In this document: one piece after another, positions 1 through 64,000 of the stretch | How positions within the stretch are numbered: the stretch's first letter is position 1 | Layout: every line of letters begins with the position of its first letter | Virus record (IMG/VR): IMGVR_UViG_3300042691_044868 | Coordinates: 6,965-70,964 of that record | DNA from: a virus | Strand: one strand, 5' to 3' | Length of the DNA: 64,000 nt | Made by a program: the position numbers and the translations under genes | The notes under the pieces: model-generated | What the model was told of the DNA's origin: nothing | Databases searched by the model: none | Seen by the model: the letters and a program-made list of their open reading frames with translations, nothing else

Positions 1-92
1 GGTCCGCCTGTTTTGCAGTTAACCCAGCCTTTCCCTTTGTTACGCTTGAACCATCCATGCAGGCCATACTTTTTCTCCAGTTCGAAGCCCAT
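1..92 (-). CDS. small basic phage protein, 3' end outside window (MGFELEKKYGLHGWFKRNKGKGWVNCKTGG...)
   Basis: Translated by hand. ATG at 92 overlaps the TAA of the upstream ORF (TAATG). The L-x-x-W-F...W-V-x-C-K-T-G pattern recalls small conserved phage proteins. Confidence 0.7.
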   Translation of the reverse strand, partial: MGFELEKKYGLHGWFKRNKGKGWVNCKTGG

Positions 93-238
93 TACTTTTT
101 ACCCTTCCCCCAGTTGTCTGCTCCGACTTTACGGCATTTAACCAGCGCTCCGCTGGCATAGGCCGAGGGCCATACCCGGTATCTGGCTTTTACCTTTCGG
201 GTACATGCATCGTCCGCTTTTTTCTTTCCAAGGGGCAT
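92..238 (-). CDS. small basic protein, 48 aa (MPLGKKKADDACTRKVKARYRVWPSAYASGALVKCRKVGADNWGRVKK)
   Basis: Below the ORF-track cutoff, translated by hand. Carries the DAC..KVK.RY.VWPSAYASGALVKCRK.G..NWG motif known from aquatic phages. Fits exactly between its neighbours. Confidence 0.85.
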   Translation of the reverse strand: MPLGKKKADDACTRKVKARYRVWPSAYASGALVKCRKVGADNWGKGKK

Positions 239-239
239 A

Positions 240-434
240 TTATTTCTCCAGAATATCATCAACTCCGTCGTCGTCTTTATCCTTAAACGTACTTGGGTCT
301 CTTGTAAAAATTTTCTGAGCCAGAAGATACTTTTCCTCCGAACTCATCTCTTTCCAATCCATTTTTCGCCCCTTGGGGCGCCACATTAGGAGCACCAAAA
401 CGACCGCTGTAAAAAAGAATACCGGCCATAACAT
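240..434 (-). CDS. small membrane-anchored hypothetical protein
   Basis: N-terminal hydrophobic helix, acidic DxDDDGxDD tail, tight packing with neighbours. Confidence 0.7.
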   Translation of the reverse strand: MLWPVFFFTAVVLVLLMWRPKGRKMDWKEMSSEEKYLLAQKIFTRDPSTFKDKDDDGVDDILEK

Positions 435-727
435 TAGTATTTACCTTTCCGGCTGGACGGACTGGATTGAGTAGAGCCGCCTGGGCCAGCCCAGAGATGC
501 TTGCAAGCCCAGTAACGGGCGCTTAGCTTGCTCCCCGGATTGGCGCAGTTGTGGCGGGCCCGGAAGGATTTGCGCGCAGCGGCCGAGTAGTTGTGGCCGT
601 ATCCTTTGGCCCCAAAGTGTACGAGGCGTTCTTGTCCGTTCTCGCAAGCTTTGACCATTTTCTTTTTGCCCGGACGTGTGCTGGCCCGGGGTTGATTGCA
701 AGGCATGCTGGCTTTTCCTAGTGGCAT
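434..727 (-). CDS. small basic Cys/His protein (ARKSFRARHNC...SARYWAC motif)
   Basis: LVHFGAKGY and ARKSFRARHNC..KLSARYWACK patterns recur in phage and giant-virus hypothetical proteins. Confidence 0.85.
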   Translation of the reverse strand: MPLGKASMPCNQPRASTRPGKKKMVKACENGQERLVHFGAKGYGHNYSAAARKSFRARHNCANPGSKLSARYWACKHLWAGPGGSTQSSPSSRKGKY

Positions 728-730
728 AAA

Positions 731-1282
731 TTACTCCAATCTTCCGGCGAAACTCGATTCAACGAATCTTGGGTCCAGGCTCGGCAGATTGTCGAGGATG
801 TACTGGATGTCCTTGTTGATGCGACCAACACCGGATTTGTACTTCTTCAGGTTCTCAGTGAAATACCCACCGGAGTGAAGGCCGGTGACAAACTGGTCAA
901 TTGTCTTAGATCCAGGAACGTTTTTGTACCTGGGGTTGTCGCCAATAAATTTTGCATACTCTTCAAAAAAATTCTGGGGATTTTCAAAGGTCCTGAAGTT
1001 GCTCACCTCGGTCCTGCGGGTCGGGCCGTAACCTTCGGCTGACGCCATGGGTACGCTTGCCTGTCCGGCCCTGGCTTTGATGCCGGCAAGGTTTCCCTTT
1101 TTGGCCAGATCCGATTCACCCCACCCGGATTCGAAAGCCGTCTGGCTAAGAACAAAGCTGGGGTTGACCCGGAGTTTCTCAGCCGCGACCACGGCATTGG
1201 GAGCCTGATTGAGCACGTACTGAATCTTTTTGTCAGCTGCCGGCCCCAGTCTCTTTTTGATCTCAGCCAGTTTTTGGTCCAT
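731..1282 (-). CDS. GH73 (FlgJ-like) glucosaminidase/muramidase
   Basis: SQTAFESGWG with catalytic Glu, GNLAGIKA, FRTF, NPRY, and GGYFT in place of the usual YAT motif. Confidence 0.85.
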   Translation of the reverse strand: MDQKLAEIKKRLGPAADKKIQYVLNQAPNAVVAAEKLRVNPSFVLSQTAFESGWGESDLAKKGNLAGIKARAGQASVPMASAEGYGPTRRTEVSNFRTFENPQNFFEEYAKFIGDNPRYKNVPGSKTIDQFVTGLHSGGYFTENLKKYKSGVGRINKDIQYILDNLPSLDPRFVESSFAGRLE

Positions 1283-1296
1283 GGTCAGATCCTAGA

Positions 1297-4200
1297 TTAT
1301 TGGTTTTCCGGAAGCAACTCCGCCTGTTTTTCGACCAGGCGTTTGACCTGTGATTCAATCAGGGCCTTGCGTTTAATCGGGCGAAGAACCCGGGATACGA
1401 GTTCCTTGGCGACATTGGGGTCCTGGGTGTTGAGGATCGCGTCGAATACCTTCGGGTTGGACAGGACATTGACGATATCCGGTCCTGCCGCCGCCATCCA
1501 GTCGTACTTCTCTTCGGAGGAGAGGGTTTTGCCCAGGAACACGGCGTCGCTCATGGCCTTCTGGAACTGTTGGGGCGACATGCGTCCGGCGGCGTATTCA
1601 AGCTGGGCCTCCCTGACTGCCACGTCCGAGAGTTCGCTGGGGCTCCAGAGGATGCCCACGCGCTTGGCGGCAAGGAGGGCGAACACACGGGTTTCGGGAT
1701 CTTCCGAGTTGATGTCAGCGCCCAGCGAGAAGAACCGTTTGGCGATCGGGATACCGCGCAGGAGCGGAATCTTGACGGGGGTCCCGAGCATGGATAGGTC
1801 AGGACGAAGAACTTTTCCAATTGTCTTTCCAGCTTCTGGGGACACGGCTTCAGCCGCCTCGGGGATCGAGGCCGCAAACGGAATACTTCTCAGGAAAGAT
1901 CCGGTGATTCCGATCTTGGCCGGACGCCCAGCAGAACTTTGTCTAAACGCGTCAACAACATTCTCCAAGTCGCGAAGGGTGGCGTAACCAGGAACAACGA
2001 TTGTTCCCGCCAGATTGCCGACAAAGTCGGCCAACTCCTGGACCTTGCCTTGGGCTCCGGGCTGTCTGGGATACACCGCATTGAACACACGGCGCATTCC
2101 GTTCATAAAGGCCAGATCAACTATGCTGGAAGCAACCATCGGAATTGCACCCAAAGCCGCGGTCATCGTGGCTTCAGCCTCGCTACGTTTGGAGTAACGG
2201 CTGGCTTCCACAAATATGGCAACCGGCAACAGAAAACCGCTGACTCCGTACGGAAGAGATTCCCAGCTAATAAACTTGGGGGTACCATCAGCAAATCGTC
2301 CGATCTGAATGGATTTGGGTTTGGCCCCGGCGGCAGTCCATGCCTTGCGCTGGGCCGCATCTTCTGGGCCATTGTAATGCACCATAAACGCTGGGTCTTC
2401 TTCACGGTCCGGACCCCAAGCTCCGAAAGCCCGCAAGATGGCGAGCAATCCCATGGTTCCAATATGACCGATGATTACTTTTGCAAGCTGGATATTGAAA
2501 GCGTTGGTTCCCGGCTGCGCGGCCTGTCTGCGGTACTTGGAATTCTTTTCGGTAAACGTTCCGGATCCAACCAGAAGACGCTTGAGGCTCCAGGCTGGCA
2601 TCCAGTTAAGGGCCTCGTTGGTCAGACTGCTTGCCGTTTTCAAGAACTTGAAGATGGTGCGTAAAGTCCAATGACCGTTGGCAGCAAGGCGCTGGAGGCC
2701 AGCCATCAATTTTCCAAGTGAGCCCTCGAAGTCGTTGGTATAAGTTGCACGACGGGCAAATTCCGTGGACATCTCGGTGATGCGTTGGCCGTCTTCGTCG
2801 CGGCCCTGCTCAAGAATTTCTTCGATTCTCGCAAGTTTCTGAGAGGCATTTAAACCAAAGGTCTTAGCTTCCACTTCGGCTTGGGCGATAGCCCTCTCGC
2901 GGGCTTCCGGGGTGTAATTCAAAAGGCGTATGACTTCGGCATCCACATCGGCCTGCTCGGTGTATCGGGTAGTGGCAATACGATAAGCCTCGGCAATCTC
3001 CATGGCCTTCTTTGCCCCCATCTTGTTGAAAGCGTCGCCCATGGCCATGCCCTGACTGACCCACACGGCGGGGGTGAGGGCCGCGTTCATCACATTGCCG
3101 GTCACCGTATTGGGGTTCAGGGAAATAGTCATGCTCTGCCCCAACGGGAGGCTGATTTCCTGATAAGCGTCCTCGATAGGCAAACGACCTCGCTTGGCAT
3201 TTTCAAACTTTTTCTTCATCGCCTGGAAGGTATTGACTGTGGAGAAATTGTTGGCAACGGTCATATCTGCCGCAGCCGACAAGTCACCTTTGCGAACAAT
3301 ATTCAAGGCTGTCCAAGCCTCTCCTGTCCCGCCAAGCCACTTGGGAAGTGCCACTTGGAACAGGCGGGCAAATCCACGGAATCCGCCACCAGTACCGGTC
3401 TTCTTGAACAGACCTTCGATGCTGTTCATCGAACTCATCAAAAACACATCCGTAGTCACCTGAAGTGTTCCTCCCCAGGTATTGATTCCGAGGGTGCTGA
3501 TCGAGGCCAGCAAGTTGAAGGTTTGCAGGTCGACGATCAAATCACCCCAGGCGATCGGGGCCGAAGTCTTGATGAACCCAAACAGATCATTGAGTCCGCG
3601 CATCCGGATACTGCCTTCCGGCATCTTGGCAATTTTCTTGATCTTAGCTTCGATCTCGGCTCGAACCTCCGGACTGACATCCGGCAGGCCGATGGAGTCG
3701 CGGATAACCTGGAAGACTGCGTCATTACGTAGGGCGCCGAGGTTGGCGGCATCCATCAAGCGCTGAAGAACACCGCGAATCTTTCGGGTTTTCCTTTCCT
3801 TGTTCTTTTCGTAGCGAGCCAGGATGTTAGCTAACTCCCTCTTCCGCTCCTGTTCGACCAGGGACTCCAGACTCTTGGACAGGAATCGGGTGATCTCCAG
3901 GCGCTTGGCCTCGGACAGATTAGTCTCCTTAAGAAGAAGATCGCGAAGTTTTCCGGTGAACGTGGAAATATCTCCGTCGCTTTGGCGGATCAGTTGGCGA
4001 ATGTTTACCGACTCCCCACCGATGGTGTTGAGCTTGGTCAACGCGGCTTTGAGCTGAGACTGGCTGACTGGGGCCTGCATGGATTTGTCGATCAGGTTCT
4101 CAAGCGTCTCGCGGACATCTTCCGGATAATTGTTAAGAAGTTTGTCCCGGGTCAAATCCCAGGCCCGTTGCACAACCTCGAAGTTCGAGATAAGCGCCTT

Positions 4201-7200
4201 GACGTTCTGGGCTGCCGACGGAGGAATTGGACGGGGAAACTTTTCCTTGAGCGCCGCCTGTTCCCGCATGGCGGGCTTGATGATGCGGGCCAAATAACGG
4301 AAAAACTCTTCTACCTTCGGCTCCTGCCCGCTACGAGCAGCTTCCCGGGCGAAAGCCTGGGATAGGATTTCGCCGATTGCGTCGGCCATATCCTTATCCG
4401 GGTCCAGCTTAACCTTGCCCCGTCCCCGCGTCTTTTTCTGTTCTTCCTGATAACCACGCTCAGCTTGCTCGACGGTCGGAGGCGTGAAGACCGGGGCATT
4501 GCCCATGTTCTGGGCTTCCATCTCAAGACGGTTCCTGACCACCAAAGCAGCCGCCGCGCCGTAGAGATCAATCTGGTTTTGGTTAAGACCCATCCGGGCG
4601 AGGTAGGCGTTGAGCACATTACGATCCTCGAAGATTGAATCGACCGCATTGGGATCAACGGCGTTGACTTCCATGATGTGGGCCAGGATGGCATCAGCCA
4701 GATCGTTGACCGCATTCTTGTCCACCGGGATTTCATCGTTAGGCCGTCCCGCCGGAGAAGCAGCCCCGATGCGGCGCTTGAACCGGTTGAGTGCATCCAC
4801 CACGGCAGGGTTACGGTTGGCCCGGTTGATGACGGCGATGAGTTCGGAAACCCGCGGCGAGGAAGGATCTTTCGGGGCAACTTCCTTGAGAGTCTTGAGA
4901 AGTTTGTTGACTCCGGGAAGCTCGGTCAGCTGACCGACAGCCCGGACGGTGGCGTCTTCCAAGGAGAGGCTGATTTCGTTTAGCTCGGGGAGGAAAGGTT
5001 CGACCTTAAATTCGGTTGCCTTGTTGAGAATCTTGTCAACCATCAACTGAAGACTGACAGGATTCCCAGCCACCTTTTCGAAGATCTTAAGATAATTGAG
5101 CGAACGTCCGGCTTCGCTTGCGTACTTCTTCATCAGGAACACGGAAAGATCGGCCATTTTCTCCTGGGCCGAAACATCCTCAAGTCCGTCGGCCTCAATC
5201 TGAGCCGACTGAGCCTGTAGGTCGGAAACAACCTGCATGGCGATCGCAACTTCCAGGGACATCGGAACGCTCAAGCGATCCGAAAGCAACAGATTCAGAC
5301 TTTCTTCCAGCCCATAAGTCTCGACAAATTGTCTGGCCTTCTGCTCGAGAACCTCCCTTGGCTGTTCCTGATACTCGGAATTTGCGCGCATGTAGTCCTG
5401 AAGCGATCCTTCGGGGGCCAGATCGGCCAACCGGTTAACGGCTTTGGAGTAGTTAATCTTCGGTCCAGATCCGGGGGCCGGAGCGTTGAGTTGAGAAACA
5501 CGGCGGAAATAGGAGGAATAAGCCGGGGACTTTTTGATGTCGTGGTAGAGAAGTCTCCATTCCTGTTCGGAATACAGCCTGCCCTCAAAAAGAACGGGCT
5601 GTCCTCCCCGGCCTTCGAAAAGCTTGATGACGGTTTTGACAAGCCCGTCATTGTTTGATTTCCCCGAGGAGTAGACAGGATCAGTGTTGGGCAGAGTGAG
5701 GGCAACCCGGAAGGTGGGTTTGATTTTGATCCCCCTCTGTTCTTTGGAAATACGATGGATGCGGGGATCGGGGCGGAACCTGAGGGTAAGAGGAACTGTC
5801 TCTCCTTTGGCATCAGTAATGATCGGGTCGGCTGGGGTGATCGCGGAAGGCAGAACAACCGCACCGGGCCAGTTGCGTCGGGCGCGCTCAAGCGCGTGCT
5901 GGAAGTTCAACCCGTTCATTCCGTCCACGAGCACATTCCCGTCGCTGAATTTCACAACAACCGTGATCTCTGTCTTGTAATCCACCTCTGCGTAATTTTT
6001 TAACTTGGACCCATCGGCCCGGTAACCGAGATAAATGTCGGGCGTCAGAACATAGCCTGTGTCGGGATAGGAACGGGCAAACTGCACCGCCACGTTTTCA
6101 AAAATCTTCCTCGCTTTGGCGGTCTCATTGGCGGCAACCGCTCCCATGTAGGCGGCATTGTCCAGCTCGGATACAAATAGCCCGCGGCTTCCCGGGGCGG
6201 CAACTTCAAGCCTGCGATCCTTGGTCAGGAATTCAAATTGTTTGCGGATAGCCCGTTCGAGTTCGAACCGCTGTTCGGACTCCAGAGCGTCCCTGAAGTT
6301 AACTTGTGCGTCATCGAGACGCTCCAGGCTGATCTTCCCTTCGGTAAAATTAGCAGGGATTACGCCAACCCGAACAAGGTTTTCGATCAGGTCGTTAAGC
6401 GGTATTTTACGGGTGTAAAGGATCAGGGGAACAGCCGTCGGTAGCGACTTCAGACCTTGATCAAAGGCTTCCTTGCTTTCAAAGGTAACTTCACCCTTAA
6501 GCGCGGCGTTTTGAGGGGAGGTCTTAAACGCGCTGTAAATCTTTCCGTTGATGAAGTTTCTCTTGGCGTACTCCGGAATCTGCGAGAACGGAACGTTTCC
6601 GAAGTCGGCGAATCCTTGAATCGTAAACTCGTCGTTCGTTGCCAAACCAAGCCTGACCAAATCAGCCTGAAGTTGCTGGACCGGGATCTTGGCGAGGGCG
6701 TCGATGACGGCCTGGAAGTCCCCGGCCTGGGCGATGTTGGCGAACAGAACCTCAGAACTGGACAGACTCAAGGGTACGGTTACATCTTCCGCACCTTCCG
6801 CAACCTGGGGTTTTCCAAGAACCGTGGCTCGCAAGACCATGGCCTTGTCGTAAAGGCTCTTCCATTCCAGGTATTCCGCATAAAACGGATCCATTGGGAG
6901 ACCGGTATAAACTCCGCCCCTGCTTTCTCCCAAAGATTCGAAGTCCGCCAGAATCCGCATCAACGAGGCAAACTTCCACTGATCGGACTCCACGTCATCG
7001 TTAGGGCCTGCCTGTTCAGAAACCCTGGCAAGCTCCTGGTTGATGAAATCCTTGAGAACCGTGTCTTGTCCATCGATGATGGCTTGAACTGGGCTTTCGA
7101 CCGGTTCCGCCCCTTCCTGGGTGGTGGGAGCGTCGGAAACAATAAGCAGGGCTTCTCTTGGAATGGCGATTCTCTGTTCTTCGGAAAGAGCCGTCCAGAT

Positions 7201-10200
7201 GTCCATGGCGGCGCTGTTGACGTCACGCAGACTTGTCCTTACCTCACCCATCACCTGTTCGGTGGCACCACGGAAAATGTCATACTCAATCTTGGTGATG
7301 ATTCCGTTGGACAAAGCCGCGTCGAGGGCAGTCAACCACGCATCAGTGTCAACGGTCCTGCCATCATCCATGGCTGCCCGGACACCGAACACGGACTGGT
7401 TGACGTCGAAATCCAAGTAAAGTTCAATCTGCCGGTGAAGGCGAAGATCGTATTTATCCTGATCGTTGAACGGACGGGCCTGGTTCGGTGAGACACCTTT
7501 AAAGGGTGCTTCGACCGGCGTCAGGTCGGAATTGAGATTTTGCAGGCTGGAAATAGTATTTTTCAGAACTTGGTCGACGATGTTTTCAACGTTGGCCAAT
7601 CCCACCAACTTGCCGTCTTTTTGCACAACCTTGAGGGCTTCCAATAAGGCGTTGAGCCAACGCATAATGGCTTCACGGATTCCAGCTTGTTTGGACTGAG
7701 AAGTTTGGTACACGCTGTTAACAAAGAGCGTAGTCCGGCGCTTAACGGCTTGTGCCGCTTCTCCGCTCAACCCCATCAGAAGTCCTTCTTCGGTGGTCAT
7801 TCCAAGGACTTTCAAGTCCACGAGCTGGCGAACATATTCAAGCGCGACGAGCTGTCTGTTGCCCGCCATGGCATTGACAAGTTTTTGAACACCAGGTGTG
7901 TCAAGCGACAGGCCTCGGTTGGCATAGTAAAGTGATGCCACCTGCTGACGAAGGGAGGCTGGCATGATCAATCCAAGCCGTTCGGCTTCCACGCCGGGAT
8001 CTTTTCCGTCAGCGCGTAGAATCTCAAAGCTCTTTATGTGGACAACTTCCTCGAAGGCCCCGAGCACAAGGAACGTTTCAATTTCCTCTGGTGTACGCAA
8101 GTTGTAAAAATCCAGCACAGAAGCGAGTTCGTCCGGATTGACAACAATGGTGTCCTCACCGTTTGCTGCTCCTGGGACTGCGAGCAGTGCATGCGGAGAG
8201 GTTGGGTCAATGACAATATTGTTTTTGAAGCTGGGGAACAGCCGCTTGACGATTGCCTTAAACTCATCAACTCGCGTCGTTGTGGCAGCGGGAGTCGACG
8301 AGGTCGGAGCGCTCGAGAAAGTCTGTTCTCCGGTAAAGAGCCTTGCAATCGCCGGACCGTCCTCGGCAGTAAGAGCTTGGCCACCACGGGAAACCACGGC
8401 CTGGCCGGGGCCAAACGCCACCGTAAACCCGAGAGCCTTGGCCCTGGCTTCGAGCGTGCCTGCCCGAGCGTCGGCATCGGGGCTCATTGTGTCGAACCGC
8501 ACCACGATTCCAGCGTCATTGCCGCTCTCAACCACCAGACCGGATTCGACCAGGCTCTCGACGATCGGCTTGGCAACAACATCAAGCTTAACCCCGTTGG
8601 CGTCCAGCAGTTCATTGGTCTGGGCAGCCGCGTCTTCCGGATCAATTAATTCCGTTACGGCGGACGAGTTATCCTGCTTGGGGGTTTCTTTACGAAGTTC
8701 CGTTTTGGGCTGCTCGGTGACTCCTGGTTCGCCTGGAAGTTGTTCTTTTACGTCAACAGAATCCTCTTTAATAACCACCCCGAATAACTCGTAAAAATTT
8801 AAAGCTGGGTGAGGTCCAATTTTATTTGTCGTACCCTCCTCGTAGGGACGTAAATCAAATTCTTTTGGTTTTAGACCAGTTCGGCTTCTCCAAGCAGCAA
8901 ACGTCTCGTCTTGAGTAGGTTTCCACCATTCCAAAGGTTTTTTCTCGAAATCTATAAAACTATTTTCTGCCGCTATCTCTAAGAATTTATCTACTTGATA
9001 TCCAGCAAAGCCCATTAATTTTAAAATAAAATTGGCATTCTCATCACCAAGAATTTGATTTGAAAAAAGACCATACTGTAAAATAATAGGATAACCATTT
9101 TCATTTACCTCTGCGGCAAGATCAATTATTTTATTTTGTAGTTTTTGAAACGGAGAAAGTTCCTGTGCGGCCTGGGCCTGACGGCTGAGGATCGGGGTGG
9201 AGTTAACATCAAGGGCGGAGAACCCCGCACCCATGACGGTTTCCAGATTGCGGAGGCGGCGGCTTAGGCGATCCAAGGCCCACTGATCGGCTTGGGTGTC
9301 TCCGATATAAAGTTTAACTGCCACGTCGCTGGCGGTGTCCAAACGGAAAATACGGTAAATAACCTGGACGATTTCGATTGCGGAAAGGGGAGGAGTAATG
9401 ATGTACATCGATCTGGGGCTGTCTCCAACCTTGTCGTCCATCTCGATACCGACTCCACCCTTGGAGGTTGTGGTGATAAGAAGTTGGGCATTCTGCTTGT
9501 TAAAGCTGTCGAGTGCCGTCGCATTGGTATCCGATTCTCCGTGATATTCGGCAAACACGATCGGGTTTTTGCCTTCCTTAACGCGTCTTTCGTTAATCGC
9601 ATTCAGTTTGGTCCGGACAATATCGGCGGTTGCGGACACGCTTAGAATATTTTCCCGGGTGACAACATTTTGAATATCAGACTCGTTGACCGAGTTGACG
9701 ACAAATACGACCTTCCTACCGCTGTCAATGTCCTTTTCCGCATTATCCAAGGCCAGATCGATTTTAAACTCCTCGACTGCGCGCCGTTGTTCCAGAATCA
9801 TGGAGCTCATCATCCGGCCGGTCAGATTTTCCAGACCGGTCTGTTCCTCGATAAACCGCACGCGCTCTTTGGCTTCCTCGGGCAACGTCACATCCACCCG
9901 GTTTACCTTCACACCTTCCAGGGAAAGGGATCGGGAGGAGAGATATCCATGTGCGGCCAGGTCTGCAATCAGCCTGTCGAGCATTTCGTCGGCTTGCTCC
10001 TGCGTATATTCCGGAGCCAACTCCCAGGTATATTTTGTCTTGCCTGCGCGGTAAACCTTGGTCATGCCAAGAGCCGTCATCAAATTGGCCTTTTTCTCGT
10101 CCAGCGATTTTCCGGGAATATTGTCCATCACACCAAGTCTTTGCAGGGAGAACAACTGGTCGGGCGTTTCGATAGGAGAACCGGACGCAAAAATCACCCG

Positions 10201-13200
10201 ACCTGCTTTCATAGAAGCTTCCAACGCCTTTAAGATTCGGGATTCCCCCTTACCTTTTTGCTTAGCCTTATGGACGTTTCTGAGTTCCTGATGCTCGTCA
10301 ATGATCAGGATGGTATTTTCATCCATGAATGGAAGCAGGTCTTCCAAATGCTCATGGGTTGTCACCAGCATGTGGTCGGGGCTTAAAGAATCCTTGTCTA
10401 TGGGTTTTTCTTGTGTCCCACGCAAAATCGTCGGGATATCGAAAGCTTCATTTCCGACGGCCTTAGCCAAAGTCCCGGCAAACTTTCCGCGTCTCCAGTC
10501 TTTTTTGGGGTCCATGCCCAGCGCCTGCGTGGTTGAAGCATAAACAACCTTGTATCTCTTCTTGGGGTCGTTCATGTAATGCTTCGCGGCACCGCAAAGA
10601 ACGTAAGTTTTTCCGGTACCGGGCCCCGCAAACAAACCGAAAGCCCTCTGGGCCGTTGTCTCCAGCTGCGAGATAATCGATCCAAGATCGAATAACTGCT
10701 CTTTTTTCAGGATATTTTTAATACCCTGGGAGATTTTTTTGATTACGCTGGGGTCGCGCTGGCTGGTTCCTTGGCCGCGGGTGAAGACGAATTTTTTCGG
10801 AGTGGGAGTGCCTTTTTTGACAGGTTGAACTGCCGCTCCAGCAGGTTCTCCTCCGGGCTTAACACCAGCGAGTCGTCCTGTTTGAACAGCTCCTGTAGGC
10901 TTGGGTTCACCCGCTTTAGCGGGTCCGGCATCGGCACGGGGCTGTGCCTCAGGTTTTCCTGGAGCAGTTTCTGTCCTAAGCGCCGTCGATCTTTGAACTC
11001 CGGGCTTTCGGGTTCTGGAGTTTTGTTCTGCGGCTCTGTTAGCTTCTTTGATTGTTTCTTCTTCTTGTTGGTCGACATATCCTGCCTCCTTTTGTGCTCT
11101 TTTGGTTACGGAAATAAGAGTATCCCTTAGATCCTTAACAGCTTTGATTTTCTTTGAAACGTTGGTTTCACCTCCGCTTTGGTTAAACTTGGCGACGGCG
11201 GCTTCAATCTCCTGTCTGAACCCATCGAGTTGTTGTTGGGAAAGGCTGTCAGCGAACGTCTCGAGTTGAACATCCGTATCGGCCAACAGATTGGCCGGAT
11301 CGGTCTCTTCGGAAACGCTGGCGGCAATCATGCCTTGCAGATAGCTTTTGATCTTGATTGCATTGTCGGCATCCCGTGAGACGGTGATTCCAACAATCGG
11401 ACTACCAGTCGGAGCATTGAGCAACATGTTGTAGTCGGAAGGCGTGATATAATCCAAGGCCAGAGCTTCCTCGATCTGCTTAATGACAAGATTGACGTCC
11501 GAGTCGGAAATATCCTGGGCGTCCATTTTCCGATCGGTAACCGGTTTCTTGGGCGTGGCGACTACTTGGGTGACGGCACCCTGAGGCGTTTGAACCTGCA
11601 CAGTCTGAGCCACCGGAAGAGTTCCGGCTTTTTGGCGGGCTTGGAATTCCTTTTGAGCCAGAGTTTGGAATTGTTTGCGAAGAACCAACTGGCGACGGAC
11701 AACGGTTTGCTGGGACTTATTGATCTCAGCGGCAACCTGCTTTGAAGTCTTTAAATTTCCGCCCTCATAAGTCGAGTCAAAAATAGCCTTGTCTTCGTCG
11801 GTCGGCAGACTTTCCCGGAACTGGGAGCGTACTTCCTCAAGCAAAAGTCGCTTGGACTCCAGCTGGTCTGTTTCGGTTCTTTGACGTTTGAGGTTTTCAT
11901 CTACCTGATCGGAAACCGATTTCTCTTTCGCTGCGGCTTCTTGTCGTTCCGTTTCCCTGCCGACAGCTTCTTCTCCGGCAGTTTCGCCCTCACCTGCACC
12001 CATCTCTTCTTTATAAGGAACCATGAGGCCCCGTTGCTGTTTTAATCTTGGCCACGCTTTTTCGATAAGTTTTGATTCGAGCTGGTCGAGCGCGGTAGAC
12101 AAATAAAATGGCGTCTTGCCTTTACGAACGTACTCTTGAAATCTGTTCCTCAAAGCCGCCATCAAATTCGCGGCAAAATCGAATTGTTTATAAGCCGCAT
12201 ACTTCCTGGATTCAAAAATGCCTTGCTTGGCCTTAATAAAGGCCTCCACAGTTTCTGCGGCAGTCAGCAGAACATCCCCTGTGTTTTCATCAATCGCCCC
12301 GATATCCTTCAACATCTTGACGGTGGACTCGTTATTCTTATCGAAAACCTCCCAGAATAATTCCCTGTTTATCTCCCGCTCACTTACTGGGGTGTTCTTC
12401 AAATAAGTCATCGTTTCCCCCTCTGGATTGAGTTCGGGAATCGTGAGTGTATCGCTCAAACTTATTCTGCCTTGGTTTAATTTTCGGTCTGCGTCGGCTT
12501 CTTTCTCGTCCAAATCTTTTTCTTTCTCCTCGGAAACCCGCGCAAAAACCTCGGCTTTGAGGGCATTTGCCCGTTGACGGAGTGCGGTGGCTTGTTGCTT
12601 TAGAATTTGGGCCTGTTCAGGAACCGACTCCTCGGCTTCCTTGTCCAGACGATCGGCCTCCGCCAGATCGAAGCGGATCTTCGGATTGTTTTGAGCGCTG
12701 AAATCCAAGGCAAAAAAGTCATCGATCTTTTTCTGTTGAGCCGCTTCGATTGGTGTTTCCCCGATATACTGTCTTTCAATCTGGGCTATCTCCCCGACAC
12801 TTGTAGCTTTGCTTAGGTATCGTTCGTAAATATCGTCCAATTCACTTTCAGTATACTTTTTAGTGTTCCGGATTCGGTCAAGGGCTTCTTCTTTGTCGAT
12901 TGAGAAGGCTTCTTTAGGGTCATCTTCACCTAACCAGACCGGGGAATCCTTATCCCCGGTCCTTACACCAAGAATCAAAAGATCACCTGTGGCCTCATCA
13001 AGTTTTGTATAAACATCGCCGCGACCGTCAAGCTGACGGGCTAGGGCTTCTGTCTGTGGGCTTGCCTTGAAACGTATGGTTTTCTCCCCGTTTCGGCTCA
13101 TTCTGTCCGCAAGATTGTCGTAAATCAAAACGGAGTTTTCCGCTTTTTCAACGTCAAATTCAAAGTTAGGAACTCCGACAATGTCTTCCTCTCCTTCGAC

Positions 13201-14931
13201 TTCGATTGGTGCTCCTGCCTCGGGTTCTGTGACTGATGGGGCGGGGGGCTGGGTTCTTTTTGTTTCGGCATCGTCCGCAAGTTTTTCCGCCAGCTTGTTG
13301 GCTTCCTCGTCTACTTTGGCTCCGGCATCCCCAACTTGCTTGGTAAGTTCTTGGTGAGTTTGCGGAGAAACACTTTTGTCGACTCTATCTAACGCCGCTT
13401 TTTTGGTCACGCCGTCAAAAACTGTGTCAAAAAGAGGAACAAAATCTTCTCCAATATTACCCCGCAAATCCTGCAATCGTTCGTTCTTGTCTTCCTGGGA
13501 TAGATTCGGGTCGTTCAAAACGGCCCCAATTTGTTCCCGAAAAGCAATCGCCTTAAAAAGATTTACCTTCTGCTGTAAGTTAACGTAATTCTTGCGGAAC
13601 CCCAAAGAACGCATCCCCAAACCAGCACCGGCAGAAGCTGCAAAAGATTCGGCGGCGGTAGCCACCGGATCTTGTCCGCGCAGAATGGCTTCAACTTCCT
13701 CGGAAGCAAATTCTCCCAGGGTCATGGCTGTAGCGCCGAGGGCAGTCTGAGCGGCTGCCCCGGCTAAAGGAGCATTTTTTGAAATTGACTGTTTTGCTAT
13801 TCTCCGCGCCAGGGTGTTTTCTAGACTTTGTTCCAACGATTCGCCAACACGCTCGGCCCCATACAGGGTAATGGCTTCAGTGCCAACATCGACCAAACGG
13901 TCATACCAAGGAAGATCCCGTTTGTCGCTTTTAAGCGACTGACTAGCCCCAAGAATACCGTAAGCCGTGGCCGAAGCTGCTTTCGGGCCTTGAATCAGTT
14001 TGCGGGCCAAACCTGTTCCCAGCGCAAATTGTCCAAGCGAGCCGAGTACTGATCCAGCCAAGGTGGATTTAAGATAATCCGTAGTGATAACTTCATTAAT
14101 TGCCTCGGTTAAAGCCGCTCGCTTTGCCACCTGATCGGGATTTTTTTCGTCGATAATAATATCACCGATATTCACGAAGGGTACAAAAGCATCGCCCGTT
14201 TTTACCGCAAAATTTCGTAGGCCGGCTGTACCAAAAGCTTTTGTTTTGTCGTCTTTAAGATCGTTTAAGTATTCCTGGGCGCGCCCCAAAGTCATACCGA
14301 CTGCCGGTAGTTCTCCAAGTTTCATGCCAACCTCAACAAGATCGCCATCCGGTTTGGCAATCTCCTTGCCTTCATCCAGATCCTTTTTGAACTGGGCTCC
14401 TTTGGTCATGGCAAAACGGATATCGAAATCGTCCGTAAGATCGCCAATGTATTGGCGAGCAATCTGAGCCTGGTTCAGGGCTTCAATGTCTTTTTCATCG
14501 AGGCCCTGGGCATAACGGGCTCCGACGGCAAACTGACGGCCCATTGCCTTGGCTGTCCCCCAAAGCTGTTGAAGAGCGGATGCCTCCTGGCCGGTGTCCT
14601 TCTTGATCTGCCCCATTTCCTTGAAGTAATCAGAAATGACCTGTTGACTACCTTTCTCGAAGGTAGCGGCGGCTTCTGGAGATCTGTCCGTCAAAACCCT
14701 AAAATTAAGAAGCCCGCCTTTTTTGGTCGGGTTATCCCGGGCCTGTTTCATCACGGCGGGTAAATCGCCGATATCTGAAAGCTGGGTCAGGTCTCCGGAA
14801 AAAGTGTCGCTAGACTCGTTAAGCGAGAGATCTCCGGGTATAGCAATGACCTCATCGGTGGATTCGTCAATGACGATATCTTCGGGGTCCGATTGATCAA
14901 GTAGCGGATTAAGGGTGTCTTCGGGGGGCAT
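1297..14931 (-). CDS. giant (4544 aa) polyvalent internal virion/ejection protein with SF2 helicase, sigma-like and zincin-like modules
   Basis: Last of three ejection-type genes after the tail genes. Walker A GPGTGKT, IIDEHQ, ASGSP, GGVGIEMDD and Q..YRIFR helicase motifs; EEVVH; HTH TSKQVAAEINKSQQTV; hydrophobic Gly/Ala-rich terminal regions. Confidence 0.85.
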   Translation of the reverse strand: MPPEDTLNPLLDQSDPEDIVIDESTDEVIAIPGDLSLNESSDTFSGDLTQLSDIGDLPAVMKQARDNPTKKGGLLNFRVLTDRSPEAAATFEKGSQQVISDYFKEMGQIKKDTGQEASALQQLWGTAKAMGRQFAVGARYAQGLDEKDIEALNQAQIARQYIGDLTDDFDIRFAMTKGAQFKKDLDEGKEIAKPDGDLVEVGMKLGELPAVGMTLGRAQEYLNDLKDDKTKAFGTAGLRNFAVKTGDAFVPFVNIGDIIIDEKNPDQVAKRAALTEAINEVITTDYLKSTLAGSVLGSLGQFALGTGLARKLIQGPKAASATAYGILGASQSLKSDKRDLPWYDRLVDVGTEAITLYGAERVGESLEQSLENTLARRIAKQSISKNAPLAGAAAQTALGATAMTLGEFASEEVEAILRGQDPVATAAESFAASAGAGLGMRSLGFRKNYVNLQQKVNLFKAIAFREQIGAVLNDPNLSQEDKNERLQDLRGNIGEDFVPLFDTVFDGVTKKAALDRVDKSVSPQTHQELTKQVGDAGAKVDEEANKLAEKLADDAETKRTQPPAPSVTEPEAGAPIEVEGEEDIVGVPNFEFDVEKAENSVLIYDNLADRMSRNGEKTIRFKASPQTEALARQLDGRGDVYTKLDEATGDLLILGVRTGDKDSPVWLGEDDPKEAFSIDKEEALDRIRNTKKYTESELDDIYERYLSKATSVGEIAQIERQYIGETPIEAAQQKKIDDFFALDFSAQNNPKIRFDLAEADRLDKEAEESVPEQAQILKQQATALRQRANALKAEVFARVSEEKEKDLDEKEADADRKLNQGRISLSDTLTIPELNPEGETMTYLKNTPVSEREINRELFWEVFDKNNESTVKMLKDIGAIDENTGDVLLTAAETVEAFIKAKQGIFESRKYAAYKQFDFAANLMAALRNRFQEYVRKGKTPFYLSTALDQLESKLIEKAWPRLKQQRGLMVPYKEEMGAGEGETAGEEAVGRETERQEAAAKEKSVSDQVDENLKRQRTETDQLESKRLLLEEVRSQFRESLPTDEDKAIFDSTYEGGNLKTSKQVAAEINKSQQTVVRRQLVLRKQFQTLAQKEFQARQKAGTLPVAQTVQVQTPQGAVTQVVATPKKPVTDRKMDAQDISDSDVNLVIKQIEEALALDYITPSDYNMLLNAPTGSPIVGITVSRDADNAIKIKSYLQGMIAASVSEETDPANLLADTDVQLETFADSLSQQQLDGFRQEIEAAVAKFNQSGGETNVSKKIKAVKDLRDTLISVTKRAQKEAGYVDQQEEETIKEANRAAEQNSRTRKPGVQRSTALRTETAPGKPEAQPRADAGPAKAGEPKPTGAVQTGRLAGVKPGGEPAGAAVQPVKKGTPTPKKFVFTRGQGTSQRDPSVIKKISQGIKNILKKEQLFDLGSIISQLETTAQRAFGLFAGPGTGKTYVLCGAAKHYMNDPKKRYKVVYASTTQALGMDPKKDWRRGKFAGTLAKAVGNEAFDIPTILRGTQEKPIDKDSLSPDHMLVTTHEHLEDLLPFMDENTILIIDEHQELRNVHKAKQKGKGESRILKALEASMKAGRVIFASGSPIETPDQLFSLQRLGVMDNIPGKSLDEKKANLMTALGMTKVYRAGKTKYTWELAPEYTQEQADEMLDRLIADLAAHGYLSSRSLSLEGVKVNRVDVTLPEEAKERVRFIEEQTGLENLTGRMMSSMILEQRRAVEEFKIDLALDNAEKDIDSGRKVVFVVNSVNESDIQNVVTRENILSVSATADIVRTKLNAINERRVKEGKNPIVFAEYHGESDTNATALDSFNKQNAQLLITTTSKGGVGIEMDDKVGDSPRSMYIITPPLSAIEIVQVIYRIFRLDTASDVAVKLYIGDTQADQWALDRLSRRLRNLETVMGAGFSALDVNSTPILSRQAQAAQELSPFQKLQNKIIDLAAEVNENGYPIILQYGLFSNQILGDENANFILKLMGFAGYQVDKFLEIAAENSFIDFEKKPLEWWKPTQDETFAAWRSRTGLKPKEFDLRPYEEGTTNKIGPHPALNFYELFGVVIKEDSVDVKEQLPGEPGVTEQPKTELRKETPKQDNSSAVTELIDPEDAAAQTNELLDANGVKLDVVAKPIVESLVESGLVVESGNDAGIVVRFDTMSPDADARAGTLEARAKALGFTVAFGPGQAVVSRGGQALTAEDGPAIARLFTGEQTFSSAPTSSTPAATTTRVDEFKAIVKRLFPSFKNNIVIDPTSPHALLAVPGAANGEDTIVVNPDELASVLDFYNLRTPEEIETFLVLGAFEEVVHIKSFEILRADGKDPGVEAERLGLIMPASLRQQVASLYYANRGLSLDTPGVQKLVNAMAGNRQLVALEYVRQLVDLKVLGMTTEEGLLMGLSGEAAQAVKRRTTLFVNSVYQTSQSKQAGIREAIMRWLNALLEALKVVQKDGKLVGLANVENIVDQVLKNTISSLQNLNSDLTPVEAPFKGVSPNQARPFNDQDKYDLRLHRQIELYLDFDVNQSVFGVRAAMDDGRTVDTDAWLTALDAALSNGIITKIEYDIFRGATEQVMGEVRTSLRDVNSAAMDIWTALSEEQRIAIPREALLIVSDAPTTQEGAEPVESPVQAIIDGQDTVLKDFINQELARVSEQAGPNDDVESDQWKFASLMRILADFESLGESRGGVYTGLPMDPFYAEYLEWKSLYDKAMVLRATVLGKPQVAEGAEDVTVPLSLSSSEVLFANIAQAGDFQAVIDALAKIPVQQLQADLVRLGLATNDEFTIQGFADFGNVPFSQIPEYAKRNFINGKIYSAFKTSPQNAALKGEVTFESKEAFDQGLKSLPTAVPLILYTRKIPLNDLIENLVRVGVIPANFTEGKISLERLDDAQVNFRDALESEQRFELERAIRKQFEFLTKDRRLEVAAPGSRGLFVSELDNAAYMGAVAANETAKARKIFENVAVQFARSYPDTGYVLTPDIYLGYRADGSKLKNYAEVDYKTEITVVVKFSDGNVLVDGMNGLNFQHALERARRNWPGAVVLPSAITPADPIITDAKGETVPLTLRFRPDPRIHRISKEQRGIKIKPTFRVALTLPNTDPVYSSGKSNNDGLVKTVIKLFEGRGGQPVLFEGRLYSEQEWRLLYHDIKKSPAYSSYFRRVSQLNAPAPGSGPKINYSKAVNRLADLAPEGSLQDYMRANSEYQEQPREVLEQKARQFVETYGLEESLNLLLSDRLSVPMSLEVAIAMQVVSDLQAQSAQIEADGLEDVSAQEKMADLSVFLMKKYASEAGRSLNYLKIFEKVAGNPVSLQLMVDKILNKATEFKVEPFLPELNEISLSLEDATVRAVGQLTELPGVNKLLKTLKEVAPKDPSSPRVSELIAVINRANRNPAVVDALNRFKRRIGAASPAGRPNDEIPVDKNAVNDLADAILAHIMEVNAVDPNAVDSIFEDRNVLNAYLARMGLNQNQIDLYGAAAALVVRNRLEMEAQNMGNAPVFTPPTVEQAERGYQEEQKKTRGRGKVKLDPDKDMADAIGEILSQAFAREAARSGQEPKVEEFFRYLARIIKPAMREQAALKEKFPRPIPPSAAQNVKALISNFEVVQRAWDLTRDKLLNNYPEDVRETLENLIDKSMQAPVSQSQLKAALTKLNTIGGESVNIRQLIRQSDGDISTFTGKLRDLLLKETNLSEAKRLEITRFLSKSLESLVEQERKRELANILARYEKNKERKTRKIRGVLQRLMDAANLGALRNDAVFQVIRDSIGLPDVSPEVRAEIEAKIKKIAKMPEGSIRMRGLNDLFGFIKTSAPIAWGDLIVDLQTFNLLASISTLGINTWGGTLQVTTDVFLMSSMNSIEGLFKKTGTGGGFRGFARLFQVALPKWLGGTGEAWTALNIVRKGDLSAAADMTVANNFSTVNTFQAMKKKFENAKRGRLPIEDAYQEISLPLGQSMTISLNPNTVTGNVMNAALTPAVWVSQGMAMGDAFNKMGAKKAMEIAEAYRIATTRYTEQADVDAEVIRLLNYTPEARERAIAQAEVEAKTFGLNASQKLARIEEILEQGRDEDGQRITEMSTEFARRATYTNDFEGSLGKLMAGLQRLAANGHWTLRTIFKFLKTASSLTNEALNWMPAWSLKRLLVGSGTFTEKNSKYRRQAAQPGTNAFNIQLAKVIIGHIGTMGLLAILRAFGAWGPDREEDPAFMVHYNGPEDAAQRKAWTAAGAKPKSIQIGRFADGTPKFISWESLPYGVSGFLLPVAIFVEASRYSKRSEAEATMTAALGAIPMVASSIVDLAFMNGMRRVFNAVYPRQPGAQGKVQELADFVGNLAGTIVVPGYATLRDLENVVDAFRQSSAGRPAKIGITGSFLRSIPFAASIPEAAEAVSPEAGKTIGKVLRPDLSMLGTPVKIPLLRGIPIAKRFFSLGADINSEDPETRVFALLAAKRVGILWSPSELSDVAVREAQLEYAAGRMSPQQFQKAMSDAVFLGKTLSSEEKYDWMAAAGPDIVNVLSNPKVFDAILNTQDPNVAKELVSRVLRPIKRKALIESQVKRLVEKQAELLPENQ

Positions 14932-14944
14932 GGCGAAAAGTCAT

Positions 14945-16459
14945 TTATTCCTTGGCGCCAGCCACATTACCAGAGCTTGTTCCGTTTGTCTTCAAATTTC
15001 TGTAGTTGAGTAACCCTGCGTATCCGCCAAGTTTGGCAAACCTCTCGTCGGCGTAGTCCCGAACGCTCATCTTTACAGAGGTACCATCTTTTCTCTTGAC
15101 ATTTATCATTTGGGATGGGTTGGCCAAAACCAAAGTTTCAGCAAGAGTTTGTGCCTGCTGGTCCAGTCCGGCTTTCGCGAAAGGACTTGTGGCGCGTGTC
15201 GGAGTCGGAGCCGGGGCTGTTTGCACAGTCTGCGGTGCTGGCGCGGCGGCTGGGGCTCCCGGTTTGGCGGCCCCGGATAGTAATGCTTCAATAGGATCAT
15301 TGGGGGCGTATCTGGCCCTGTTCCGGCTTCTCCAGGCTTCGTTCTCTTTCCGGGCTGACGTTGTAATAGTTCCGTCCAAAGGATCAATGTGACCGTCTTC
15401 TCCAATAAAATCCTTTAGGAAGGTGGGGGGTTCTTCGATTGCGGTATCCGGGAATCTCTGTTTTAACGTCGCAAGCATAACTTGGTTCTGCTGGTTAGTC
15501 ATATCGATCCATTTGTCAGAACCTCTTTTGTAAAACTGCATACCCAATTGCGTTATCTCATCCTGAAAAGCCGCCGAAGTGGGCCTGACATCCGCCGGAT
15601 AAGCTTCCAAAACTGCATTAAACTTTTCCTGCGTCTCCGGATCGGCTTTTTTCAACTCGCCGAGAATACCAATCTGGTAAAAATTCCGGAAGTTTTGTTG
15701 GCTTTTATCGGACCGAGCAGCCTTGAATTGGTTGTTAAGATTCTCGATCGAATCCATGAAATACTTGCGTGCCTCCGGATCGTTGTTACCGATTGAAGCG
15801 TAACTCTGCTGGGCGCCGGACAAAATCCCCTGAAGCTCATTGGCCGTCAAAAGCTGAACAGGAGTTTGCTGAAGCTGGGCGGCAAGACCGTAAACTCGGT
15901 CGTTGGTTCTGAGGTTGATGGTTTCCTGTTCTAAAGCGCGCTTCGTATTGACGGCTTCCTTCGCGGCTTTCTGCGCCGCAAGGGTTGCGGCGGAGGATTG
16001 AAGCATGCCGGAAGCTCTTTGGTTTGCCGCCATGATTTTCTCGGGATCGCCCGAATCATAAGCAATCTCGAGTTCTGCCTGCATGACGGAAGAGTTCTCC
16101 TCCATCTGGCGTTTGCGTGCTTCTTCCTGAGCCTTGATGGCCTCTTTCTGCATGTCGAACTGAAGCCGTCGTTCAGCCAGGTCGTCGGAAAATGACTTTT
16201 GACCCTGCGACAAACGGTATTTTTCCAGATCCGTGGCGTACTGAAGCTGTTGGTTTTCCAACTGCTGAGACTGCAAGTCCCGCTGGGCCGCATTATTCTC
16301 CCGTTGGGCGGCAAGCTGGGCATACCCGAGTGCGTTGGCGGAAGTGGCGCGATACGCTTCAAGGCTGAGTTGTTGACGCTGACGAGCGTCTTGCCTCAGG
16401 TCATTGAGGAATCCTCTAACCTGGCTTACGTAATCGGGGGCGTTGGGGCTTAGGGGCAT
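14945..16459 (-). CDS. putative internal virion (ejection) protein
   Basis: Gln/Ala-rich helical 504-aa ORF directly before the giant protein; position matches podovirus ejection genes. Confidence 0.65.
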   Translation of the reverse strand: MPLSPNAPDYVSQVRGFLNDLRQDARQRQQLSLEAYRATSANALGYAQLAAQRENNAAQRDLQSQQLENQQLQYATDLEKYRLSQGQKSFSDDLAERRLQFDMQKEAIKAQEEARKRQMEENSSVMQAELEIAYDSGDPEKIMAANQRASGMLQSSAATLAAQKAAKEAVNTKRALEQETINLRTNDRVYGLAAQLQQTPVQLLTANELQGILSGAQQSYASIGNNDPEARKYFMDSIENLNNQFKAARSDKSQQNFRNFYQIGILGELKKADPETQEKFNAVLEAYPADVRPTSAAFQDEITQLGMQFYKRGSDKWIDMTNQQNQVMLATLKQRFPDTAIEEPPTFLKDFIGEDGHIDPLDGTITTSARKENEAWRSRNRARYAPNDPIEALLSGAAKPGAPAAAPAPQTVQTAPAPTPTRATSPFAKAGLDQQAQTLAETLVLANPSQMINVKRKDGTSVKMSVRDYADERFAKLGGYAGLLNYRNLKTNGTSSGNVAGAKE

Positions 16460-16462
16460 AAA

Positions 16463-17473
16463 TTAGGCAAAAGGATTATAGGCTGATCCGGTGAAGTAGT
16501 TGCTTTTTGTTCCTGGGAGATATGGTTTTGCTGTGCTATAAGTTCCAGGTTGGAATCCAACATACATACCTTTGGTAACGTCAAACATGCCCGGCCTGGG
16601 CTGATTCATGTAATCCATCAACAACTGCTGGGTAGCCAGCTGTTGATTGATCGAAGCCTGCGACGTCGCGGTATCAAATATCTGATTGGGCGAAATCTGA
16701 TACTGAGCCGCATAACGCTGTTGCATAATCTGCGGAATGGCCGATGCCATCTGCTGGGCTTGCTGTTGAAGACCAAGCGACGTTGTAAGAATATCCCTGG
16801 CGCCAAAAGCACGTTGAATGCCCCCGGCACGACGACCTCCACCGACGCCAAGACCCGATCCGTACCCAGATTGGGCGATTGAGCGCTGGGTTTGGGCGAG
16901 AACACTCTGGGGTATTTTTCCAGCTGCGTAATCGGATGCAGACTGCGATAGGGCACGAAGGGTGGCTTCTTCCCCGGGAGTCGCTCTTTTATATTCCTCA
17001 ATAGTCGGTAGGTTGGCTTCCTGCACACGCTTGCCCATCTGGGTGTAGTCGAGCTCTAGTTTCGGAAGCTCGGGAAGTTTTCCCATATAAAATTCTACTT
17101 CTGTCGGCGGTAATACGGTCACGTTTCCTCCTCCTCCGCCCCCATAACTTACTCTGGAAGTGCTAGGACGGCTTCTTGGTTGATTGTTTAATCCCAAATA
17201 ATTTCGCATGGCATTGCTTCCGGTAGACAATCCGGGGCCGCTGGAATACATGGTATTAAAAGCACTTTGACGACCCATGAAATCATTCCACTCTTCCCCA
17301 GGCATACGCGGAAGAGATCCAAAACCTATAGCCCCCGGGGTCGTTGCGCTTTTTATATCCTGAGCGTAACGGTAATCTTCGTAGGATTTAAATCCGCTAA
17401 AACTTCCTGGTCCTGAGCCGAGTTGCGGAGTGTATCCACCAAAAACATTGGAGCCTGATGTGATGGTAGCCAT
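16463..17473 (-). CDS. putative internal virion (ejection/pilot) protein
   Basis: Gly/Ser/Gln-rich low-complexity 336-aa ORF, first of the ejection-type triplet. Confidence 0.6.
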   Translation of the reverse strand: MATITSGSNVFGGYTPQLGSGPGSFSGFKSYEDYRYAQDIKSATTPGAIGFGSLPRMPGEEWNDFMGRQSAFNTMYSSGPGLSTGSNAMRNYLGLNNQPRSRPSTSRVSYGGGGGGNVTVLPPTEVEFYMGKLPELPKLELDYTQMGKRVQEANLPTIEEYKRATPGEEATLRALSQSASDYAAGKIPQSVLAQTQRSIAQSGYGSGLGVGGGRRAGGIQRAFGARDILTTSLGLQQQAQQMASAIPQIMQQRYAAQYQISPNQIFDTATSQASINQQLATQQLLMDYMNQPRPGMFDVTKGMYVGFQPGTYSTAKPYLPGTKSNYFTGSAYNPFA

Positions 17474-17475
17474 AA

Positions 17476-18693
17476 TTATGCCATGTTGGGGATTTCACCC
17501 ATTGCGAACATTTCCATTTGAATCTGGGGTCTGCCAATCGCGGAACCCTGCACCTCGCGGAGTTCCTCGCGCAGAAGGTCGAGAGCTTTGGCCTCATACT
17601 TCGCGGCTTCGTCCAGGTTATTGTTTTCTTCTTTTTCGATGGCGATCGCCATCATTTTCAAAGCACCTAGATTGGTCACGATCAAATCGTCGTCATCGGA
17701 TGTAACGGGAATAAACTTCCGTTTGGCAAGTACAGTCACAGTGGTTCCATCACTGTTTTCATATCCAGGGATTGCATACCGGCGATACATGGGGAGCGTC
17801 TCGTCGGGGGCCAGGATGGCAACGCAAGATTCCGAACCAGTGATGGGATCTACTGCGTAGACACGGACCCAACCCTTCGTTGCAGTTTTGTTTATGGCAC
17901 CGATGGAACGGAAAGCATTGACTGTAATGCGAGGGAGTTCTGTAAGCGTTAATACGTCTGGATTGTCATATCCAACTTGCCACGGGTAAGCAGAATTCGA
18001 GGGTGAGGAAGTCTCTACAGCCCCGTCGGGGTCTAGAAATTGCCAGATAGACCCATCATTCACTATAGTCCAACCGTTTAAATTTTTATAGGCTGGCTTT
18101 GAATTAATAGTTGTGTAGAAAGCGTACACACCATTTGCTTCGACGACAGCAGTCGCAAACCCAGAGACCAACACACTGGAATTTCCCGACCCGGCGCTAA
18201 GATTCAGCCGCTCGCCGTCAATATACTCACCATCCTCCTGCGTGCGGATGCGGTCGTTGTAGGTGTCGGAACCACGGAACAAAATCGTAGATGTCGAGTC
18301 CTCAGTCTGATCGGTATAAACTTTAAGATAACGCTGATCTGGAAGTTCGCGGAACATGGGCACATAGCCCCGATCAAGCAAGCGTTTCCAATCACCAGCC
18401 GGGGCGATTCCTGGGCCGTTGTCCATAAACTCATACCACTCGTTGTAGACTTGTCCGGGAACCTGACCAAAATTGTAGCCCACGATAGATTCAAATTCGC
18501 GAGGGAGCGTGATGCACCCGCCGTAAACACAGACGGAATAACGTCCGTAGGTTCCGGCATAAAGCCCCTTGTTGAGCAAACGCTCCTGGGCCTCATTGGT
18601 GCGGGCCAAAAGCTGAGGGTCAGTCGCGCACATTCCGTTCTGGGTGACGCGGGCCAACTGATCTTTAACCGAACCGTAGGTCCTCCGGATCAT
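17476..18693 (-). CDS. putative head-tail adaptor / tail tubular protein A-like
   Basis: Start reassigned to ATG 18693 (MIRRTYG), which overlaps the upstream TGA (ATGA). Helical N- and C-termini around a beta-rich middle; located in the tail module. Confidence 0.6.
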   Translation of the reverse strand: MIRRTYGSVKDQLARVTQNGMCATDPQLLARTNEAQERLLNKGLYAGTYGRYSVCVYGGCITLPREFESIVGYNFGQVPGQVYNEWYEFMDNGPGIAPAGDWKRLLDRGYVPMFRELPDQRYLKVYTDQTEDSTSTILFRGSDTYNDRIRTQEDGEYIDGERLNLSAGSGNSSVLVSGFATAVVEANGVYAFYTTINSKPAYKNLNGWTIVNDGSIWQFLDPDGAVETSSPSNSAYPWQVGYDNPDVLTLTELPRITVNAFRSIGAINKTATKGWVRVYAVDPITGSESCVAILAPDETLPMYRRYAIPGYENSDGTTVTVLAKRKFIPVTSDDDDLIVTNLGALKMMAIAIEKEENNNLDEAAKYEAKALDLLREELREVQGSAIGRPQIQMEMFAMGEIPNMA

Positions 18694-19115
18694 TCGTAGT
18701 ACCCCACATAAACTTTGTATTGCGTTCCAGCCGGAGCAGTAGGAGTAGTCGGGGTAAGCTTGGTAATCCCATCCACCACATACGTTGTGTTGCCGACCCC
18801 CCACGGGGAGGTGATCGTCGAGCTTGAGGAAGTCAAAACCATGTCCCCAAAAACAAACGGGGTAAACTCTTCCCATTTTCCGGCAACATAAAGCTTGATG
18901 GATTGCGGATCTCCGTTGACGTCGGAGGTGGTTTGAAACCACACTTTGTTGTTGTCTTCGGAAGCCGGAGTTGTGCTGGAAACAATGATTGTGTTGAGGG
19001 AATCGTCGGAAATAACCGTCAGGTAGGATTGGAACAAATCAAGTAGGGCCTGTACATTGGCCGGATATCCAGTATTTGAAGGAAGGGTTCCGGCAGTTAG
19101 GTTATAAACAGCCAT
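18690..19115 (-). CDS. tail-module structural protein, paralog of 19155..19604
   Basis: Shares IVS.T.P...K.WFQT, GDM.L, SPWG and PTAP.G..YKVYVGY with its neighbour. Confidence 0.8.
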   Translation of the reverse strand: MAVYNLTAGTLPSNTGYPANVQALLDLFQSYLTVISDDSLNTIIVSSTTPASEDNNKVWFQTTSDVNGDPQSIKLYVAGKWEEFTPFVFGDMVLTSSSSTITSPWGVGNTTYVVDGITKLTPTTPTAPAGTQYKVYVGYYE

Positions 19116-19124
19116 AGCTTCTTT

Positions 19125-19152
19125 AGATTAACGGCTTAGGATTTTGTGTCAA
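19125..19152 (-). promoter_or_regulatory. sigma70-like promoter TTGACA-N16-TAATCT, 9 nt from ATG 19115
   Basis: Read on the reverse complement within a short intergenic gap. Confidence 0.65.
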
Positions 19153-19154
19153 CA

Positions 19155-19604
19155 TCAGGACTTAGTTGTCCAATACCCAACATAAACCTTGTATTTAAAA
19201 CCCTCCGGGGCTGTGGGTAGCACGCTAGGCACATAATTCGCAATACCGGTGTCTCCAAAAGAATAAGTATAACCGCTTTCACCCCAGGGCGAATTGACGG
19301 CTTTATTGGCCTCAACCAGGATCATATCCCCCTGTTTTAACTGGGCAAACTCTTTCCACTCCCCATTTGAGTAGAGCCTGACAACTTTGGGCAAACCGTA
19401 ACCACCTCCGCCAGAATAGGTTTGAAACCAAGGCTTATCCTGGTTGACTGCGTCCGGGGCTGTCGCGCTAACAATATAAACTTGTTTTTCATCATCGATT
19501 CTGACCGTAATGTACTCGGCTAGGCTGTTTAAGAGAGACTGGGGCGTAGACGGATAACAAGCCGTCGACGGGACAGAAGCTACGGTAATTGGATATTCAG
19601 CCAT
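19155..19604 (-). CDS. tail-module structural protein, paralog of 18690..19115
   Basis: Colinear motif similarity with the adjacent ORF. Confidence 0.8.
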   Translation of the reverse strand: MAEYPITVASVPSTACYPSTPQSLLNSLAEYITVRIDDEKQVYIVSATAPDAVNQDKPWFQTYSGGGGYGLPKVVRLYSNGEWKEFAQLKQGDMILVEANKAVNSPWGESGYTYSFGDTGIANYVPSVLPTAPEGFKYKVYVGYWTTKS

Positions 19605-19607
19605 AAA

Positions 19608-20312
19608 TTAAGGTTGTTTATATGCTAATACATACCAAGTTTTGGTTTGTCCACCCTCACAAACATCGAGGGCCTGCGGGGTATACTCTTTTCCATCGGG
19701 ACCCTGAATGGTTGGCCCGGCTTGGTAAAAAGTCTCGAGGCCACCACCAACACCTAAGGCAAGCTGGCTTTCGTTCAACGACACCCCGCCTGAATCACCA
19801 CCCAAGGTAAGTTCGGTTTCACTCAACGTCCAATTTCTTCCGGCGCTTGTTCCCCTTAACGAAGCGGCTGATGCCCCGTCCCAATAAACTCCTTCATCGG
19901 GACCGACTCCAGCTGGAACTGTCGAGTACCGAATTACTGGCTCTTCTTTATTTGAATTGCATGGAGTACAAGTTATAGTTTGTCTATAACCTGTTATTAA
20001 AACATTTTGCCCAACATTATCCTGATCTGTACAATCCTCGCAAAAATTTCTGCTTATTGTTGGTCCTAAGCCATTGGCAGGAGGCGGAGGACCTGGGTCG
20101 ACAACTTGGTCTGTCGGATCGTCCGGATTACTTCCCGTTGGGGGAGTTGGGTCTGGGGGAATAGCATTAACCGCATCCACAACAGGCCCAAATTGCAGGG
20201 GAGCAACCACGGTATTGAATCCCGGCAAAATCAAAACTTCCACGGTTCCTCCGCCAAATCCGGGCAATCCAGAAGGTAAAGGAACTCCCTCGTACTCAAT
20301 TCGGTCTGCCAT
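19608..20312 (-). CDS. hypothetical structural protein (Pro-rich linker, CxxC pairs)
   Basis: Tight operon packing; CEDC and CTPC motifs. Confidence 0.7.
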   Translation of the reverse strand: MADRIEYEGVPLPSGLPGFGGGTVEVLILPGFNTVVAPLQFGPVVDAVNAIPPDPTPPTGSNPDDPTDQVVDPGPPPPANGLGPTISRNFCEDCTDQDNVGQNVLITGYRQTITCTPCNSNKEEPVIRYSTVPAGVGPDEGVYWDGASAASLRGTSAGRNWTLSETELTLGGDSGGVSLNESQLALGVGGGLETFYQAGPTIQGPDGKEYTPQALDVCEGGQTKTWYVLAYKQP

Positions 20313-20313
20313 A

Positions 20314-22248
20314 TCAACACTCGCCCAAGTCGCTGGCGTCCTTTCTCAAGGCGTGCATGCGGAAAAGTGCCAATCTGGCGTGACCCGTCCATGACATTTT
20401 GGGTTGAAACAAATAGCCAAACCTGGCTTTTCGTCCCACCCCGGTAACACATGAATCGGAAGGTTTTACGGTCCGGATATTGGCGTAGCCCAAAGCAAGC
20501 TCGGGCGGGGAGCAGGTGGATATTGAGGAAGTCTCCGTGTCAAACTCTACGGAACCGGTCTGAACCGGCAAAAAGGTGGGGTAGTAATCGGGAGAAAAAT
20601 CCAGCGACCATGTCACCGCCCCATAAATGTCGGAAAAGCTTATATCGGCCCTGAACAATTCCTTGATTTCAAAAGGAACTCCCAAATCCATGCGTCGAAA
20701 TTCAATAGACGAGGAGATGTCAAGGGAAGTGGTTCCACCAATTCCGTCTGGAACTGTGTCGTAAAAATCATCAGTGGTGACTTCATACAGGGCATTGTTC
20801 CCGTCAGACCCGCACACAAGGGCAAAGCAACGTTTTTCCCCGCCGAAAACCCCCACGGCAAATTTGCAAACCTGTAGTCCTGTCCATTCTCCGTCATAGA
20901 TCGGGGGATAATTTCCCTGATAAACCCCGGGGTTAAAGTCCTGGGTCACGATTTTTGTGAAGACGATGTTATAGGATGTGGGGTCGCCCGCGACCTTCTG
21001 AACTTTGGGCGTACAACCATGGAGCGCCCGGTTGTCAAAATAAGCCGCCGGCGCGTACCGAATCCAACGCTCCGTGTCATACTTGATTACACGATTTGCC
21101 TCAATGCTGTCGGCCAAACTTACCGTTCCGTGTTTGGCTTCCTGGACAGTTTGAATAAGGGAACGCACACCGTCCAGGGACCGGAAAAATATATCGTTAT
21201 TTGTGACAATCATGGCATCCGGACTCTCTGCCCCGCCGCCCAAAAACAACCGGCGCTGCATTCCCTGGGTTGTTTGCCATTGGTTTCTGTCAAAAACGTA
21301 CGATTTAATTGCTCCAATATCGTTTCGGGTAAAAACAACAAGATCCCCCTGGCCAGTGGAGGTATCGGATCCTGGGATAAAAGCTAAACCCGTAATGTCG
21401 TCGCTGAAAGAAAAACTTCCTCCGCCGGTAAGATATTGAGTCTCCGAAAAACGTATCTCCGATCCCGGGTAACTTCCAGCCAAGTCTCCAGCAAACAACT
21501 CATTCCGGCTGGCAACCCACAGACGACCATTTCCAAACGCCATGATGTTTCCGACAGGAATGGACACATCGAGCTGGAGCGGTCCAGGGGGGAAAAATTT
21601 GACCTCTGCCAGGGCGGTCAGGGTGCAGGGAAGGCTCATCGTGATTTCCGTCGAGGAATCAACGGAAACAATGACCGAATTGGCCGGGATTCCGCGAGCG
21701 GCCTGGGCCAACATTCCGGGATATAAACCGGCTGTTGAACTTACATTCATTCTTGGATTATTCGCTCCGAGGGTACAATTAAGTGTGATGACTGAATCTG
21801 TTTCCTCCAGGATGTTTTCCGAACGAAAAGAGCTGGAACCGGTATACACGATCGGGGAACTGACTCCGTCTTGAACAACAAGATAATCATTGGCCGCAAC
21901 CAGGGAAGCACGTTTTGTGACAATGTTATTTGTCTCGTTTGCTGGCGTGATATCAAGAACTGCGGCCGAGGGTTTGGTCGGCTGGAGATTATACAATCTC
22001 CCGTTAATCATACTTATTAACTCCTCGTCGGATCGTGTTTTAAAATAAGATGCGCCCTGGATTACCCCGTTGGGCAACGCTTTTATGAACTTAAAACCGG
22101 GTCGTGTTTTTGGATAACCTCCGCGAACCCGAACATTAATACCCCAGGAGTATTGATTCTCCGGGAGAAGGGCTGGGTCAACGCTGGAGTTTGCTCCTCC
22201 AATAAAGGAGGTTATTCCCTCTACAAGACGATTTGGGTCTTTTATCAT
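20314..22248 (-). CDS. putative tail nozzle / tail tubular protein B-like
   Basis: 644-aa beta-rich ORF with N-terminal F.GG.N...DP.LL....Y....N.....G..KTRPG, typical of podovirus nozzle/stabilisation proteins. Confidence 0.65.
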   Translation of the reverse strand: MIKDPNRLVEGITSFIGGANSSVDPALLPENQYSWGINVRVRGGYPKTRPGFKFIKALPNGVIQGASYFKTRSDEELISMINGRLYNLQPTKPSAAVLDITPANETNNIVTKRASLVAANDYLVVQDGVSSPIVYTGSSSFRSENILEETDSVITLNCTLGANNPRMNVSSTAGLYPGMLAQAARGIPANSVIVSVDSSTEITMSLPCTLTALAEVKFFPPGPLQLDVSIPVGNIMAFGNGRLWVASRNELFAGDLAGSYPGSEIRFSETQYLTGGGSFSFSDDITGLAFIPGSDTSTGQGDLVVFTRNDIGAIKSYVFDRNQWQTTQGMQRRLFLGGGAESPDAMIVTNNDIFFRSLDGVRSLIQTVQEAKHGTVSLADSIEANRVIKYDTERWIRYAPAAYFDNRALHGCTPKVQKVAGDPTSYNIVFTKIVTQDFNPGVYQGNYPPIYDGEWTGLQVCKFAVGVFGGEKRCFALVCGSDGNNALYEVTTDDFYDTVPDGIGGTTSLDISSSIEFRRMDLGVPFEIKELFRADISFSDIYGAVTWSLDFSPDYYPTFLPVQTGSVEFDTETSSISTCSPPELALGYANIRTVKPSDSCVTGVGRKARFGYLFQPKMSWTGHARLALFRMHALRKDASDLGEC

Positions 22249-22253
22249 GCCGG

Positions 22254-24053
22254 TTAATTTCCGGCCATAATTACCCAGTCAGACCCATCGCTCACAAGAG
22301 TTGCCCATTTCCCTGCGGTACCGGTTAAAATGCTGGTACCAGCGCTTCCACCCACCAGGGGCACAACATTGGAGGAAACCGAATTTACGGCCTGATTTTC
22401 CGTCGTCTTAATCATAACCTCCCGGCCAGTCCATGAACTCGCTGCCGGAAGAGTAACGGTTGTGGAACTACCAGGGTTGGCGACAATGACCCAATTTTCC
22501 GTGTCGGCCAAAGAGAAGTTGGCACTTTTGGTAACGGGCGCATTGCGTTGCAAAGCGCCGTCAATGTTTACTGTACCACTAACATCAAGGGGATATCCCG
22601 GAGTGGAATTCCTTATTCCGACAGTTCCGCCGGAAGCGTCTACAAAAAGAGTATTGGTATCAACCGCAAGATTCCCACTAATCGAGGTTGCGCCGGTCAC
22701 GTCCAGGGCCACCAAGGGAGTTGACTTGTTAACGCCCACCCGGTTTGTCGAGGCATCCACAACCAGGACATTGGTGTCAACAACCAAATCCCCACCGGCG
22801 ACAACCAAAGAAGCGTCGGTCACGGGTGTCGTGGTGTTGATTCCAACAAAATTGCCGGAAGCGCTCGCGAACAAAACGTTTGTGTCTACCGTCAAATTTC
22901 CGCCGACAGAGACCGCTCCGGTGGCGTTGACGGCGGTAACATTTGAGGTACCGGTTACGCCCAAAGTCCCGCCAATGGTCGTATCCCCGGTAACATTCGC
23001 GGTTCCGGTAACATCAAGTGAAGCGGTCGGGGTAGCGTCGTTAATTCCTACAGCGTTAGCTGAGGTGTCCACAAAAAGAACATTGGTATCAACAGTTAAA
23101 TTGCCGCTGATCTTGGCTTGCCCTGTGACATCGAGTTCGACCGACGGACTGGCGGTGCGGATGCCAACCCGGTTGGTCGTGGCATTGACAATCAACGGAG
23201 CGGCCCCGCTGGAGCCGTTGACCTGTAGAACTGCCGTGCCGTTTACGGAACCTGGATTGACCAAAATGGTATTGGTCCGCATAGCCCCGGCCACATCGAG
23301 AAGATTGTTGGTGTCGGGGGTTGAAGTTCCAATTCCAATGCTGTCTTCGTTTGCATCAACAAAAAGCAGTCCCCCGCTAAAACTGACACTCTTCACCACA
23401 AAATCACCGGAAGAACTTTGATTATCGTTAACGGTTACCGCTTTGGTAAATAAAGCGTCAGCGCCGGATGCGGCTGTGCCGACTTTTAAAGCTCCGGCAA
23501 CATGAAGTTTGGTGTCGGGGCTTGCGATGCCAATACCCACACGATCAGCGCTGGCGTCGGTTCGAAGAAGATTGGTGTCAGTATCGCCCTCAACGCGAAA
23601 GTCCTTATCGGCTCCGGCTTCGTTGATGACGACAGCTCCGTCGAGCGATGAATCTCCGTTGACGGTAAGGCCCGCAAGCGTTGCCGTCGAAGTCAAAACA
23701 GCGGAGGGTGAGATTTTCCGCCCGGAAGAAACATTGCTTCCAGGGTTGATGGGGCTAGCCGCTCCGGCATCAATCTGGATTAAAGTACAGGTAACCTGTG
23801 TGGTTCCGGACAGAGAGGTAACCGTATAAAATCCGGCCAGAGAAACGTAAATTGTTTGGCCGATTGCCATCCATTGATTTGTCCCGACAACCATTGTAAC
23901 AGAATTACCGACCGACGGTTGAACGTACAAAGTGGTAAGCGTGGTGAACGCATTAACCCCATTAGTTCCGTTGGCGCCGTTTGTACCAGAAAGTCCCTGA
24001 GGGCCTTGGGGTCCGGCTTCTCCAACAACAAGTGTATTACAATCGCAGCTCAT
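22254..24053 (-). CDS. tail fibre with short collagen-like segment and VDTNxLFVD..xVGI repeats
   Basis: GEAGPQGPQGLSGTNGANGTNG; repeated (N/D)LxVDTNxL..DxxxxxVGI units; C-terminal TVTLPAA...GRE..IK...SDGSDW. Confidence 0.8.
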   Translation of the reverse strand: MSCDCNTLVVGEAGPQGPQGLSGTNGANGTNGVNAFTTLTTLYVQPSVGNSVTMVVGTNQWMAIGQTIYVSLAGFYTVTSLSGTTQVTCTLIQIDAGAASPINPGSNVSSGRKISPSAVLTSTATLAGLTVNGDSSLDGAVVINEAGADKDFRVEGDTDTNLLRTDASADRVGIGIASPDTKLHVAGALKVGTAASGADALFTKAVTVNDNQSSSGDFVVKSVSFSGGLLFVDANEDSIGIGTSTPDTNNLLDVAGAMRTNTILVNPGSVNGTAVLQVNGSSGAAPLIVNATTNRVGIRTASPSVELDVTGQAKISGNLTVDTNVLFVDTSANAVGINDATPTASLDVTGTANVTGDTTIGGTLGVTGTSNVTAVNATGAVSVGGNLTVDTNVLFASASGNFVGINTTTPVTDASLVVAGGDLVVDTNVLVVDASTNRVGVNKSTPLVALDVTGATSISGNLAVDTNTLFVDASGGTVGIRNSTPGYPLDVSGTVNIDGALQRNAPVTKSANFSLADTENWVIVANPGSSTTVTLPAASSWTGREVMIKTTENQAVNSVSSNVVPLVGGSAGTSILTGTAGKWATLVSDGSDWVIMAGN

Positions 24054-24064
24054 TTAGTTCTCCT

Positions 24065-24880
24065 TTATGATAAAGCACTCCAAGCGCCAGCGGCTCGAAC
24101 ATAAAGAGTAGTAGAGGCGGTTCCATCTAGACGAAGATAAATGGATCCATTGACAGCACTTGAAGATGGAATGCCTGTTCCGCATAAAATTGATGGGGCA
24201 TTGGCGACACCAAGTCCTCCAGTGCCAGCGGCAGTAGCACTTAAATCAATGCTTCCTCCCGCATAAGTAGACGAGCCTGATAAATTCAATGATCCGCCTT
24301 TGTTAGAAGTGTTAATCGATCCGCCGGCCCCGACATTACTTGCTGCGGTATTGATTGCTCCGCCTGAATAAGTTCCAACTGCGTTTGTAGTTATGCTTCC
24401 ACCTATATAACTTCCACTAATCCCATAAGTATTTATACTGCCTCCGTAAGTAGAAGTATTTACAGCTCCACCATAAGTTGAAGTATTTATACTGCCGCCA
24501 TAACCTGACAAATCAATACTTCCTCCATAACTTCGTAAATCAATGGTTCCACTAAGGACATCGCTGAAACCCAATGGAAGAGATACTTGTGAAATCCAAA
24601 CATAAGATGCTTCAAGAACTTTTGATCCTGCCCCGGAATAAACCCATCTTTTTCCATCAGTGGTCACAACAATACTTCCCTCGTTAATCAAATCCTGTTG
24701 GGCGGTGGTGAGGGCCGTAATATCGCCTGAACTTACAATAACATCGTTAGTATTTTCCAGCGTAGTTACACGAGTATCCAGGCCATCAAGTTCATCTTGA
24801 ATTCCGGCAGGTGGAGGAGTGGTGTTTTCTGGACCGCAATCGCAACTGCGGCCATAGTTGTCGGGATTGGGAAAACTCAT
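24065..24880 (-). CDS. fibre-like protein with GGSIN(T) repeats
   Basis: About 9 GG(S/A)(I/V/L)(N/D/T) units; C-terminal G.PS..A.NGSIYLR.DG....LYV....W. Confidence 0.75.
   Translation of the reverse strand: MSFPNPDNYGRSCDCGPENTTPPPAGIQDELDGLDTRVTTLENTNDVIVSSGDITALTTAQQDLINEGSIVVTTDGKRWVYSGAGSKVLEASYVWISQVSLPLGFSDVLSGTIDLRSYGGSIDLSGYGGSINTSTYGGAVNTSTYGGSINTYGISGSYIGGSITTNAVGTYSGGAINTAASNVGAGGSINTSNKGGSLNLSGSSTYAGGSIDLSATAAGTGGLGVANAPSILCGTGIPSSSAVNGSIYLRLDGTASTTLYVRAAGAWSALS
24427..24540 (-). repeat. degenerate 27-nt tandem repeats encoding GGSINTSTY-like units
   Basis: agtatttatactgcc / agtatttacagctcc / agtatttatactgcc at 27-nt spacing. Confidence 0.7.
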
Positions 24881-24887
24881 CGCAAGT

Positions 24888-24915
24888 AGTATGCCGGTTG
24901 GGTTTTACGAGTCAA
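24888..24915 (-). promoter_or_regulatory. promoter TTGACT-N16-CATACT, 7 nt from ATG 24880 (leaderless geometry)
   Basis: Read directly on the reverse complement. Confidence 0.7.
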
Positions 24916-25328
24916 GCTTTCAGGACTGCCCAGTTGTCCCTCCACTTGGAATTTGGGTCAAGATAAACGGATTTGGTTTTCGGTAACTTTCCGGTAGGAA
25001 TTATGAAAATCGCGTCCTCTATACTGTGGTAAAACACAAGGACATCGCAGTCACTGCGGTTATAAGTCCTCTTAACGCCGTGATTGGCCGAGGGTTTGGG
25101 CCTTACCGTGCCAAAACCAGGACCCTTTACGGCTAGGAACTTAAACTTATTCCTACGGTGATCCTCGCTGCCCGAGGTGCATTTGACCTGGACACGGCTT
25201 AACTTTCCCTTCCAGTCCACAACCAAATCGTAGCCGTCGTCATAAATGGGCAGGCTGACCAAAAACCCGTGTTCCAGGAGTTTGGCCGAAACCTTCTGTA
25301 CGCCTATGGCACCTAGTCGAATACTCAT
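24912..25328 (-). CDS. PD-(D/E)XK endonuclease (group I intron-associated / I-Ssp6803I-like family)
   Basis: G..VS.P..D..YDLVVD......RVQVK, Y...DCD....Y and FIIP motifs; ATG at 25328 overlaps the endolysin stop. Confidence 0.75.
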   Translation of the reverse strand: MSIRLGAIGVQKVSAKLLEHGFLVSLPIYDDGYDLVVDWKGKLSRVQVKCTSGSEDHRRNKFKFLAVKGPGFGTVRPKPSANHGVKRTYNRSDCDVLVFYHSIEDAIFIIPTGKLPKTKSVYLDPNSKWRDNWAVLKA

Positions 25329-25867
25329 AACCACCTCTTGGCAAGCATTGTATCAAGAGGCCGGCGCTTGCGATAGACCCCATCCCCCTCCCGGCTCCCG
25401 TCGTCGTTGGTGTTACCCTCGATGGTCACCACCATCTTGCCCTCTAGCTTTTCCACCAGACCCGTGTGAGCCACGCGGCCAAGGTTTGAAAAATAAATCC
25501 CAAAGGCGTCGGACGGGGCCGGCCTCGTTCCACGGCCCCGGTTCCAGTCTGGAGCTTTAACGAAATCGGGGCTCCAAGCAGAACGCGGGTAGGGGTTTTT
25601 TTCTTTGCCGAGGGCTTCATCACCTACATATACCACCCATGCCGCGCACCAGGGAGCCCTGCTCCCGGCTAGCCCGACCGATGCGAGGATTTTGTCCACC
25701 AGGGGCCCGGCGTTTCGCCCGACCTCTCGCCATCCGATGGTTCCGCGAGCCACGCGAATAACTTCCGCAACTCTTCCTTCTCGCGTAGCTGGGACTCCCT
25801 CAGTAGCTCGGACTCCGGAACCCAACACAAGTAAAGATGCCAAAACCAGCGCATAAATCACCCGCAT
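25325..25867 (-). CDS. CHAP-domain endolysin with N-terminal signal peptide
   Basis: APWCAAWV (Cys), AHTGLV (His), TIEGNT; hydrophobic leader ending VRA. Confidence 0.85.
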   Translation of the reverse strand: MRVIYALVLASLLVLGSGVRATEGVPATREGRVAEVIRVARGTIGWREVGRNAGPLVDKILASVGLAGSRAPWCAAWVVYVGDEALGKEKNPYPRSAWSPDFVKAPDWNRGRGTRPAPSDAFGIYFSNLGRVAHTGLVEKLEGKMVVTIEGNTNDDGSREGDGVYRKRRPLDTMLAKRWL

Positions 25868-26199
25868 AAAATGGCAAAGGCCAGAACCAGGCCAAGGAAT
25901 ACACCGACAAGGATCTTGGCCCGGGCTTCACCGCTGATGTTTGACCAGTCCTCCAAAAGCGTTTGGGAGTCGACATAGTCGTTGAGAAATTTGAACTCAA
26001 TGGCGATGATTCCCCAGGCCAGGGACACGGCGGCGAGCAACTTGACCGCCCCAAAAATGATGACGTGAAGGGCCCCGACGTCGACCACCCCGGCTCCTGG
26101 GTCAATCTTGTGGAGCAGGGGGCCAAGAATAAGGAATAGGCCCACCCCGCAGAGGAGGGCCGTAAGTCCCTGGGCGTTATCCCAAAGCCACCTTTTCAC
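25858..26199 (-). CDS. putative holin (3 transmembrane segments)
   Basis: Three hydrophobic stretches; adjacent to the endolysin. Confidence 0.6.
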   Translation of the reverse strand: MKRWLWDNAQGLTALLCGVGLFLILGPLLHKIDPGAGVVDVGALHVIIFGAVKLLAAVSLAWGIIAIEFKFLNDYVDSQTLLEDWSNISGEARAKILVGVFLGLVLAFAILCG

Positions 26200-26583
26200 T
26201 TAAAGAAGTTTAAGAAAGGGAAAGAAATTACGCAAGGCCAAAAATGCGGGTAAAAGGAGTAGCCCACCGATGGCGATCAAACGCCATTTCCAAAGCAGGC
26301 CCACGGCTTTGCTGTACTTGTGCTCAAGATACTCCAGCCGCTCGGCCATCTCGGAACGTTCCTTGAAGTTCTTGTCCACCTGGGCCTGTAGTTTGAGGAT
26401 TTGACTCTTGGTATTGTCGAGCTCGTCAGCCACGGGCCTGCACTCCGGGATGGAACGGGCAATGGCCTGAGCCTTCAAGACGGATTGCGTCGTTGCTTCG
26501 AGTGTTAGGGAGCCAGAGGACGTGGTTTTAGTGCTGGCACACCCAGCCAAAACAACCAACAAAAAGCACGAAAAAGATTTCAC
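26200..26583 (-). CDS. putative unimolecular spanin (lipoprotein with C-terminal TM helix)
   Basis: GTG at 26583, lipobox LAGC, coiled-coil middle, C-terminal hydrophobic segment; sits in the lysis cassette. Confidence 0.6.
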   Translation of the reverse strand: MKSFSCFLLVVLAGCASTKTTSSGSLTLEATTQSVLKAQAIARSIPECRPVADELDNTKSQILKLQAQVDKNFKERSEMAERLEYLEHKYSKAVGLLWKWRLIAIGGLLLLPAFLALRNFFPFLKLL

Positions 26584-27566
26584 GAAAAAACAACGTAGGG
26601 ATCGTAAAACCATATGCTACCGGACGAAGGGCCCGGAGGTGACCCTGGATCTAGCAAATAAGAATGGGACTCGGCAAAATATAAAGAAAATCCCAACTTA
26701 CTGTTATCAACCCCGGAACCGGAGCCACCAAGGGGGAGTGGAATACTAACATTTACTTGTTTCCACGTCTTAAAATTTGATGAAGAAACCTGACTAGAAC
26801 CTTTTAGATATAAAGAAGAATTCCATCTATTAACGTTGACTGGGTCTATAGGCGGTCCGGCAAACATATACAATGAACTACTGGTAGTCTCGTTATAACT
26901 TACGTAGAATGGAAATCCAACCGCCGGCAAAGTAGGAACGGAAGATCCGCAGACAGCGGCAAAATCAACGGAAATAGTAGGGGAGGTACCGGCAAAAACA
27001 TAAAATCCCCCAAAATTATACGGACGAAGAGCATCACTTTCGGGAACCAAAACCATAGCACCAAACTTAACCGAAGTTGCACCCACAGGTATATTAACAA
27101 CCTGATACATTTCATACTTTACCCAATTTTGTGTTGAACTTCCAGAGCCAGTTGTATCCGATGTAATTTGCCTCATAACAGGATCTGGATATCCTCGATT
27201 TAAAGCATTAAACGCGATAATACGATTTGTTATTCCATAAAGTTTTATAATATGGCCTGATTTTTCCGTATAACCGGGATCGTACGGAACATAATCGTAC
27301 AAAAAGAATTTCGGTCCCAACGATTTATATTCGGACGTGGTGGTAAAAGTCGGGGAATAATGGCTCCAGGGCAATGCGTATGAGCCTGGAGACACCACAC
27401 TAATTCCCGCAGCACTGTTATTGAATGTTTCTACGATTGGGTTGGTATTCGGATAGGCATCAAGTCTTGGCTGGGCAAGAACATTTGTTCCAGTATAGGC
27501 AGATTGTGGTGGTCTTAGAACGGGACTGGTTTCCGTTAAGATGGAGCCGAGGCCGAGTTTCGGCAT
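26580..27566 (-). CDS. beta-rich virion accessory protein (MPKLGLG N-terminus), possibly carbohydrate-binding
   Basis: AT-rich ORF, aromatic/Ser-rich; MPxLGLG start is common in aquatic-phage fibre/decoration proteins. Confidence 0.6.
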   Translation of the reverse strand: MPKLGLGSILTETSPVLRPPQSAYTGTNVLAQPRLDAYPNTNPIVETFNNSAAGISVVSPGSYALPWSHYSPTFTTTSEYKSLGPKFFLYDYVPYDPGYTEKSGHIIKLYGITNRIIAFNALNRGYPDPVMRQITSDTTGSGSSTQNWVKYEMYQVVNIPVGATSVKFGAMVLVPESDALRPYNFGGFYVFAGTSPTISVDFAAVCGSSVPTLPAVGFPFYVSYNETTSSSLYMFAGPPIDPVNVNRWNSSLYLKGSSQVSSSNFKTWKQVNVSIPLPLGGSGSGVDNSKLGFSLYFAESHSYLLDPGSPPGPSSGSIWFYDPYVVFS

Positions 27567-27572
27567 GGCAGT

Positions 27573-27872
27573 TTAAGCCTTGTAGGCTATAACTTTGCTG
27601 TTGGCGGCTAGAGTAAATCCGGTAAACGGTCCGTAAATAATTGTCCCGACCTGTAAAGAAACGGTAGTGCCAAGGGCACCAACAGTAGAATCTAAAGCTG
27701 TCAAAGCGGTAAAAGTGCTGGCCCCAGAAGCAATCACTTGAATGGAGGCATAGTTTCCGGTGACAGCGGCAGTTGAATCAATATAATCAAAACCTCTTTG
27801 ACCAAGAGCAACGAGCGCGGCGTCGGTTTCCTGGGTTACAGACGGAGTAAGATTTTCGTCATTCCATGCCAT
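27573..27872 (-). CDS. small virion structural protein
   Basis: C-terminal G.IIYG.FT..TL....VIAY pattern of small phage beta proteins. Confidence 0.7.
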   Translation of the reverse strand: MAWNDENLTPSVTQETDAALVALGQRGFDYIDSTAAVTGNYASIQVIASGASTFTALTALDSTVGALGTTVSLQVGTIIYGPFTGFTLAANSKVIAYKA

Positions 27873-27880
27873 AGGTCTTT

Positions 27881-27908
27881 AGTGTGCAGTATTGGTTTTT
27901 GTTGTCAA
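27881..27908 (-). promoter_or_regulatory. promoter TTGACA-N16-CACACT, 8 nt from ATG 27872
   Basis: Read directly on the reverse complement. Confidence 0.65.
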
Positions 27909-27910
27909 GT

Positions 27911-29248
27911 CTATCCGAGCGCAATAATGTCCGCGGCGGTGGCGGCTTTCTTAAGTTTCTCTCCGACAGACCCTGCGGTCCCTGAAGCGGAGGCAAGAGA
28001 GTAAGACCAGACGTTAGCCTGGGTTAAGACGGCGGTGCCGACGGTGTTGTCGACCGCCACGCCTGCGGCCACGGAGCTTGCGGCTGGGACGGCGCAGGTG
28101 CCGGTAAGGTTGCCGGCATTGTAGGTGACGCCGGAGCGGACGTTGGTGACGGCTGGCATTAGGCCAGCGGCGTTCCCATCAACGAGGGTTTTGGTCCCGG
28201 ATGAAAGAGCCATAACGGCAACGTTTGTTGAAACAGAAGTAAGGCGAAAGTTACTTTGAATCGGAACCATACCTCTGGAACCACATTCAAATTCTTCCAC
28301 ATTAATAACGGCGGCTTGACTGGTGCTTAAAACCGCGTAGGCAACAGCGATCCCCGTGGAGCCGACTCCGTAACCATTTCCCTTAACTCTTTTTAAGTTG
28401 GCGGTCCCTCCTGCGTTCATCCACACAGCGGCTGAACTGTTAGATGTCCCGGCTTCGCATGTACCAACAACATTTAACACGCCAGTCCCATCATGCCGAA
28501 TAGCATGGGCCGTAGTCCCTGTAGTTCCACCATAAGCGTTCCCAACCAAAGTAACTGAATTATTGTTTGCAAGATAAAGACCCACTCCGCTAGCGTTAGT
28601 CCCACCATACACATTTCCGGTTATGGTAAATGTTGGAGTAGTATTTCCTGAAAGATAAATACCAGACCCAGAAGATGTTCCGCCATAAATATTCCCGGTT
28701 ACCTGTATTGTCGGGGAAAGACTACTCGTAATAGTAATCCCGTGAGATTGAGTTGTTGCAGAAGCGTAACAGTTTGCATTTACTACAAAGGTTCCGTTTC
28801 CGTTTACTTGAATAGCCGATGTATTAAAACCTGTAAGACCTCTTAAATTACCACCATAAAAATAAAAGGTTTCACCTACCGCTGGGGACGCCTGTATTCC
28901 GTTTGCACCTCCAGTATTGGTGCTGGAAGGATATACATCAGTAGCGTAAACAATCGCAGATCTTCCGGATAACCCGCTACTTGTTATCGTTAAGCAGGTC
29001 GTCGTTCCTGCTGCGATTGTTGTGGCTGTAACTGTAATTGGTGTCACAGCGCAGGCAAAAGTAAAGCTTCCACCAGCCGTTGCTCCGTTTTCTGCCTGTG
29101 TGCTGAGTTTGGTGACGGTTGCGTTCACATCAATAGTAATCGTCCTATTGTTTGCGTAGGCATTGTCTGCCGCCGTAGGGACAACACCACCAATCCAAGT
29201 GGCTGTGCTGCTCCAGTTACCGTTAGCCGCGGCTAGGATATTGGCCAT
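27911..29248 (-). CDS. beta-helix-like fibre/decoration protein
   Basis: N-terminal GNWSS.ATW.GGVVP; repeated xTGN(I/V/A)YGGT units; C-terminal NVRSGVTY..GNLTGT..VP. Confidence 0.75.
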   Translation of the reverse strand: MANILAAANGNWSSTATWIGGVVPTAADNAYANNRTITIDVNATVTKLSTQAENGATAGGSFTFACAVTPITVTATTIAAGTTTCLTITSSGLSGRSAIVYATDVYPSSTNTGGANGIQASPAVGETFYFYGGNLRGLTGFNTSAIQVNGNGTFVVNANCYASATTQSHGITITSSLSPTIQVTGNIYGGTSSGSGIYLSGNTTPTFTITGNVYGGTNASGVGLYLANNNSVTLVGNAYGGTTGTTAHAIRHDGTGVLNVVGTCEAGTSNSSAAVWMNAGGTANLKRVKGNGYGVGSTGIAVAYAVLSTSQAAVINVEEFECGSRGMVPIQSNFRLTSVSTNVAVMALSSGTKTLVDGNAAGLMPAVTNVRSGVTYNAGNLTGTCAVPAASSVAAGVAVDNTVGTAVLTQANVWSYSLASASGTAGSVGEKLKKAATAADIIALG

Positions 29249-29249
29249 A

Positions 29250-29513
29250 TTAGGTCTTTGTTAGGCTGGTGAGATTTCCGCTTCCGTCATACCCAAGCGT
29301 CAGCGTAGCGACCGTGGTTCCGCTGGAACCTCCGGTTTTATAGGTGACTGAGGTAAGGTTTCCGCTGGTGTAAGCGAGGGCTCGGTAGTCGTGAGTTGGA
29401 ATGTCCCATCCGGGAATGTTTACCGTCGCCTCGACCGGGCTTGCCCGTAACTGGGTATCGGTAAGACCTCCGCCACCGCCGCCCCCACTACCGCCGCTTT
29501 GAAATACAGGCAT
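29250..29513 (-). CDS. small structural protein
   Basis: IP.HDY..L.Y..GNLT.VTYK.GG.SGT.VATLTL.YD.SGNL motif common in phages. Confidence 0.75.
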   Translation of the reverse strand: MPVFQSGGSGGGGGGGLTDTQLRASPVEATVNIPGWDIPTHDYRALAYTSGNLTSVTYKTGGSSGTTVATLTLGYDGSGNLTSLTKT

Positions 29514-29514
29514 A

Positions 29515-29805
29515 TTATCCCTCCAGTGCTACGAAAGGTTCGCCGGCTGTGTTGCAGAAAATATGGATTGCCTCGACCGGAACCGCGCCGTCCTCAAACA
29601 CAACTCCACCTCCATTTGCGCTTATGCAGATCCCGGTTGTGTCGGTAGGCGAATAGCCGATACCGACATACATCGAATCAGTAGAGGATAGGTTTTGAAC
29701 CAGAAGAAAATTACGGTCCGGACTGGCGGGCACAATCTCCTGGCTTACTCCAGCCGAAGTGATTGTTCCCGAATTATTGGTAAAACTTGTGTTCCGAAAG
29801 CCCAT
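29515..29805 (-). CDS. small beta-sandwich structural protein
   Basis: R..LLVQN.S....YVG pattern; operon packing. Confidence 0.7.
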   Translation of the reverse strand: MGFRNTSFTNNSGTITSAGVSQEIVPASPDRNFLLVQNLSSTDSMYVGIGYSPTDTTGICISANGGGVVFEDGAVPVEAIHIFCNTAGEPFVALEG

Positions 29806-29816
29806 AGGACTTACCT

Positions 29817-29844
29817 AGGATGCCGGAACCCGATACAAAATCAA
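29817..29844 (-). promoter_or_regulatory. candidate promoter TTGATT-N16-CATCCT, 11 nt from ATG 29805
   Basis: Same geometry as the other promoters but a weaker consensus match. Confidence 0.45.
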
Positions 29845-30059
29845 GAACTTTGTCCGAAAAGCTTATGCCAGATGGTTTGGCCTACCGTGGTAATGGCCAG
29901 TGTAATGACAGCCACAATACCGTAACCACGGTTAATATGACCCTCAACTTTCTGGATACGGTTTTCCTGGCTGGAAATCGAATCTACCAGAATATCCAGC
30001 TTGGACTCCATGCGGGCAGTCCTGTCCAGAAGCTCATAGATCACTTCATTTTGATCCAT
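29841..30059 (-). CDS. small coiled-coil plus single-TM protein (XhlA/holin-like)
   Basis: R.ESKLD.L......RI..VE coil followed by a hydrophobic helix. Confidence 0.65.
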   Translation of the reverse strand: MDQNEVIYELLDRTARMESKLDILVDSISSQENRIQKVEGHINRGYGIVAVITLAITTVGQTIWHKLFGQSS

Positions 30060-30267
30060 AAACTTCCTCCAGCATGGGGATAATGTGCTTCTTCATCTTA
30101 TTTGCAGTATAACCCTTTACCCCCAATAAAGGCAAGAATAGTTCGAAGCAAAGTTCGAACGATTCCCGCTCAAAACAGGCTTTTGGCCTGCCGGCTTTCT
30201 TCCCGGCCCTCAGGTCTTGGAGATCGTTCCAAGCCTGGCGAACCACAGCCAGGAGCAAACGGTCCAC
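30046..30267 (-). CDS. hypothetical protein
   Basis: ORF fills the gap in the operon. Confidence 0.6.
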   Translation of the reverse strand: MDRLLLAVVRQAWNDLQDLRAGKKAGRPKACFERESFELCFELFLPLLGVKGYTANKMKKHIIPMLEEVYGSK

Positions 30268-30270
30268 GGC

Positions 30271-30513
30271 TTAGACTTGGCTAGACATTCCTTTTTCAAC
30301 GGCCTCAACCATGCCCATATCTTCGCCGGCTTCTTCCATTTCCTCGGCTTCTTCCATTTCAGGAGCGGAGCCTACGGAAACGCCTTCGACGGCGGTGAGA
30401 TACATGGTCGGACCTTTGAAATAGCCGCTAGCCATAAAATCAAAGGGTTTACCCTCGGCAACACCCTCCGGGGGCGTAAAACCTTCAGGAACAGGAAAAG
30501 AGATATTTGCCAT
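30271..30513 (-). CDS. small acidic hypothetical protein
   Basis: F.VPEGF.PP motif and Glu/Met-rich tail. Confidence 0.7.
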   Translation of the reverse strand: MANISFPVPEGFTPPEGVAEGKPFDFMASGYFKGPTMYLTAVEGVSVGSAPEMEEAEEMEEAGEDMGMVEAVEKGMSSQV

Positions 30514-30520
30514 AAAAACC

Positions 30521-30562
30521 TTTCAGTAAAGATCCCCCCAGGGGATAAACCCTGGGGGGATC
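30521..30562 (-). terminator. intrinsic terminator after the capsid/decoration genes
   Basis: 13-bp perfect stem gatccccccaggg / ccctggggggatc with 6-nt loop, then TTTACT on the minus strand. Confidence 0.75.
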
Positions 30563-30572
30563 GATTCAATAA

Positions 30573-30887
30573 TTATCCTTCGACGGGCAGGTTAAGATTC
30601 CGAAGCACGTTCAGAATCGTATTCACCTTGCCAACGATCGTCTGGAGGTCGGCAGCAGAATAAGTTCCGCTGGCAACAACCGTGGACGTTGCGCTAGGTG
30701 TACCGGCATTCGTGAGGGCGAGCAAGCTCAGGGAGCTCACTGTATCGCCGGACACTCCGCCAGTGGACGATCCGATTGTGGCTACGGTAGAACCTGCGGT
30801 GCCCCATTCGGGACCCTTATTCAGGGTGCCACGAATTTGGGCCGCAAGGACTTTATCCTGCGTCGCTACTTGAAGAGGGAAAGCCAT
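30573..30887 (-). CDS. putative capsid decoration / head-fibre protein
   Basis: Directly after the MCP with SD aaaggag; C-terminal ..KVN.IL..LR..NL helix typical of head-fibre proteins. Confidence 0.65.
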   Translation of the reverse strand: MAFPLQVATQDKVLAAQIRGTLNKGPEWGTAGSTVATIGSSTGGVSGDTVSSLSLLALTNAGTPSATSTVVASGTYSAADLQTIVGKVNTILNVLRNLNLPVEG

Positions 30888-30909
30888 GTTAATGGTCTCC
30901 TTTCTTCAA

Positions 30910-32292
30910 TTAGCTAACGTAGTCGAGGCTGATCGCGGCCCGCTTATGCAGGATGGCATAACCATACTGCGGGAACACAGGACGCGCACCGTTGGCCAGA
31001 ACGCCGCGGAAGTAACCCACATTACCATCCGGATTGGTCTGACGGTCAAGAATATTGACCCATTTGAACTCACCCCGGTAATTTTGCGGGTTGAAGCTCA
31101 TCTTGTTGGCGGTGTTAACCGGACCAGGGACCACCGAGCGGAACACATCCTGATGGTAGATGTAGCTCAGCTCATAGGCCGCAGTCTCGTACTCGCTGTT
31201 GATGTTGTAGGCCGTACCCTTGGTCGTGGTTTCCTTCTTGAACGGATACACACGGATGAGCTTGTCATTCGTGGTATCGTACACGCGGAACCGCGGGGGA
31301 TACGGATCGATGGCGTGATAAAAGCCACCGTAGCTGCGCTCGATGCCGAGCGGGGTCAGCAGTTCATTGGGCTTCGCATAGCGGAAGTCCTGGCGGATGT
31401 CGGCGTTGAGCCGGATCAGGGACTCGCTGGTCTCAGCACCGCAGATCAGCATGAACACCGGGGCACCGTTCTCACGGCCCATGGCGTTGGTTCCCGCGCC
31501 GTCGCGGACCAATTTCATGTAGAGCCGTTTGAGGATGCCCTGAGTCAGCTGGCTGTTGGGCAGGTTAGCCGCAGTGATCGCGCCGGAAGCGGCAGTGCCG
31601 ACTCCGGTGGTAACCGCGTCATAGATGACCTTAGCGTCGGCGGAGCTTGCGCTCGTGGAGGCAACGATCGAGGAAGTGCTGGGGTAAACCAGGTTTCCTT
31701 CGTCCGCAACCTGCGCCGTGTACTGATTCCGGTAGCGATCCTGCCAGACGAGCGAGGTCGATTCAGTCAGCACGTCCATGATATTGGACAGCTGCTCACG
31801 ACGCTTCACCGCGAAGCGCAAGTCTTCGAGGGCAACGTCGGGGGACTCCAAAGAGGCCCACTCGAGGCTGTACTGGCGGAGCTTCTGGCCGAACGTCACG
31901 CCATTAAGAGTGGCGGGAAGAACGTTACCGGCAGACGACGTGGACTGCACCGGAGGGGTGGAGCCACCAGAGAGCGTCTGGGTATAGGCGTTGAAGCCGG
32001 TGTAGGTCTGATCAACCGGGTTAGAACCCAGTTTGCGCCAGCCCGAGCCGGCATCAGCCACAATTTCGTTTTCGGCATAACCGTTGGTATTGCCGACGCC
32101 CGCGAGAGTCCGGGACGGGTAGAACCGCTCGAAAGTAACCGAGCTGATCACGTCGCCCATCTCCTCGGGGAACTGTTCTTGCTTGGTCAGTTTGAGCCAA
32201 GCGGAAGTGTCGATCGTCCGGCGATAAATCTCCGGTCCGATACGGCCAGCTTCCTTCACGAGCAACTGCTCGATGGAGTAAGTAGTAGCCAT
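30910..32292 (-). CDS. major capsid protein
   Basis: 460 aa after portal and scaffold; strong SD (aaagga), strongly biased codons, own promoter and downstream terminator. Confidence 0.8.
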   Translation of the reverse strand: MATTYSIEQLLVKEAGRIGPEIYRRTIDTSAWLKLTKQEQFPEEMGDVISSVTFERFYPSRTLAGVGNTNGYAENEIVADAGSGWRKLGSNPVDQTYTGFNAYTQTLSGGSTPPVQSTSSAGNVLPATLNGVTFGQKLRQYSLEWASLESPDVALEDLRFAVKRREQLSNIMDVLTESTSLVWQDRYRNQYTAQVADEGNLVYPSTSSIVASTSASSADAKVIYDAVTTGVGTAASGAITAANLPNSQLTQGILKRLYMKLVRDGAGTNAMGRENGAPVFMLICGAETSESLIRLNADIRQDFRYAKPNELLTPLGIERSYGGFYHAIDPYPPRFRVYDTTNDKLIRVYPFKKETTTKGTAYNINSEYETAAYELSYIYHQDVFRSVVPGPVNTANKMSFNPQNYRGEFKWVNILDRQTNPDGNVGYFRGVLANGARPVFPQYGYAILHKRAAISLDYVS

Positions 32293-32512
32293 TTTAGTTA
32301 GTTATCCTTTCATCCATCCCCCGCTCGCGCAAGGGATGTTATGATTTGCGGCAGTAGCGTTAACTCCACTCGGAGCTATTCGCTCTTACCACACTCAAAA
32401 CTATTCCCTGGCGGCATCCCAGAGCTTTTAATGCCCGAATTGTGACCATTTCAATTTTTATAGGTCGTGTCCGGAAAGGGTCTCAGTCTTTATACCTGTA
32501 CCGAACAAATCA

Positions 32513-32540
32513 AAAGTATCAACCGGCTTGAACGTGTCAA
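32513..32540 (-). promoter_or_regulatory. capsid promoter TTGACA-N16-TACTTT followed by a ~215-nt leader
   Basis: Read on the reverse complement in the scaffold-MCP gap. Confidence 0.65.
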
Positions 32541-32553
32541 TACCTTTTAACAA

Positions 32554-33747
32554 CTATTTTTTACCCATACCGCGTTCCAGGGCGTCCAGGAACCCGAGAT
32601 CTGCGGCAATTTCGGGTGCACTACCGCTGTCCGATCCGGAGGAAGGGAGGGTGGAACGTAGCTCTTTGGCTGTCTTTTCGAGCTCATTAATGCGGGATTG
32701 AGTTTTCGCCACATAGTCCTGAAACACTTGCATAACCACCGGGAGCGCGGCTGCGTTGAAAGTAAGCCTGGCTTTTGAACGGGGATCCAATTCTGTGTTC
32801 TCAATCGACAGGGCTTGTTGCTCAATACCTTTTAAGGTGTTGTTCCAAGCCTCATTATCCTCGATAGGCCTCAAAAGAGGGTTTTCTTTTTGCATGCTTT
32901 CCCACTCGGATTTATACGCCTCGGCAATCTCAGCTTCAGCACGTTTTTGAAACTGCTCCATCTCTTGTTTTTCTTCGGTCTCAATCATCTGAAGGACAGT
33001 TTGCACATCCTTTGTGAGTAACTCCCTGCGTTCAAACACTTTCTGAAGTTCTTCTCCTTTGGTCCGGACGGCAAAGGCATCCACTGGGTCAAAGGTAGCG
33101 GTAGCTTCCTTCAAAAGAGCCCTACGCTTCGCCGCGTCAGGTTCAACCATAGCGGCAAAGATCTTAGCTGGATCAACTTCATAGGTGCTGGCAATTGAGC
33201 TAACCTCGTTTTGTATCGACTGAAGCGGCTCAGTTACTGCCATTTTGTACTCTTTTGTTGCCTCTAACCGAGAGAAACGGAGTTCGCTTTCGTAGTTATC
33301 CCGTTCGGATTTAATAGCGTCCAACTGGGCTTTCAAATCCATTTGCTCGACAGAATTAGGAACAGCTTCGGCGGTCTTCGACTCCAATTCTTTGATTTTT
33401 GCCCGGGCGTCACGCAAGTCTTTTGTAAGACGGGCCCAGGCAGTCTGAGCCTCAGGCTTTAAGTTTTCAGGAGTTTTAACATCTAAATCCTCCTGGCTCT
33501 TAATCTCCGATTTAGTTTCCTCCTGACCGGTTAAACGTTTGGTCAAAACATCGAGGGGATTTGTGTCTGAAACTGCATTTGTTTTTTCAACGACCGGGGC
33601 CGAAGTCTTTTCGACTGATGTAGTTGCCTCGGGAGTCGCCTGAACCGGAGTTTCTACCGGAGACTTATCCATTGCGTCAATGCCTGCGTCTAAGGCGTCG
33701 GCCAGGCTTAGTTCTGCGGTAGTGGCTGCTGTAGTAGTTTCGCTCAT
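32554..33747 (-). CDS. putative capsid scaffolding protein
   Basis: Acidic, disordered N-terminus plus coiled coils; lies between portal and MCP. Confidence 0.7.
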   Translation of the reverse strand: MSETTTAATTAELSLADALDAGIDAMDKSPVETPVQATPEATTSVEKTSAPVVEKTNAVSDTNPLDVLTKRLTGQEETKSEIKSQEDLDVKTPENLKPEAQTAWARLTKDLRDARAKIKELESKTAEAVPNSVEQMDLKAQLDAIKSERDNYESELRFSRLEATKEYKMAVTEPLQSIQNEVSSIASTYEVDPAKIFAAMVEPDAAKRRALLKEATATFDPVDAFAVRTKGEELQKVFERRELLTKDVQTVLQMIETEEKQEMEQFQKRAEAEIAEAYKSEWESMQKENPLLRPIEDNEAWNNTLKGIEQQALSIENTELDPRSKARLTFNAAALPVVMQVFQDYVAKTQSRINELEKTAKELRSTLPSSGSDSGSAPEIAADLGFLDALERGMGKK

Positions 33748-33759
33748 GTTTTTTGTTCC

Positions 33760-34050
33760 TTATTGGTTGGTTGTTTCTTCTTTGGATTCCCACGGAGCCG
33801 GAAACTCTTCCGGTGCGGTTTGATCTTCTGCAAGGGCTGTCAACAATCGAATCGCGTCGTAAAAACCTTCGCGTCTAGCATTCAAGCTTGCGTTCCAATC
33901 AACAAAATCAACGCCCTGAGGAGGCATAACTGCGGCAGGAATGCCGAGTGTAACTAAAAGATTCTTAATAGCCTGTCCGGCTTCCGAAGTATAAAAAGCC
34001 TTCCAGGCTTTCTTAAGGTCTTGTCTGTTGTTCCAGTCTTTTAATGTCAT
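33760..34050 (-). CDS. small protein downstream of portal
   Basis: F.SE.GQ.I...L and A.REG motifs typical of the small gene after the portal in podoviruses. Confidence 0.7.
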   Translation of the reverse strand: MTLKDWNNRQDLKKAWKAFYTSEAGQAIKNLLVTLGIPAAVMPPQGVDFVDWNASLNARREGFYDAIRLLTALAEDQTAPEEFPAPWESKEETTNQ

Positions 34051-36323
34051 GCAGGTGTTGCGCCAGATTTCTCAAACGCGGAACGAAGATTAACCGCTGT
34101 TTCCGCATCCTGTAAAGCTAATTTTTGCTTCATTTCCATTTCCTTGAAACGAGCTTCAAGGGCGGCTTTCTCTTCTTTTAGGCGCATATCAAGCTGATGC
34201 TCTTGCATCTTCATCTGCATTTCGGGTGTCAGTGACGGAACTTGTCCAGAAGCCAGTGCCTGTTGCTGTTGAGCTTCGGCTGCGGCCCGGATGTCCTGTT
34301 GAACGTCGCGTTGCAAATTGACAACGGCTTCGCGCAACAAATTCATGGTTTGATTAAATTGACCGATCTCCTGTTGTTTTGTCTTGTCGGAAGAAATACG
34401 AATCAAATGCTCGTTACAGTGCTCATACATCATCGTCAGGAACATCATGGTGGATTGTTTGTCCTGAACTTCTCCGTTCTGGACGGCCTGAACCATCGGG
34501 GCGCTCTCACCCAGATGAACCTGAAGATGGATCGAATGGTTCTCGTTCGGCATGACGGAAACGGCCCGTCCAGCTTGCATCGCACCATTCTCCAACTCGG
34601 CAATCTTGGCGTCTGTGGGAACACGGTTCTTGACGTTGGGGTTTGGTAGATAACGATCAACCTGGTCGTAGCCGACACGAGCGGCCACGCGGTCACGAAT
34701 CGCGTTGACCTGTCCGAGCTCGTCGAACCTGGGCAACAACTGCATAAACTCGTTAAAGGCTGTCAACCGCGCCGCCGGAGATCCCAATCCAATAGCCCGA
34801 ACCGGATCAACATCGTAAACTTCCTTAACGGCTTGCCACGGCACTCCCCGTTCTTCGAGCCTTTGACGAAACTTTTTGGCCTCAGCCGAGCCTTGTTCTC
34901 CGGAGATCCAGGTATCCCTTTGCAACCGGCGGAACTGCTCACGAAGCAGACGTCCCCAAGGGACATAGAATAGATTTAGCGAATTGGCGCTAAGAACTCC
35001 TTCGTTGGCAATCTGAGCTTCGACTTCAGTTGCTGTCCGGGGATTGCCCGTAGGGGCATTCATTTGGGTGCGATAAGATCCGGTGTTGCTCTGGCGAACC
35101 ATTGCCATTTCATTGACGATCGGCATGACATTCAGCGACAGGTTAGGGTATTGAGTTTGCACCACTTGGAGCCCCGGGGGTAGGAACGAAAGTGGCCCGG
35201 AGTAAGCCATCGTCATCTTGGAGATATCTTCTGCCGAATTGGGCTGAAGAAGCACCGATGTCTGCAACATGGCTCCGTCAGCCATGGCACAACGCAGACG
35301 GTTGGTCATCTGGATGTGCGGGAAAATCTTGTATCCAAGGCCTCGGATGGAGTGGTAAAGACCGTTGCCAATGCCGTAGGTAAAGATGTGGAAAGCCTCG
35401 GACGCGCTCTTGAAACGATGAAGTTTCTTGAAGAGAAAATCACCCACCCCGTCGCGGCGACCGATCGCGTGGGAATAAGATCCGTCAAACTCCCGGATGT
35501 AGTAGTGGATTACATGAACCTCGCGGCTACGCACATGGGCGAAATAAAGATCGTTGCTTTTGATCTCGCGCTGTAACTCTTCCCAATTAAAGGTGTCCAC
35601 CGGCATCGTTGTAGTGGCGTCACGAATGGCCTGTTTTACCGCATCAACATTCCAACCGGCTTCTTTGGCCGCTTTCTCGTTTTCGATGTACTTGAAAAGT
35701 TCGTGAGTAAGATAAATACGGCGGACGCAAGCGATCTCGACTTTATCTTCGGTAGCCGGGGTTCCGCGTGGGATTAGAAAATCACCGATTGGGCAGATGT
35801 TCCACTGCCAGTTTCGTTCGTCTTCAAAGAAAGCCACTGCCAATCCCTGGGCGATAAAGTAGTAAGAAAGCAACTGTTGCCGAAAATAAAAACTCGGCCA
35901 ATCTTTTGTGAGCAACCGGTGAAATTCTTCGGAGATAATAGCGCCATACTCTTCTCGTTGGCTCTCGTCACCAAACTTGGTTTTAACATTAACCAAACGA
36001 TCGACCGAAGTTACAAGATCGTTGTAAGCGGAAAGCGCTTTTTCAAGGTCGGCTCCGGCTTCGCCAAAATTTAAGTTGGCCCGATATGCCTGACCCATCC
36101 GGCGCAAAACAACCGGGTCATACGGAGCGGCTCCGTCGAACATGTCCATGATCCGTGTGCGGTCTTTGGAGGACTGCTCGTCGGCCAGGTAAAGATTTTG
36201 ATAAAGCCCGTAAAGTCCAGCATGATTTGTAATGCGGGTCTTGGGAGCCTTGCCGCTTTTGTCCAAAGTCAAAAGCCCGTCAGCATCTCCGGTGGCGGGG
36301 TTTAGGTAGAGTTTTTCGTCCAC
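34047..36323 (-). CDS. portal protein
   Basis: Follows TerL; RTATEV motif; Gln-rich coiled-coil C-terminus. Start reassigned to GTG 36323, downstream of the promoter. Confidence 0.8.
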   Translation of the reverse strand: MDEKLYLNPATGDADGLLTLDKSGKAPKTRITNHAGLYGLYQNLYLADEQSSKDRTRIMDMFDGAAPYDPVVLRRMGQAYRANLNFGEAGADLEKALSAYNDLVTSVDRLVNVKTKFGDESQREEYGAIISEEFHRLLTKDWPSFYFRQQLLSYYFIAQGLAVAFFEDERNWQWNICPIGDFLIPRGTPATEDKVEIACVRRIYLTHELFKYIENEKAAKEAGWNVDAVKQAIRDATTTMPVDTFNWEELQREIKSNDLYFAHVRSREVHVIHYYIREFDGSYSHAIGRRDGVGDFLFKKLHRFKSASEAFHIFTYGIGNGLYHSIRGLGYKIFPHIQMTNRLRCAMADGAMLQTSVLLQPNSAEDISKMTMAYSGPLSFLPPGLQVVQTQYPNLSLNVMPIVNEMAMVRQSNTGSYRTQMNAPTGNPRTATEVEAQIANEGVLSANSLNLFYVPWGRLLREQFRRLQRDTWISGEQGSAEAKKFRQRLEERGVPWQAVKEVYDVDPVRAIGLGSPAARLTAFNEFMQLLPRFDELGQVNAIRDRVAARVGYDQVDRYLPNPNVKNRVPTDAKIAELENGAMQAGRAVSVMPNENHSIHLQVHLGESAPMVQAVQNGEVQDKQSTMMFLTMMYEHCNEHLIRISSDKTKQQEIGQFNQTMNLLREAVVNLQRDVQQDIRAAAEAQQQQALASGQVPSLTPEMQMKMQEHQLDMRLKEEKAALEARFKEMEMKQKLALQDAETAVNLRSAFEKSGATPA

Positions 36324-36333
36324 AAGTCCATCC

Positions 36334-36362
36334 AGTATGGATAAGTGTCTTTGTCCTGTCAA
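36334..36362 (-). promoter_or_regulatory. promoter TTGACA-N17-CATACT, 10 nt from GTG 36323
   Basis: Read directly on the reverse complement. Confidence 0.7.
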
Positions 36363-36369
36363 TCAGGAT

Positions 36370-38103
36370 TTAATGGGATAGGAAGGCATTCGCTGAATGC
36401 ACCGAGTCCAGTTTCCTGGCTTGGTCGAGCCAGGATGACCTCATTTTCCCTCCAACAAGAGACCCGGCCTGGATGCCCAGGCGTTGTCGGGCCAAATCGA
36501 GACCCAGGAAAAAGGCGTCAGCCAAGTCGGGAGATCTGCCTAACCTTAACTTATAATCGCGTTTGGGTTCGACCGTCACCTTGCCTCCGGCGGTGGTGGT
36601 ATATTTCCGCCCGGTCATCTCCTTGGCCAGGTCGGGGAGCACCCCTTTAAGCTGGTTGGCCCGCATATATTCAACCCCGGAAAACCACAGTTCGGTCACA
36701 CGATTGGTATATTTATCGGTCCCCTTGATGGGGTTTGTAATGCTAACGGGCAAACTGGATGCTTTTTCTCCAAACTTGATTCGCAATATCCGTTGCGACC
36801 ACAACTCGGACAAAATATCGCAAAAAGGGTCTCCGGCGCCGGTGGCGTCGATTGCCACCCGCTCCGGGGGGATGTTGTTCTCTTGACAAATTCGCATGAC
36901 TTCCCTGGCGATTTGAAAGTTCCTGGGCTCTGGTTTGGTTACGTCTTCACGAAGATAATGGAACTTGTGAAGGCAAACAGACGGCCCGGCTTCTTCACTT
37001 TGACCATACTTAAGAATAGCTAATACAGACCTGTCACCTCCGTTGGTAAAGGCAGGGTCAAAGCCTGCCAGGAACAAAGGTTGACTCGTCCATCTTGGTT
37101 CTTTCGCCACATCGTATTTCCTAAAGTCGGCTTCCGAATATATACCCTCCTCCGCGCCCACCGGGGCTGGGAATGACCGGATGAACCGCCAGAAGGACAG
37201 GGAGTTTTCGCCTTCGTTCTCGATGGCGTATTTGACTTGTTTGGATGTCAGCAAGAAGGGCCATTTGTCATTGTGCTCAATGTTCGGCGTCTTGAGTCCG
37301 TCCAGGTGGATGCATTTGCCAAGCTTTGTCTCCCACTCTTCGGAATCGACGGTGACCGAATTCCACCCATCCTTGGGTGTGGAGAAAACACCAAATGGGT
37401 CGTACTGGGAGTTGAAGTTTCCGAGGGCAACGCACTGAAAATACGGGTTGGCGTTAAGATTGTTAATTGCTTCAAAAACCGAGTTTGTCACGTCGGTTGC
37501 CTCGTCGATGATCAGAAGAACTCGTTTGTTTTTCAAACCGATCAACTTTGCCGTAGCTTCCTTTTCCTTATCGGGACTTGAGGGAACCAGGGTAATTGAT
37601 GACCGGTCGCTAGCTTCCCCTGACTCTTCTGGATTTAAAACAATCTTACCCATCGAGTCGATCAGCTTACCGGGCAGACCCGGAACCTGCATGTATCGTT
37701 CACGAATAGAACCCCATAAACGCTTCCTTGCTTCTCGAACGGATGTGGTGGTTACCAAGACGAGCGTCTCATGTGGAGCGCAAAGCCAGTTGACCAAACC
37801 CCACATAGCCAAGGTCGATGTCTTGGCCGACGATTTCGGGCCAGATATAGCCAGGTAATTGTGCTCGCATGCCCGCTCGATCATCCAGTCGGCCCAGGGA
37901 TGCCAGTTAAATCCATTCTTGTTTTTCTTGGCGTGGTAAGGCCATAGAATATTGACCGCGTTTTTAAAATGCTGGGCCTTACCCAATCCTCCGTTCTCGG
38001 GGCACAACCCCCACTTGAAGGCGAGCAACTCGATATCGAGATCACTGGCCCCGTCAGGCCAGGACTTTCCATATTTATCAATAGGCAAGCGGCTACTCTG
38101 CAT
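36370..38103 (-). CDS. terL: terminase large subunit
   Basis: Walker A variant SGPKSSAKT, Walker B LLIIDEA, LGN, nuclease GFDPA..GGD and SPDLADA. True start may be TTG 38088. Confidence 0.9.
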   Translation of the reverse strand: MQSSRLPIDKYGKSWPDGASDLDIELLAFKWGLCPENGGLGKAQHFKNAVNILWPYHAKKNKNGFNWHPWADWMIERACEHNYLAISGPKSSAKTSTLAMWGLVNWLCAPHETLVLVTTTSVREARKRLWGSIRERYMQVPGLPGKLIDSMGKIVLNPEESGEASDRSSITLVPSSPDKEKEATAKLIGLKNKRVLLIIDEATDVTNSVFEAINNLNANPYFQCVALGNFNSQYDPFGVFSTPKDGWNSVTVDSEEWETKLGKCIHLDGLKTPNIEHNDKWPFLLTSKQVKYAIENEGENSLSFWRFIRSFPAPVGAEEGIYSEADFRKYDVAKEPRWTSQPLFLAGFDPAFTNGGDRSVLAILKYGQSEEAGPSVCLHKFHYLREDVTKPEPRNFQIAREVMRICQENNIPPERVAIDATGAGDPFCDILSELWSQRILRIKFGEKASSLPVSITNPIKGTDKYTNRVTELWFSGVEYMRANQLKGVLPDLAKEMTGRKYTTTAGGKVTVEPKRDYKLRLGRSPDLADAFFLGLDLARQRLGIQAGSLVGGKMRSSWLDQARKLDSVHSANAFLSH

Positions 38104-38137
38104 AATGACTTGACAGTTGTCAATTTAAGTTCAGTCT
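38095..38137. promoter_or_regulatory. interlocked divergent promoters at the structural/replication arm boundary
   Basis: ttgaca-gt-tgtcaa at 38110-38123; plus strand TTGACA-N16-CAGTCT; minus strand TTGACA-N17-CAGAGT. Confidence 0.6.
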
Positions 38138-38166
38138 GGCCGGACGCTTGGGAACACATATGAACC

Positions 38167-38568
38167 GTGAACAGTTGTCAAAAAGGAAAGGTTGGAGAAC
38201 GTGAGTGGCGCGATGTCCTCAAGGACAAAGGCTTTGAAGCGCGCAGGGGCAGGCAGTTCTCCGGTAGCCCGGACAGCCCTGACGTTGTCTCGAACCTCCC
38301 TTTTCACTTTGAAGTCAAAAGGGTTGAGGCCCTCAACATTGATAAAGCTATGGAGCAGGCCCAGCGAGATTGCGGAAAGAAAATGCCTGTCGTGGCCCAT
38401 AGAAAAAACAAACGTCCGTGGCTGGTTACGATGCTTGCGGAAGATTGGCTCGCGCTAGTCCGTGAAAAACACTCCGACGCCTGTAGTTCTGCACCCGTGG
38501 CAGGAGAAAGCGAAGAGCACTTTACTTCAGGCGCTTCGGAACCACTCGATCGCTCTCGATTGTTCTGA
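38167..38568 (+). CDS. PD-(D/E)XK nuclease, putative Holliday junction resolvase
   Basis: NS.QKGK.GERE, SPDVV, HFEVKR, PVVAHRKN..PWLV. Confidence 0.8.
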   Translation: MNSCQKGKVGEREWRDVLKDKGFEARRGRQFSGSPDSPDVVSNLPFHFEVKRVEALNIDKAMEQAQRDCGKKMPVVAHRKNKRPWLVTMLAEDWLALVREKHSDACSSAPVAGESEEHFTSGASEPLDRSRLF

Positions 38569-39766
38569 CACCGGAACTGGTAAAACCGTAACGGCTTGTT
38601 CCGTCGCCAAGGATCTTGGCCTGCCGTTTGCGATCATTGCTCCAAAGATTGTACTTCCGGCATGGAAGGAATGGTGTAGCACATTTGGGCTACAACCTGA
38701 ATTTGTCTTAAACTACGAAAAGCTCAGAACCGGTAAAACTAAATTCCTCAAAAAGCTGGGCAATAAGCAATGGGAATGGGCCAATGCTTCGAAAGACTTT
38801 TTGTTTATCTTTGACGAAGTGCACCGATGCAAAAGCTACAAGTCCCAAAACGGGGCCATGCTCGAAGCGGCCCGTCCGTCCAAAATACTAATGCTGTCCG
38901 CAACTGCCGCGGGGAGTCCCCTGGATATGCGATTTACTGGTAGACTTCTAGGACTCCACAACGGCGTCAACTTCTTCAGCTGGCTCCACAAAAACGGTGT
39001 GCTCAAGGCTCCCTGGGGAGGATTCATCTTCCGAGGGGGAAAGAAAGTGCTCGTGGATATCCATTCGAAAATCTTCCCAGAAAAGGGAGTCCGGGTAAAG
39101 ATTGACGAGCTTGGGGACGCTTTTCCGTCCAACCAGGTAAACGCCCAAACTTTCGACATCTCGCCAAGGATTGGAGAACTGTACGAGGAAGTCGAAAAGG
39201 AAATAGCCGAGTTAAAAAACAAAGCATTGTCGGATCGAGATCCTGAAAGCCCGCTTACCAAGCGCCTTCGTATGCGCCAGGAAATCGAGCTTTTGCGGGT
39301 TCCAGTCATGGTGGAAATGGCCGAGGAGTTTATCTCTGAGGGGAAAAGTGTGGTGTGCTTTGTCAATTTCAGGCAGACGTTGGATGCGCTGATGGAAAAA
39401 ATGGAAAAGTACCAACCAATATACATTGCCGGAGACCAGTCGGAAACAGACCGGCAAGACGTGGTCAATGCTTTTCAATCCAACGCCCATTATTTTCTAG
39501 TCTGCCAGATAGCCGCTGGCGGGGTCGGTGTAAGTCTTCACGATTTAAATGGAAGACCACGGGTGTCCCTGATTAGCCCGACATATTCGGCGATCGATTT
39601 GAAACAGGCTCTTGGTAGGATTCACCGATCGGGAGCCAAGTCCCCCGCCCTTCAGTATATTCTGTTTGCGGCCAACTCAATCGAAGAAGAGGTCAGTCAC
39701 GCAGTCCGTAGAAAACTCAAGAACATCGAGTTGTTAAATGACGGCGATCTTCTCACGCACAATTAA
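38462..39766 (+). CDS. SF2 DEAH-type helicase
   Basis: DTGTGKT, IFDEVHR, LSAT, AGGVGVSL, QALGRIHR. Confidence 0.9.
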   Translation: MKNTPTPVVLHPWQEKAKSTLLQALRNHSIALDCSDTGTGKTVTACSVAKDLGLPFAIIAPKIVLPAWKEWCSTFGLQPEFVLNYEKLRTGKTKFLKKLGNKQWEWANASKDFLFIFDEVHRCKSYKSQNGAMLEAARPSKILMLSATAAGSPLDMRFTGRLLGLHNGVNFFSWLHKNGVLKAPWGGFIFRGGKKVLVDIHSKIFPEKGVRVKIDELGDAFPSNQVNAQTFDISPRIGELYEEVEKEIAELKNKALSDRDPESPLTKRLRMRQEIELLRVPVMVEMAEEFISEGKSVVCFVNFRQTLDALMEKMEKYQPIYIAGDQSETDRQDVVNAFQSNAHYFLVCQIAAGGVGVSLHDLNGRPRVSLISPTYSAIDLKQALGRIHRSGAKSPALQYILFAANSIEEEVSHAVRRKLKNIELLNDGDLLTHN

Positions 39767-39767
39767 C

Positions 39768-39795
39768 TTGACGTTTACATTTTAAACATCACAAT
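39768..39795 (+). promoter_or_regulatory. promoter TTGACG-N16-CACAAT, 13 nt from ATG 39809
   Basis: Read directly. Confidence 0.65.
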
Positions 39796-39808
39796 ACGCG
39801 GCACGCTA

Positions 39809-40045
39809 ATGGATACTTCACACGCAAGGTATAGCCCGAGCACCCTTAAAAGCCGGGAACTCTGTCCGGGGTACGAGCCGAAAAAAGACGGCGAAGTTCA
39901 CATTGTGACTCAACGCGGAACAGCCATGCATCAAGCCTGCGAGATTGGTGACTTTGACAATCTTAACGCCGAAGAAACAAAACTCGTTATGAAATGCTTG
40001 GATTACGTCGAACGGATCCGGGCGGAGTTATTGACCGATGCTTGA
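39809..40045 (+). CDS. N-terminal part of a Cas4/RecB-like (DUF2800-type) nuclease
   Basis: HARYSPS......CPG and RGTAMH...E are the usual N-terminal motifs of this family. Confidence 0.75.
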   Translation: MDTSHARYSPSTLKSRELCPGYEPKKDGEVHIVTQRGTAMHQACEIGDFDNLNAEETKLVMKCLDYVERIRAELLTDA

Positions 40046-40901
40046 CTTAAAGGAAATCAAACTTGAAGTCTTCGATCAATGGGGGTTTGTCGACCGCTTG
40101 CTCATTCGCGGAAACAAAGCCCACCTCATCGATTACAAATTTGGATTCAATCCTGTCGATGACGCAGAGCACAACGCTCAAATGTGGGCTTATACGATCG
40201 GAGTTTTTGACAAGTACGATTACGTCACAGACGTCACCGTTCATGTTTTGCAACCCCGGCTCGACCTTATCTTCACTCACTCATTTAATCGGGCATCCGA
40301 TTATGGGCGAATGGAAAAACGAATCAAAGGAATCATAGAAAAATGCAAAAATCATACCGAATCCGATTACACACCAGGGGATCAATGCGTATTCTGCGCG
40401 AAGCTGGCCGACTGCCCCGCGGTTCACGGAGCCACCATGCAGATCGTTAAAGCATATGACCTGGCACACGACGCGCAGTTGCCGGAACTATTTCATCCAG
40501 GCCAGTTGGCTACACCGGAACGCCGTGCCCAGGCCCAACGTATCGCTATGGTCATGGAAGCCTGGTGCTCCAGCGTCCGTAAACACAATTTGGAGTTTGC
40601 CAAAGAAGGCGGCGAAATTCCTGGTTACGGCCTTAAGGAAATTCAGGGCCGAAGGGAAATTAAAGATTCGCAAAAAGCTTGGGAACTTGTAAAAGACAAA
40701 CTCACCCCGGAGGAATTCAGTTCCGCTTGTGAGGTGAAGTTCACAGATTTGGCTGATCTAGTTGCGGCCAAAGCGCCTCGCGGTCAAAAGACCGTGGCGA
40801 AAGAACAACTGGAAGACACGCTCATCGAGGCGGAAGCAATGACGCGCGGTGAGCCGTCTTATCAACTAAGAAAAACAAAAGAGATAAAACAAATAAAATG
40901 A
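40038..40901 (+). CDS. C-terminal/catalytic part of the Cas4/RecB-like nuclease
   Basis: WGFVD, IDYKFG, QM..Y, PG.QC.FC.....CPA. Confidence 0.85.
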   Translation: MLDLKEIKLEVFDQWGFVDRLLIRGNKAHLIDYKFGFNPVDDAEHNAQMWAYTIGVFDKYDYVTDVTVHVLQPRLDLIFTHSFNRASDYGRMEKRIKGIIEKCKNHTESDYTPGDQCVFCAKLADCPAVHGATMQIVKAYDLAHDAQLPELFHPGQLATPERRAQAQRIAMVMEAWCSSVRKHNLEFAKEGGEIPGYGLKEIQGRREIKDSQKAWELVKDKLTPEEFSSACEVKFTDLADLVAAKAPRGQKTVAKEQLEDTLIEAEAMTRGEPSYQLRKTKEIKQIK

Positions 40902-41614
40902 AGACATCATTCAGTAAGAAAGACAAAGAAGCGGCGGAACAGAAAGAAACTCAGGCTCTGGCGACCGTGGAGAGCAAAGCTCCCATGATCTCCAACCGCA
41001 ACTCGGCAGTCGATGGCGAATTCAAAGCCTCCGACTTCCTGATCCCGCGGATCAACCTGGTGGGTAAGACCGGGAACCTGAGCAACAACTTCCAGCCGGG
41101 CTCCTTCGTCTTCAACAAAGAGATCGTTGTCGGGTCGAAAGACGCCCCGATGGAAGCGATCATCACCCACATCCAGAAGAAATATATCCAGGAAATTCCG
41201 TACGGAACCGATGTTATTCCGAAGATTTTCGCCTCGCAGGCCGAGGTGGAAGCTGCCGGGGGAACTCTGGATATCACCGAGGGCGACGACACGGACCGTT
41301 ATATTCCGTTCCTAGTCCTTACCCTTCTGGTTTCGGAACCCAAGGATAAGAATCCTGTGTTCTCGCTCGAAGGCCCCGATAAGAAGAACTACGCCTTGGC
41401 TCAGTATAATCTGACCAAAAGCGCGTATCGTGGAGCAGGTCGTCAGTTGTTGACGGACAGCCAAACGGTTCTTCGTGGCGGCTTGACCAAAGGTCGCTAC
41501 CACATTAGCAGCAAGCTCAACACCAACTCGATGGGCAGTTGGTTCACGCCGACCTTCAAGTTGGCTGGAACCAACAACGACGAGTTCCAGGCTTGGGCTT
41601 CCAGCTTGGTCTAA
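40898..41614 (+). CDS. putative ssDNA-binding/annealing protein
   Basis: DF.IPRI.L, PG.F and G.WF.P motifs; located between nuclease and polymerase; biased codons. Confidence 0.55.
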   Translation: MKTSFSKKDKEAAEQKETQALATVESKAPMISNRNSAVDGEFKASDFLIPRINLVGKTGNLSNNFQPGSFVFNKEIVVGSKDAPMEAIITHIQKKYIQEIPYGTDVIPKIFASQAEVEAAGGTLDITEGDDTDRYIPFLVLTLLVSEPKDKNPVFSLEGPDKKNYALAQYNLTKSAYRGAGRQLLTDSQTVLRGGLTKGRYHISSKLNTNSMGSWFTPTFKLAGTNNDEFQAWASSLV

Positions 41615-41618
41615 ATAG

Positions 41619-41789
41619 ATGAGGAAGGGGAGACGTTCCGGCATGGTGCGGCGCGAGATGCGTCGACAGGTCAAGTGTTCCTTGCCGCGTGAAACACCGG
41701 ACGTCCTCCGCCAATTTATCTCACTTTTGCAACATCTTAATTTTAACGTGAAAACAGAAGTAAAGGGTATATGGATCAAAACGAAATAA
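41619..41789 (+). CDS. small basic hypothetical protein (56 aa)
   Basis: Hand-translated MRKGRRSG...IKTK; fills the gap. Confidence 0.45.
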   Translation: MRKGRRSGMVRREMRRQVKCSLPRETPDVLRQFISLLQHLNFNVKTEVKGIWIKTK

Positions 41790-42082
41790 ACACGGACTTG
41801 GCCCCTGCCATCAGCGAAGTGGTGGCAGAAGCCGGAGAAGTCATAACCAAAATCATGTCCCGGGGATCGGACAAGAGTTTATTTGGACAATGGTTTCACA
41901 CCGATAGCCGGCGTTACAATGCGGATCGTCTGATTTCGCATGTAACCCAGGCCATGATGCAGATTGATGGAAACAGGCCCGATCCCGATCCGGCAGGAGA
42001 GAGTTCACTGGATCACCTGGAACGGGCGATGGTCAGGGCAGCGTTTCTACTCTACAAGACGCGCAGGGGAAAAACTTTGTGA
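41771..42082 (+). CDS. hypothetical protein, weakly like dATP/dGTP diphosphohydrolase (DUF5664-type)
   Basis: M..G..K....W ... H ... D..GE...DHL..A..R..FL pattern. Confidence 0.45.
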   Translation: MDQNEINTDLAPAISEVVAEAGEVITKIMSRGSDKSLFGQWFHTDSRRYNADRLISHVTQAMMQIDGNRPDPDPAGESSLDHLERAMVRAAFLLYKTRRGKTL

Positions 42083-42285
42083 TCGACGCACTGTTTCTGC
42101 GCGTTTTTGTGTGGATCAGCAAACTTTGGTTTGGCTCGGTCATATTTGCAACCGACCCGAAAACCGAGCGAGTAACTTCCATATTTTTCTTTGACAGGGA
42201 AGAACACGCGCACACATTTATGGAAATTATCCAGAAAGAGAAGCTTGACCACGAACTAAAAAAGGAGCAGACAAATGATCATTGA
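42079..42285 (+). CDS. hypothetical protein
   Basis: GTGA overlap with the upstream gene. Confidence 0.55.
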   Translation: MIDALFLRVFVWISKLWFGSVIFATDPKTERVTSIFFFDREEHAHTFMEIIQKEKLDHELKKEQTNDH

Positions 42286-42403
42286 ATGGCTTTGGAACCA
42301 GAGGGGGTTTGCATTCCCCAAGGTAAAAACAGAAACCAAAAGTACCCAGGCAAAAATCAGGGTCAGAAAGACCAAAACAAATGCCAAGAAACGCAAACGA
42401 TAA
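42275..42403 (+). CDS. small Lys/Arg-rich protein (42 aa)
   Basis: SD aaggag, then MIIEWLWN...KKRKR; hand-translated. Confidence 0.5.
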   Translation: MIIEWLWNQRGFAFPKVKTETKSTQAKIRVRKTKTNAKKRKR

Positions 42404-42530
42404 ACTGGCTCGAGAGCTCGTTGCCGCTTTAGATTACCTGCTACAGGAAGGATTTATATGTTTGACAGACCAGAAGGAACCCACGATTGTTTTAAGCAAG
42501 GAGGCAGCCATATGGAACTTAAAGAAATAG
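42381..42530 (+). CDS. small hypothetical protein (49 aa)
   Basis: Hand-translated MPRNANDKLARELVAALDYLLQEGFI...; fills the gap. Confidence 0.5.
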   Translation: MPRNANDKLARELVAALDYLLQEGFICLTDQKEPTIVLSKEAAIWNLKK

Positions 42531-42823
42531 TCGGCAAGGAAGATTATGATCAAGCTGATCATGGAAGACAAAGAAGTCTTAACCGCCTCCATAAATTTTA
42601 CTGCCGGGTCGTTGATCTGGCAGAATCCAACCACGTGACTGCCGTTCGCCTTGTGGAGGAGAACGGTCGTCTTGAAAACGAGAACGAAGGTTTGAGGGAT
42701 CTCTGCCAAGAGCTTCTTTCAGACATGGCCGACCTTGAGAAGGAATGCTCGGAATTCCGACGCAAAGTCCGGTCCGCCGTCCTCGAATTAACACCACACC
42801 AGAAAGAGAACAAACATGACTGA
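42512..42823 (+). CDS. coiled-coil hypothetical protein
   Basis: SD aaggagg before ATG 42512. Confidence 0.65.
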   Translation: MELKEIVGKEDYDQADHGRQRSLNRLHKFYCRVVDLAESNHVTAVRLVEENGRLENENEGLRDLCQELLSDMADLEKECSEFRRKVRSAVLELTPHQKENKHD

Positions 42824-43118
42824 AATAGTAATTAGAATAGAGCATAATAAAACAGACGAAAAACTGAACATCAGTGTTATCCCGAGGGATAACGAACCGA
42901 CTCTCGTGGAAAAGGACGTGTTCCTTGGGCTAATGCCCCTCGTTCACAGCCTTCTGGCGCAGATTCTGGGGCAAGAAGGATTTAAGTCTCCCGACAAAAG
43001 CGACCTTGTCGACAAACAAGGCAATGCGCTCAGCGATGACTACATGGTAGCCAATGGGATGGTTGAGCCCGAAGGCGGAGCCGAGGTAGTCGACCCGAGG
43101 ACCGGCGAGAAAAAGTGA
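42816..43118 (+). CDS. hypothetical protein
   Basis: Overlapping operon packing. Confidence 0.65.
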   Translation: MTEIVIRIEHNKTDEKLNISVIPRDNEPTLVEKDVFLGLMPLVHSLLAQILGQEGFKSPDKSDLVDKQGNALSDDYMVANGMVEPEGGAEVVDPRTGEKK

Positions 43119-43423
43119 GTTACTCCCCAGCCAGCAATGCGCTGGCCGAGGAGTTCACAATCATTCCGTATCCGTTTTCGGATACGGCTCGTGAGGAACT
43201 TGAGGCCGAATATGCGCTTCTTCTCTCATCGGGAGCCAAGCCAACCGAAATCAGTGACATGATTTTGTATGCGCTTGAGATCCTGCTGAACAAACGCAAG
43301 AAGGAAAAAGATCAGGCAAAGTACGACCAGCTTACATTTCAGCTGTCCGACATGCTTGGTCGGCTGGTTATATTTGAAGAAACATTCTTAAATCCAAAAT
43401 ACAAATACAAATCTAAAAAATGA
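43115..43423 (+). CDS. hypothetical protein
   Basis: GTGA and ATGA overlaps at both ends. Confidence 0.65.
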   Translation: MSYSPASNALAEEFTIIPYPFSDTAREELEAEYALLLSSGAKPTEISDMILYALEILLNKRKKEKDQAKYDQLTFQLSDMLGRLVIFEETFLNPKYKYKSKK

Positions 43424-45210
43424 ACACATACGCAATTGACTTTGAAACATACTACGACAAGGACATCTCCATCACCACGCTTGGTCAGTGGCACTATTTG
43501 CGCCACGACAAGTCGGACATCTATATGGTGGCCATTCACGGCCCGGATGTGGACTACGTGGGTAGTCCGAAAAAGGCCCCGTGGGCCAAGATCAACGGGC
43601 ATAGGTGGATTGCCCACAACTACAGCTTTGACGGCGCGGTGATCGAGAGATTGCGCGAGGCAGGTGAGTTCTCAGCCAGACCTGTTGTCTGGGACTGCAC
43701 CGCCAATCTTTCGGTCGCCGTGGGAGCGCCCCGCAACCTTGCAGGGGCCTCCCGTGAACTTCTGGAAAGAACCATCGACAAGGACCCCCGCGACAAGATG
43801 CATTCCAAGAAATGGATTGATGTCGAGAACACTGAGTTTGGCAAGGAGGTTTTGGAGTATGCCAGACAGGACGCGCAGGCTTGCTACCAGATCGACCAGA
43901 AGTTCGGCGGAAGCCTCCTTCCGATGGAGCAGGAACTTTCCCGCCACACGATCTCGATGGGTTGGGGCGGCGTTTATGTGGACAACGATGCCGTTGAAAA
44001 AGGCATCAAGATCCTGGAGCGAAAGACATGGGAATCTGAAAATGCATTGCCCTGGATCGACGAGACCGACGGCGTGGTTCTCTCGACCAAGGCATTTCGA
44101 CGGGAATGTGCCAAGGCCGGGATTCCCTGGCCGACCTCAATGGCTGAAAACTCCGAGGAGTGCGCCTTGTGGGAAGCCCAGTACGGCGACAGGGTTCCGT
44201 TTGTCGGCATCATGCGCGACTGGCGGAAAGCCAACTCGCTTCTGGCCAAGATGAAGGTCATGCGCTCGCGTGTGCGACCGGACGGAACCATGGGCTACGG
44301 ACTCAAATACATGGGCGCCCACACCGGGCGCTGGTCGGGCGATTCCAAATTCAATGTGCAGAATCTTCCCCGCAACGAAATGTTCGGCGTTGATTTACGG
44401 GGTTGCATCGTACCCCGGCCAGGTAAGAAGTTTGTGATCTGCGATCTGGCCCAGATTGAGCCCCGGGTTCTTGCATGGCTGTGCGAGAATGAAGGACTCC
44501 TGGACGCGATCAGGAACGGGTATGGCATCTACGAGGCTGCGGCGAAGAATATGAATCTTTGGAACGGCGCGAAGGGCACGCTGAAGAAAACCGACGCTCC
44601 GCTCTACCAGCTGGTGAAAGCCATGGTGCTGGGGCTGGGTTATGGCGCGGGAGCCAAGAAGTTCGCCCTCATCGCCAAGATGCAGTACGGGATTGAGATG
44701 ACGGATTCCAGGGCCCAGGAGATCGTCAACGATTTCCGCGGGCGCAATCCGGGAATCCTACAGCTGTGGCGAAAACTGGAGAATGATCTTCACCAGGCCA
44801 AGGCCGACAAACAACTTGAGGTTGGACTGCCCAGCGGTCGGGTTCTCACCTACCGCAACATCATGTCGCAGTGGCCAGAGAAGCAGAAGTATGACAAGGA
44901 CGGCAAAATGCGTAAGCCAGCCTGGACTGCGTGCGTTGAACGAGGCGGTCCGCAGATCCCATTCTATGGCGGGAAACTTTGCGAGAATTTGGTGCAGGCT
45001 GTGGCGCGTGACGTCATGGGGGCATCCATTCTCCGCCTGGAAAAAGCTGGCTGTCCGGTCGTGATGCATATTCACGACGAGGCAGTTTGCGAAGTTGACA
45101 AGGACGTTCCGGCTGGGGAAATTGAAAGGCTCATGAGTGAATCCCCCGAATGGCTTGAAGGTTGCCCAATCGGGGCGGAAGCGGTGGACGCGGAAAGGTA
45201 CAAGAAATGA
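43420..45210 (+). CDS. family A DNA polymerase with 3'-5' exonuclease
   Basis: ExoI IDFET, ExoII AHN..FD, ExoIII YA..D; HTGRWSG; motif A DLAQIEPR; motif B K...LGLGYG; motif C HIHDE. Confidence 0.93.
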   Translation: MNTYAIDFETYYDKDISITTLGQWHYLRHDKSDIYMVAIHGPDVDYVGSPKKAPWAKINGHRWIAHNYSFDGAVIERLREAGEFSARPVVWDCTANLSVAVGAPRNLAGASRELLERTIDKDPRDKMHSKKWIDVENTEFGKEVLEYARQDAQACYQIDQKFGGSLLPMEQELSRHTISMGWGGVYVDNDAVEKGIKILERKTWESENALPWIDETDGVVLSTKAFRRECAKAGIPWPTSMAENSEECALWEAQYGDRVPFVGIMRDWRKANSLLAKMKVMRSRVRPDGTMGYGLKYMGAHTGRWSGDSKFNVQNLPRNEMFGVDLRGCIVPRPGKKFVICDLAQIEPRVLAWLCENEGLLDAIRNGYGIYEAAAKNMNLWNGAKGTLKKTDAPLYQLVKAMVLGLGYGAGAKKFALIAKMQYGIEMTDSRAQEIVNDFRGRNPGILQLWRKLENDLHQAKADKQLEVGLPSGRVLTYRNIMSQWPEKQKYDKDGKMRKPAWTACVERGGPQIPFYGGKLCENLVQAVARDVMGASILRLEKAGCPVVMHIHDEAVCEVDKDVPAGEIERLMSESPEWLEGCPIGAEAVDAERYKK

Positions 45211-47330
45211 CGCTCTTCCGTATTCCCAATTTGTCGTCGTCGGTTGCCAGTGCCTGCACTCCATGGGCGGGAAATGTGAACCAGCCACCGAGCATGAAGC
45301 CAGAGGATGCCAAAAAGTGGTCCACCAGTTCGCAGACGGACGGAATGTTCGTCAGCGGATTCGAGGGACGCGCGCCCTCCATGCGGGTAACCAAGGACAA
45401 CCCGCCGGCCAAGATGCATGCGTTCGTGGTTGATTACGACGCCGAGATAACCGACAGCGAGTTTATCGACAGCCTGGCCAACAAGGTCAAGGGCTACAAA
45501 CCCAACTACGCCCACAGGACTCCGAGCGGCGGGGCCCGGGTCATCTGGATGTTTGAGGAACCGGCGCAGATCCCGGTGGGTCTGCTTGAGCCGTTTATCA
45601 AGCGGATGGCGAAGGAACTGGGGATCAAAAAGATATTCCCCGGCCTGGACGAGAACTACCTGCGCCCGGAGCAGTACTACGCGTGGTATGAACCGATCAC
45701 CAAGGTAAGTGACAAGCCAATCCGGTCGGAAACGATCTTCAGCTGGCTTGCCACGACGATTGACTCAGCCTCCAAGTACCGAGGCGAAGGTCCGGTGGAG
45801 ATCCCGATGGACCGGGTTCGCGCACGGGTCGAGGAGATGTTCTCCGGACGGTTGGTTGGAAAGCTTGAGGTCAACTCAAGGACCAACGCATTCTGGTCTC
45901 CAACCTCGGACAACCCTACGTCCTGCGTGGTCACTCCGACCGGCATGGTCAGCTTCTCGCAGGAGAAGAGCTTCTACAGCTGGGCCGACATCCTCGGAGC
46001 CGGCTGGGTAAAGGAGTTTGAGGAAGACCGCCTGGGCGCTCCGCTGTCCAACTATTATTACGACGGCAAGAAGTACTGGCGGCGCGACGGCACGGGTGTG
46101 TGGCGCGATGCCGAGTCAGATACGGCCAAGAAAGACATTGCCAGCATCTACGGACTGTCGCTGGCCCCGATGCAACGGGGTGGACAGTGCGAGGTTGACC
46201 AGACCATGTTCCGCATCCGCGAGACACGGCGGGTTGACGAGGCCGGCCCGATCCTTTTCAACAAGGAGGAGATCGTCCACCTGGGCGGCAAGAACATCCT
46301 GAACGTCTCGCGCGTCAAGGTTCTCGAGCCCCGCTCGGAGCCCTGCACCAAGTGGGGCGACGGGTTCCCGTGGATGGCGCAGTTTCTGGACGGGTTCTTT
46401 GATCCGTCCGATTCGCTCCAGTACTTCCTGGCGTGGCTCCACCACTTCTACACCTCGGCCCGTGCCGGCAAGCAGTCGCAAGGCCAGGCGATCTTTATCG
46501 CCGGTCCGGTGGGCGTGGGTAAGACGCTCCTGGGCACCCAGGTTGTCTCCCGTCTTCTGGGCGGAGGTTGTGACGCATCCGGGCACATCTCGGGCGAAAG
46601 CGAGTTCAACTCGGAGATGTTCGAGGTGGGCGTACTCAACGTCGACGACACGATTGCCTCAACGAGCCACGAGAAGCACCTGCTGTTCTCCAACACGGTC
46701 AAGAAGTTTGTCGCCAACCGGCGGCACCGCTACCGGGCCATGTGGAAGAATCCCTCCACCATCGAGTGGAGCGGGCGGGTGTTTGTCACGCTCAACGACG
46801 ATCCCGATTCGATGCGGGCGGTTCCCTACACCGATGCGAGCATCCTGGACAAGCTGATGCTTTTCAAGGCCTCGTCCCGCGGGGTGAGATTCCCCGCGGC
46901 CAAGGAACTCCAGCGTATCCTGGACGGCGAGCTTCCGGCATTTGCCCGGTGGCTTGTCGACATGGATATTGCCGACGAACTCAAAAGCTCAAGCCGGTTT
47001 GAGGTGAAGTGTTACCACCACCCCGACATCCTTGAGGACACCCGGACCACGCACCCCAACCACGCGTTCTCCGAGCTCCTCGACGAATTTTTGGCGAGCT
47101 TCAAGATGTCCAATCCCAAGGAGATCGTCTGGAAGGGATCGGCCACGCAGCTTCTGACCCAGATGCTCAACGATCCGGGTCTGGAGAAACTCACCCGCCA
47201 CTATGCGGCCACACCCGAAAAGATGGGCCAGCGGCTTGCCAAGCTGATGACCACAAAAAGCATCGAGCGTGTGACCCTGCATGGCAAGGTGACCTGGAAG
47301 ATCCCGATCGAGGCGGAGACGGTTGGCTAG
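45207..47330 (+). CDS. primase-helicase (AEP-like N-terminus plus SF3-like ATPase)
   Basis: VDYD, TPSGGAR; Walker A GPVGVGKT; SEFNS; TLND. ATGA overlap with the polymerase stop. Confidence 0.85.
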   Translation: MTLFRIPNLSSSVASACTPWAGNVNQPPSMKPEDAKKWSTSSQTDGMFVSGFEGRAPSMRVTKDNPPAKMHAFVVDYDAEITDSEFIDSLANKVKGYKPNYAHRTPSGGARVIWMFEEPAQIPVGLLEPFIKRMAKELGIKKIFPGLDENYLRPEQYYAWYEPITKVSDKPIRSETIFSWLATTIDSASKYRGEGPVEIPMDRVRARVEEMFSGRLVGKLEVNSRTNAFWSPTSDNPTSCVVTPTGMVSFSQEKSFYSWADILGAGWVKEFEEDRLGAPLSNYYYDGKKYWRRDGTGVWRDAESDTAKKDIASIYGLSLAPMQRGGQCEVDQTMFRIRETRRVDEAGPILFNKEEIVHLGGKNILNVSRVKVLEPRSEPCTKWGDGFPWMAQFLDGFFDPSDSLQYFLAWLHHFYTSARAGKQSQGQAIFIAGPVGVGKTLLGTQVVSRLLGGGCDASGHISGESEFNSEMFEVGVLNVDDTIASTSHEKHLLFSNTVKKFVANRRHRYRAMWKNPSTIEWSGRVFVTLNDDPDSMRAVPYTDASILDKLMLFKASSRGVRFPAAKELQRILDGELPAFARWLVDMDIADELKSSSRFEVKCYHHPDILEDTRTTHPNHAFSELLDEFLASFKMSNPKEIVWKGSATQLLTQMLNDPGLEKLTRHYAATPEKMGQRLAKLMTTKSIERVTLHGKVTWKIPIEAETVG

Positions 47331-47346
47331 CCTACAAAAAGGTTTT

Positions 47347-47355
47347 TGGTAGCAT
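47347..47355 (+). promoter_or_regulatory. extended -10 element TG-G-TAGCAT, 6 nt from ATG 47362
   Basis: Read directly; same -10 as the promoter at 50614-50641. Confidence 0.5.
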
Positions 47356-47361
47356 CAACAT

Positions 47362-47865
47362 ATGCCCAACGCCTTTTTGGTACCCGTCAAGCCGGGGGAG
47401 GAAGCCTGCTGCTCGTGCGAGAACTCGTTTGATCCGTGCACATGTTGTGAACTGGATTCGACCGACTCGTACTTAGAATACCATGGATCTGATGAGTGCC
47501 CCAACGTAGGACAGCCTTGTCCATCCGGACCAGACCCTAATTCACCATCTTGCTCCGGATTCCGAATAGGACCAGTCAACCTGTACTCCGCGGAATTTTC
47601 CACATTCTGCCTGCGCTCAAAACAGCCCAAGGCGTCCGTATCCATTACGGCGGACAACTTTGGATACGTAACCGGAGAGTCTGGACAGATTGGGTGCCCC
47701 AGCTCCAACACGTGTGTTATTTGCAGTGAAAGCGGAATCCTGACACCGTTTGTGGAAACGGTTTCACCAACCACATCAAGGCTCAAACTAACGGCGTTTG
47801 CGGAGAACGCCCCACACGGCGGACCGTACTCACTTTACGTCACCGCCAACTTTTACCTGGAGTAA
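47362..47865 (+). CDS. Cys-rich hypothetical protein
   Basis: CCSC, CTCC and further Cys residues in 167 aa. Confidence 0.7.
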   Translation: MPNAFLVPVKPGEEACCSCENSFDPCTCCELDSTDSYLEYHGSDECPNVGQPCPSGPDPNSPSCSGFRIGPVNLYSAEFSTFCLRSKQPKASVSITADNFGYVTGESGQIGCPSSNTCVICSESGILTPFVETVSPTTSRLKLTAFAENAPHGGPYSLYVTANFYLE

Positions 47866-47868
47866 CCC

Positions 47869-48156
47869 ATGACCGAACTGGATAAAAAGAAACTGGCGGA
47901 AACCGAAAAGCTCCACGCCGCGATGATGGCCAAAAAGCTGACCGGATCGATGGCAAACTGGGCCAGGTCGGGATTCAAAAAGGTCAGTCCCGAGGCCTAC
48001 CAGAAGCGGATGGAAATCTGTCGCAAGTGCGAGTTCTGGCAGGAAAACGTAAGGCTGGGATACGGCAAGTGCCTGAAATGCGGATGCGGCAAGGGCAAGC
48101 ACTGGCTTCCCCACGAGCAGTGCCCGATCGGCAAGTGGGGCAAAGAAACACCTTGA
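47869..48156 (+). CDS. small zinc-finger-like protein (R..IC..C...C..CGC...CPIGKW)
   Basis: Recurrent phage Cys motif ending CP.GKW. Confidence 0.8.
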   Translation: MTELDKKKLAETEKLHAAMMAKKLTGSMANWARSGFKKVSPEAYQKRMEICRKCEFWQENVRLGYGKCLKCGCGKGKHWLPHEQCPIGKWGKETP

Positions 48157-48182
48157 CGCCTTCCCGTGCCGGCCGGCATATT
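48153..48182 (+). promoter_or_regulatory. promoter TTGACG-N18-CATATT, 9 nt from ATG 48192
   Basis: Read directly. Confidence 0.55.
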
Positions 48183-48191
48183 GGCGGCACG

Positions 48192-48404
48192 ATGAAAAAG
48201 AAACACACCAACGGGCGCATTCATATTGTGTCCGAGAAAGAAATTCCATACGTCGAGCTCAAAGTCGACATGGACAATGAAACCATTGAAATGTTGGCCC
48301 AGGCCGGCTGGATTGAGATCCAGCACGACAAGGATGCCCTGGTCAACTACGCCTTCTCCAAGGCGCTAGAGGAGTATGTCGGTCACGCAAGACAGGCTCG
48401 CTGA
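48192..48404 (+). CDS. hypothetical protein (70 aa)
   Basis: ATG after the promoter; MKKKHTNG... Confidence 0.65.
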   Translation: MKKKHTNGRIHIVSEKEIPYVELKVDMDNETIEMLAQAGWIEIQHDKDALVNYAFSKALEEYVGHARQAR

Positions 48405-49391
48405 ATGTCTGGTATTCTCCGTAGCCGCGCTTCTGGGCGCCGCTATATGCATATTTCTAACCGGATTATTCTGGTCTGCTTACTGCTGGCTACGCAGGCT
48501 CTGGTACCGGCTCTTTTAGCCGAGCAGCAAATCCTCCAGTCGGTTGTCCGGATCAACGCCTTCTTTGTCGACAAACAGGAAAGCAAGCGGGGAACGGGCA
48601 TCGTCATCGAGCAGGGTGTCATCACCGCGGCCCACATCATCGAGGGTTGCGACCAGATCAACATCCACGCCGGCGACGGGGACGACACGGTCGTCTACGA
48701 CGGGGAACTTTTGTTTTCCGACAAGGTGGCCGACATCGCCCTGATCAGGGTCAAAAACGACTTCAACGCGGAAATCAAACTGACCCCCGCGGTCCTCAAC
48801 ACCAACTTTCCCGTCCAACCGGGCACCGAGGTGTACGCCATCGGCAATCCTTTGGGATTTACCAGGACGATCTCCAAGGGCATTGTCAGCGCGAGTGGAA
48901 CCCGCAGGGGCGAACGTTACCTGCTTACCGATGCTTTGACCCGCAAGGGCAACTCCGGAGGCCCACTAGTCAACCACAAAGGGGAAGTCATCGCGATGGT
49001 GCTGGGAGGCCTGGACACGGCTCCCCAGGGCCAGTTACCGGCCAAGGACAACGCTCCTGAGTTCACCTACACGATTGCAGCGGCCGACATCCATGAGTTC
49101 CTGGAATCAAAGGATATAGTCCAAAAGGGATACCTGGGAGTGGTGGGCAAGACCGTACGGATGAGCCATGGGATGGCTTTGACTGACGAAGCCCTGGAGG
49201 TGACCAAGGTGGTCTCCCCCTGTGGGCTTATGGTAGGGGACATCATAGTCAGCCTGGAAGACTCCCAGATTGCCACGCAAAGGGACCTAATACGGGCTGT
49301 ACGACGTCTTTCCCCTGGAACCAAGGTCACGGCCTTCATCATACGTAATGGCTCGTTTATGCGCCAATCTGTGGATATTACCAGCCGATAA
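48405..49391 (+). CDS. HtrA/DegP-like trypsin serine protease with PDZ domain
   Basis: TAAH, DIAL, AIGNPLG, GIVS, GNSGGPL; PDZ GYLGV...GL.VGDII; signal peptide from ATG 48447. Confidence 0.9.
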   Translation: MSGILRSRASGRRYMHISNRIILVCLLLATQALVPALLAEQQILQSVVRINAFFVDKQESKRGTGIVIEQGVITAAHIIEGCDQINIHAGDGDDTVVYDGELLFSDKVADIALIRVKNDFNAEIKLTPAVLNTNFPVQPGTEVYAIGNPLGFTRTISKGIVSASGTRRGERYLLTDALTRKGNSGGPLVNHKGEVIAMVLGGLDTAPQGQLPAKDNAPEFTYTIAAADIHEFLESKDIVQKGYLGVVGKTVRMSHGMALTDEALEVTKVVSPCGLMVGDIIVSLEDSQIATQRDLIRAVRRLSPGTKVTAFIIRNGSFMRQSVDITSR

Positions 49392-49425
49392 CCCCTGGAA
49401 ACATTGAGTCTTAGACCCCCCACCC

Positions 49426-49792
49426 AATGGTGGTTTTGTAAGTAGTTATAGATTCGAGGGTTGTAGATTCTAGGGTTGGGGGGTGGGGGGTGGGGGGTAC
49501 ATTTTGAACTTCGTTGCCGTGCGGCTGTTGCGATTTTGCGTGTTTTTTATTTGCGCGTGGGGTAACGAGTTGAAATACCCCCACCCACCCCCACCCCTCC
49601 CACCCCCCTCTCTTATTATATATTATATATATTTAAAAATAAAAGAGATACAGAAGTGGGACCCCTTGCTTAGGGGGGTGGGGGGTGCATCAATTTGGGT
49701 GGGGGTATACCCCCACCCTGCGACAGATTTGAGTACCCATTTGGGGGTATACTACCCACTAGTAAGTAGACTTTGTAGAGACTACCACCATT
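49426..49792. other. non-coding origin-like region: G/C tracts, AT-rich core, 22-bp palindrome
   Basis: (TGGGGGG)3 at 49477-49497; C-tracts 49578-49608; AT run 49613-49650; gggtgggggtatacccccaccc at 49697-49718. Confidence 0.6.
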
Positions 49793-49825
49793 TATAGCTA
49801 AGCAAATAATAACCTAGTTGTATAC

Positions 49826-49908
49826 TGGGAAGGGCTGGACTCGAACCAGCGAAGGCGTAAGCCAAGAGATTTACAGTCTCCCCCGTTTGACCGCTTCGGT
49901 ACCTTCCC
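49826..49908 (-). tRNA. tRNA-Tyr(GUA), CCA not encoded
   Basis: GGGAAGG/CCTTCCC acceptor stem, anticodon loop CTGTAAA, long variable arm, GGTTCGAGTCC T-arm. Confidence 0.93.
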
Positions 49909-49917
49909 GAGCCGGTA

Positions 49918-50607
49918 TTAGTAGACTAAGAAAAACGACGGAGCCGACGTCGCGGTAATCGCGGACACGGTGCTGGCAGACAGGCTGCTGGGTAGAGAAG
50001 TGACGCTAGTAATCCCCAAAGAAGAGGTTATGGCATAAGTACCAGCGGGCGCCCCCGAGCTAAGGCTACCTAGTACTCCTTGATTATATACTGCAAAAGA
50101 ACCAGAGTTCGACACCGTTCCCGCTGTATTGACCGCACAAACCAAATACCATCCCCTTTGAATCTCACCGCTGGTGAGCGTTAGAGTCACTGTTTTGGAC
50201 CCCGGGGTGGTTGTAGTGGTATAGCTACTTTCAGCGACAAGGGTTCCGGAAGAGACGCCTTCGCTAACCGAGTACAGTCCGACTAATCCCGCCCCGCCCG
50301 AGCCACTCAAAGCGTTCGAGATGGCGCTAATTGACGAAGCCGAAATGTTCGAAGCAATGAAGTACGGAATCAGGCTCATGTTTCCGTTGGTGAAATTATT
50401 GCTGGCGGGTGCAGAGGTGGGCTGAACCAGAGCCGGATATCGAATACGAGTGGTCCCGCTGGATTCCCGAGGGAACGCGTAGGAGTTGGAGGGATCGATG
50501 TCCTCGATGTTGAGGTCGTTAATAATGCTGTTATTAAAAACCTGTTTGATTTGTGCCGCCAAAACCCGGTCGGGGGTTGCTACTGAAATTGCAAAATCGT
50601 CAGCCAT
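49918..50607 (-). CDS. Ser/Thr-rich virion accessory protein sharing its N-terminal motif with 30573..30887
   Basis: VATPDRVLAAQI versus VATQDKVLAAQI; beta-rich body with VGLY and GWY motifs. Confidence 0.7.
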   Translation of the reverse strand: MADDFAISVATPDRVLAAQIKQVFNNSIINDLNIEDIDPSNSYAFPRESSGTTRIRYPALVQPTSAPASNNFTNGNMSLIPYFIASNISASSISAISNALSGSGGAGLVGLYSVSEGVSSGTLVAESSYTTTTTPGSKTVTLTLTSGEIQRGWYLVCAVNTAGTVSNSGSFAVYNQGVLGSLSSGAPAGTYAITSSLGITSVTSLPSSLSASTVSAITATSAPSFFLVY

Positions 50608-50613
50608 GGACCT

Positions 50614-50641
50614 ATGCTATTTTGTTTACGGGGAATGTCAA
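50614..50641 (-). promoter_or_regulatory. promoter TTGACA-N16-TAGCAT, 6 nt from ATG 50607 (leaderless geometry)
   Basis: Read directly on the reverse complement. Confidence 0.7.
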
Positions 50642-51357
50642 CTATTTCCAGGGTCTTTTCTTTTTAAGAATTCGCCCATTACATACGCTTTTCCCGCCAT
50701 GGTGTTTGGCGGTCCGGTAAAGTGATACAGATACTTGGCTGGGTCGTAAGGCATGATCGCCGCCTGTAGCTGGGTGACCGGTGTGATGTCATGACATTTG
50801 GAAAAATCAAAGTCCACCCGTCGGCTGACGGCATAGTTAAACGAGGACTGTTCCAGCCGAGCGTCCACCCCCATGCTCGACCCCCATTGGACCCATCGAT
50901 GCCATAGCCCTCGAATCTCTTCCAGAAAGCCAATGTCCTTAAAACAAAAAGTCCCGGCATTCATGCCAAAGACCTTTTCCATTTTCAGCTTGTCCTCCCG
51001 CGGGGCCTTGTCGTAGGCGTACCAGCGGTCGATCATTTCCCGGCCCTCGAATACCACCGAGAATTCCTTGTCCGGATGAATCAATGATTTTGGATTGCCA
51101 AAGCAGAACACGTCGGAGTCCAGGTAAACATACTGGTCATAGCCCTTTGGGACCATCTCCGAGGATTTGAGGAAGCCAGGGTAACCTTTGGGCAACGGGG
51201 CCACGACGATGTTGTGTTTGAACTTGCCAGTGATTGTCTTGGTCGCCACTACACAAAAGTCGGTATCCGAGTCCAGGGTCATGCTGTCGTAAAGCATGTT
51301 GATGCAACTGTCCGCCCCGGGCGAGAAGTCCGATACCGTGTAAACCAGAGTCTTCAA
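50638..51357 (-). CDS. GT-A fold glycosyltransferase (GT8-like)
   Basis: YVYLDSD (DxD), NAGTF, EQSSFN, HFTG. Confidence 0.8.
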   Translation of the reverse strand: MKTLVYTVSDFSPGADSCINMLYDSMTLDSDTDFCVVATKTITGKFKHNIVVAPLPKGYPGFLKSSEMVPKGYDQYVYLDSDVFCFGNPKSLIHPDKEFSVVFEGREMIDRWYAYDKAPREDKLKMEKVFGMNAGTFCFKDIGFLEEIRGLWHRWVQWGSSMGVDARLEQSSFNYAVSRRVDFDFSKCHDITPVTQLQAAIMPYDPAKYLYHFTGPPNTMAGKAYVMGEFLKRKDPGNS

Positions 51358-51364
51358 GCCGCCG

Positions 51365-51407
51365 ACTATAAATTTTCCTTGCCAGGGGTCAATTGAATTG
51401 AGACACT
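51365..51407. promoter_or_regulatory. interlocked divergent promoters
   Basis: Minus strand TTGACC-N16-TATAGT-N7-TTG(51357); plus strand TTGCCA-N17-GACACT-N10-ATG(51418). Confidence 0.7.
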
Positions 51408-51417
51408 GACCCTACGC

Positions 51418-52011
51418 ATGACTTACGCAGCAAACCTTCCCCAGCATCAATACTGCTGGGTCGACAAATCAATCATGAGTAACGGCGAGGTGAAAGGCTG
51501 GGAGGAGGGTGTTTGGTTCGGCCTGCTCTCCACTCCGCACCGCGCATGGGGTTGCTCGGTGATGCTCAAGTGCGGGGCCCTGTACCGCGGGCTCCCACTC
51601 CATGCCCTTTGCCACGACCGTGTGGGTTTTGACGTCAAATGGGAAATCGGTGACGCACAGCGGTGGGACTGTTTCGGCTACAACTTCTCGCCGATCCGTT
51701 ACGACTACCTCCGGGAACTCGATGTCGATGTATGGATCGCCAAGCGGCAGAACTGGGTTTCGGGTCATTATGTTTTTACGGCGGAGCCTTATGAAGACTC
51801 CTACTCTTTGGAGCCTAGTCAAACGAAGTCCCACAACTTTATTGCCCTGGAGAACGGGCGATACACCTGCGTTCCGAACAACAACATCCTTTGGAAAGAA
51901 TCAAGCTTCGTCAAATCGCAAGGCAAACCAAGCTGGCTGCGGGTGCAGTCGGAAAGCTGGCACGCCGAGGAACCCGGGTTTGACAAGGTGGTGACGGAGG
52001 AATCAGCATGA
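51418..52011 (+). CDS. conserved-looking phage hypothetical protein
   Basis: Trp/Cys/His-rich; GA.Y..LP.HAL, WDCF, K..NFI.L.NG....PNN patterns. Confidence 0.8.
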   Translation: MTYAANLPQHQYCWVDKSIMSNGEVKGWEEGVWFGLLSTPHRAWGCSVMLKCGALYRGLPLHALCHDRVGFDVKWEIGDAQRWDCFGYNFSPIRYDYLRELDVDVWIAKRQNWVSGHYVFTAEPYEDSYSLEPSQTKSHNFIALENGRYTCVPNNNILWKESSFVKSQGKPSWLRVQSESWHAEEPGFDKVVTEESA

Positions 52012-52205
52012 GAACGATTGACTTTACCGTGAACATATTCGGCTGGGTATTTTCGCTTTACCTGGACGTTTACCCCGCGGTCCGGCGGGAACACAAGACC
52101 GGATACGGCTCGACCTCCAACTTCGGCAAATGGAAGACCGCTCCGCTCGGAGCCCCGGTCAATCCATACAATGTGACCAAAAAGAAAAGGACCCGCAAAA
52201 AGTGA
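52008..52205 (+). CDS. small basic hypothetical protein
   Basis: ATGA and GTGA overlaps; SD ggagg. Confidence 0.6.
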   Translation: MRTIDFTVNIFGWVFSLYLDVYPAVRREHKTGYGSTSNFGKWKTAPLGAPVNPYNVTKKKRTRKK

Positions 52206-52876
52206 GAAAGATCATGATCGGAACCCCGTGCTACGGCGGGATGGTTACCGCGGAGTACGCCAACTCCCTCGCCGGCTCGGTCCTGTTCTTCCAGGAAAAC
52301 AAACTCGACCTACGCCCGCTTTTGGCGGCAAACCATTCGGTCATCCAGATGGCCCGCAACCTTGTCCTCCACGAAGCATTGAAATATGAGATCGACGACC
52401 TGGTGTGGATCGATGCCGATATCGAGTGGGACCCGACCGACCTGCTCCGGCTCTGCCTGTTTGAGGAGGACGTTGTCGGCGGCACCTACCGCAAGAAAGA
52501 CCCCGACACCACCCACTTCACGGTCGAGATGATCCGGGGCAAGGAAGAGCCAGACTCCCGCGGCCTGATCGAGGTGTCCCGCCTGGGCACCGGATTCCTT
52601 CGCGTGACCCGCAAGGCGCTTTTGGCCGTGGCCAACAGTTGCGTCGAATACGACGACAAGGGCCGGCACATCAAGAACGTCTTTGAGATCGGCATGAAGG
52701 ACGGCCAGTTCCTTTCCGAGGACTACTGGTTTTGCGAGAAGCTGAAAGCCGCCGGCTTCAAGATCATGCTGGACACAAACACCAGCCTGGTTCACCACGG
52801 TGGGTACGGTTTCAAGGGCGAGTTCAAACATTTCCTTTGGTGGCTCAAACAAAATGGTCAAGACAAAGTGGCTTGA
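52202..52876 (+). CDS. GT-A fold glycosyltransferase-like protein
   Basis: IGTPCYGG, ARN, WIDADI (DxD), GTGF, SEDYWFC, H.G. Confidence 0.8.
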   Translation: MRKIMIGTPCYGGMVTAEYANSLAGSVLFFQENKLDLRPLLAANHSVIQMARNLVLHEALKYEIDDLVWIDADIEWDPTDLLRLCLFEEDVVGGTYRKKDPDTTHFTVEMIRGKEEPDSRGLIEVSRLGTGFLRVTRKALLAVANSCVEYDDKGRHIKNVFEIGMKDGQFLSEDYWFCEKLKAAGFKIMLDTNTSLVHHGGYGFKGEFKHFLWWLKQNGQDKVA

Positions 52877-53258
52877 TCTGGCATTAAGGCTCGCCGATGC
52901 CGCCCGTCAATCCAGCACCGACCAGTTCGTCCGGGTCGGCGCAGCGGTTCTTAGAAACGACGGTTCGGTCTGTGGGGTTGGCTACAACGGATATCCGCCC
53001 GGTTTTGATCTCGGATTCAGCGAAGCTACAGATCGTGACTTCCGCCGGGACTTTATGGTACATGCGGAGACCAACGCGCTCGCCTATTCGACTCCCGGTG
53101 AACCGTTTCTCCTCGCCGTAACCTATCCGCCCTGCAAGCGGTGTGTCCTGGAAGCCGCCCGCTACGGCGTCAAATACATTGTCTGCAACCAGGAAGTCAG
53201 CCAGGACGTTTGGAAGTTTGCGTGCCGCCTTGGAATTACGATCGGCTTTGAAAAATAA
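52854..53258 (+). CDS. dCMP deaminase family protein
   Basis: VGA, GYNG, HAETNA, PCKRC. Confidence 0.9.
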   Translation: MVKTKWLDLALRLADAARQSSTDQFVRVGAAVLRNDGSVCGVGYNGYPPGFDLGFSEATDRDFRRDFMVHAETNALAYSTPGEPFLLAVTYPPCKRCVLEAARYGVKYIVCNQEVSQDVWKFACRLGITIGFEK

Positions 53259-53291
53259 ATTTAATTTTTAAAGTGATGTAACGTTACAATT

Positions 53292-53380
53292 GGGGGAAAA
53301 AAGGGTGGGGGGTGGGGGGTATCGGTATAGGGGGTGTCCGAAGCCCACGACCGACCCGTGCGGGAAGGGTGGGGGGTAGG
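53292..53380 (+). repeat. G-tract block with AAGGGTGGGGGGT duplicated
   Basis: Copies at 53301-53313 and 53365-53377; same unit as in the 49.5-kb region. Confidence 0.7.
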
Positions 53381-53405
53381 ACACAACCGAAAGGATAACT
53401 AAACA

Positions 53406-53900
53406 ATGAGCAACGCAACACTAACTAACTTCTCCTTTGTCGAGAAGCAGAGCATCGTAACCCGTGAGCAGGGCGTGTCGGAAAAGACGGGACGCCCCCT
53501 CGCCCGCTTGGAGTATTCCGTGTCGAACGGACTCCTGATGGGCAAGGGTACGCTCGCCCCCGCAACCGCCTTGAAGAAATACCTCAAAGCGAATGGTGGG
53601 GAGGAGCAAGCGAAGGGTAAGGCCTTCGAGGGTGTGAAGGTACAGCAGCAGCAAACCTTCAACCGATTCACCGATCGGATGATGAACAAGGCGAAGGAGG
53701 ATCTTGCCCAAGGTAAGATGCAAGCCCACACCTGCCTCGCCCAGATGGAAGGGGACACCGTCACGGGGTATGTCTTCAAGGTGAAAGTGGCGGGTAAGGC
53801 CTTGAAGCGGGCGAAGTTCGCGGAGGCGTTGACCACCGCGGGCATCGAAGGCCAGCGGTTCGACGACCTGATGGCCGCCTACGATAAGGGACAGGCCTAA
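53406..53900 (+). CDS. basic hypothetical protein, first gene of the early-type region
   Basis: SD aaagga; followed by a terminator. Confidence 0.75.
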   Translation: MSNATLTNFSFVEKQSIVTREQGVSEKTGRPLARLEYSVSNGLLMGKGTLAPATALKKYLKANGGEEQAKGKAFEGVKVQQQQTFNRFTDRMMNKAKEDLAQGKMQAHTCLAQMEGDTVTGYVFKVKVAGKALKRAKFAEALTTAGIEGQRFDDLMAAYDKGQA

Positions 53901-53907
53901 CCTACTG

Positions 53908-53946
53908 GAGGGGGCGGGGGTTCACACCCCCCGCCCCTTCTTTTTT
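53908..53946 (+). terminator. intrinsic terminator between convergent genes
   Basis: gagggggcggggg / cccccgccccttc stem followed by TTTTTT. Confidence 0.8.
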
Positions 53947-53966
53947 AACCCATAGAATCCATGAAT

Positions 53967-54461
53967 CTAAGAATCCTTGGCTATCTCGATCACGCGCGCG
54001 TTTTCACTATCATCCCGCGCTTGGCTCATCGGGGAATCAGTGCGAAGGACGGCAAGGTTAACGACTGTCTTGCCATTGCTTCCTTGATTCTGCGAAGCCA
54101 GTCCCAATGCGGGTCGAGCCACGCGGTCAAGCTTCTCGAGAACCTCGACATGTTCACGCACTTCTTTGCGGCTTCCAGGCATCTCGGCTTCGAGGACATC
54201 CAAGCTATGATCGACTTGATTGGCGATCCTGTTCAGATATCGGGCCTGTCGATCGACCTGATCCTGTACCACGGCTTGAGTGTTCGCACGTACAATCTTG
54301 TCAGTAACTTCGTCCCTTTTCTTTACCCAACCGTGCCTTTTGATTCGAGCGTCCAAAGTGTTCTTACTCAGGCAATACGTCGATGCAATGAAGCTACGAC
54401 TCTTCCCTGCAATGAAGTCCTTCTCAATCGCTTTCCAGTCCAACATCAAAGACTTACCCAT
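53967..54461 (-). CDS. putative terminase small subunit (N-terminal HTH)
   Basis: DW.AIE.DF.AG.S...IA..Y.LS..TL..RIKR.GW HTH, helical middle, V.NL C-terminal strand. Confidence 0.65.
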   Translation of the reverse strand: MGKSLMLDWKAIEKDFIAGKSRSFIASTYCLSKNTLDARIKRHGWVKKRDEVTDKIVRANTQAVVQDQVDRQARYLNRIANQVDHSLDVLEAEMPGSRKEVREHVEVLEKLDRVARPALGLASQNQGSNGKTVVNLAVLRTDSPMSQARDDSENARVIEIAKDS

Positions 54462-54467
54462 AGCCGT

Positions 54468-54497
54468 AGCTTATATGCACCATCGTGCAAGAGTCAA
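54468..54497 (-). promoter_or_regulatory. promoter TTGACT-N18-TAAGCT, 6 nt from ATG 54461
   Basis: Read directly on the reverse complement. Confidence 0.55.
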
Positions 54498-54551
54498 GGC
54501 ATCCCTGATTCGAGGATTCATCGAATCGCAACCACAAGGAGTTAGAACCAA

Positions 54552-55436
54552 ATGAGCAAGCCACTATATCAGCAGCTGCACGACGAGGCTGTCGAGCACG
54601 AACTGGGTGTCGTGTTTGAGGAGCCCAGTGTACAGCCCGAGCAGGTGCACGTCCCCGAGCCCGAGGAACCTGTGACCGAGGAGGTCGGCAGTTTCCTTCA
54701 GGACTTCGGCCACCTCCGTGCCATGGTCAAGGCGCGCGAGGTCAACGACCCGATGAGCAGTTCGGGTCGCTGGGATGACCTTCAGCTCGACCTGCGTCAG
54801 CCCCATATCCCAGCGGTTCGGCGAGACCCGGTGCGCCGTCACCTCAAGCTGACCCTGCCCGAAGGCGTGACCGTTCCGTTGATCAGGCTGGGGCCCGCGC
54901 TGGGTGAGACCCTCGGGCTCAAGGCTGCTGGCGGTGCCAACAAGTATGCCCTGACCAGCATCAAGACCGACAAGTGGGAGCACAACACCCACGAGCGTGC
55001 GGTGGCCAGCGGTGAGCGCAAGTTCGAGGCTGACGAGCGTCGCACCTTTGCCAACTTCGATGCCCCGGCCAAGACCGCCACCCAGATGCTGGGTCGTCTT
55101 GTCCGTGCCATGCGGTTCGGTCACCCGTCCCGCAAGGCACACTTCGAACAGCAGTTCCGCCTGTTGTGGTCGGTGCGTGGCCAGCTCCGTGCCACCCTTG
55201 GCGTCAGCCCCCGCAAGCCCGTGGTCAAGCCCAAGGTGGTCGTGACCGTGGCGCCCAAGCCCCTTCCGCCCAAGCCCGAGTACTTCGACAGGCTCTTGGC
55301 CGAGCTGGGGGAGAACGCCGCCAAGCTGGGCACGCTTCCCCGCCACGACCTGATCGACGATGACCAGAAGGCCATGCGGACCAAGCTCATGGCCCGCCAG
55401 CGGTTCATCCAGTCGACCATCGGGAGGTGGATGTGA
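54552..55436 (+). CDS. hypothetical early protein
   Basis: SD aaggag; strong C/G third-position bias. Confidence 0.75.
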   Translation: MSKPLYQQLHDEAVEHELGVVFEEPSVQPEQVHVPEPEEPVTEEVGSFLQDFGHLRAMVKAREVNDPMSSSGRWDDLQLDLRQPHIPAVRRDPVRRHLKLTLPEGVTVPLIRLGPALGETLGLKAAGGANKYALTSIKTDKWEHNTHERAVASGERKFEADERRTFANFDAPAKTATQMLGRLVRAMRFGHPSRKAHFEQQFRLLWSVRGQLRATLGVSPRKPVVKPKVVVTVAPKPLPPKPEYFDRLLAELGENAAKLGTLPRHDLIDDDQKAMRTKLMARQRFIQSTIGRWM

Positions 55437-55684
55437 ACTGTATTGTCTGCAACCAACCCGTCGAGGCGGAGCGTCTTGACCTTGGCTTCTCCAAGTGCAA
55501 GGGCTGTGCCTTTGACTGGCCGGAACCCAGGCTCAAGGGGGCGATGGTCTACGGTGACAAGACAGCGGGAGCCATCAACGTGATGACCCCCGAAAGCTTT
55601 GGAAACTACAAACGAATTTCGCGCAGGGTCGGTCAGCGTTCGGCACTGAGAAATGTGCTGGACTCTGGCGGTCGCTCGCAATAA
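55433..55684 (+). CDS. C4 zinc-finger protein (DksA/TraR-finger-like)
   Basis: C..C...V...RL......C..C. Confidence 0.65.
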   Translation: MNCIVCNQPVEAERLDLGFSKCKGCAFDWPEPRLKGAMVYGDKTAGAINVMTPESFGNYKRISRRVGQRSALRNVLDSGGRSQ

Positions 55685-55703
55685 CCAAAAGGAGATACAC
55701 AAA

Positions 55704-55889
55704 GTGAAAAACAAACCCATCCTCTACACCCTGACGGTGTGGAGGCACGACAGAACCTGTGGCCACGACTACCACTGGCTGACGCTCAAACAGGCGCTCA
55801 ACATGATCGAGGACCTGACCACGGGAAACACCTGCATCAGCAACCCCGACAACCGGTTCGAGTTGTACCCGAACGAGGCGGTCGTATGA
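55704..55889 (+). CDS. hypothetical protein
   Basis: SD aaaggag before GTG 55704. Confidence 0.6.
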   Translation: MKNKPILYTLTVWRHDRTCGHDYHWLTLKQALNMIEDLTTGNTCISNPDNRFELYPNEAVV

Positions 55890-56182
55890 AATTCCGAGAC
55901 GAAGACGCACCCTTGTTTGATGTCCGACAAGACCAGCTGGGCAGGATGCAGGACAAAGGCTTCTTCATCCGTTTCAATAACGGATACGAGGTCAGTGTCC
56001 AGTTCGGAACCTACAACTACAGCGACAACGGGCAGACCACGGCGGAGGTTGCCGTGTTTGACCCCAAAGGTGGCTTGGTCAAGTTGGGGGAACACGACGA
56101 TGTTCTCGGGCGTGTCACCCCTGAGCGGGTGGCCGAGCTGATCTACGAATACTCGCTGATCAAAAAGGAGGAAACCGTATGA
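55886..56182 (+). CDS. hypothetical protein
   Basis: F.NGY.VSV...Y......AEVAV...DDV.G pattern common in phages; ATGA overlap. Confidence 0.7.
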   Translation: MKFRDEDAPLFDVRQDQLGRMQDKGFFIRFNNGYEVSVQFGTYNYSDNGQTTAEVAVFDPKGGLVKLGEHDDVLGRVTPERVAELIYEYSLIKKEETV

Positions 56183-56313
56183 ACCAAGAGACACCAACCA
56201 CAACGTTCTGCCCTGTCTGCAAAGGCACGGGCTTGGACTTCAGAAACGTGTACCCGGACGGCTCGCCTTCCTACTGCGAGGAGTGCGACGGCTACGGGGA
56301 GGTAAACAAATGA
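56179..56313 (+). CDS. tiny DnaJ-type zinc-finger protein (44 aa)
   Basis: CPVCKGTG and CEECDGYG; SD aggagg; hand-translated. Confidence 0.7.
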   Translation: MNQETPTTTFCPVCKGTGLDFRNVYPDGSPSYCEECDGYGEVNK

Positions 56314-56654
56314 GCGACTACATCCAGCTTGGAGAGGTTCCCTATGACGTGAAGATCGTCAAATCGGGAACCCGCTTCTACCACAACAGCGAGGCTTACA
56401 AGGGTAAGCGGACGATCGACGTGTCCAAGGTCCCGTCGGACGGGTGGACGGACTGGTGGCTCCTCGAATCCTCGAAGCCGTTGCCAGTGACCGATGACCC
56501 TTGCCACCCATACCCCAAGGTACGGTCGGCAAGCTTCACCGACGTGAGCTACGACTACGGCGGTCCGGGCCAAAGGTTCACCAAGAGGGCCAGCGCCCGC
56601 AGGATGGGACGCTGGAAGGTTCTGGTCACCCAAAGCGGAGGGCTCGACATATGA
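56310..56654 (+). CDS. hypothetical protein
   Basis: SD ggagg; ATGA overlaps. Confidence 0.7.
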   Translation: MSDYIQLGEVPYDVKIVKSGTRFYHNSEAYKGKRTIDVSKVPSDGWTDWWLLESSKPLPVTDDPCHPYPKVRSASFTDVSYDYGGPGQRFTKRASARRMGRWKVLVTQSGGLDI

Positions 56655-56941
56655 ACGGGAAGTCTGGACAAAACCTGTCGAGGTTCGCCCTTCGTGACGG
56701 TTTGACGGCTTACCATAACCGGAAGCTGACCATGCACGACTGGCGAAAGAACATCCTAATGGCAAAGCAAAACGCCAAGCTTCGTGTGGCACGGGAGAAT
56801 GATAGTGGTCTTGAGCGTTCCCACGCTCTGACTGATATCAACCGAAAGGTGATCAAGAAAAAGATGATGACCATCAATGAAGCTTACGAAAGGAACAGGA
56901 CAACCAAGCCGTTTGGAATGTTCTGGGTTCTATGCGGGTAG
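56651..56941 (+). CDS. basic hypothetical protein
   Basis: ATGA overlap. Confidence 0.6.
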   Translation: MNGKSGQNLSRFALRDGLTAYHNRKLTMHDWRKNILMAKQNAKLRVARENDSGLERSHALTDINRKVIKKKMMTINEAYERNRTTKPFGMFWVLCG

Positions 56942-57022
56942 ACCAAGTGCCCCCCTTACACGGGGGCACAAGTCTGGCCGATAGGCTGGAAACAACAGAT
57001 AACCCTAACCAAAGGAATACAA

Positions 57023-57250
57023 ATGAAAGTCAATAACAAAATCGTAATCTCGGTCTGCCACGGGACTTCCCCCAGCGGGAATCTCACTGGACGCTACTAC
57101 ACCGCCTCAGTCGAGGGGTGGGAGGGCGAGGGCTTGACGGAGAACGAGGCGGTCATCGACGCCACGCACGCGCGTGCCGAGGCGATGATCAAGATCAACC
57201 ACAACAACCGGGGCTTCGGAACCCGTCTTAACTTCGCGGAGGTCGCATGA
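57023..57250 (+). CDS. hypothetical protein
   Basis: SD aaagga. Confidence 0.7.
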   Translation: MKVNNKIVISVCHGTSPSGNLTGRYYTASVEGWEGEGLTENEAVIDATHARAEAMIKINHNNRGFGTRLNFAEVA

Positions 57251-57387
57251 CCGCTCGCGAGTGTCTAGACGTTCTGACGATCCTATTGCAGCTCGGCTTG
57301 GCGTTTATCGCCATACCGACCTGTTTGGTGGCATCCGCGATGCTTCTGATCAAGCTTTGCAAAATGCTTGCGGAGGATGCTCGATGA
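57247..57387 (+). CDS. small membrane protein (46 aa)
   Basis: Hand-translated; ATGA overlaps at both ends; hydrophobic. Confidence 0.6.
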   Translation: MTARECLDVLTILLQLGLAFIAIPTCLVASAMLLIKLCKMLAEDAR

Positions 57388-57737
57388 ACCCCAACAGCAA
57401 AATCTGGAGGGCTGGACAGGAAATCCAGCTACGGGGAAAGCAAGGCCAAGGCCTTGAATTCACCATCAACACGGGAGCGGTCATTGTCAACGGAGTTGTC
57501 CACCCAGACGGGTGGGTGTTGCCCGAGACGATGATCAACGTCAGAACTCAGGACAACACCTGGGGATTCTACGTGGCATCCGAGCTTGAGCGTCCCTACA
57601 GGATTCCAAGCTTTGAACAGCTGGTCGCCATCATCCGTTCTTGGACGGGTGACTGGGCGTTCCGCTTCCGCAAACAGAAACAAGCCGTGCTCAATGGCGC
57701 GGTCAACGAGGAGGAAAATGACAATGAGGTTGACTAA
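57384..57737 (+). CDS. hypothetical protein
   Basis: SD ggagg before ATG 57384. Confidence 0.65.
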   Translation: MNPNSKIWRAGQEIQLRGKQGQGLEFTINTGAVIVNGVVHPDGWVLPETMINVRTQDNTWGFYVASELERPYRIPSFEQLVAIIRSWTGDWAFRFRKQKQAVLNGAVNEEENDNEVD

Positions 57738-57909
57738 CACAAGTTGGGAGTGGGCTAGGTTCCATGCCTATCGCAGCAAGGCGAGCAACACGTTCGTCTT
57801 TAACTTTGCTCCGACAGCTCTCGGATTCGAGATCTACTGGAGCACATCGTCCACCATCGTTTATCTGGAGCTTGGCATCGGGACACTGATGCTTCGATTC
57901 AGCAAATGA
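57724..57909 (+). CDS. hypothetical protein
   Basis: SD gagga; aromatic beta pattern. Confidence 0.55.
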   Translation: MRLTNTSWEWARFHAYRSKASNTFVFNFAPTALGFEIYWSTSSTIVYLELGIGTLMLRFSK

Positions 57910-58280
57910 ACTACCCATTACCCGTCGTAGCCGAAAAGGGCAAGCTCCAGCATTTGCTGGGGCTTGACCCGATTCCTCGGACGTCCACTTACAGCTTTCC
58001 CCGCGGGAAGGTTGTGCTTCGGACACAACGTCTGCCAACCAAAACAGAGATTGGTAGCGTGGGCCTCTATTACACCGACCTTGATGGATACAGGGCGATG
58101 TTTGAGGTTCGTGCCACCTACGAGTGGACAAATGCAGGAAGGGTCGCCTCGTCGGAACCATACTACATCTTCAAGACTGGATGCGTAAGCCAATCCAGCT
58201 TTGATGCCTTGATTCAGACAATCAAGATGATCCACGAGAAGATCCAAACCACGTTCAGAAAGCCGAGGCTCGATGAATAA
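57906..58280 (+). CDS. hypothetical protein
   Basis: ATGA overlap. Confidence 0.65.
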   Translation: MNYPLPVVAEKGKLQHLLGLDPIPRTSTYSFPRGKVVLRTQRLPTKTEIGSVGLYYTDLDGYRAMFEVRATYEWTNAGRVASSEPYYIFKTGCVSQSSFDALIQTIKMIHEKIQTTFRKPRLDE

Positions 58281-58572
58281 GCGTAAACAAAAACTTATCC
58301 TTACTCCTCGGGACAGGATTAGGTGCTTCCTCGAAGCCTATTATCCAGACGAAGTTGACAAGATTCTTCTTGCTGACGGATTGGATAATGCTTTCAAGGG
58401 TGTAATAAACCGTGACGGAAAACCTGTGGCGGTTTATGGCAAAAGAACCTGTCTCTTTGAGCTGGCTAAAACAAACAACTGGTCAATCGACGATGCTGAG
58501 GAGTATTTCTCCTTCAACGTTGAGGGAGCTTACGTCGGCGATCGGACACCACTCTTTATGGAGGAACTATGA
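58273..58572 (+). CDS. conserved-looking phage hypothetical protein
   Basis: LLADG.D.A..G.......AVY...C......DA.EYF.FNV.GAYVG..TP.F motif. Confidence 0.8.
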   Translation: MNKRKQKLILTPRDRIRCFLEAYYPDEVDKILLADGLDNAFKGVINRDGKPVAVYGKRTCLFELAKTNNWSIDDAEEYFSFNVEGAYVGDRTPLFMEEL

Positions 58573-58796
58573 AGCTATTTAGCAAAGGCGATCAAGTCTG
58601 GTGGCGTGGCTCGTGGGGCAACGAATCTTGGGAGAAAGCCAAGATCGTTGGCATCGAGCTTGTCAACGATGGACAGAAACAAGGTGGAATCGTCGTGGAG
58701 CAGATTCCCGTTGAGGTCAAAGACCATTGCGTGTTTGACCTAGCCAACGGGCATTGGGCTTACGGCTACCAAATCAAGGAGGTGACAAATGAGTAA
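58569..58796 (+). CDS. small SH3-like hypothetical protein
   Basis: KGD.V.WRG.WG and L.NGHWAYG.QI. Confidence 0.75.
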   Translation: MKLFSKGDQVWWRGSWGNESWEKAKIVGIELVNDGQKQGGIVVEQIPVEVKDHCVFDLANGHWAYGYQIKEVTNE

Positions 58797-59079
58797 TACT
58801 AAAGAGCGTATCATCACAATCGACACGACTGGCGGGGCTCTCAACGGAATCCCGGTAATCCAGTTCCTTGTCGCGAAGCAGGGTCTGCAAGCCCTGAATC
58901 GCGGCATGAGGTTAACCCGGTTCGCCACACCCCAACGTTGCATGGAGATCATCTCCTCAATCACGGGCTACAAGTACAAGCGAACCGACAGGAACGTGGC
59001 TTTGCGAGATGCGGAAGTTGTCCAGCATCTTTTGCAGGAAGCTCGTAAGCAAATCCTCGCAGACAAGGCGCTTGTATGA
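58789..59079 (+). CDS. hypothetical protein
   Basis: SD ggagg; G.RLTR...ITG..YKR pattern. Confidence 0.7.
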   Translation: MSNTKERIITIDTTGGALNGIPVIQFLVAKQGLQALNRGMRLTRFATPQRCMEIISSITGYKYKRTDRNVALRDAEVVQHLLQEARKQILADKALV

Positions 59080-59366
59080 CATACACAAACGACATCGAGG
59101 TGGAGTTCGACTATGACGGGAAACGTTATAGTGCGATGGCCGATGTCACCGTTGAGTTGTCCAGACAGGATGTCGGTCCGATAGGATACCGAGATCATGT
59201 CGAGCGGTTTGCCACCGATTCGGTGACTATTGAGAATCTTTCCATTGGGGGGCTTCCCGATGGTGAAGACTTTGCCGTCATCCCGGACGACATCAAAAAC
59301 CTGGCTGAATCCAGGCTTTCGGAGATTGCGTCCGAACGTGCGGAAGAGTTTCTGGCGGACGAGTGA
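59076..59366 (+). CDS. acidic hypothetical protein
   Basis: ATGA overlap. Confidence 0.7.
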   Translation: MTYTNDIEVEFDYDGKRYSAMADVTVELSRQDVGPIGYRDHVERFATDSVTIENLSIGGLPDGEDFAVIPDDIKNLAESRLSEIASERAEEFLADE

Positions 59367-59629
59367 TGAATCTTAAAGTATTCATTCACTCCGATTCGCG
59401 TGGAAACCGAAACGGAGTCTACGAGTTCCCGAACCGAGAGAAATGCTACAAGTGGTTGAACACCAATCTCTTTGGCAACAAAGTTTCTGCTCGACTTCGG
59501 CTCCAGTTAGTCAAGGATGGTTGCGTTGAAGACGCAAACAAAACCATCGTTGGTTACTGGTATGAACTCAAACACGACAAGCCGACATCGAAAGATGGAA
59601 AGCTTGTCTTTCCAATGACAACAAAATAA
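59363..59629 (+). CDS. hypothetical protein
   Basis: Overlap packing. Confidence 0.6.
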   Translation: MMNLKVFIHSDSRGNRNGVYEFPNREKCYKWLNTNLFGNKVSARLRLQLVKDGCVEDANKTIVGYWYELKHDKPTSKDGKLVFPMTTK

Positions 59630-59640
59630 GGAGGTATCAA

Positions 59641-59817
59641 ATGGCAAAATTCAAATTAGAAATTGATACGGACAATGCGGCTTTCGGGGATGCCCCGGAG
59701 TTTGAATTGTCCCGAATCTTGAGCGAACTCTCCGACGATGTGGCCGATGACCAGCGCGAAACCTACACCATTCGCGATGAGAACGGCAACACCGTAGGCA
59801 AAGCTACTTGGTCTTGA
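59641..59817 (+). CDS. small acidic protein (58 aa, MAKFKLEIDTDNAAF...IRDENGNTVG)
   Basis: SD taaggagg; DNAAF..E..RIL...IRD.NGN.VG motif common in early phage genes; hand-translated. Confidence 0.8.
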   Translation: MAKFKLEIDTDNAAFGDAPEFELSRILSELSDDVADDQRETYTIRDENGNTVGKATWS

Positions 59818-59905
59818 CGGTCAGACCCCGCGCGCCCGATGAGGGCGTGTCGGTCTGCCCGTGTGGGCGGAACAAAACGAAACCAAAACCGAAAGGAACA
59901 CTACA

Positions 59906-60223
59906 ATGGAACTAACAATACCAACTCAGGTTGTCGACGACTTCGGTCGCGCAACCGAAAACCTCAAGCTCTCCAACGAGCGACGGAAAGAGTATCGCAC
60001 TCTCTTCCTCGAATCCGCGAAGCTTGGAAACAAGGAATGGTCGGGTCAGCTGTTCGAGGTTCGCATGGACGAACACGACAAGCAAAGGCTCGTCAAACCG
60101 TTGCTCCGGCAACACCTCCTCAAAAGGCTCACACCCGAGGAAGTCGACCATATCTTCCAGGCGTCAACCGTGACGTCGGAGGAATGGCACTTCACGGCTC
60201 ACAGGATTCCAACAGGTGAGTGA
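59906..60223 (+). CDS. hypothetical protein
   Basis: SD aaagga before ATG 59906. Confidence 0.7.
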   Translation: MELTIPTQVVDDFGRATENLKLSNERRKEYRTLFLESAKLGNKEWSGQLFEVRMDEHDKQRLVKPLLRQHLLKRLTPEEVDHIFQASTVTSEEWHFTAHRIPTGE

Positions 60224-60479
60224 GGCAGTCAAGATTCACCCTGCGATCACCAAGTCCGATGGGCTTGTGATCTATGACCGGGACAATGTGATGGTCGACC
60301 CGACCCTCTACATTTCCATGAAGGAAGCGGAGACCGCGCTTGCCAACTACACGGACGCCGACATCTGGTCGGTGGTCGTGGAGCGCAAGCACAAGGTCAA
60401 CGACGCCCCCAGGGTCAAACGGGGAAAGAAGCTACGCCCACTCATCATTGAATACGTGAAAGGAGATTCACTCATATGA
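60216..60479 (+). CDS. hypothetical protein
   Basis: Overlap packing. Confidence 0.6.
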   Translation: MSEAVKIHPAITKSDGLVIYDRDNVMVDPTLYISMKEAETALANYTDADIWSVVVERKHKVNDAPRVKRGKKLRPLIIEYVKGDSLI

Positions 60480-62824
60480 TTATTACAGCTGCAAGAAACT
60501 CGGCGGTCATCGAGGGTGGCGGCGAGTCGGTCGACTACAAGATCGACACGGCCAACCTCGGTCACATCGCCAGCATCCTCCGCAAAGCCTACTCCGATCC
60601 CATCCGTGCGGTGGTTCGTGAGTACGGCACAAATGCGTGCGAGGCGCACATGCTCAACGGCAACGAGAAGAAGCCGTTCGAGGTGACGCTTCCCACGTCC
60701 TTGGCTCCTACCTTCAAGCTCCGTGACTTCGGTCCGGGTCTTGGCGTTGAGTCGTTCAAGGACTTGTTCTGCTCATACGGCGGATCAAGCAAGCGGACGA
60801 GCAATAAGTTCACAGGTTGCCTTGGCATCGGTTGCAAGTCCTATGGCTCGTACACCGACTCCTGCACCGTGACCGACATCCACGACGGAACCAAGCGCAT
60901 CTGGAACTGCTACATCGACGAGAGCGAAGTGGGCAGAGCCACGATGCTCAGCGAAACCAAGACCAACGAACCAAGCGGGGTTGAGATTGCCATCGCCGTC
61001 CGCCCGACTGACGTTGAGCGGTTCCGCTCGACGGCCATCCGTGTCTACAAGGTCTTTGACGTCCAGCCCAAGCTGGTCAGCGCGAAGGCTGAGGAGCACG
61101 AGATGCTTGCCAAGCGTGACTATAGCGAAGGCTCGGTCAAGGGAAGCAACTGGTCTTTCCGTGGCGATAACAATAGCTGGCTCCAGATGGGGCTGGTTTT
61201 GTATCCGTTGAAAGCCGACTTCGCCGGACCCAACTCGGTGAAGGAACTCATCAACGCCGGCGTCTATGTGCGGGTCGAGCTCGGGGATGTGCAGATCGCA
61301 CCTTCCCGTGAGGACCTGCAATACTCGCAGAAGACCATCCAGAGTCTGATCAAGCATCTGACCCCGATCGTCAACACGATTGGTGATGAGCTTATCAAGG
61401 CTGTGCAGGGTGCGCCCGACATCATCGCGGCGTACCAGGTTGTTCGCGAGTTCCGCCGTCACGGGGAGTATGGCTCAAGCAACTTCCGTGACGCCATCGT
61501 CAAGAAGATCAAGCCCAAGCTGACGTGGAAGGGTATTTCACTCAGCGGGGACTTTGAGCTTCCGCTTGCGGAGACTGAGAAAAACGCCAAGGGTGAGATC
61601 ACCAAGACACCCAAGACCATTCTTGAGGAGCACGGCATCACCCTGCTTCGGATGGGCAAGCGAAGCTGGGGTAAGTCAAAGGTGAGTGTCGACCGTGATG
61701 ACCACAGAATCCATATCCAAAAAGATATGGAAGTGTTCTTCAACGACACCAAGACCGGCTCAGGTGAGGCCCGAATTCGTCACTGGATGACGAATACCAC
61801 GGACTACAACAACAATGCAACCATCTTTGTTGTATCCTGCAAGAACGGTGGCAAAGCCTGGCTCGAGGCCAATGTGCCTTGGTTCAAGCATGTGCCGTTC
61901 CGCTCGATCGAGGCGTTACCCAAGCCGCCAGCGAAGACATTCGTTGATGAGAACGGTGATCCTGTGACCACCGTCAAGGACAAAAAGCATTCCCGCGGGA
62001 ATCTGTTTGTCCTTCGCTCGGACTATGCGGATCAAGACAAGCTCAGCGACCATTGGAATCTTGGACAGGCGCCGGATGGCGAGACTGTCTTTGTCCGACT
62101 CAACAAGTTTGAGTGGTCTGCGACCCTTGGAAGAGACGCGTTCTACAGCAACTACGAAACCTTGCACGATGCAGTGGGGTATCTGAAGGCTATCTCTCCG
62201 GTCAAAACGCTTTACGGCGTCAAGGTTGCCGACGAGAAAGCCAAGGCTAACTATAACCTCATCTGCCTCCACGAGGCTCTCGACAAGTATGTCAAAGAGT
62301 TTCTCGTTGCCAACCCGGACAAGGCACAACTGATTGCCGACCGCAAGGCGGCTCGGGTGTTCTTCTCCAACAACCGTTGGAGTAGTAATGGTTGGAAGGA
62401 CTTCGGCAACTTCTTTGAGACGGAGGACTTGTTCAGGTGGTTTGAGAGTTCAAAGAACAAGCCAAGCCTCATCAGCAAGCTTGATTCGAAAAGTCCGTTC
62501 CGTGTCTACATGGAACACATTTATCGGATGCTTGGTGGAAACGAGCAAGAGCAACGGAAACTTCCCGTGTGGCTTAGGCGCCCCACAGGAGTCTGGCAGA
62601 TTGGCCGTGGAGAAGACAGCAAGGAGTACAAAGCACTCTTTGATCTTCTTCCCGAGCCATCGTTTGATTTGAAGAAAGCATCCAAGGGTTTGGTCGATCG
62701 CTATCCGCTCTTCGTGAGAAACTCAGAGTCTCCCGATATGATGCGGAGCCATGCGTTCTCCATCCCAACACAAGCTTCGGTCGAATATGTGCGGCTCGTT
62801 GATGCCGCACGCGACGGCCGATAA
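60476..62824 (+). CDS. rIIA: rIIA-like protein with N-terminal GHKL/HSP90-type ATPase
   Basis: YSDPIRAVVRE..TNA.EAH, RDFGPGL, YG.SSK, G.LGIG.KS, PSRE.L.Y; paired with an rIIB-like gene. Confidence 0.85.
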   Translation: MIITAARNSAVIEGGGESVDYKIDTANLGHIASILRKAYSDPIRAVVREYGTNACEAHMLNGNEKKPFEVTLPTSLAPTFKLRDFGPGLGVESFKDLFCSYGGSSKRTSNKFTGCLGIGCKSYGSYTDSCTVTDIHDGTKRIWNCYIDESEVGRATMLSETKTNEPSGVEIAIAVRPTDVERFRSTAIRVYKVFDVQPKLVSAKAEEHEMLAKRDYSEGSVKGSNWSFRGDNNSWLQMGLVLYPLKADFAGPNSVKELINAGVYVRVELGDVQIAPSREDLQYSQKTIQSLIKHLTPIVNTIGDELIKAVQGAPDIIAAYQVVREFRRHGEYGSSNFRDAIVKKIKPKLTWKGISLSGDFELPLAETEKNAKGEITKTPKTILEEHGITLLRMGKRSWGKSKVSVDRDDHRIHIQKDMEVFFNDTKTGSGEARIRHWMTNTTDYNNNATIFVVSCKNGGKAWLEANVPWFKHVPFRSIEALPKPPAKTFVDENGDPVTTVKDKKHSRGNLFVLRSDYADQDKLSDHWNLGQAPDGETVFVRLNKFEWSATLGRDAFYSNYETLHDAVGYLKAISPVKTLYGVKVADEKAKANYNLICLHEALDKYVKEFLVANPDKAQLIADRKAARVFFSNNRWSSNGWKDFGNFFETEDLFRWFESSKNKPSLISKLDSKSPFRVYMEHIYRMLGGNEQEQRKLPVWLRRPTGVWQIGRGEDSKEYKALFDLLPEPSFDLKKASKGLVDRYPLFVRNSESPDMMRSHAFSIPTQASVEYVRLVDAARDGR

Positions 62825-62848
62825 ACCAAAAACGAAAGGAACAATAGT

Positions 62849-63703
62849 ATGAAATACATAGTAACTGACGAGAGTATCACGGCAGTCATCGGCGGCAAGG
62901 CTCACACCCTGCGCCGTGACCATGCCAACGCGAGACTGGTGATCGAAGCGATCGCCCGCGGGGACAACGAAGCTGACATCGAGAAGCTGATGGATGTCCA
63001 ACAGGCCATGTCCGCTTACCTTGGCGATAACGTCGAGGTGCGGGACGGCGCTGTCCACCATCGTGGCGAGCAGGTTGACGAGGTCATCTCCAAGAGGATT
63101 CTGGACTTCATGTCCAACAATCTTCCGGTGGCTCCGCTGACCAGGTTCCTCGAGAATCTGTACAACAATCCGAGCCGTAACAGCCGGACGCAGTTGTACA
63201 AGTTCCTCGAGCACGAGCATCTGCCCATCACCGAGGACGGTCACTTCCTTGCCTACAAGTCGGTTCAACCCGACTACACCGACCACCACACCGGCAAGTT
63301 CAGCAACACGGTCGGCTCGGTGCTGAGCATCCAACGGCGCGACGTGGACGACAATCCCGACAACGGTTGTTCGTATGGTTTCCACGCCGGCTCGCTGGAA
63401 TACGCAACCACGTTCGGAGGAAGCGACCGCAAGGTAATGATCGTCAAGATCAACCCTGCTGATGTCGTCTCGGTTCCCAACGACTGCGAATGCCAGAAGC
63501 TTCGCACTGCCCGCTATGAGGTCGTGGCCCACTACACTGGCCCGCTGCCCAAAGCGTACGCAGAAGCGTACGACTCGGTCGAAGACGACATCTATGAAGA
63601 GGATGACGTCGAGGCGAGCGAATCAACGGGTGACAACAGCTTGGTGACCGCCATTCGTGAGGCGGCTAACCGGCTCTTGAACGCCCTGCCCGGAAACAAC
63701 TAA
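62849..63703 (+). CDS. rIIB: rIIB-like protein
   Basis: FLENL..NPS, LY.FL, PITEDG.FLAYK, CS.G.H, VKINPADVVSVP.D, KLR..RYEV. Confidence 0.88.
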   Translation: MKYIVTDESITAVIGGKAHTLRRDHANARLVIEAIARGDNEADIEKLMDVQQAMSAYLGDNVEVRDGAVHHRGEQVDEVISKRILDFMSNNLPVAPLTRFLENLYNNPSRNSRTQLYKFLEHEHLPITEDGHFLAYKSVQPDYTDHHTGKFSNTVGSVLSIQRRDVDDNPDNGCSYGFHAGSLEYATTFGGSDRKVMIVKINPADVVSVPNDCECQKLRTARYEVVAHYTGPLPKAYAEAYDSVEDDIYEEDDVEASESTGDNSLVTAIREAANRLLNALPGNN

Positions 63704-63709
63704 TTGGAG

Positions 63710-63745
63710 GCGGGGGCGTGGGCAACTCCCACGCCCCCGTATTTT
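63710..63745 (+). terminator. terminator-like hairpin after rIIB
   Basis: cgggggcgtggg / cccacgcccccg stem, then TATTTT. Confidence 0.65.
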
Positions 63746-63904
63746 ATGAAAATCAAATACATGACCACAGACAAATTGAAACAACGGCTTGAGGAACTCC
63801 GGACCCCGCAAGCTAAAACCGAAACCCGACCGGCTAAAGGCGACGAATCCGGTAGCCTGTATGCCCGTCACATTGCCGAGGAATTGGCAAGGAGGATCAA
63901 ATGA
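63746..63904 (+). CDS. small basic hypothetical protein
   Basis: ATG after the hairpin; ATGA overlap with the next ORF. Confidence 0.5.
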   Translation: MKIKYMTTDKLKQRLEELRTPQAKTETRPAKGDESGSLYARHIAEELARRIK

Positions 63905-64000
63905 TTACTGAAGTTGAATACAAAGGAAAACAAGCCCGGGACATCGCCGGAACCAAGTATCCCTACGGATACGGATGGCACGAGGAAGAGGTGGAACGTA
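63901..64000 (+). CDS. hypothetical protein, truncated by window end
   Basis: SD aggagg, ATG 63901, open to the end of the window. Confidence 0.55.
   Translation, partial: MITEVEYKGKQARDIAGTKYPYGYGWHEEEVER

Follow-up and report, generated by a model that had tools for sequence, protein, structure and literature searches.

A predicted sigma-like fold, with both a sigma2 and a sigma4 domain, is supported for residues ~850-1102 of a 4,544-aa protein encoded in the genome of an uncultured phage (the window analysed here is the 64,000-nucleotide stretch at positions 6,965 to 70,964 of IMG/VR record IMGVR_UViG_3300042691_044868). We tentatively read this segment as a divergent, complete ECF-type sigma module that is fixed cargo of a family of giant phage proteins resembling in build the polyvalent virion giants of short-tailed phages and would serve in phage entry. 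The resemblance to sigma factors is more than chance, given a match to the sigma70-ECF profile TIGR02937, conservation of the module in 8/8 family members and the fold matches of two structure models. With a sigma-like module standing next to a DNA motor in a probable particle protein, the phage may come equipped with a handle of its own for host RNA polymerase. The giant gene and its surroundings are laid out as follows, in window coordinates.

1297..14931, minus strand: giant open reading frame P0002 (4,544 aa), of polyvalent or ejection-type build, the carrier of the sigma-like module
12265..12384, minus strand: residues 850-889, conserved lead-in of short helices and a hairpin, predicted to pack on the sigma2-like domain (pLDDT 92-95 in model 2)
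12028..12264, minus strand: residues 890-968, sigma2-like helical domain (VIA-align, TIGR02937, BLASTP)
11917..12027, minus strand: residues 969-1005, disordered acidic linker (in both models, pLDDT <50 at model residues 119-153)
11626..11916, minus strand: residues 1006-1102, long helix and sigma4-like helix-turn-helix (VIA-align, hhalign)
10771..11007, minus strand: residues ~1309-1387, low-complexity spacer rich in Pro/Ala/Gly/Lys between module and helicase (translation and composition)
9232..10683, minus strand: residues ~1417-1900, strawberry-notch-type SF2 helicase/translocase (Pfam AAA_34 E 3.9e-8, DEAD, ResIII)
7777..8199, minus strand: residues 2245-2385, conserved domain with a zincin-like (H/E)ExxH motif (motif conservation)
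1300..4164, minus strand: residues 3590-4544, C-terminal module, the best-conserved part (conservation profile, hydropathy)
Upstream of the giant gene: a phrog_3287 virion protein and a tail-fibre-like gene
Further upstream: the large terminase
Downstream of the giant gene: an endolysin-like gene
Also downstream: a phrog_1645 virion structural protein (E 2.6e-104)

An earlier note on this DNA had picked out, at window positions 11660-12330, a region-2-like stretch, an acidic linker and a region-4-like helix-turn-helix, in that order and within a single protein. All three peptides do lie in one open frame on the minus strand, that of the 4,544-aa protein (positions 11660-12330 corresponding to residues 868-1090 of P0002): AETVEAFIKA at 892-901, EEMGAGEGETAGE at 975-987 and FRESLPTDEDK...VLRKQF at 1038-1088. 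The order is borne out as well, the predicted fold matching ECF-type sigma factors in both domains. We delimit the module slightly more widely, at residues ~850-1102 (window 11626-12384), N-terminal to the strawberry-notch-type helicase and at the same relative position in 8/8 family proteins, down to 26% identity. The lead-in, 38-70% identical to the window protein across the family, may be a stand-in for sigma region 1.2/2.1; the alignments of sigma32, SigB and SigR-N start at model residues 7-21, within it. Across the family the linker is 28-37 aa long and only 10-42% identical, and D+E exceeds K+R in 8/8 members.

Two structure models of the module were built, from alignments of only 3 and 8 sequences. 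The 8-sequence AlphaFold2 model (mean pLDDT 77.7; most of the N-terminal domain at 81-95, the helix-turn-helix at 83-90) runs from a helical domain through the disordered acidic linker to a long helix followed by a helix-turn-helix. A generic helix-turn-helix on its own was the outcome that the earlier note had named as fatal to its proposal; the prediction contains a helical domain too, and this domain matches sigma2. When the model was compared by VIA-align with a library of 48,161 PDB chains, sigma factors filled 19 of the top 21 rows, recognized by title except for BldN, CnrH, AlgU and WhiG, which we take to be sigma factors. The best match is region 4 of E. coli sigmaE on -35 DNA (2h27_D, Z 8.4, rmsd 2.2, 69/69 aa), and region 4 of SigR, SigF, SigL, SigW, CnrH and SigA follows at Z 7.2-7.8 (SigR region 4 and SigF both at Z 7.8), with the sigma4 matches covering residues ~1026-1097. 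A sigma4 domain, the helix-turn-helix of regions 4.1-4.2, is thus present at the fold level in the predicted model.

A sigma2 bundle (regions 2.1-2.4) N-terminal to sigma4 is likewise present at the fold level in the predicted model, with moderate support. Its matches include the SigR N-terminal fragment for the 8-sequence model (1h3l_B, Z 7.1) and, for the 3-sequence model, ECF RpoE (5uxx_C, Z 6.9, rmsd 3.2, 76 aa) and CnrH (Z 6.5); this second, independent model, built from 3 sequences only, ranks ECF RpoE first for the N-terminal domain, and in it unrelated helical proteins tie with the sigma matches in Z. Region 2, whose alignment the earlier note called ambiguous, is the weaker half of the module, at Z 6.9-7.1 and with unrelated helical bundles at equal Z. 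Full-length BldN, SigH, sigma32, SigB, SigK and sigma28 span both domains in the correct order. Foldseek against the PDB returned sigma factors or initiation complexes in 44/44 listed rows, over ~200-290 columns (best E 0.016), and noise only when the 3-sequence model was used; among viral models (BFVD), named sigma factors occupied 21/50 rows and 17 rows were unnamed, the matches including sigma factors of Bacillus phage Shanette, Tenacibaculum phage PTm1, Cronobacter phage GAP52 and Salinivibrio phage CW02. These fold scores are on the modest side, with VIA-align Z reaching >=8 once only and Foldseek E <=0.001 never. We count the sigma2 and sigma4 fold as supported because the fold searches are dominated by sigma factors, despite weak sequence evidence.

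At the sequence level, the NCBIfam sigma70-ECF profile TIGR02937 pairs residues 29-222 of P0001 with profile positions 34-162 of 165, in a colinear alignment that spans both domains, at 22.7 bits (E 6e-5 against the library) and under the curated cut-off of 42.9. The module is the sole match to this profile in a six-frame search of the 70,964-bp genome (22.9 bits); the score is 16.4 bits if the same protein is cut differently, and just 2/8 members match. Searched against the genome, Pfam Sigma70_r2 (PF04542) and Sigma70_r4_2 (PF08281) found nothing at E<=10 although their controls worked, so that no score rises above a curated sigma cut-off for TIGR02937, PF04542 or PF08281. The Pfam sigma families matched none of the 8 module sequences, Pfam returned nothing for the 223-aa stretch, and PDB sequence searches with the stretch and with 3- and 8-sequence profiles returned nothing either. 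A profile search of 1.84 billion representatives recovered giant proteins only, with no free-standing sigma among them. Against E. coli RpoE, BLASTP finds a pair of colinear local matches, one in region 2.2/2.3 and one where region 4 begins, the former pairing EAFIKA... with RpoE residues 52-70 (E 0.24). With hhalign, the 8-sequence profile compared with RpoE/12 RpoE orthologues (>=86% identity, a narrow set) aligns over 42 sigma4 columns at E 0.03 and probability <2%, pairing FR-ESLP... with RpoE 131-174; this comparison is weak because the RpoE profile held only orthologues at least 86% identical. The language-model neighbours of the module, at 0.95-0.96, comprise several ECF sigma clusters and Sigma70_r4_2/GerE clusters, and HTH_23 too.

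The module might also have no kinship with sigma factors, its helical bundle and helix-turn-helix being convergent or the predictor having over-fitted a few short sigma-like motifs. Every sequence test falls under its curated threshold, the hhalign probability is as low as given above, the alignments behind the models are shallow, and the fold scores lie in a range that VIA-align calls common for helical proteins. We nevertheless judge this improbable, since three libraries return nearly all sigma factors for the two-domain model, and the colinear TIGR02937 alignment over both domains and the language-model neighbours agree with them. It is rather unlikely that the sigma-like fold serves the ejection protein only in DNA binding or in its structure, for example by engaging the DNA end or partnering the helicase and making no contact with RNA polymerase. 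The helix-turn-helix does match non-sigma DNA binders of the LuxR/GerE and KorA types (7vim_A, Z 7.2; 5clv_E, Z 5.7), and GerE and HTH_23 clusters are among its neighbours; helix-turn-helix and other DNA-binding domains are, moreover, occasional parts of polyvalent proteins according to the main text of Iyer et al. 2017 (PMC5512222). Unlike in generic helix-turn-helix proteins, however, the N-terminal domain matches sigma2 and whole sigma factors align in order.

A third alternative arises from the predicted sigma4 recognition helix, which is among the least conserved parts of the module: QTVVRRQL in the window's subgroup is replaced by sequences with few basic residues in five distant members, and the sigma4 framework positions F1038, R1039, L1042 and F1051 are invariant across the family. 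Loss of the basic residues in 5/8 members with an invariant framework, together with the same fold evidence and the absence of a repeated bipartite promoter motif in our searches, would fit a sigma mimic that binds host RNA polymerase and sequesters or anchors the core, for host shut-off or as a tether, and reads no promoter. We hold such a mimic to be unlikely, as a full sigma2-linker-sigma4 arrangement with an acidic linker in 8/8 members exceeds the needs of a docking handle, and recognition helices can co-vary with promoters among phage lineages. Co-folding of module residues 850-974 (8-row alignment) with E. coli beta' residues 220-340, run without controls and with E. coli as a stand-in host, scored 0.00 twice, a result that speaks neither for nor against binding.

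The carrier protein belongs to a family of very large proteins: P0002 has seven full-length relatives of 3,762-4,629 aa, and the alignment of relatives and P0002 holds 8 members in all. A scan of genome contigs for relatives gave 312 pattern matches and 0 confirmed, and a scan of IMG/VR found 1 further relative. The helicase that the earlier note saw tethered to the module is indeed present, as a Pfam AAA_34/DEAD match at residues 1417-1603 of P0002 with Walker A GPGTGKT at 1436-1442 and DEHQ at 1545-1548. AAA_34 occurs in 8/8 family members, Helicase_C_4 in 3/8 and an ART-PolyVal domain in 1/8 (Pfam). The domain at residues 2245-2385 had no Pfam match; its zincin-like motif is EEVVH at 2294-2298 in P0002, and across the family HExxH is found in 2/8 members (P0006, P0009) and EExxH in 6/8. 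Four hydrophobic segments lie at 3798-4276 within the C-terminal module (hydropathy), which is presumably the envelope-spanning or ejection part. The closest ESM Atlas clusters to this module are viral proteins of 667-954 aa (score 0.98), and the closest cluster with a Pfam family is LPD38 (score 0.96); the LPD38 HMM had no match in the genome, its control being silent too. A search for shorter proteins resembling the C-terminal module gave 1 match, probably a fragment. P0002 and its relatives thus carry the hallmark domains of polyvalent proteins (AAA_34, Helicase_C_4, ART-PolyVal and the (H/E)ExxH domain, with LPD38 as a language-model neighbour only), and at 4,544 aa P0002 is a very large multi-domain protein encoded among virion genes, as in the giant virion protein class.

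The position of its gene, on the minus strand amid virion genes, is what suggests that the giant protein is packaged in the virion. Searches of PHROGs and of PDB sequences with the whole giant protein gave no match, the C-terminal 955 aa and residues 778-1978 had no tblastn match in 50,697 GenBank phage records, and megablast of 25 kb of DNA against the 50,697 phage records returned nothing; because tblastn found no match in those records, no experimentally characterised virion protein anchors the family. We consider it very improbable that the giant protein is unpackaged and acts late in the cell, as part of a membrane-anchored transcription/replication factory or as a late-gene sigma. Such a role would sit well with a family for which PHROGs and 50,697 GenBank phage records showed no homologue among proven virion proteins, and with the co-orientation of its gene with late genes, because of which the protein would be made late in any case. 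Against it, virion structural genes and a lysis gene flank the gene, and the size of the protein, its near-absent Cys (1 in 4,544 residues), low-complexity spacers, hydrophobic C-terminal module and, in one member, ART-PolyVal fit the giants described as injected.

An RNA polymerase hidden in the giant protein was considered and rejected, there being no conserved DxDxD, no T7-type motif B and no Pfam match. The earlier note had seen no DxDGD motif, and we agree: the pattern [NDS].D.D[GA]D occurs in 0/8 family proteins. D.D.D is found in the family only scattered at differing positions, and in P0009 there is none. A T7-type motif-B pattern at a shared position occurs in 0/8 members, and no T7-like single-subunit polymerase with motifs A, B and C was found. 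PF00623 and PF00562 had no match at E<=10 in six frames of the genome, nor did PF00940, for which the control set was also without a positive. Pfam and motif tests of this sort could miss highly divergent polymerases like those of crAss or phiKZ phages.

The nearest parallel is N4 gp50, the ~3,500-residue virion RNA polymerase of schitoviruses, which PMC13434306 and PMC4819975 describe as giant, loosely connected and multi-domain, as P0002 is. In both N4 and the phage studied here the giant gene lies with virion genes in a genome of ~70 kb that also encodes rIIA/rIIB and a family A DNA polymerase. The N4 protein, which is ejected and carries a transcription enzyme (PMC13434306), starts transcription at the entry site. 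In N4, as we propose here, an ejection-protein scaffold houses a transcription function; podoviral internal virion proteins are also reported to carry domains that end up in the cytoplasm (PMC4819975). The catalytic polymerase of N4 is T7-like, whereas here no polymerase family or motif was found and the cargo is a sigma-like module with an SF2 helicase. Because this cargo is a specificity module and a helicase in place of a polymerase, catalysis would fall to the host enzyme. PHROGs and searches of phage records by tblastn and megablast showed no sequence similarity to N4-type proteins.

The polyvalent proteins of phages and conjugative elements are likewise huge, multi-domain and encoded in the virion module, as described in the main text of PMC5512222. 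P0002 and its family share with them a Sno-type SWI2/SNF2 helicase, ART-PolyVal (in one relative), a zincin-like motif and an LPD38-carrying language-model neighbour. The usual partner of the polyvalent helicase, a DNA methylase, is absent here; in its place, N-terminal to the helicase, stands a sigma-like module. The main text of the polyvalent-protein survey (Iyer, Burroughs, Anand, de Souza, Aravind 2017, PMC5512222) never uses the word 'sigma', and neither that main text nor full-text literature searches, judged mostly by title, yielded a sigma or transcription-initiation domain as polyvalent-protein cargo. We regard the module as novel cargo in an otherwise familiar type of protein, the giant polyvalent-type virion protein.

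ECF (group 4) sigma factors have the same sigma2-linker-sigma4 build of ~200-250 residues, lacking both region 1.1 and a sigma3 domain, and the best fold matches among them are E. coli sigmaE (2h27_D, 1or7), Bartonella RpoE (5uxx_C) and M. tuberculosis SigH/SigL (5zx2_F, 6dv9_F). Unlike free ECF sigma factors, the module is part of a longer chain, occupying residues ~850-1102 out of 4,544, falls below every curated sequence cut-off and has a longer linker and pre-sigma4 helix (~70 residues). The free-standing sigma factors of phages, which are its top structural neighbours in the viral library, are separate small proteins made, as far as is known, after infection. They supply the specificity subunit and use the catalytic core of the host, the principle that we propose here; in contrast to them, the module lies in a presumed virion protein and would precede any phage gene expression.

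Going beyond the predicted fold, we infer the following entry steps of packaging, docking and transcription for an ECF-type sigma module in the giant protein. The protein would travel inside the capsid and be threaded into the cell like a string of beads, its partly hydrophobic, conserved C-terminal module remaining at the envelope as the N-terminal cargo reaches the cytoplasm. There the module would dock on the core RNA polymerase of the host, its sigma2 part contacting the beta' clamp helices and its sigma4 part the beta flap, and through this docking a holoenzyme would form at the site of phage DNA entry. The neighbouring strawberry-notch helicase would move or open the entering DNA, and the outcome would be immediate phage-specific transcription, possibly aiding genome pull-in, with no need of a virion RNA polymerase. 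A doubtful extension of this reading is that a ~70-kb phage lineage replaced the injected N4-type RNA polymerase by a sigma factor covalently built into the ejection protein beside a strawberry-notch translocase.

Phages are known to take over transcription through proteins made after entry (sigma factors, anti-sigma factors, modifying enzymes) or through a whole injected RNA polymerase. A sigma module within the ejection machinery would solve the same problem more cheaply. If it exists, the first host core polymerase at the entry pore would be turned into a phage-specific holoenzyme before phage gene expression, a third way to start infection beside host sigma70 promoters and a complete viral polymerase, and a transcription-initiation domain would be added to the cargo catalogue of giant polyvalent virion proteins. 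An injected sigma factor would also explain the start-up of a phage with neither its own polymerase nor clear host-type early promoters.

The earlier note had taken a lack of TTGACN-type promoters after 53.4 kb as support for its proposal, an argument that we abandon: nowhere do matches to a sigma70-like consensus depart from the chance level (9 found in 47-64 kb vs 7.6 +/- 3.0 expected; 16 found in 27-47 kb vs 13.4 +/- 4.3 expected), and their scarcity after 53.4 kb therefore says nothing. The 'early' status of the genes after 53.4 kb is also without support, because the physical ends of the genome do not follow from the 69-bp end repeat that the record carries. Neither repeat nor k-mer searches turned up a motif distributed ahead of many genes, a repeated bipartite motif or a set of phage-specific bipartite promoters. 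G-rich regions lie at 49.4-49.8 kb and 53.3-53.4 kb. An Rfam search of 49.3-53.45 kb returned nothing beyond a tRNA and two sub-threshold microRNA look-alikes. Clusters of a G-rich motif also occur in this DNA and are candidate promoter elements only.

The window's giant open reading frame encodes a protein of 4,544 residues (P0002), in which an earlier note had proposed an embedded sigma-factor-like module.

1297-14931, minus strand: giant ORF, 4,544 residues

The proposed module falls at residues 868-1090 of the translation. All three peptides quoted in that note are present in the translated minus strand, in a single frame and in the order claimed, confirming the observation of sigma-like stretches.

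A word-based search returned two full-length relatives. Across 1.84 billion representative proteins, a profile search gave six matches in total, all giant proteins of 3,762-4,629 residues carrying the module at residues ~850-1160, with no free-standing sigma factor among them. One further copy lies on an IMG/VR fragment, no relative was confirmed in the prokaryote genome contigs searched, and tblastn against GenBank phages found no similar protein. When aligned, the eight modules share 65-26% identity with the window copy.

A first structural model, built from three sequences, reached a pLDDT of 66.6; Foldseek gave only noise with it, and an exhaustive VIA-align search ranked the Bartonella ECF sigma factor RpoE first for residues 41-120 (Z 6.9), with seven more sigma entries in the top 30 and unrelated helical proteins reaching the same Z. 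A second model, from eight sequences, reached a pLDDT of 77.7 and has the following parts, numbered from the start of the module.

Model residues 1-40: lead-in
Model residues 41-119: helical domain
Model residues 119-153: disordered stretch
Model residues 157-192: long helix
Model residues 196-253: helix-turn-helix

The structure prediction suggested in the earlier note yielded a helical domain and a helix-turn-helix, and sigma factors lead the fold matches. They make up 19 of the best 21 VIA-align rows for the eight-sequence model, headed by region 4 of E. coli sigmaE on -35 DNA (Z 8.4, rmsd 2.2, 69/69 residues), and full-length BldN, SigH, sigma32, SigB, SigK and sigma28 align through both domains, in order. 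Among the Foldseek matches listed against the PDB, 44/44 are sigma factors or initiation complexes, at weak E-values (best 0.016); of 50 rows against viral models, 21 are named as sigma factors and 17 are nameless. The linker is net acidic in all eight members and otherwise unconserved. The fold is most likely sigma2-linker-sigma4, and it is probably a real sigma-family fold. The module proposed in the earlier note stands as a modelled fold, with its sigma4 half well supported and its sigma2 half moderately supported.

Sequence tests of a sigma relationship are weak, not empty. Pfam assigns no sigma family to residues 868-1090 or to any of the eight family members, and its sigma models had no match at E<=10 in the six-frame genome, in searches whose controls were positive in 11/14 and 14/14 genomes. 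NCBIfam TIGR02937 (sigma70-ECF) aligns residues 29-222 of the stretch with profile positions 34-162 of 165, both halves being colinear, at 22.7 bits (E 6e-5), far below the curated cut-off of 42.9 bits. This match is the sole one in the genome, drops to 16.4 bits when the protein is cut slightly differently, and is seen in 2/8 family members. BLASTP against E. coli RpoE gave two colinear matches, one within region 2.2/2.3 and one where region 4 begins, each non-significant alone (E 0.24 and 0.29). Aligning RpoE profiles with hhalign covered 42 sigma4 columns and nothing more, and PDB sequence searches were empty. Language-model neighbours of the module at 0.95-0.96 include ECF sigma and Sigma70_r4_2/GerE/HTH_23 clusters.

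Elsewhere in the giant protein Pfam recognizes a helicase at residues 1417-1603 and nothing else, and a Pro/Ala/Gly/Lys-rich spacer separates it from the sigma-like module. AAA_34, the strawberry-notch P-loop domain, occurs in 8/8 full-length proteins and Helicase_C_4 in 3/8. An ART-PolyVal ADP-ribosyltransferase domain occurs in one relative alone (E 7.3e-7) and is absent from the window protein, so the cargo of the family varies while the sigma-like module and helicase are constant. A further conserved domain, without a Pfam match, lies at residues 2245-2385.

7777-8199, minus strand: zincin-like motif domain, motif near residue 2295

The motif reads HExxH in two members and EExxH in six, the window protein included, and the domain may be a metallopeptidase that has degenerated, of a type suggested to act in the processing of polyvalent proteins. 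The C-terminal ~950 residues are the best-conserved part of the chain and contain four hydrophobic segments; the entire protein has one cysteine. By language model, viral proteins of 667-954 aa lie closest to this C-terminal part; among neighbours assigned to a Pfam family, the nearest has LPD38, a domain of polyvalent proteins, whose HMM itself does not match here. Co-oriented with the giant gene are, upstream, genes for a virion structural protein and a tail-fibre-like protein with the large terminase beyond, and, downstream, an endolysin-like gene and a phrog_1645 virion structural protein gene. The giant protein is probably packaged and ejected. Also in the virion module, the unannotated product of ORF 24065-24880 contains 9-residue repeats, encoded by a 27-nt unit present three times in tandem at 24427-24533 (minus).

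The window's giant protein is built like the polyvalent giant virion proteins (PMC5512222) and like internal virion proteins of podoviruses, which are described as hosting cytoplasmic domains (PMC4819975). Polyvalent, DarB-like giants share the scaffold and helicase, but carry a methylase where the window protein has the sigma-like module. ECF sigma factors share the predicted fold but occur on their own. Free-standing phage sigma factors are another of the closest known systems. N4 gp50 is described as a giant beads-on-a-string ejected protein that renders the ejectosome transcriptionally active (PMC13434306); its logic is alike, its cargo different. The word 'sigma' does not appear in the main text of the 2017 polyvalent survey (PMC5512222), a jumbo-phage survey treats the sigma factors of phages apart from the polyvalent proteins that they inject, and full-text literature searches turned up no account of a virion protein containing a sigma module. 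The sigma-like module is a new cargo on a known giant-protein design.

By analogy with N4 gp50, the C-terminal module would work in ejection at the envelope and the N-terminal cargo would pass into the cytoplasm, the sigma-like module docking host core polymerase at the incoming DNA, which the Sno-type motor would meanwhile handle. In the holoenzyme, the sigma2 N-terminus and sigma4 C-terminus are both solvent-exposed on the polymerase, which makes a module inside a longer chain topologically possible, and in T7 the host polymerase pulls the genome into the cell. The module may bind host polymerase, at somewhat less than even chances, and a role as an injected specificity factor is less probable still. 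Two observations count against a true specificity role: conservation of the predicted recognition helix is poor, and no motif resembling a promoter was found to recur across many genes.

The genome's layout also recalls N4-type phages, in its size of ~71 kb and in three genes.

43420-45210: family A DNA polymerase
60476-62824, plus strand: rIIA-like gene (phrog_612, E 4.6e-96)
62849-63703, plus strand: rIIB-like gene (phrog_609, E 2.4e-67)

N4-type phages, however, have their own polymerases, and none was detected here: PF00940, PF00623 and PF00562 had no match in six frames (the latter two with working controls), although very divergent polymerases may escape such models. Neither DxDxD nor a T7-type motif B is conserved in the giant protein family, in keeping with the earlier note, which saw no DxDGD RNA polymerase motif in the protein, and no second sigma-like gene was found in the genome.

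The earlier note had also argued from a lack of obvious promoters before the supposed early genes on the plus strand. This argument fails, as sigma70-like matches are about as frequent as chance predicts in each of the two regions scanned. The best two sigma70-type matches in 47-64 kb (50614-50641 and 51365-51392, minus, 10/12 positions) precede minus-strand genes 49918-50607 and 50638-51357, which are divergent from the plus-strand block beginning at 51418. A G-rich motif, GGGTGGGGG(G)TA, is restricted to two non-coding regions, 49400-49760 and 53295-53380. Copies near 49.48-49.75 kb lie on both strands, a palindrome included, and flank an AT-rich core at ~49615-49650. A relative (locus L004, 1340-1600, minus) has an almost unchanged copy of this region, although its proteins are only ~64% identical in the module; the region may serve as an origin, as an end region or as a special promoter. 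The window's sole tRNA gene adjoins these repeats, in the large non-coding region.

49826-49908, minus strand: tRNA-Tyr (anticodon GTA)

In the second region, three motif copies at 53.30-53.38 kb lie directly upstream of ORF 53406-53900, which ends at a strong hairpin terminator (53907-53941). The window covers most of a 70,964-bp IMG/VR virus record, whose ends (G000:C1, 1-69 and 70896-70964) repeat over just 69 bp. This "direct terminal repeat" is less likely to be a genuine one than an overlap left by the assembly of a circular or permuted map, and the record therefore does not show which end is 'early' and which 'late'. Elsewhere, ORFs of 471 and 460 aa on opposite strands overlap almost fully (30886-32301, plus, and 30910-32292, minus).

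Follow-up and report, generated by a model that had tools for sequence, protein, structure and literature searches.

An apparently undescribed two-hairpin RNA element at gene junctions of a presumed early operon in two groups of uncultured phages

The early operons of phages consist of long strings of small, uncharacterised genes. Only in a few model phages, such as T7, lambda and T4, is it known how the resulting messages become divided and stabilised. The window analysed here (the whole 64,000-nt stretch at positions 6,965 to 70,964 of IMG/VR record IMGVR_UViG_3300042691_044868) raises the question of what occupies two isolated gaps in such a string. On its forward strand a run of ~22 tightly packed ORFs, with a canonical terminator just before and another just after it, ends in homologues of rIIA and rIIB (Table 1). 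The junctions within this run overlap or leave gaps of ≤24 nt at all but two places, and these two, the only gaps >25 nt in 9.7 kb, are two copies of one element of ~100 nt, which divide the run into segments of 3.0, 2.8 and 3.8 kb. We presume the run to be early, on account of its small ORFs and the rIIA and rIIB homologues downstream, and infer that it is co-transcribed. Homologues of rIIA in a collection of cultured phages reached ≤31% identity, and neither the region nor the elements had a DNA match in that collection.

Anatomy of the two elements

Both elements show the same order of parts, in which the stop codon of the upstream ORF is followed by AGAC, a GC hairpin of variable sequence (hp1), a GUCU strand that overlaps a second hairpin (hp2), an A/C-rich leader, the Shine-Dalgarno sequence (SD) AAAGGA and ATG. 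This anatomy had been described for both sites in an earlier note made from the letters alone, and the sequence matches that description. In element 1 the 5′ arm of hp2 reuses the TCT of the outer stem, so that formation of hp2 excludes the AGAC/GTCT pairing. The long stem can fold with a further CGG/CCG extension in element 1 (56935-56937 with 56978-56980) and an ACGG/CCGT extension in element 2. The differences between the hp2 of element 2 and that of element 1 are compensated changes, and element 2 contains no T at all between hp2 and the SD.

Table 1. Features of the gene run and of its two elements (window coordinates).
Feature	Position	Strand	Remarks
Canonical terminator	53907-53941	+	Hairpin and T-tract, just upstream of gene run; from scan
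Gene run	53961-63703	+	~22 tightly packed ORFs, 9.7 kb, ending in rIIA/rIIB homologues
Element 1	56939-57022	+	Stop codon to just before ATG
Element 1, stop TAG	56939-56941	+	Ends upstream ORF 56501-56941; overlaps first outer-stem bases
Element 1, long-stem module	56940-56975	+	AGAC 56940-56943 paired with GTCT 56972-56975, hp1 inside; folds
Element 1, hp1	arms 56947-56954 / 56962-56969	+	8 bp, 7-nt loop; column pairs covary
Element 1, hp2	56973-56990, arms 56973-56979 / 56984-56990	+	7 bp, loop GATA
Element 1, leader	56991-57025	+	A/C-rich, unstructured; SD AAAGGA 57011-57016; ATG 57023 of ORF 57023-57250
Element 2	59815-59905	+	Stop codon to just before ATG
Element 2, stop TGA	59815-59817	+	Ends upstream ORF 59641-59817; 5 nt ahead of AGACC
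Element 2, long-stem module	59823-59856	+	AGACC 59823-59827 paired with GGTCT 59852-59856, hp1 inside
Element 2, hp1	arms 59830-59837 / 59843-59850	+	8 bp including two G.U pairs, loop GATGA
Element 2, hp2	59854-59871, arms 59854-59860 / 59865-59871	+	7 bp, loop GTGT
Element 2, leader	59872-59908	+	A/C-rich; SD AAAGGA 59892-59897; ATG 59906 of ORF 59906-60223
rIIA homologue	60476-62824	+	End of gene run
rIIB homologue	62849-63703	+	Last of gene run
Canonical terminator	63710-63740	+	Hairpin and T-tract, just after rIIB; from scan

A search with a pattern for this architecture gave exactly two matches in the window and none in 100 shuffles, and in the whole 70,964-bp genome it matched the same two places only. 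Compared with shuffled sequences the folds of the two sites gave z values of -4.15, with 0/200 shuffles as good, and -3.30, with 1/200 as good. The proposal that neither site is an ordinary terminator, made because no U-tract follows, agrees with our terminator scan, which lists neither of them and finds the true terminators nearby; at the two sites hp1 is followed by AAGUCUGG or CGGUCUGC, with no U-tract directly after it.

Copies, covariation and strand in related phages

A covariance model and a virome search had been suggested as the way to check the element, and when run this gave a positive answer, with 70 matches in 61 related loci, all on the gene-sense strand. The loci were found by alignment-based scans of viral contigs, while a single-protein scan gave no match. 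The copies belong to two phage groups, of ~70-kb and ~37-kb genomes, which are otherwise unrelated and have few proteins in common. There are one or two copies per genome; the complete 70,964-bp genome has two, and four complete 37-kb genomes have a single strong one each, which in the 37-kb phages comes after the one or two small genes that open a short operon beside a divergent region. One relative, L032, has neither the element nor a gap at the site, which indicates that the element is dispensable.

At least seven sequence versions of hp1 were found, every one of which pairs, with stems of 8-11 bp and variable loops, and the hp2 loops likewise vary (GATA, GATC, GTGT, GCTA and TTG). Pairing was seen in 99.9% of pairing cells, compared with 31-50% in slid controls. 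Double compensatory changes are present in 8-9 of 15 pairs, a level matched by 0/500 shuffles, and the covariation score of 0.52 was reached by none of 500 shuffles, which scored 0.15. The selection on structure that the earlier note had proposed from two copies is thus supported, by covariation that is strong in hp1 and present to some extent in hp2. Main-family copies all carry the same AGAC, GUCU and GGA, so that their outer stem shows no covariation in its own right, and the covariation that supports it comes from two or three divergent sequences only. These three segments stay invariant across a divergence of rIIA to ~50% identity, and in the lower stem of hp2 and its flanks sequence is kept beyond the needs of pairing.

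The strand was assigned from G.U pairs, which are found as pair 53-66 in 65/65 copies and as pair 54-65 in 51/65, and which would be A.C mismatches on the other strand. These pairs put the fold on the sense strand, and hence the element is an RNA. Furthermore, the antisense fold of element 2 is weaker by 7.4 kcal/mol.

The element also keeps a fixed register with the genes on either side. In 62/64 copies the end of the stop codon falls at -2 to +7 nt from AGAC, and the distance from the end of hp2 to the ATG is 31-38 nt in 65/67. The SD lies 20-27 nt beyond hp2 and is touched by neither folded state, and the leader averages 61% A, 18.5% C, 13% G and 7.5% T across 67 copies. In geometry only, this stop-codon register and intercistronic site are as in T7-type RNase III sites.

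The genes around the element are far less constant. With flanks clustered at 70% identity, the same cassette is found between 17 types of upstream and 13 types of downstream flank, with six four-gamete quartets, and hp1 versions have been swapped between identical flanks, as in L004 compared with L018. Judged by these arrangements, the conserved cassette is also a recombination junction between gene modules, as a side effect, and could be used to trace the exchange of modules among phages. No protein gene recurs consistently next to it. The varied flanks, together with the few proteins shared between the phage groups, point to a host factor, and a portable cassette common to two unrelated groups of uncultured phages probably plugs into one.

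A number of known element types were considered and set aside. The only gathering-level Rfam match in the window is a tRNA, with none over the elements even at E up to 10, ARAGORN finds no tRNA-like structure at either site, and the motif string occurs in no searchable paper. This is in keeping with the earlier claim of an undescribed cis-RNA element, and we regard it as a well-supported, apparently undescribed structured RNA, which could join RNA family libraries and so improve the annotation of viral metagenomes. An RNase P minihelix with an NCC tail does not fit L027, L029 and L030, which carry no CC tail. A CRISPR-repeat mimic or host origin was examined with an exact 20-mer against one genome per species, a search that misses diverged repeats; it gave 29 single matches in GC-rich bacterial contigs, none in an array or with the architecture. 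REP/RAYT-type repeats would be expected in many copies, not the one or two per genome seen here. A further match to a regular expression for AGAC...GTCT, ~8 kb downstream of rIIA in relatives, is the start of a reverse-strand gene. Promoters were also discounted, as a scan found no sigma-70 promoter of PeSL type inside either element, element 2 being T-free between hp2 and the SD. As for an N4-type hairpin or phage RNA polymerase promoter, the giant ORF of 4544 aa shows helicase-like domains only, no polymerase was found among the ORFs scanned, and on the template strand each G.U pair would become an A.C mismatch.

Long helix and tandem hairpins

AGAC and GUCU pair in 65/65 copies, and the C8-G58 and G9-C57 pairs form in 63 and 64 copies, respectively. 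In the main family the long-stem state is an interrupted helix of 16-19 bp, and its free energy differs from that of the tandem-hairpin state by -2.7 to +1.2 kcal/mol (mean -0.2) across 65 copies, which are related to one another and so amount to few independent observations. A G54-to-A change is seen only together with U12 and U65, and is compatible with both states. The divergent copies behave otherwise. The outer-stem sequences at the syntenic site are CAGGC/GCCUG in L029 and CAGAU/GUCUG in L030, and both form stems of 10 bp and 8 bp separated by a 2x2 loop; in these two close relatives the long-stem state is favoured by ~7 kcal/mol. The long helix is also supported by a third hairpin, at 40805-40870, in which two synonymous changes have turned AGAC/GUCU into AGAU/AUCU in five relatives. 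In L027 hp2 is a perfect 9-bp stem, whose 3′ partner is AGAC itself, and outcompetes the outer stem. The balance between the states is therefore not conserved. Of the two-state idea put forward in the earlier note, the near-equal energies in 65 copies and a stop codon within ribosome reach of the outer stem hold up, while the lead of the long stem in L029 and L030 does not fit it; on modelled energies and geometry, a two-state RNA is plausible.

Possible functions and known counterparts

Tentatively, and with rather less than even confidence, we favour the reading that the element is a T7-like processing and stabiliser site, which would punctuate the presumed-early polycistronic mRNA. The AGAC/GUCU outer stem, extended a little at its foot and continued across an internal loop by the variable GC stem of 8-11 bp, would form a long irregular helix, and a host double-strand-specific endonuclease of the RNase III type would cut in or near the conserved outer stem. 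hp1 would stay with the upstream fragment and block 3′ exonucleases, and the freed GUCU strand would refold with GGA into hp2, so that the downstream fragment would have a hairpin at its 5′ end, followed by an unstructured A/C-rich leader and then a strong SD. With the stop codon within the ribosome footprint of the outer stem, upstream translation would transiently favour the hp2 state. So understood, the element offers a candidate for a compact processing and stabiliser module.

The closest counterparts are the RNase III processing sites of the T7 early region, whose names and cleavage positions were reportedly given by Dunn and Studier in 1983; the table of the T7 record carries no such annotation. 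We folded three early intercistronic gaps of T7 and in all three found a lower stem with the stop codon at its foot, then an internal loop, an upper stem, the SD and AUG, with z values against shuffles of -3.8 and -3.6 for two of them and -1.49 for the third, for which 14/200 shuffles were as good. The likeness extends to the punctuation of one polycistronic early operon by several copies (here in the 70-kb phages), to the filling of an intercistronic gap of 60-90 nt by each copy and, for the long-stem state, to a lower stem at or next to the stop codon, followed across an internal loop by an upper stem of 8-10 bp and then by SD and AUG. However, the T7 sites have no sequence similarity with the element, and their upper stem is conserved among them, whereas that of the element is freely replaced. 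In the element, unlike in T7, the outer stem has a 3′ strand that may pair within a second conserved hairpin instead, the A/C-rich leader, at 31-38 nt, exceeds that of T7 in length, and cleavage is only predicted. T7 early sites are irregular hairpins of about two helical turns with an internal loop. The main-family helix, at 16-19 bp and interrupted, is short for a classical RNase III substrate, the range of hp1 lengths would shift any ruler measured from the loop, and hp2 is itself conserved with compensated changes, which a simple cleavage site does not need; all of this argues against processing, as do the invariance of the main-family outer stem and the absence of the element from L032. 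In the gal operon a stable 8-bp hairpin without a U-tract sets a stable internal 3′ end, that of galE mRNA, so that such a hairpin near a cistron junction can act in this way (PMC11925234). Exonuclease-blocking hairpins of this kind, of which REP elements are another example, are not known to have the conserved flanks, the second hairpin or the conserved leader, or to be shared between genomes as a cassette. RNase III sites in E. coli are enriched in intergenic regions within transcripts (PMC6212723).

It is possible, if unlikely, that the cassette is passive, in which case hp1 would be only an exonuclease barrier or insulator, the A/C-rich leader would be translation-enhancing and poor in nuclease sites, and the flanks would owe their conservation to spread by homologous recombination, which would make the cassette a promoterless PeSL-like linker with no dedicated cleavage. 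The many flank types and four-gamete quartets, the swapped hp1 versions and the leader with 61% A and 7.5% T all suit such a linker, and PeSLs (promoter-early stem-loops of T4-type phages) are comparable. These are ~100-bp cassettes from stop to ATG, with a G/C-tract stem-loop after the stop and an SD at the 3′ end, which lie among small genes without known function and mediate the shuffling of modules (PMC2839356, PMC4122927). PeSLs, however, occur in many copies per genome compared with one or two for the element, in which our scan found no promoter-like site. Recombination alone also leaves unexplained the invariance of AGAC, GUCU and GGA at ~50% rIIA identity, the compensated changes in hp2 and the fixed distance from the stop codon. 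A bistable switch that senses translation is another reading, which we consider decidedly doubtful. A ribosome terminating at the upstream stop would melt the outer stem and convert the long helix into hp1 and hp2, and for the downstream cistron the state would gate Rho-dependent polarity, re-initiation or access by nucleases. The small energy difference between states, a stop codon ≤7 nt from AGAC in 62/64 copies, the linked G54-to-A change and the use of AGAC itself as the 3′ partner in L027 favour it, as does the invariance of three mutually complementary segments beside singly paired positions that covary, which fits a double constraint. Against it, neither state reaches the SD, the balance is not conserved in L027, L029 and L030, and the energies of related copies are few independent observations. 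In its fullest form, about equally doubtful, the three-way complementarity of AGAC, GUCU and GGA would lie one ribosome footprint from the upstream stop codon, and at each termination event the long helix, sensitive to nucleases, would give way to two hairpins that protect the RNA. Such an RNA would couple the fate of an mRNA segment or of the next cistron to translation of the preceding genes, and would be a mobile device, dependent on a host factor, that unrelated phages have in common. The element lends itself naturally to testing whether a two-state RNA can be coupled to translation.

A signal at the level of transcription is improbable in our estimation. HK022 put RNAs and lambda nut sites are structured RNAs that directly follow the first gene, or first few genes, of an early operon, and put consists of two adjacent stem-loops; a put- or nut-like RNA for processive antitermination, or a hairpin-dependent pause, could act here on polymerase leaving the first early-operon genes. 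The element shares the two-hairpin layout of put and, in the 37-kb phages, the position after the first one or two small genes, and further downstream there are canonical terminators with additional genes of the same strand behind them (63710-63740 here and ~5375-5425 in L042). However, the sequence of hp1, its length and its loop are all free to change, and the loops of hp2 differ too, unlike in RNAs that dock on a protein or polymerase, there are two serial copies per operon in the 70-kb phages, and direct reading against the boxA consensus found no boxA-like string in either element, which together with the variable loops speaks against a lambda-type nut site, a hairpin with a conserved loop plus a conserved linear boxA. 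Read-through at the terminator at 53907, upstream of both elements, would also be left unexplained. Least probable of all, and to our mind very much so, is an operator for an RNA-binding protein of phage or host, or a strand-specific ssDNA signal for priming or recombination. This could account for the sequence kept beyond pairing needs in the lower stem and flanks of hp2, but it is opposed by the lack of a consistently adjacent protein gene, by the tight register with stop, SD and ATG, which argues for a role at the mRNA level, and by the presence of only one or two copies per genome.

Two intercistronic junctions in a compact gene run

The sequence at both sites bore out every feature described in the earlier note, namely a stop codon (TAG, sharing bases with AGAC, at site 1; TGA, 5 nt before AGACC, at site 2), an outer stem AGAC/GTCT enclosing an 8-bp GC hairpin (hp1) of unrelated sequence between the sites, a 7-bp second hairpin (hp2) with a 5' arm that takes in the TCT of GTCT, and an A/C-rich spacer followed by AAAGGA and ATG. 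This shared pattern matched twice in the window and in the genome and never in 100 shuffles, with folding z-scores of -4.15 and -3.30 for sites 1 and 2, respectively. As had been proposed, these are not ordinary terminators, being without a U-tract and listed in neither case by a terminator scan; a promoter-like scan likewise listed neither site.

The window covers bases 6965-70964 of a 70,964-bp record, the ends of which overlap by 69 bp, so that the assembly is circular. Gene products include the large terminase, DNA polymerase, helicase, exonuclease, and rIIA-like and rIIB-like proteins. No DNA relative was found in the cultured-phage collection, where rIIA homologues are at most 31% identical. 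The two sites are the only larger gaps in a run of ~22 ORFs that overlap or lie ≤24 nt apart, with rIIA/rIIB last. Only ~20 nt separate the strong upstream terminator from the first ATG of this run, and no promoter-like site was found between them.

Coordinates of the elements and neighbouring features (window positions unless a related locus, L, is named)
Feature	Position	Strand
Element 1	56939-57022	+
Element 2	59815-59905	+
Gene run	53961-63703	+
Larger gap at site 1	56942-57022	+
Larger gap at site 2	59818-59905	+
Canonical hairpin-plus-T-tract terminator, brackets gene run	53907-53941	
Canonical hairpin-plus-T-tract terminator, brackets gene run	63710-63740	
Terminator to first ATG	53941-53961	
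126-codon frame	59839-60219	+
tRNA-Tyr and two ORFs	49826-51392	-
4544-aa ORF	1297-14931	-
Third AGAC/GUCU hairpin	40805-40870	+
103-aa protein	41771-42082	+
PHROG 3704 protein	51418-52011	+
Long hairpin replacing element 2	L029:613-708	
Long hairpin replacing element 2	L030:879-974	
Second tandem hairpin	L042:5022-5102	
Second tandem hairpin	L051:7358-7424	

An ATG within the element 2 hp1 loop opens the 126-codon frame, which overlaps the ORF starting at 59906. Composition probably accounts for this frame, because the 59906 start has an SD and is kept in relatives. Elsewhere, the + strand arm is interrupted by a tRNA-Tyr and two ORFs of the reverse strand, which have good sigma-70-like promoters (TTGACC-16-TATAGT and TTGACA-16-TAGCAT), and the host therefore probably uses standard promoters. 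The sole family matches of the giant 4544-aa ORF were helicase-like P-loop domains at residues ~1420-1600, with no PHROG match.

Relatives and covariation

Among 88 rIIA homologues in a large protein set, 45 of them at least 50% identical, 29 were aligned and used to search viral and metagenome contigs, which gave 8 and 22 loci, respectively. A regular expression located the same architecture at two syntenic positions upstream of rIIA in most of these. Scanning viral contigs for the exact hp2 20-mer returned 45 stretches, and the full architecture was present in 42 of 44 distinct contexts, with one more cut by the locus end and one, common to loci L065 and L069, being unrelated sequence. Many stretches came from phages of a second type, for which complete genomes measure 37-38 kb. 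Here the genes for small and large terminase, primase and methylase lie on the strand opposite to the element, which itself comes after one or two small genes at the start of a short sense-strand operon. The two phage types have only a few small proteins in common, none of which adjoins the element. Matched exactly in one genome per bacterial species, the 20-mer gave 29 hits, all single and without the architecture, and a CRISPR-repeat mimic was rejected on this basis.

The best shared protein belongs to PHROG 3704 (labelled 'ferredoxin') and has no Pfam hit; the 70-kb and 37-kb versions are 60% identical, suggesting that the two groups have a host range or gene pool in common. A 103-aa protein, 42% identical in the 37-kb phages, has a weak, below-cutoff match to a dATP/dGTP diphosphohydrolase N-terminal domain, a sequence likeness that could hint at modified DNA bases.

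We aligned 65 distinct copies, of which the first 35 gave hp1 and hp2 as the RNAalifold prediction. In this tandem structure 99.9% of 950 cells pair and 8 of 15 pairs show both-side changes, with a covariation score of 0.517, reached by none of 500 shuffles, compared with 0.151 in shuffles; slid controls gave 31-50% pairing. Covariation so far above shuffles supports the earlier proposal that one fold in different sequences reflects selection on structure. At least seven versions of hp1 occur, including compensated sub-versions inside the 37-kb group and a further one in the related locus L027, and identical flanks were found around two of the versions. The three main versions of hp2 differ by compensated changes, and hp2 also has single changes from G.U to G-C or A-U and from U.G to U-A. 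The abundant G.U pairs, together with weaker antisense folds (-27.7 and -24.6 compared with -29.3 and -32.0 kcal/mol in sense), place the structure on the sense strand, and hence in mRNA.

From the 65 copies we built a covariance model, in line with the earlier proposal of such a model and a search of this genome and viromes. The model scored the two sites at 89.3 and 84.8 bits, with the next match in the window at 14.7 bits; it found these two sites only in the whole genome and 70 matches in 61 loci at E ≤0.01. At this threshold site 2 was present in 23 of the 26 rIIA loci reaching that far, 15 of which carry a second copy 2.4-4.5 kb upstream. The other three were L029 and L030, which have a divergent form, and L032 (rIIA 84% identical over 85 residues), which has neither gap nor element at this junction.

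Two alternative helices

Folds of the 65 copies were forced into the long AGAC/GUCU helix around hp1 (state A) or the hp1 and hp2 tandem with UCU/GGA paired (state B), and the two differed by -2.7 to +1.2 kcal/mol (mean -0.2). State A, to which pairing of a near-invariant upstream CG with the uppermost CG of hp2 also contributes, has 93.7% of cells paired overall. AGAC, GUCU and GGA are invariant in the main family and so give no covariation, but such invariance would be expected of a strand under double constraint. Outer-stem support comes from divergent members, L029 and L030 having CAGGC/GCCUG and CAGAU/GUCUG, respectively, at aligned positions, within a 10-bp stem, 2x2 loop and 8-bp stem that is favoured over the hp2 alternative by ~7 kcal/mol. 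The third AGAC/GUCU hairpin of the window, which scores only 14.7 bits with the covariance model (E 0.17), adds to the outer-stem support by being AGAU/AUCU in five relatives via two synonymous, mutually compensating changes. For state B, L027 has a perfect 9-bp stem as hp2, with a 3' arm ending in AGAC. Both helices thus appear to be selected, with a balance between them that is not constant.

The third hairpin (inner stem 7-8 bp, -23.7 kcal/mol, z -3.9) lies within the exonuclease gene, in the part coding for the conserved C-terminus, and is without hp2; an A-rich stretch separates it from the ATG of the next gene at 40898. L029 and L030 are close relatives (rIIA 79-80% identical over the stretch available), and the long hairpin they carry in place of element 2 has the upstream ORF's stop codon in its apical loop.

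Candidate function

A search of Rfam matched no family at either element. A sigma-70 promoter was rejected, with no site found and no T before the SD in element 2, as was a hairpin promoter on the template strand, where the pairs become mismatches. The RNase III sites of the T7 early region offer the nearest working model; their cleavage positions are not annotated in the T7 record used. When folded, two of three T7 intercistronic gaps stood out (z -3.8 and -3.6) and share the plan of state A, with a stop codon at the lower-stem foot, internal loop, upper stem, SD and AUG; the third has a similar plan with a fold not distinct from shuffles (z -1.49). In E. coli, intergenic regions within transcripts are reported to be enriched in RNase III sites (PMC6212723), and a stable internal 3' end is described as being set by a hairpin without a U-tract (PMC11925234). 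Given this plan and these findings, we tentatively favour the element, by analogy, as a candidate processing and stabiliser punctuation site, in which hp1 would protect the upstream fragment and hp2 would cap the downstream one.

The 150-nt flanks of 67 copies fall at 70% identity into 17 upstream and 13 downstream types with six four-gamete quartets, which marks the cassette as a recombination junction, as is likewise described for the promoter-early stem-loop cassettes (PeSLs) of T4-type phages (PMC2839356). As a rival reading, a passive barrier, leader and recombination cassette is rather unlikely. Among the 64 copies preceded by a frame of at least 40 codons, 62 have the stop codon ending -2 to +7 nt from AGAC; the distance from the end of hp2 to the ATG is 31-38 nt in 65 of 67. 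Base composition of the leader is A 61%, C 18.5%, G 13% and T 7.5%, compared with ~25% each in the window. Toeprint and ribosome-helicase data place a terminating ribosome over ~9-10 nt past the stop codon, and a ribosome at the upstream stop would cover the lower extension and some or all of AGAC. A putative translation-sensing switch is less likely still, putative antitermination or pausing is improbable, and a putative protein operator or single-stranded DNA signal is the most doubtful.

The 16-nt core string, as DNA, RNA or reverse-complement, occurred in no paper of the searchable literature, which covers papers without their supplementary files, and a keyword search returned PeSLs and general RNase literature with nothing on this motif. 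We place the element in a known kind, the hairpin cassettes between cistrons of phage early mRNA, as a new variant. In two loci of the 37-kb phages (L042 and L051), another intercistronic tandem hairpin of different sequence lies ~740 nt downstream of the main element, likewise followed by an A/C-rich leader with SD and with one loop again GAUA, which suggests a broader class of such junctions.
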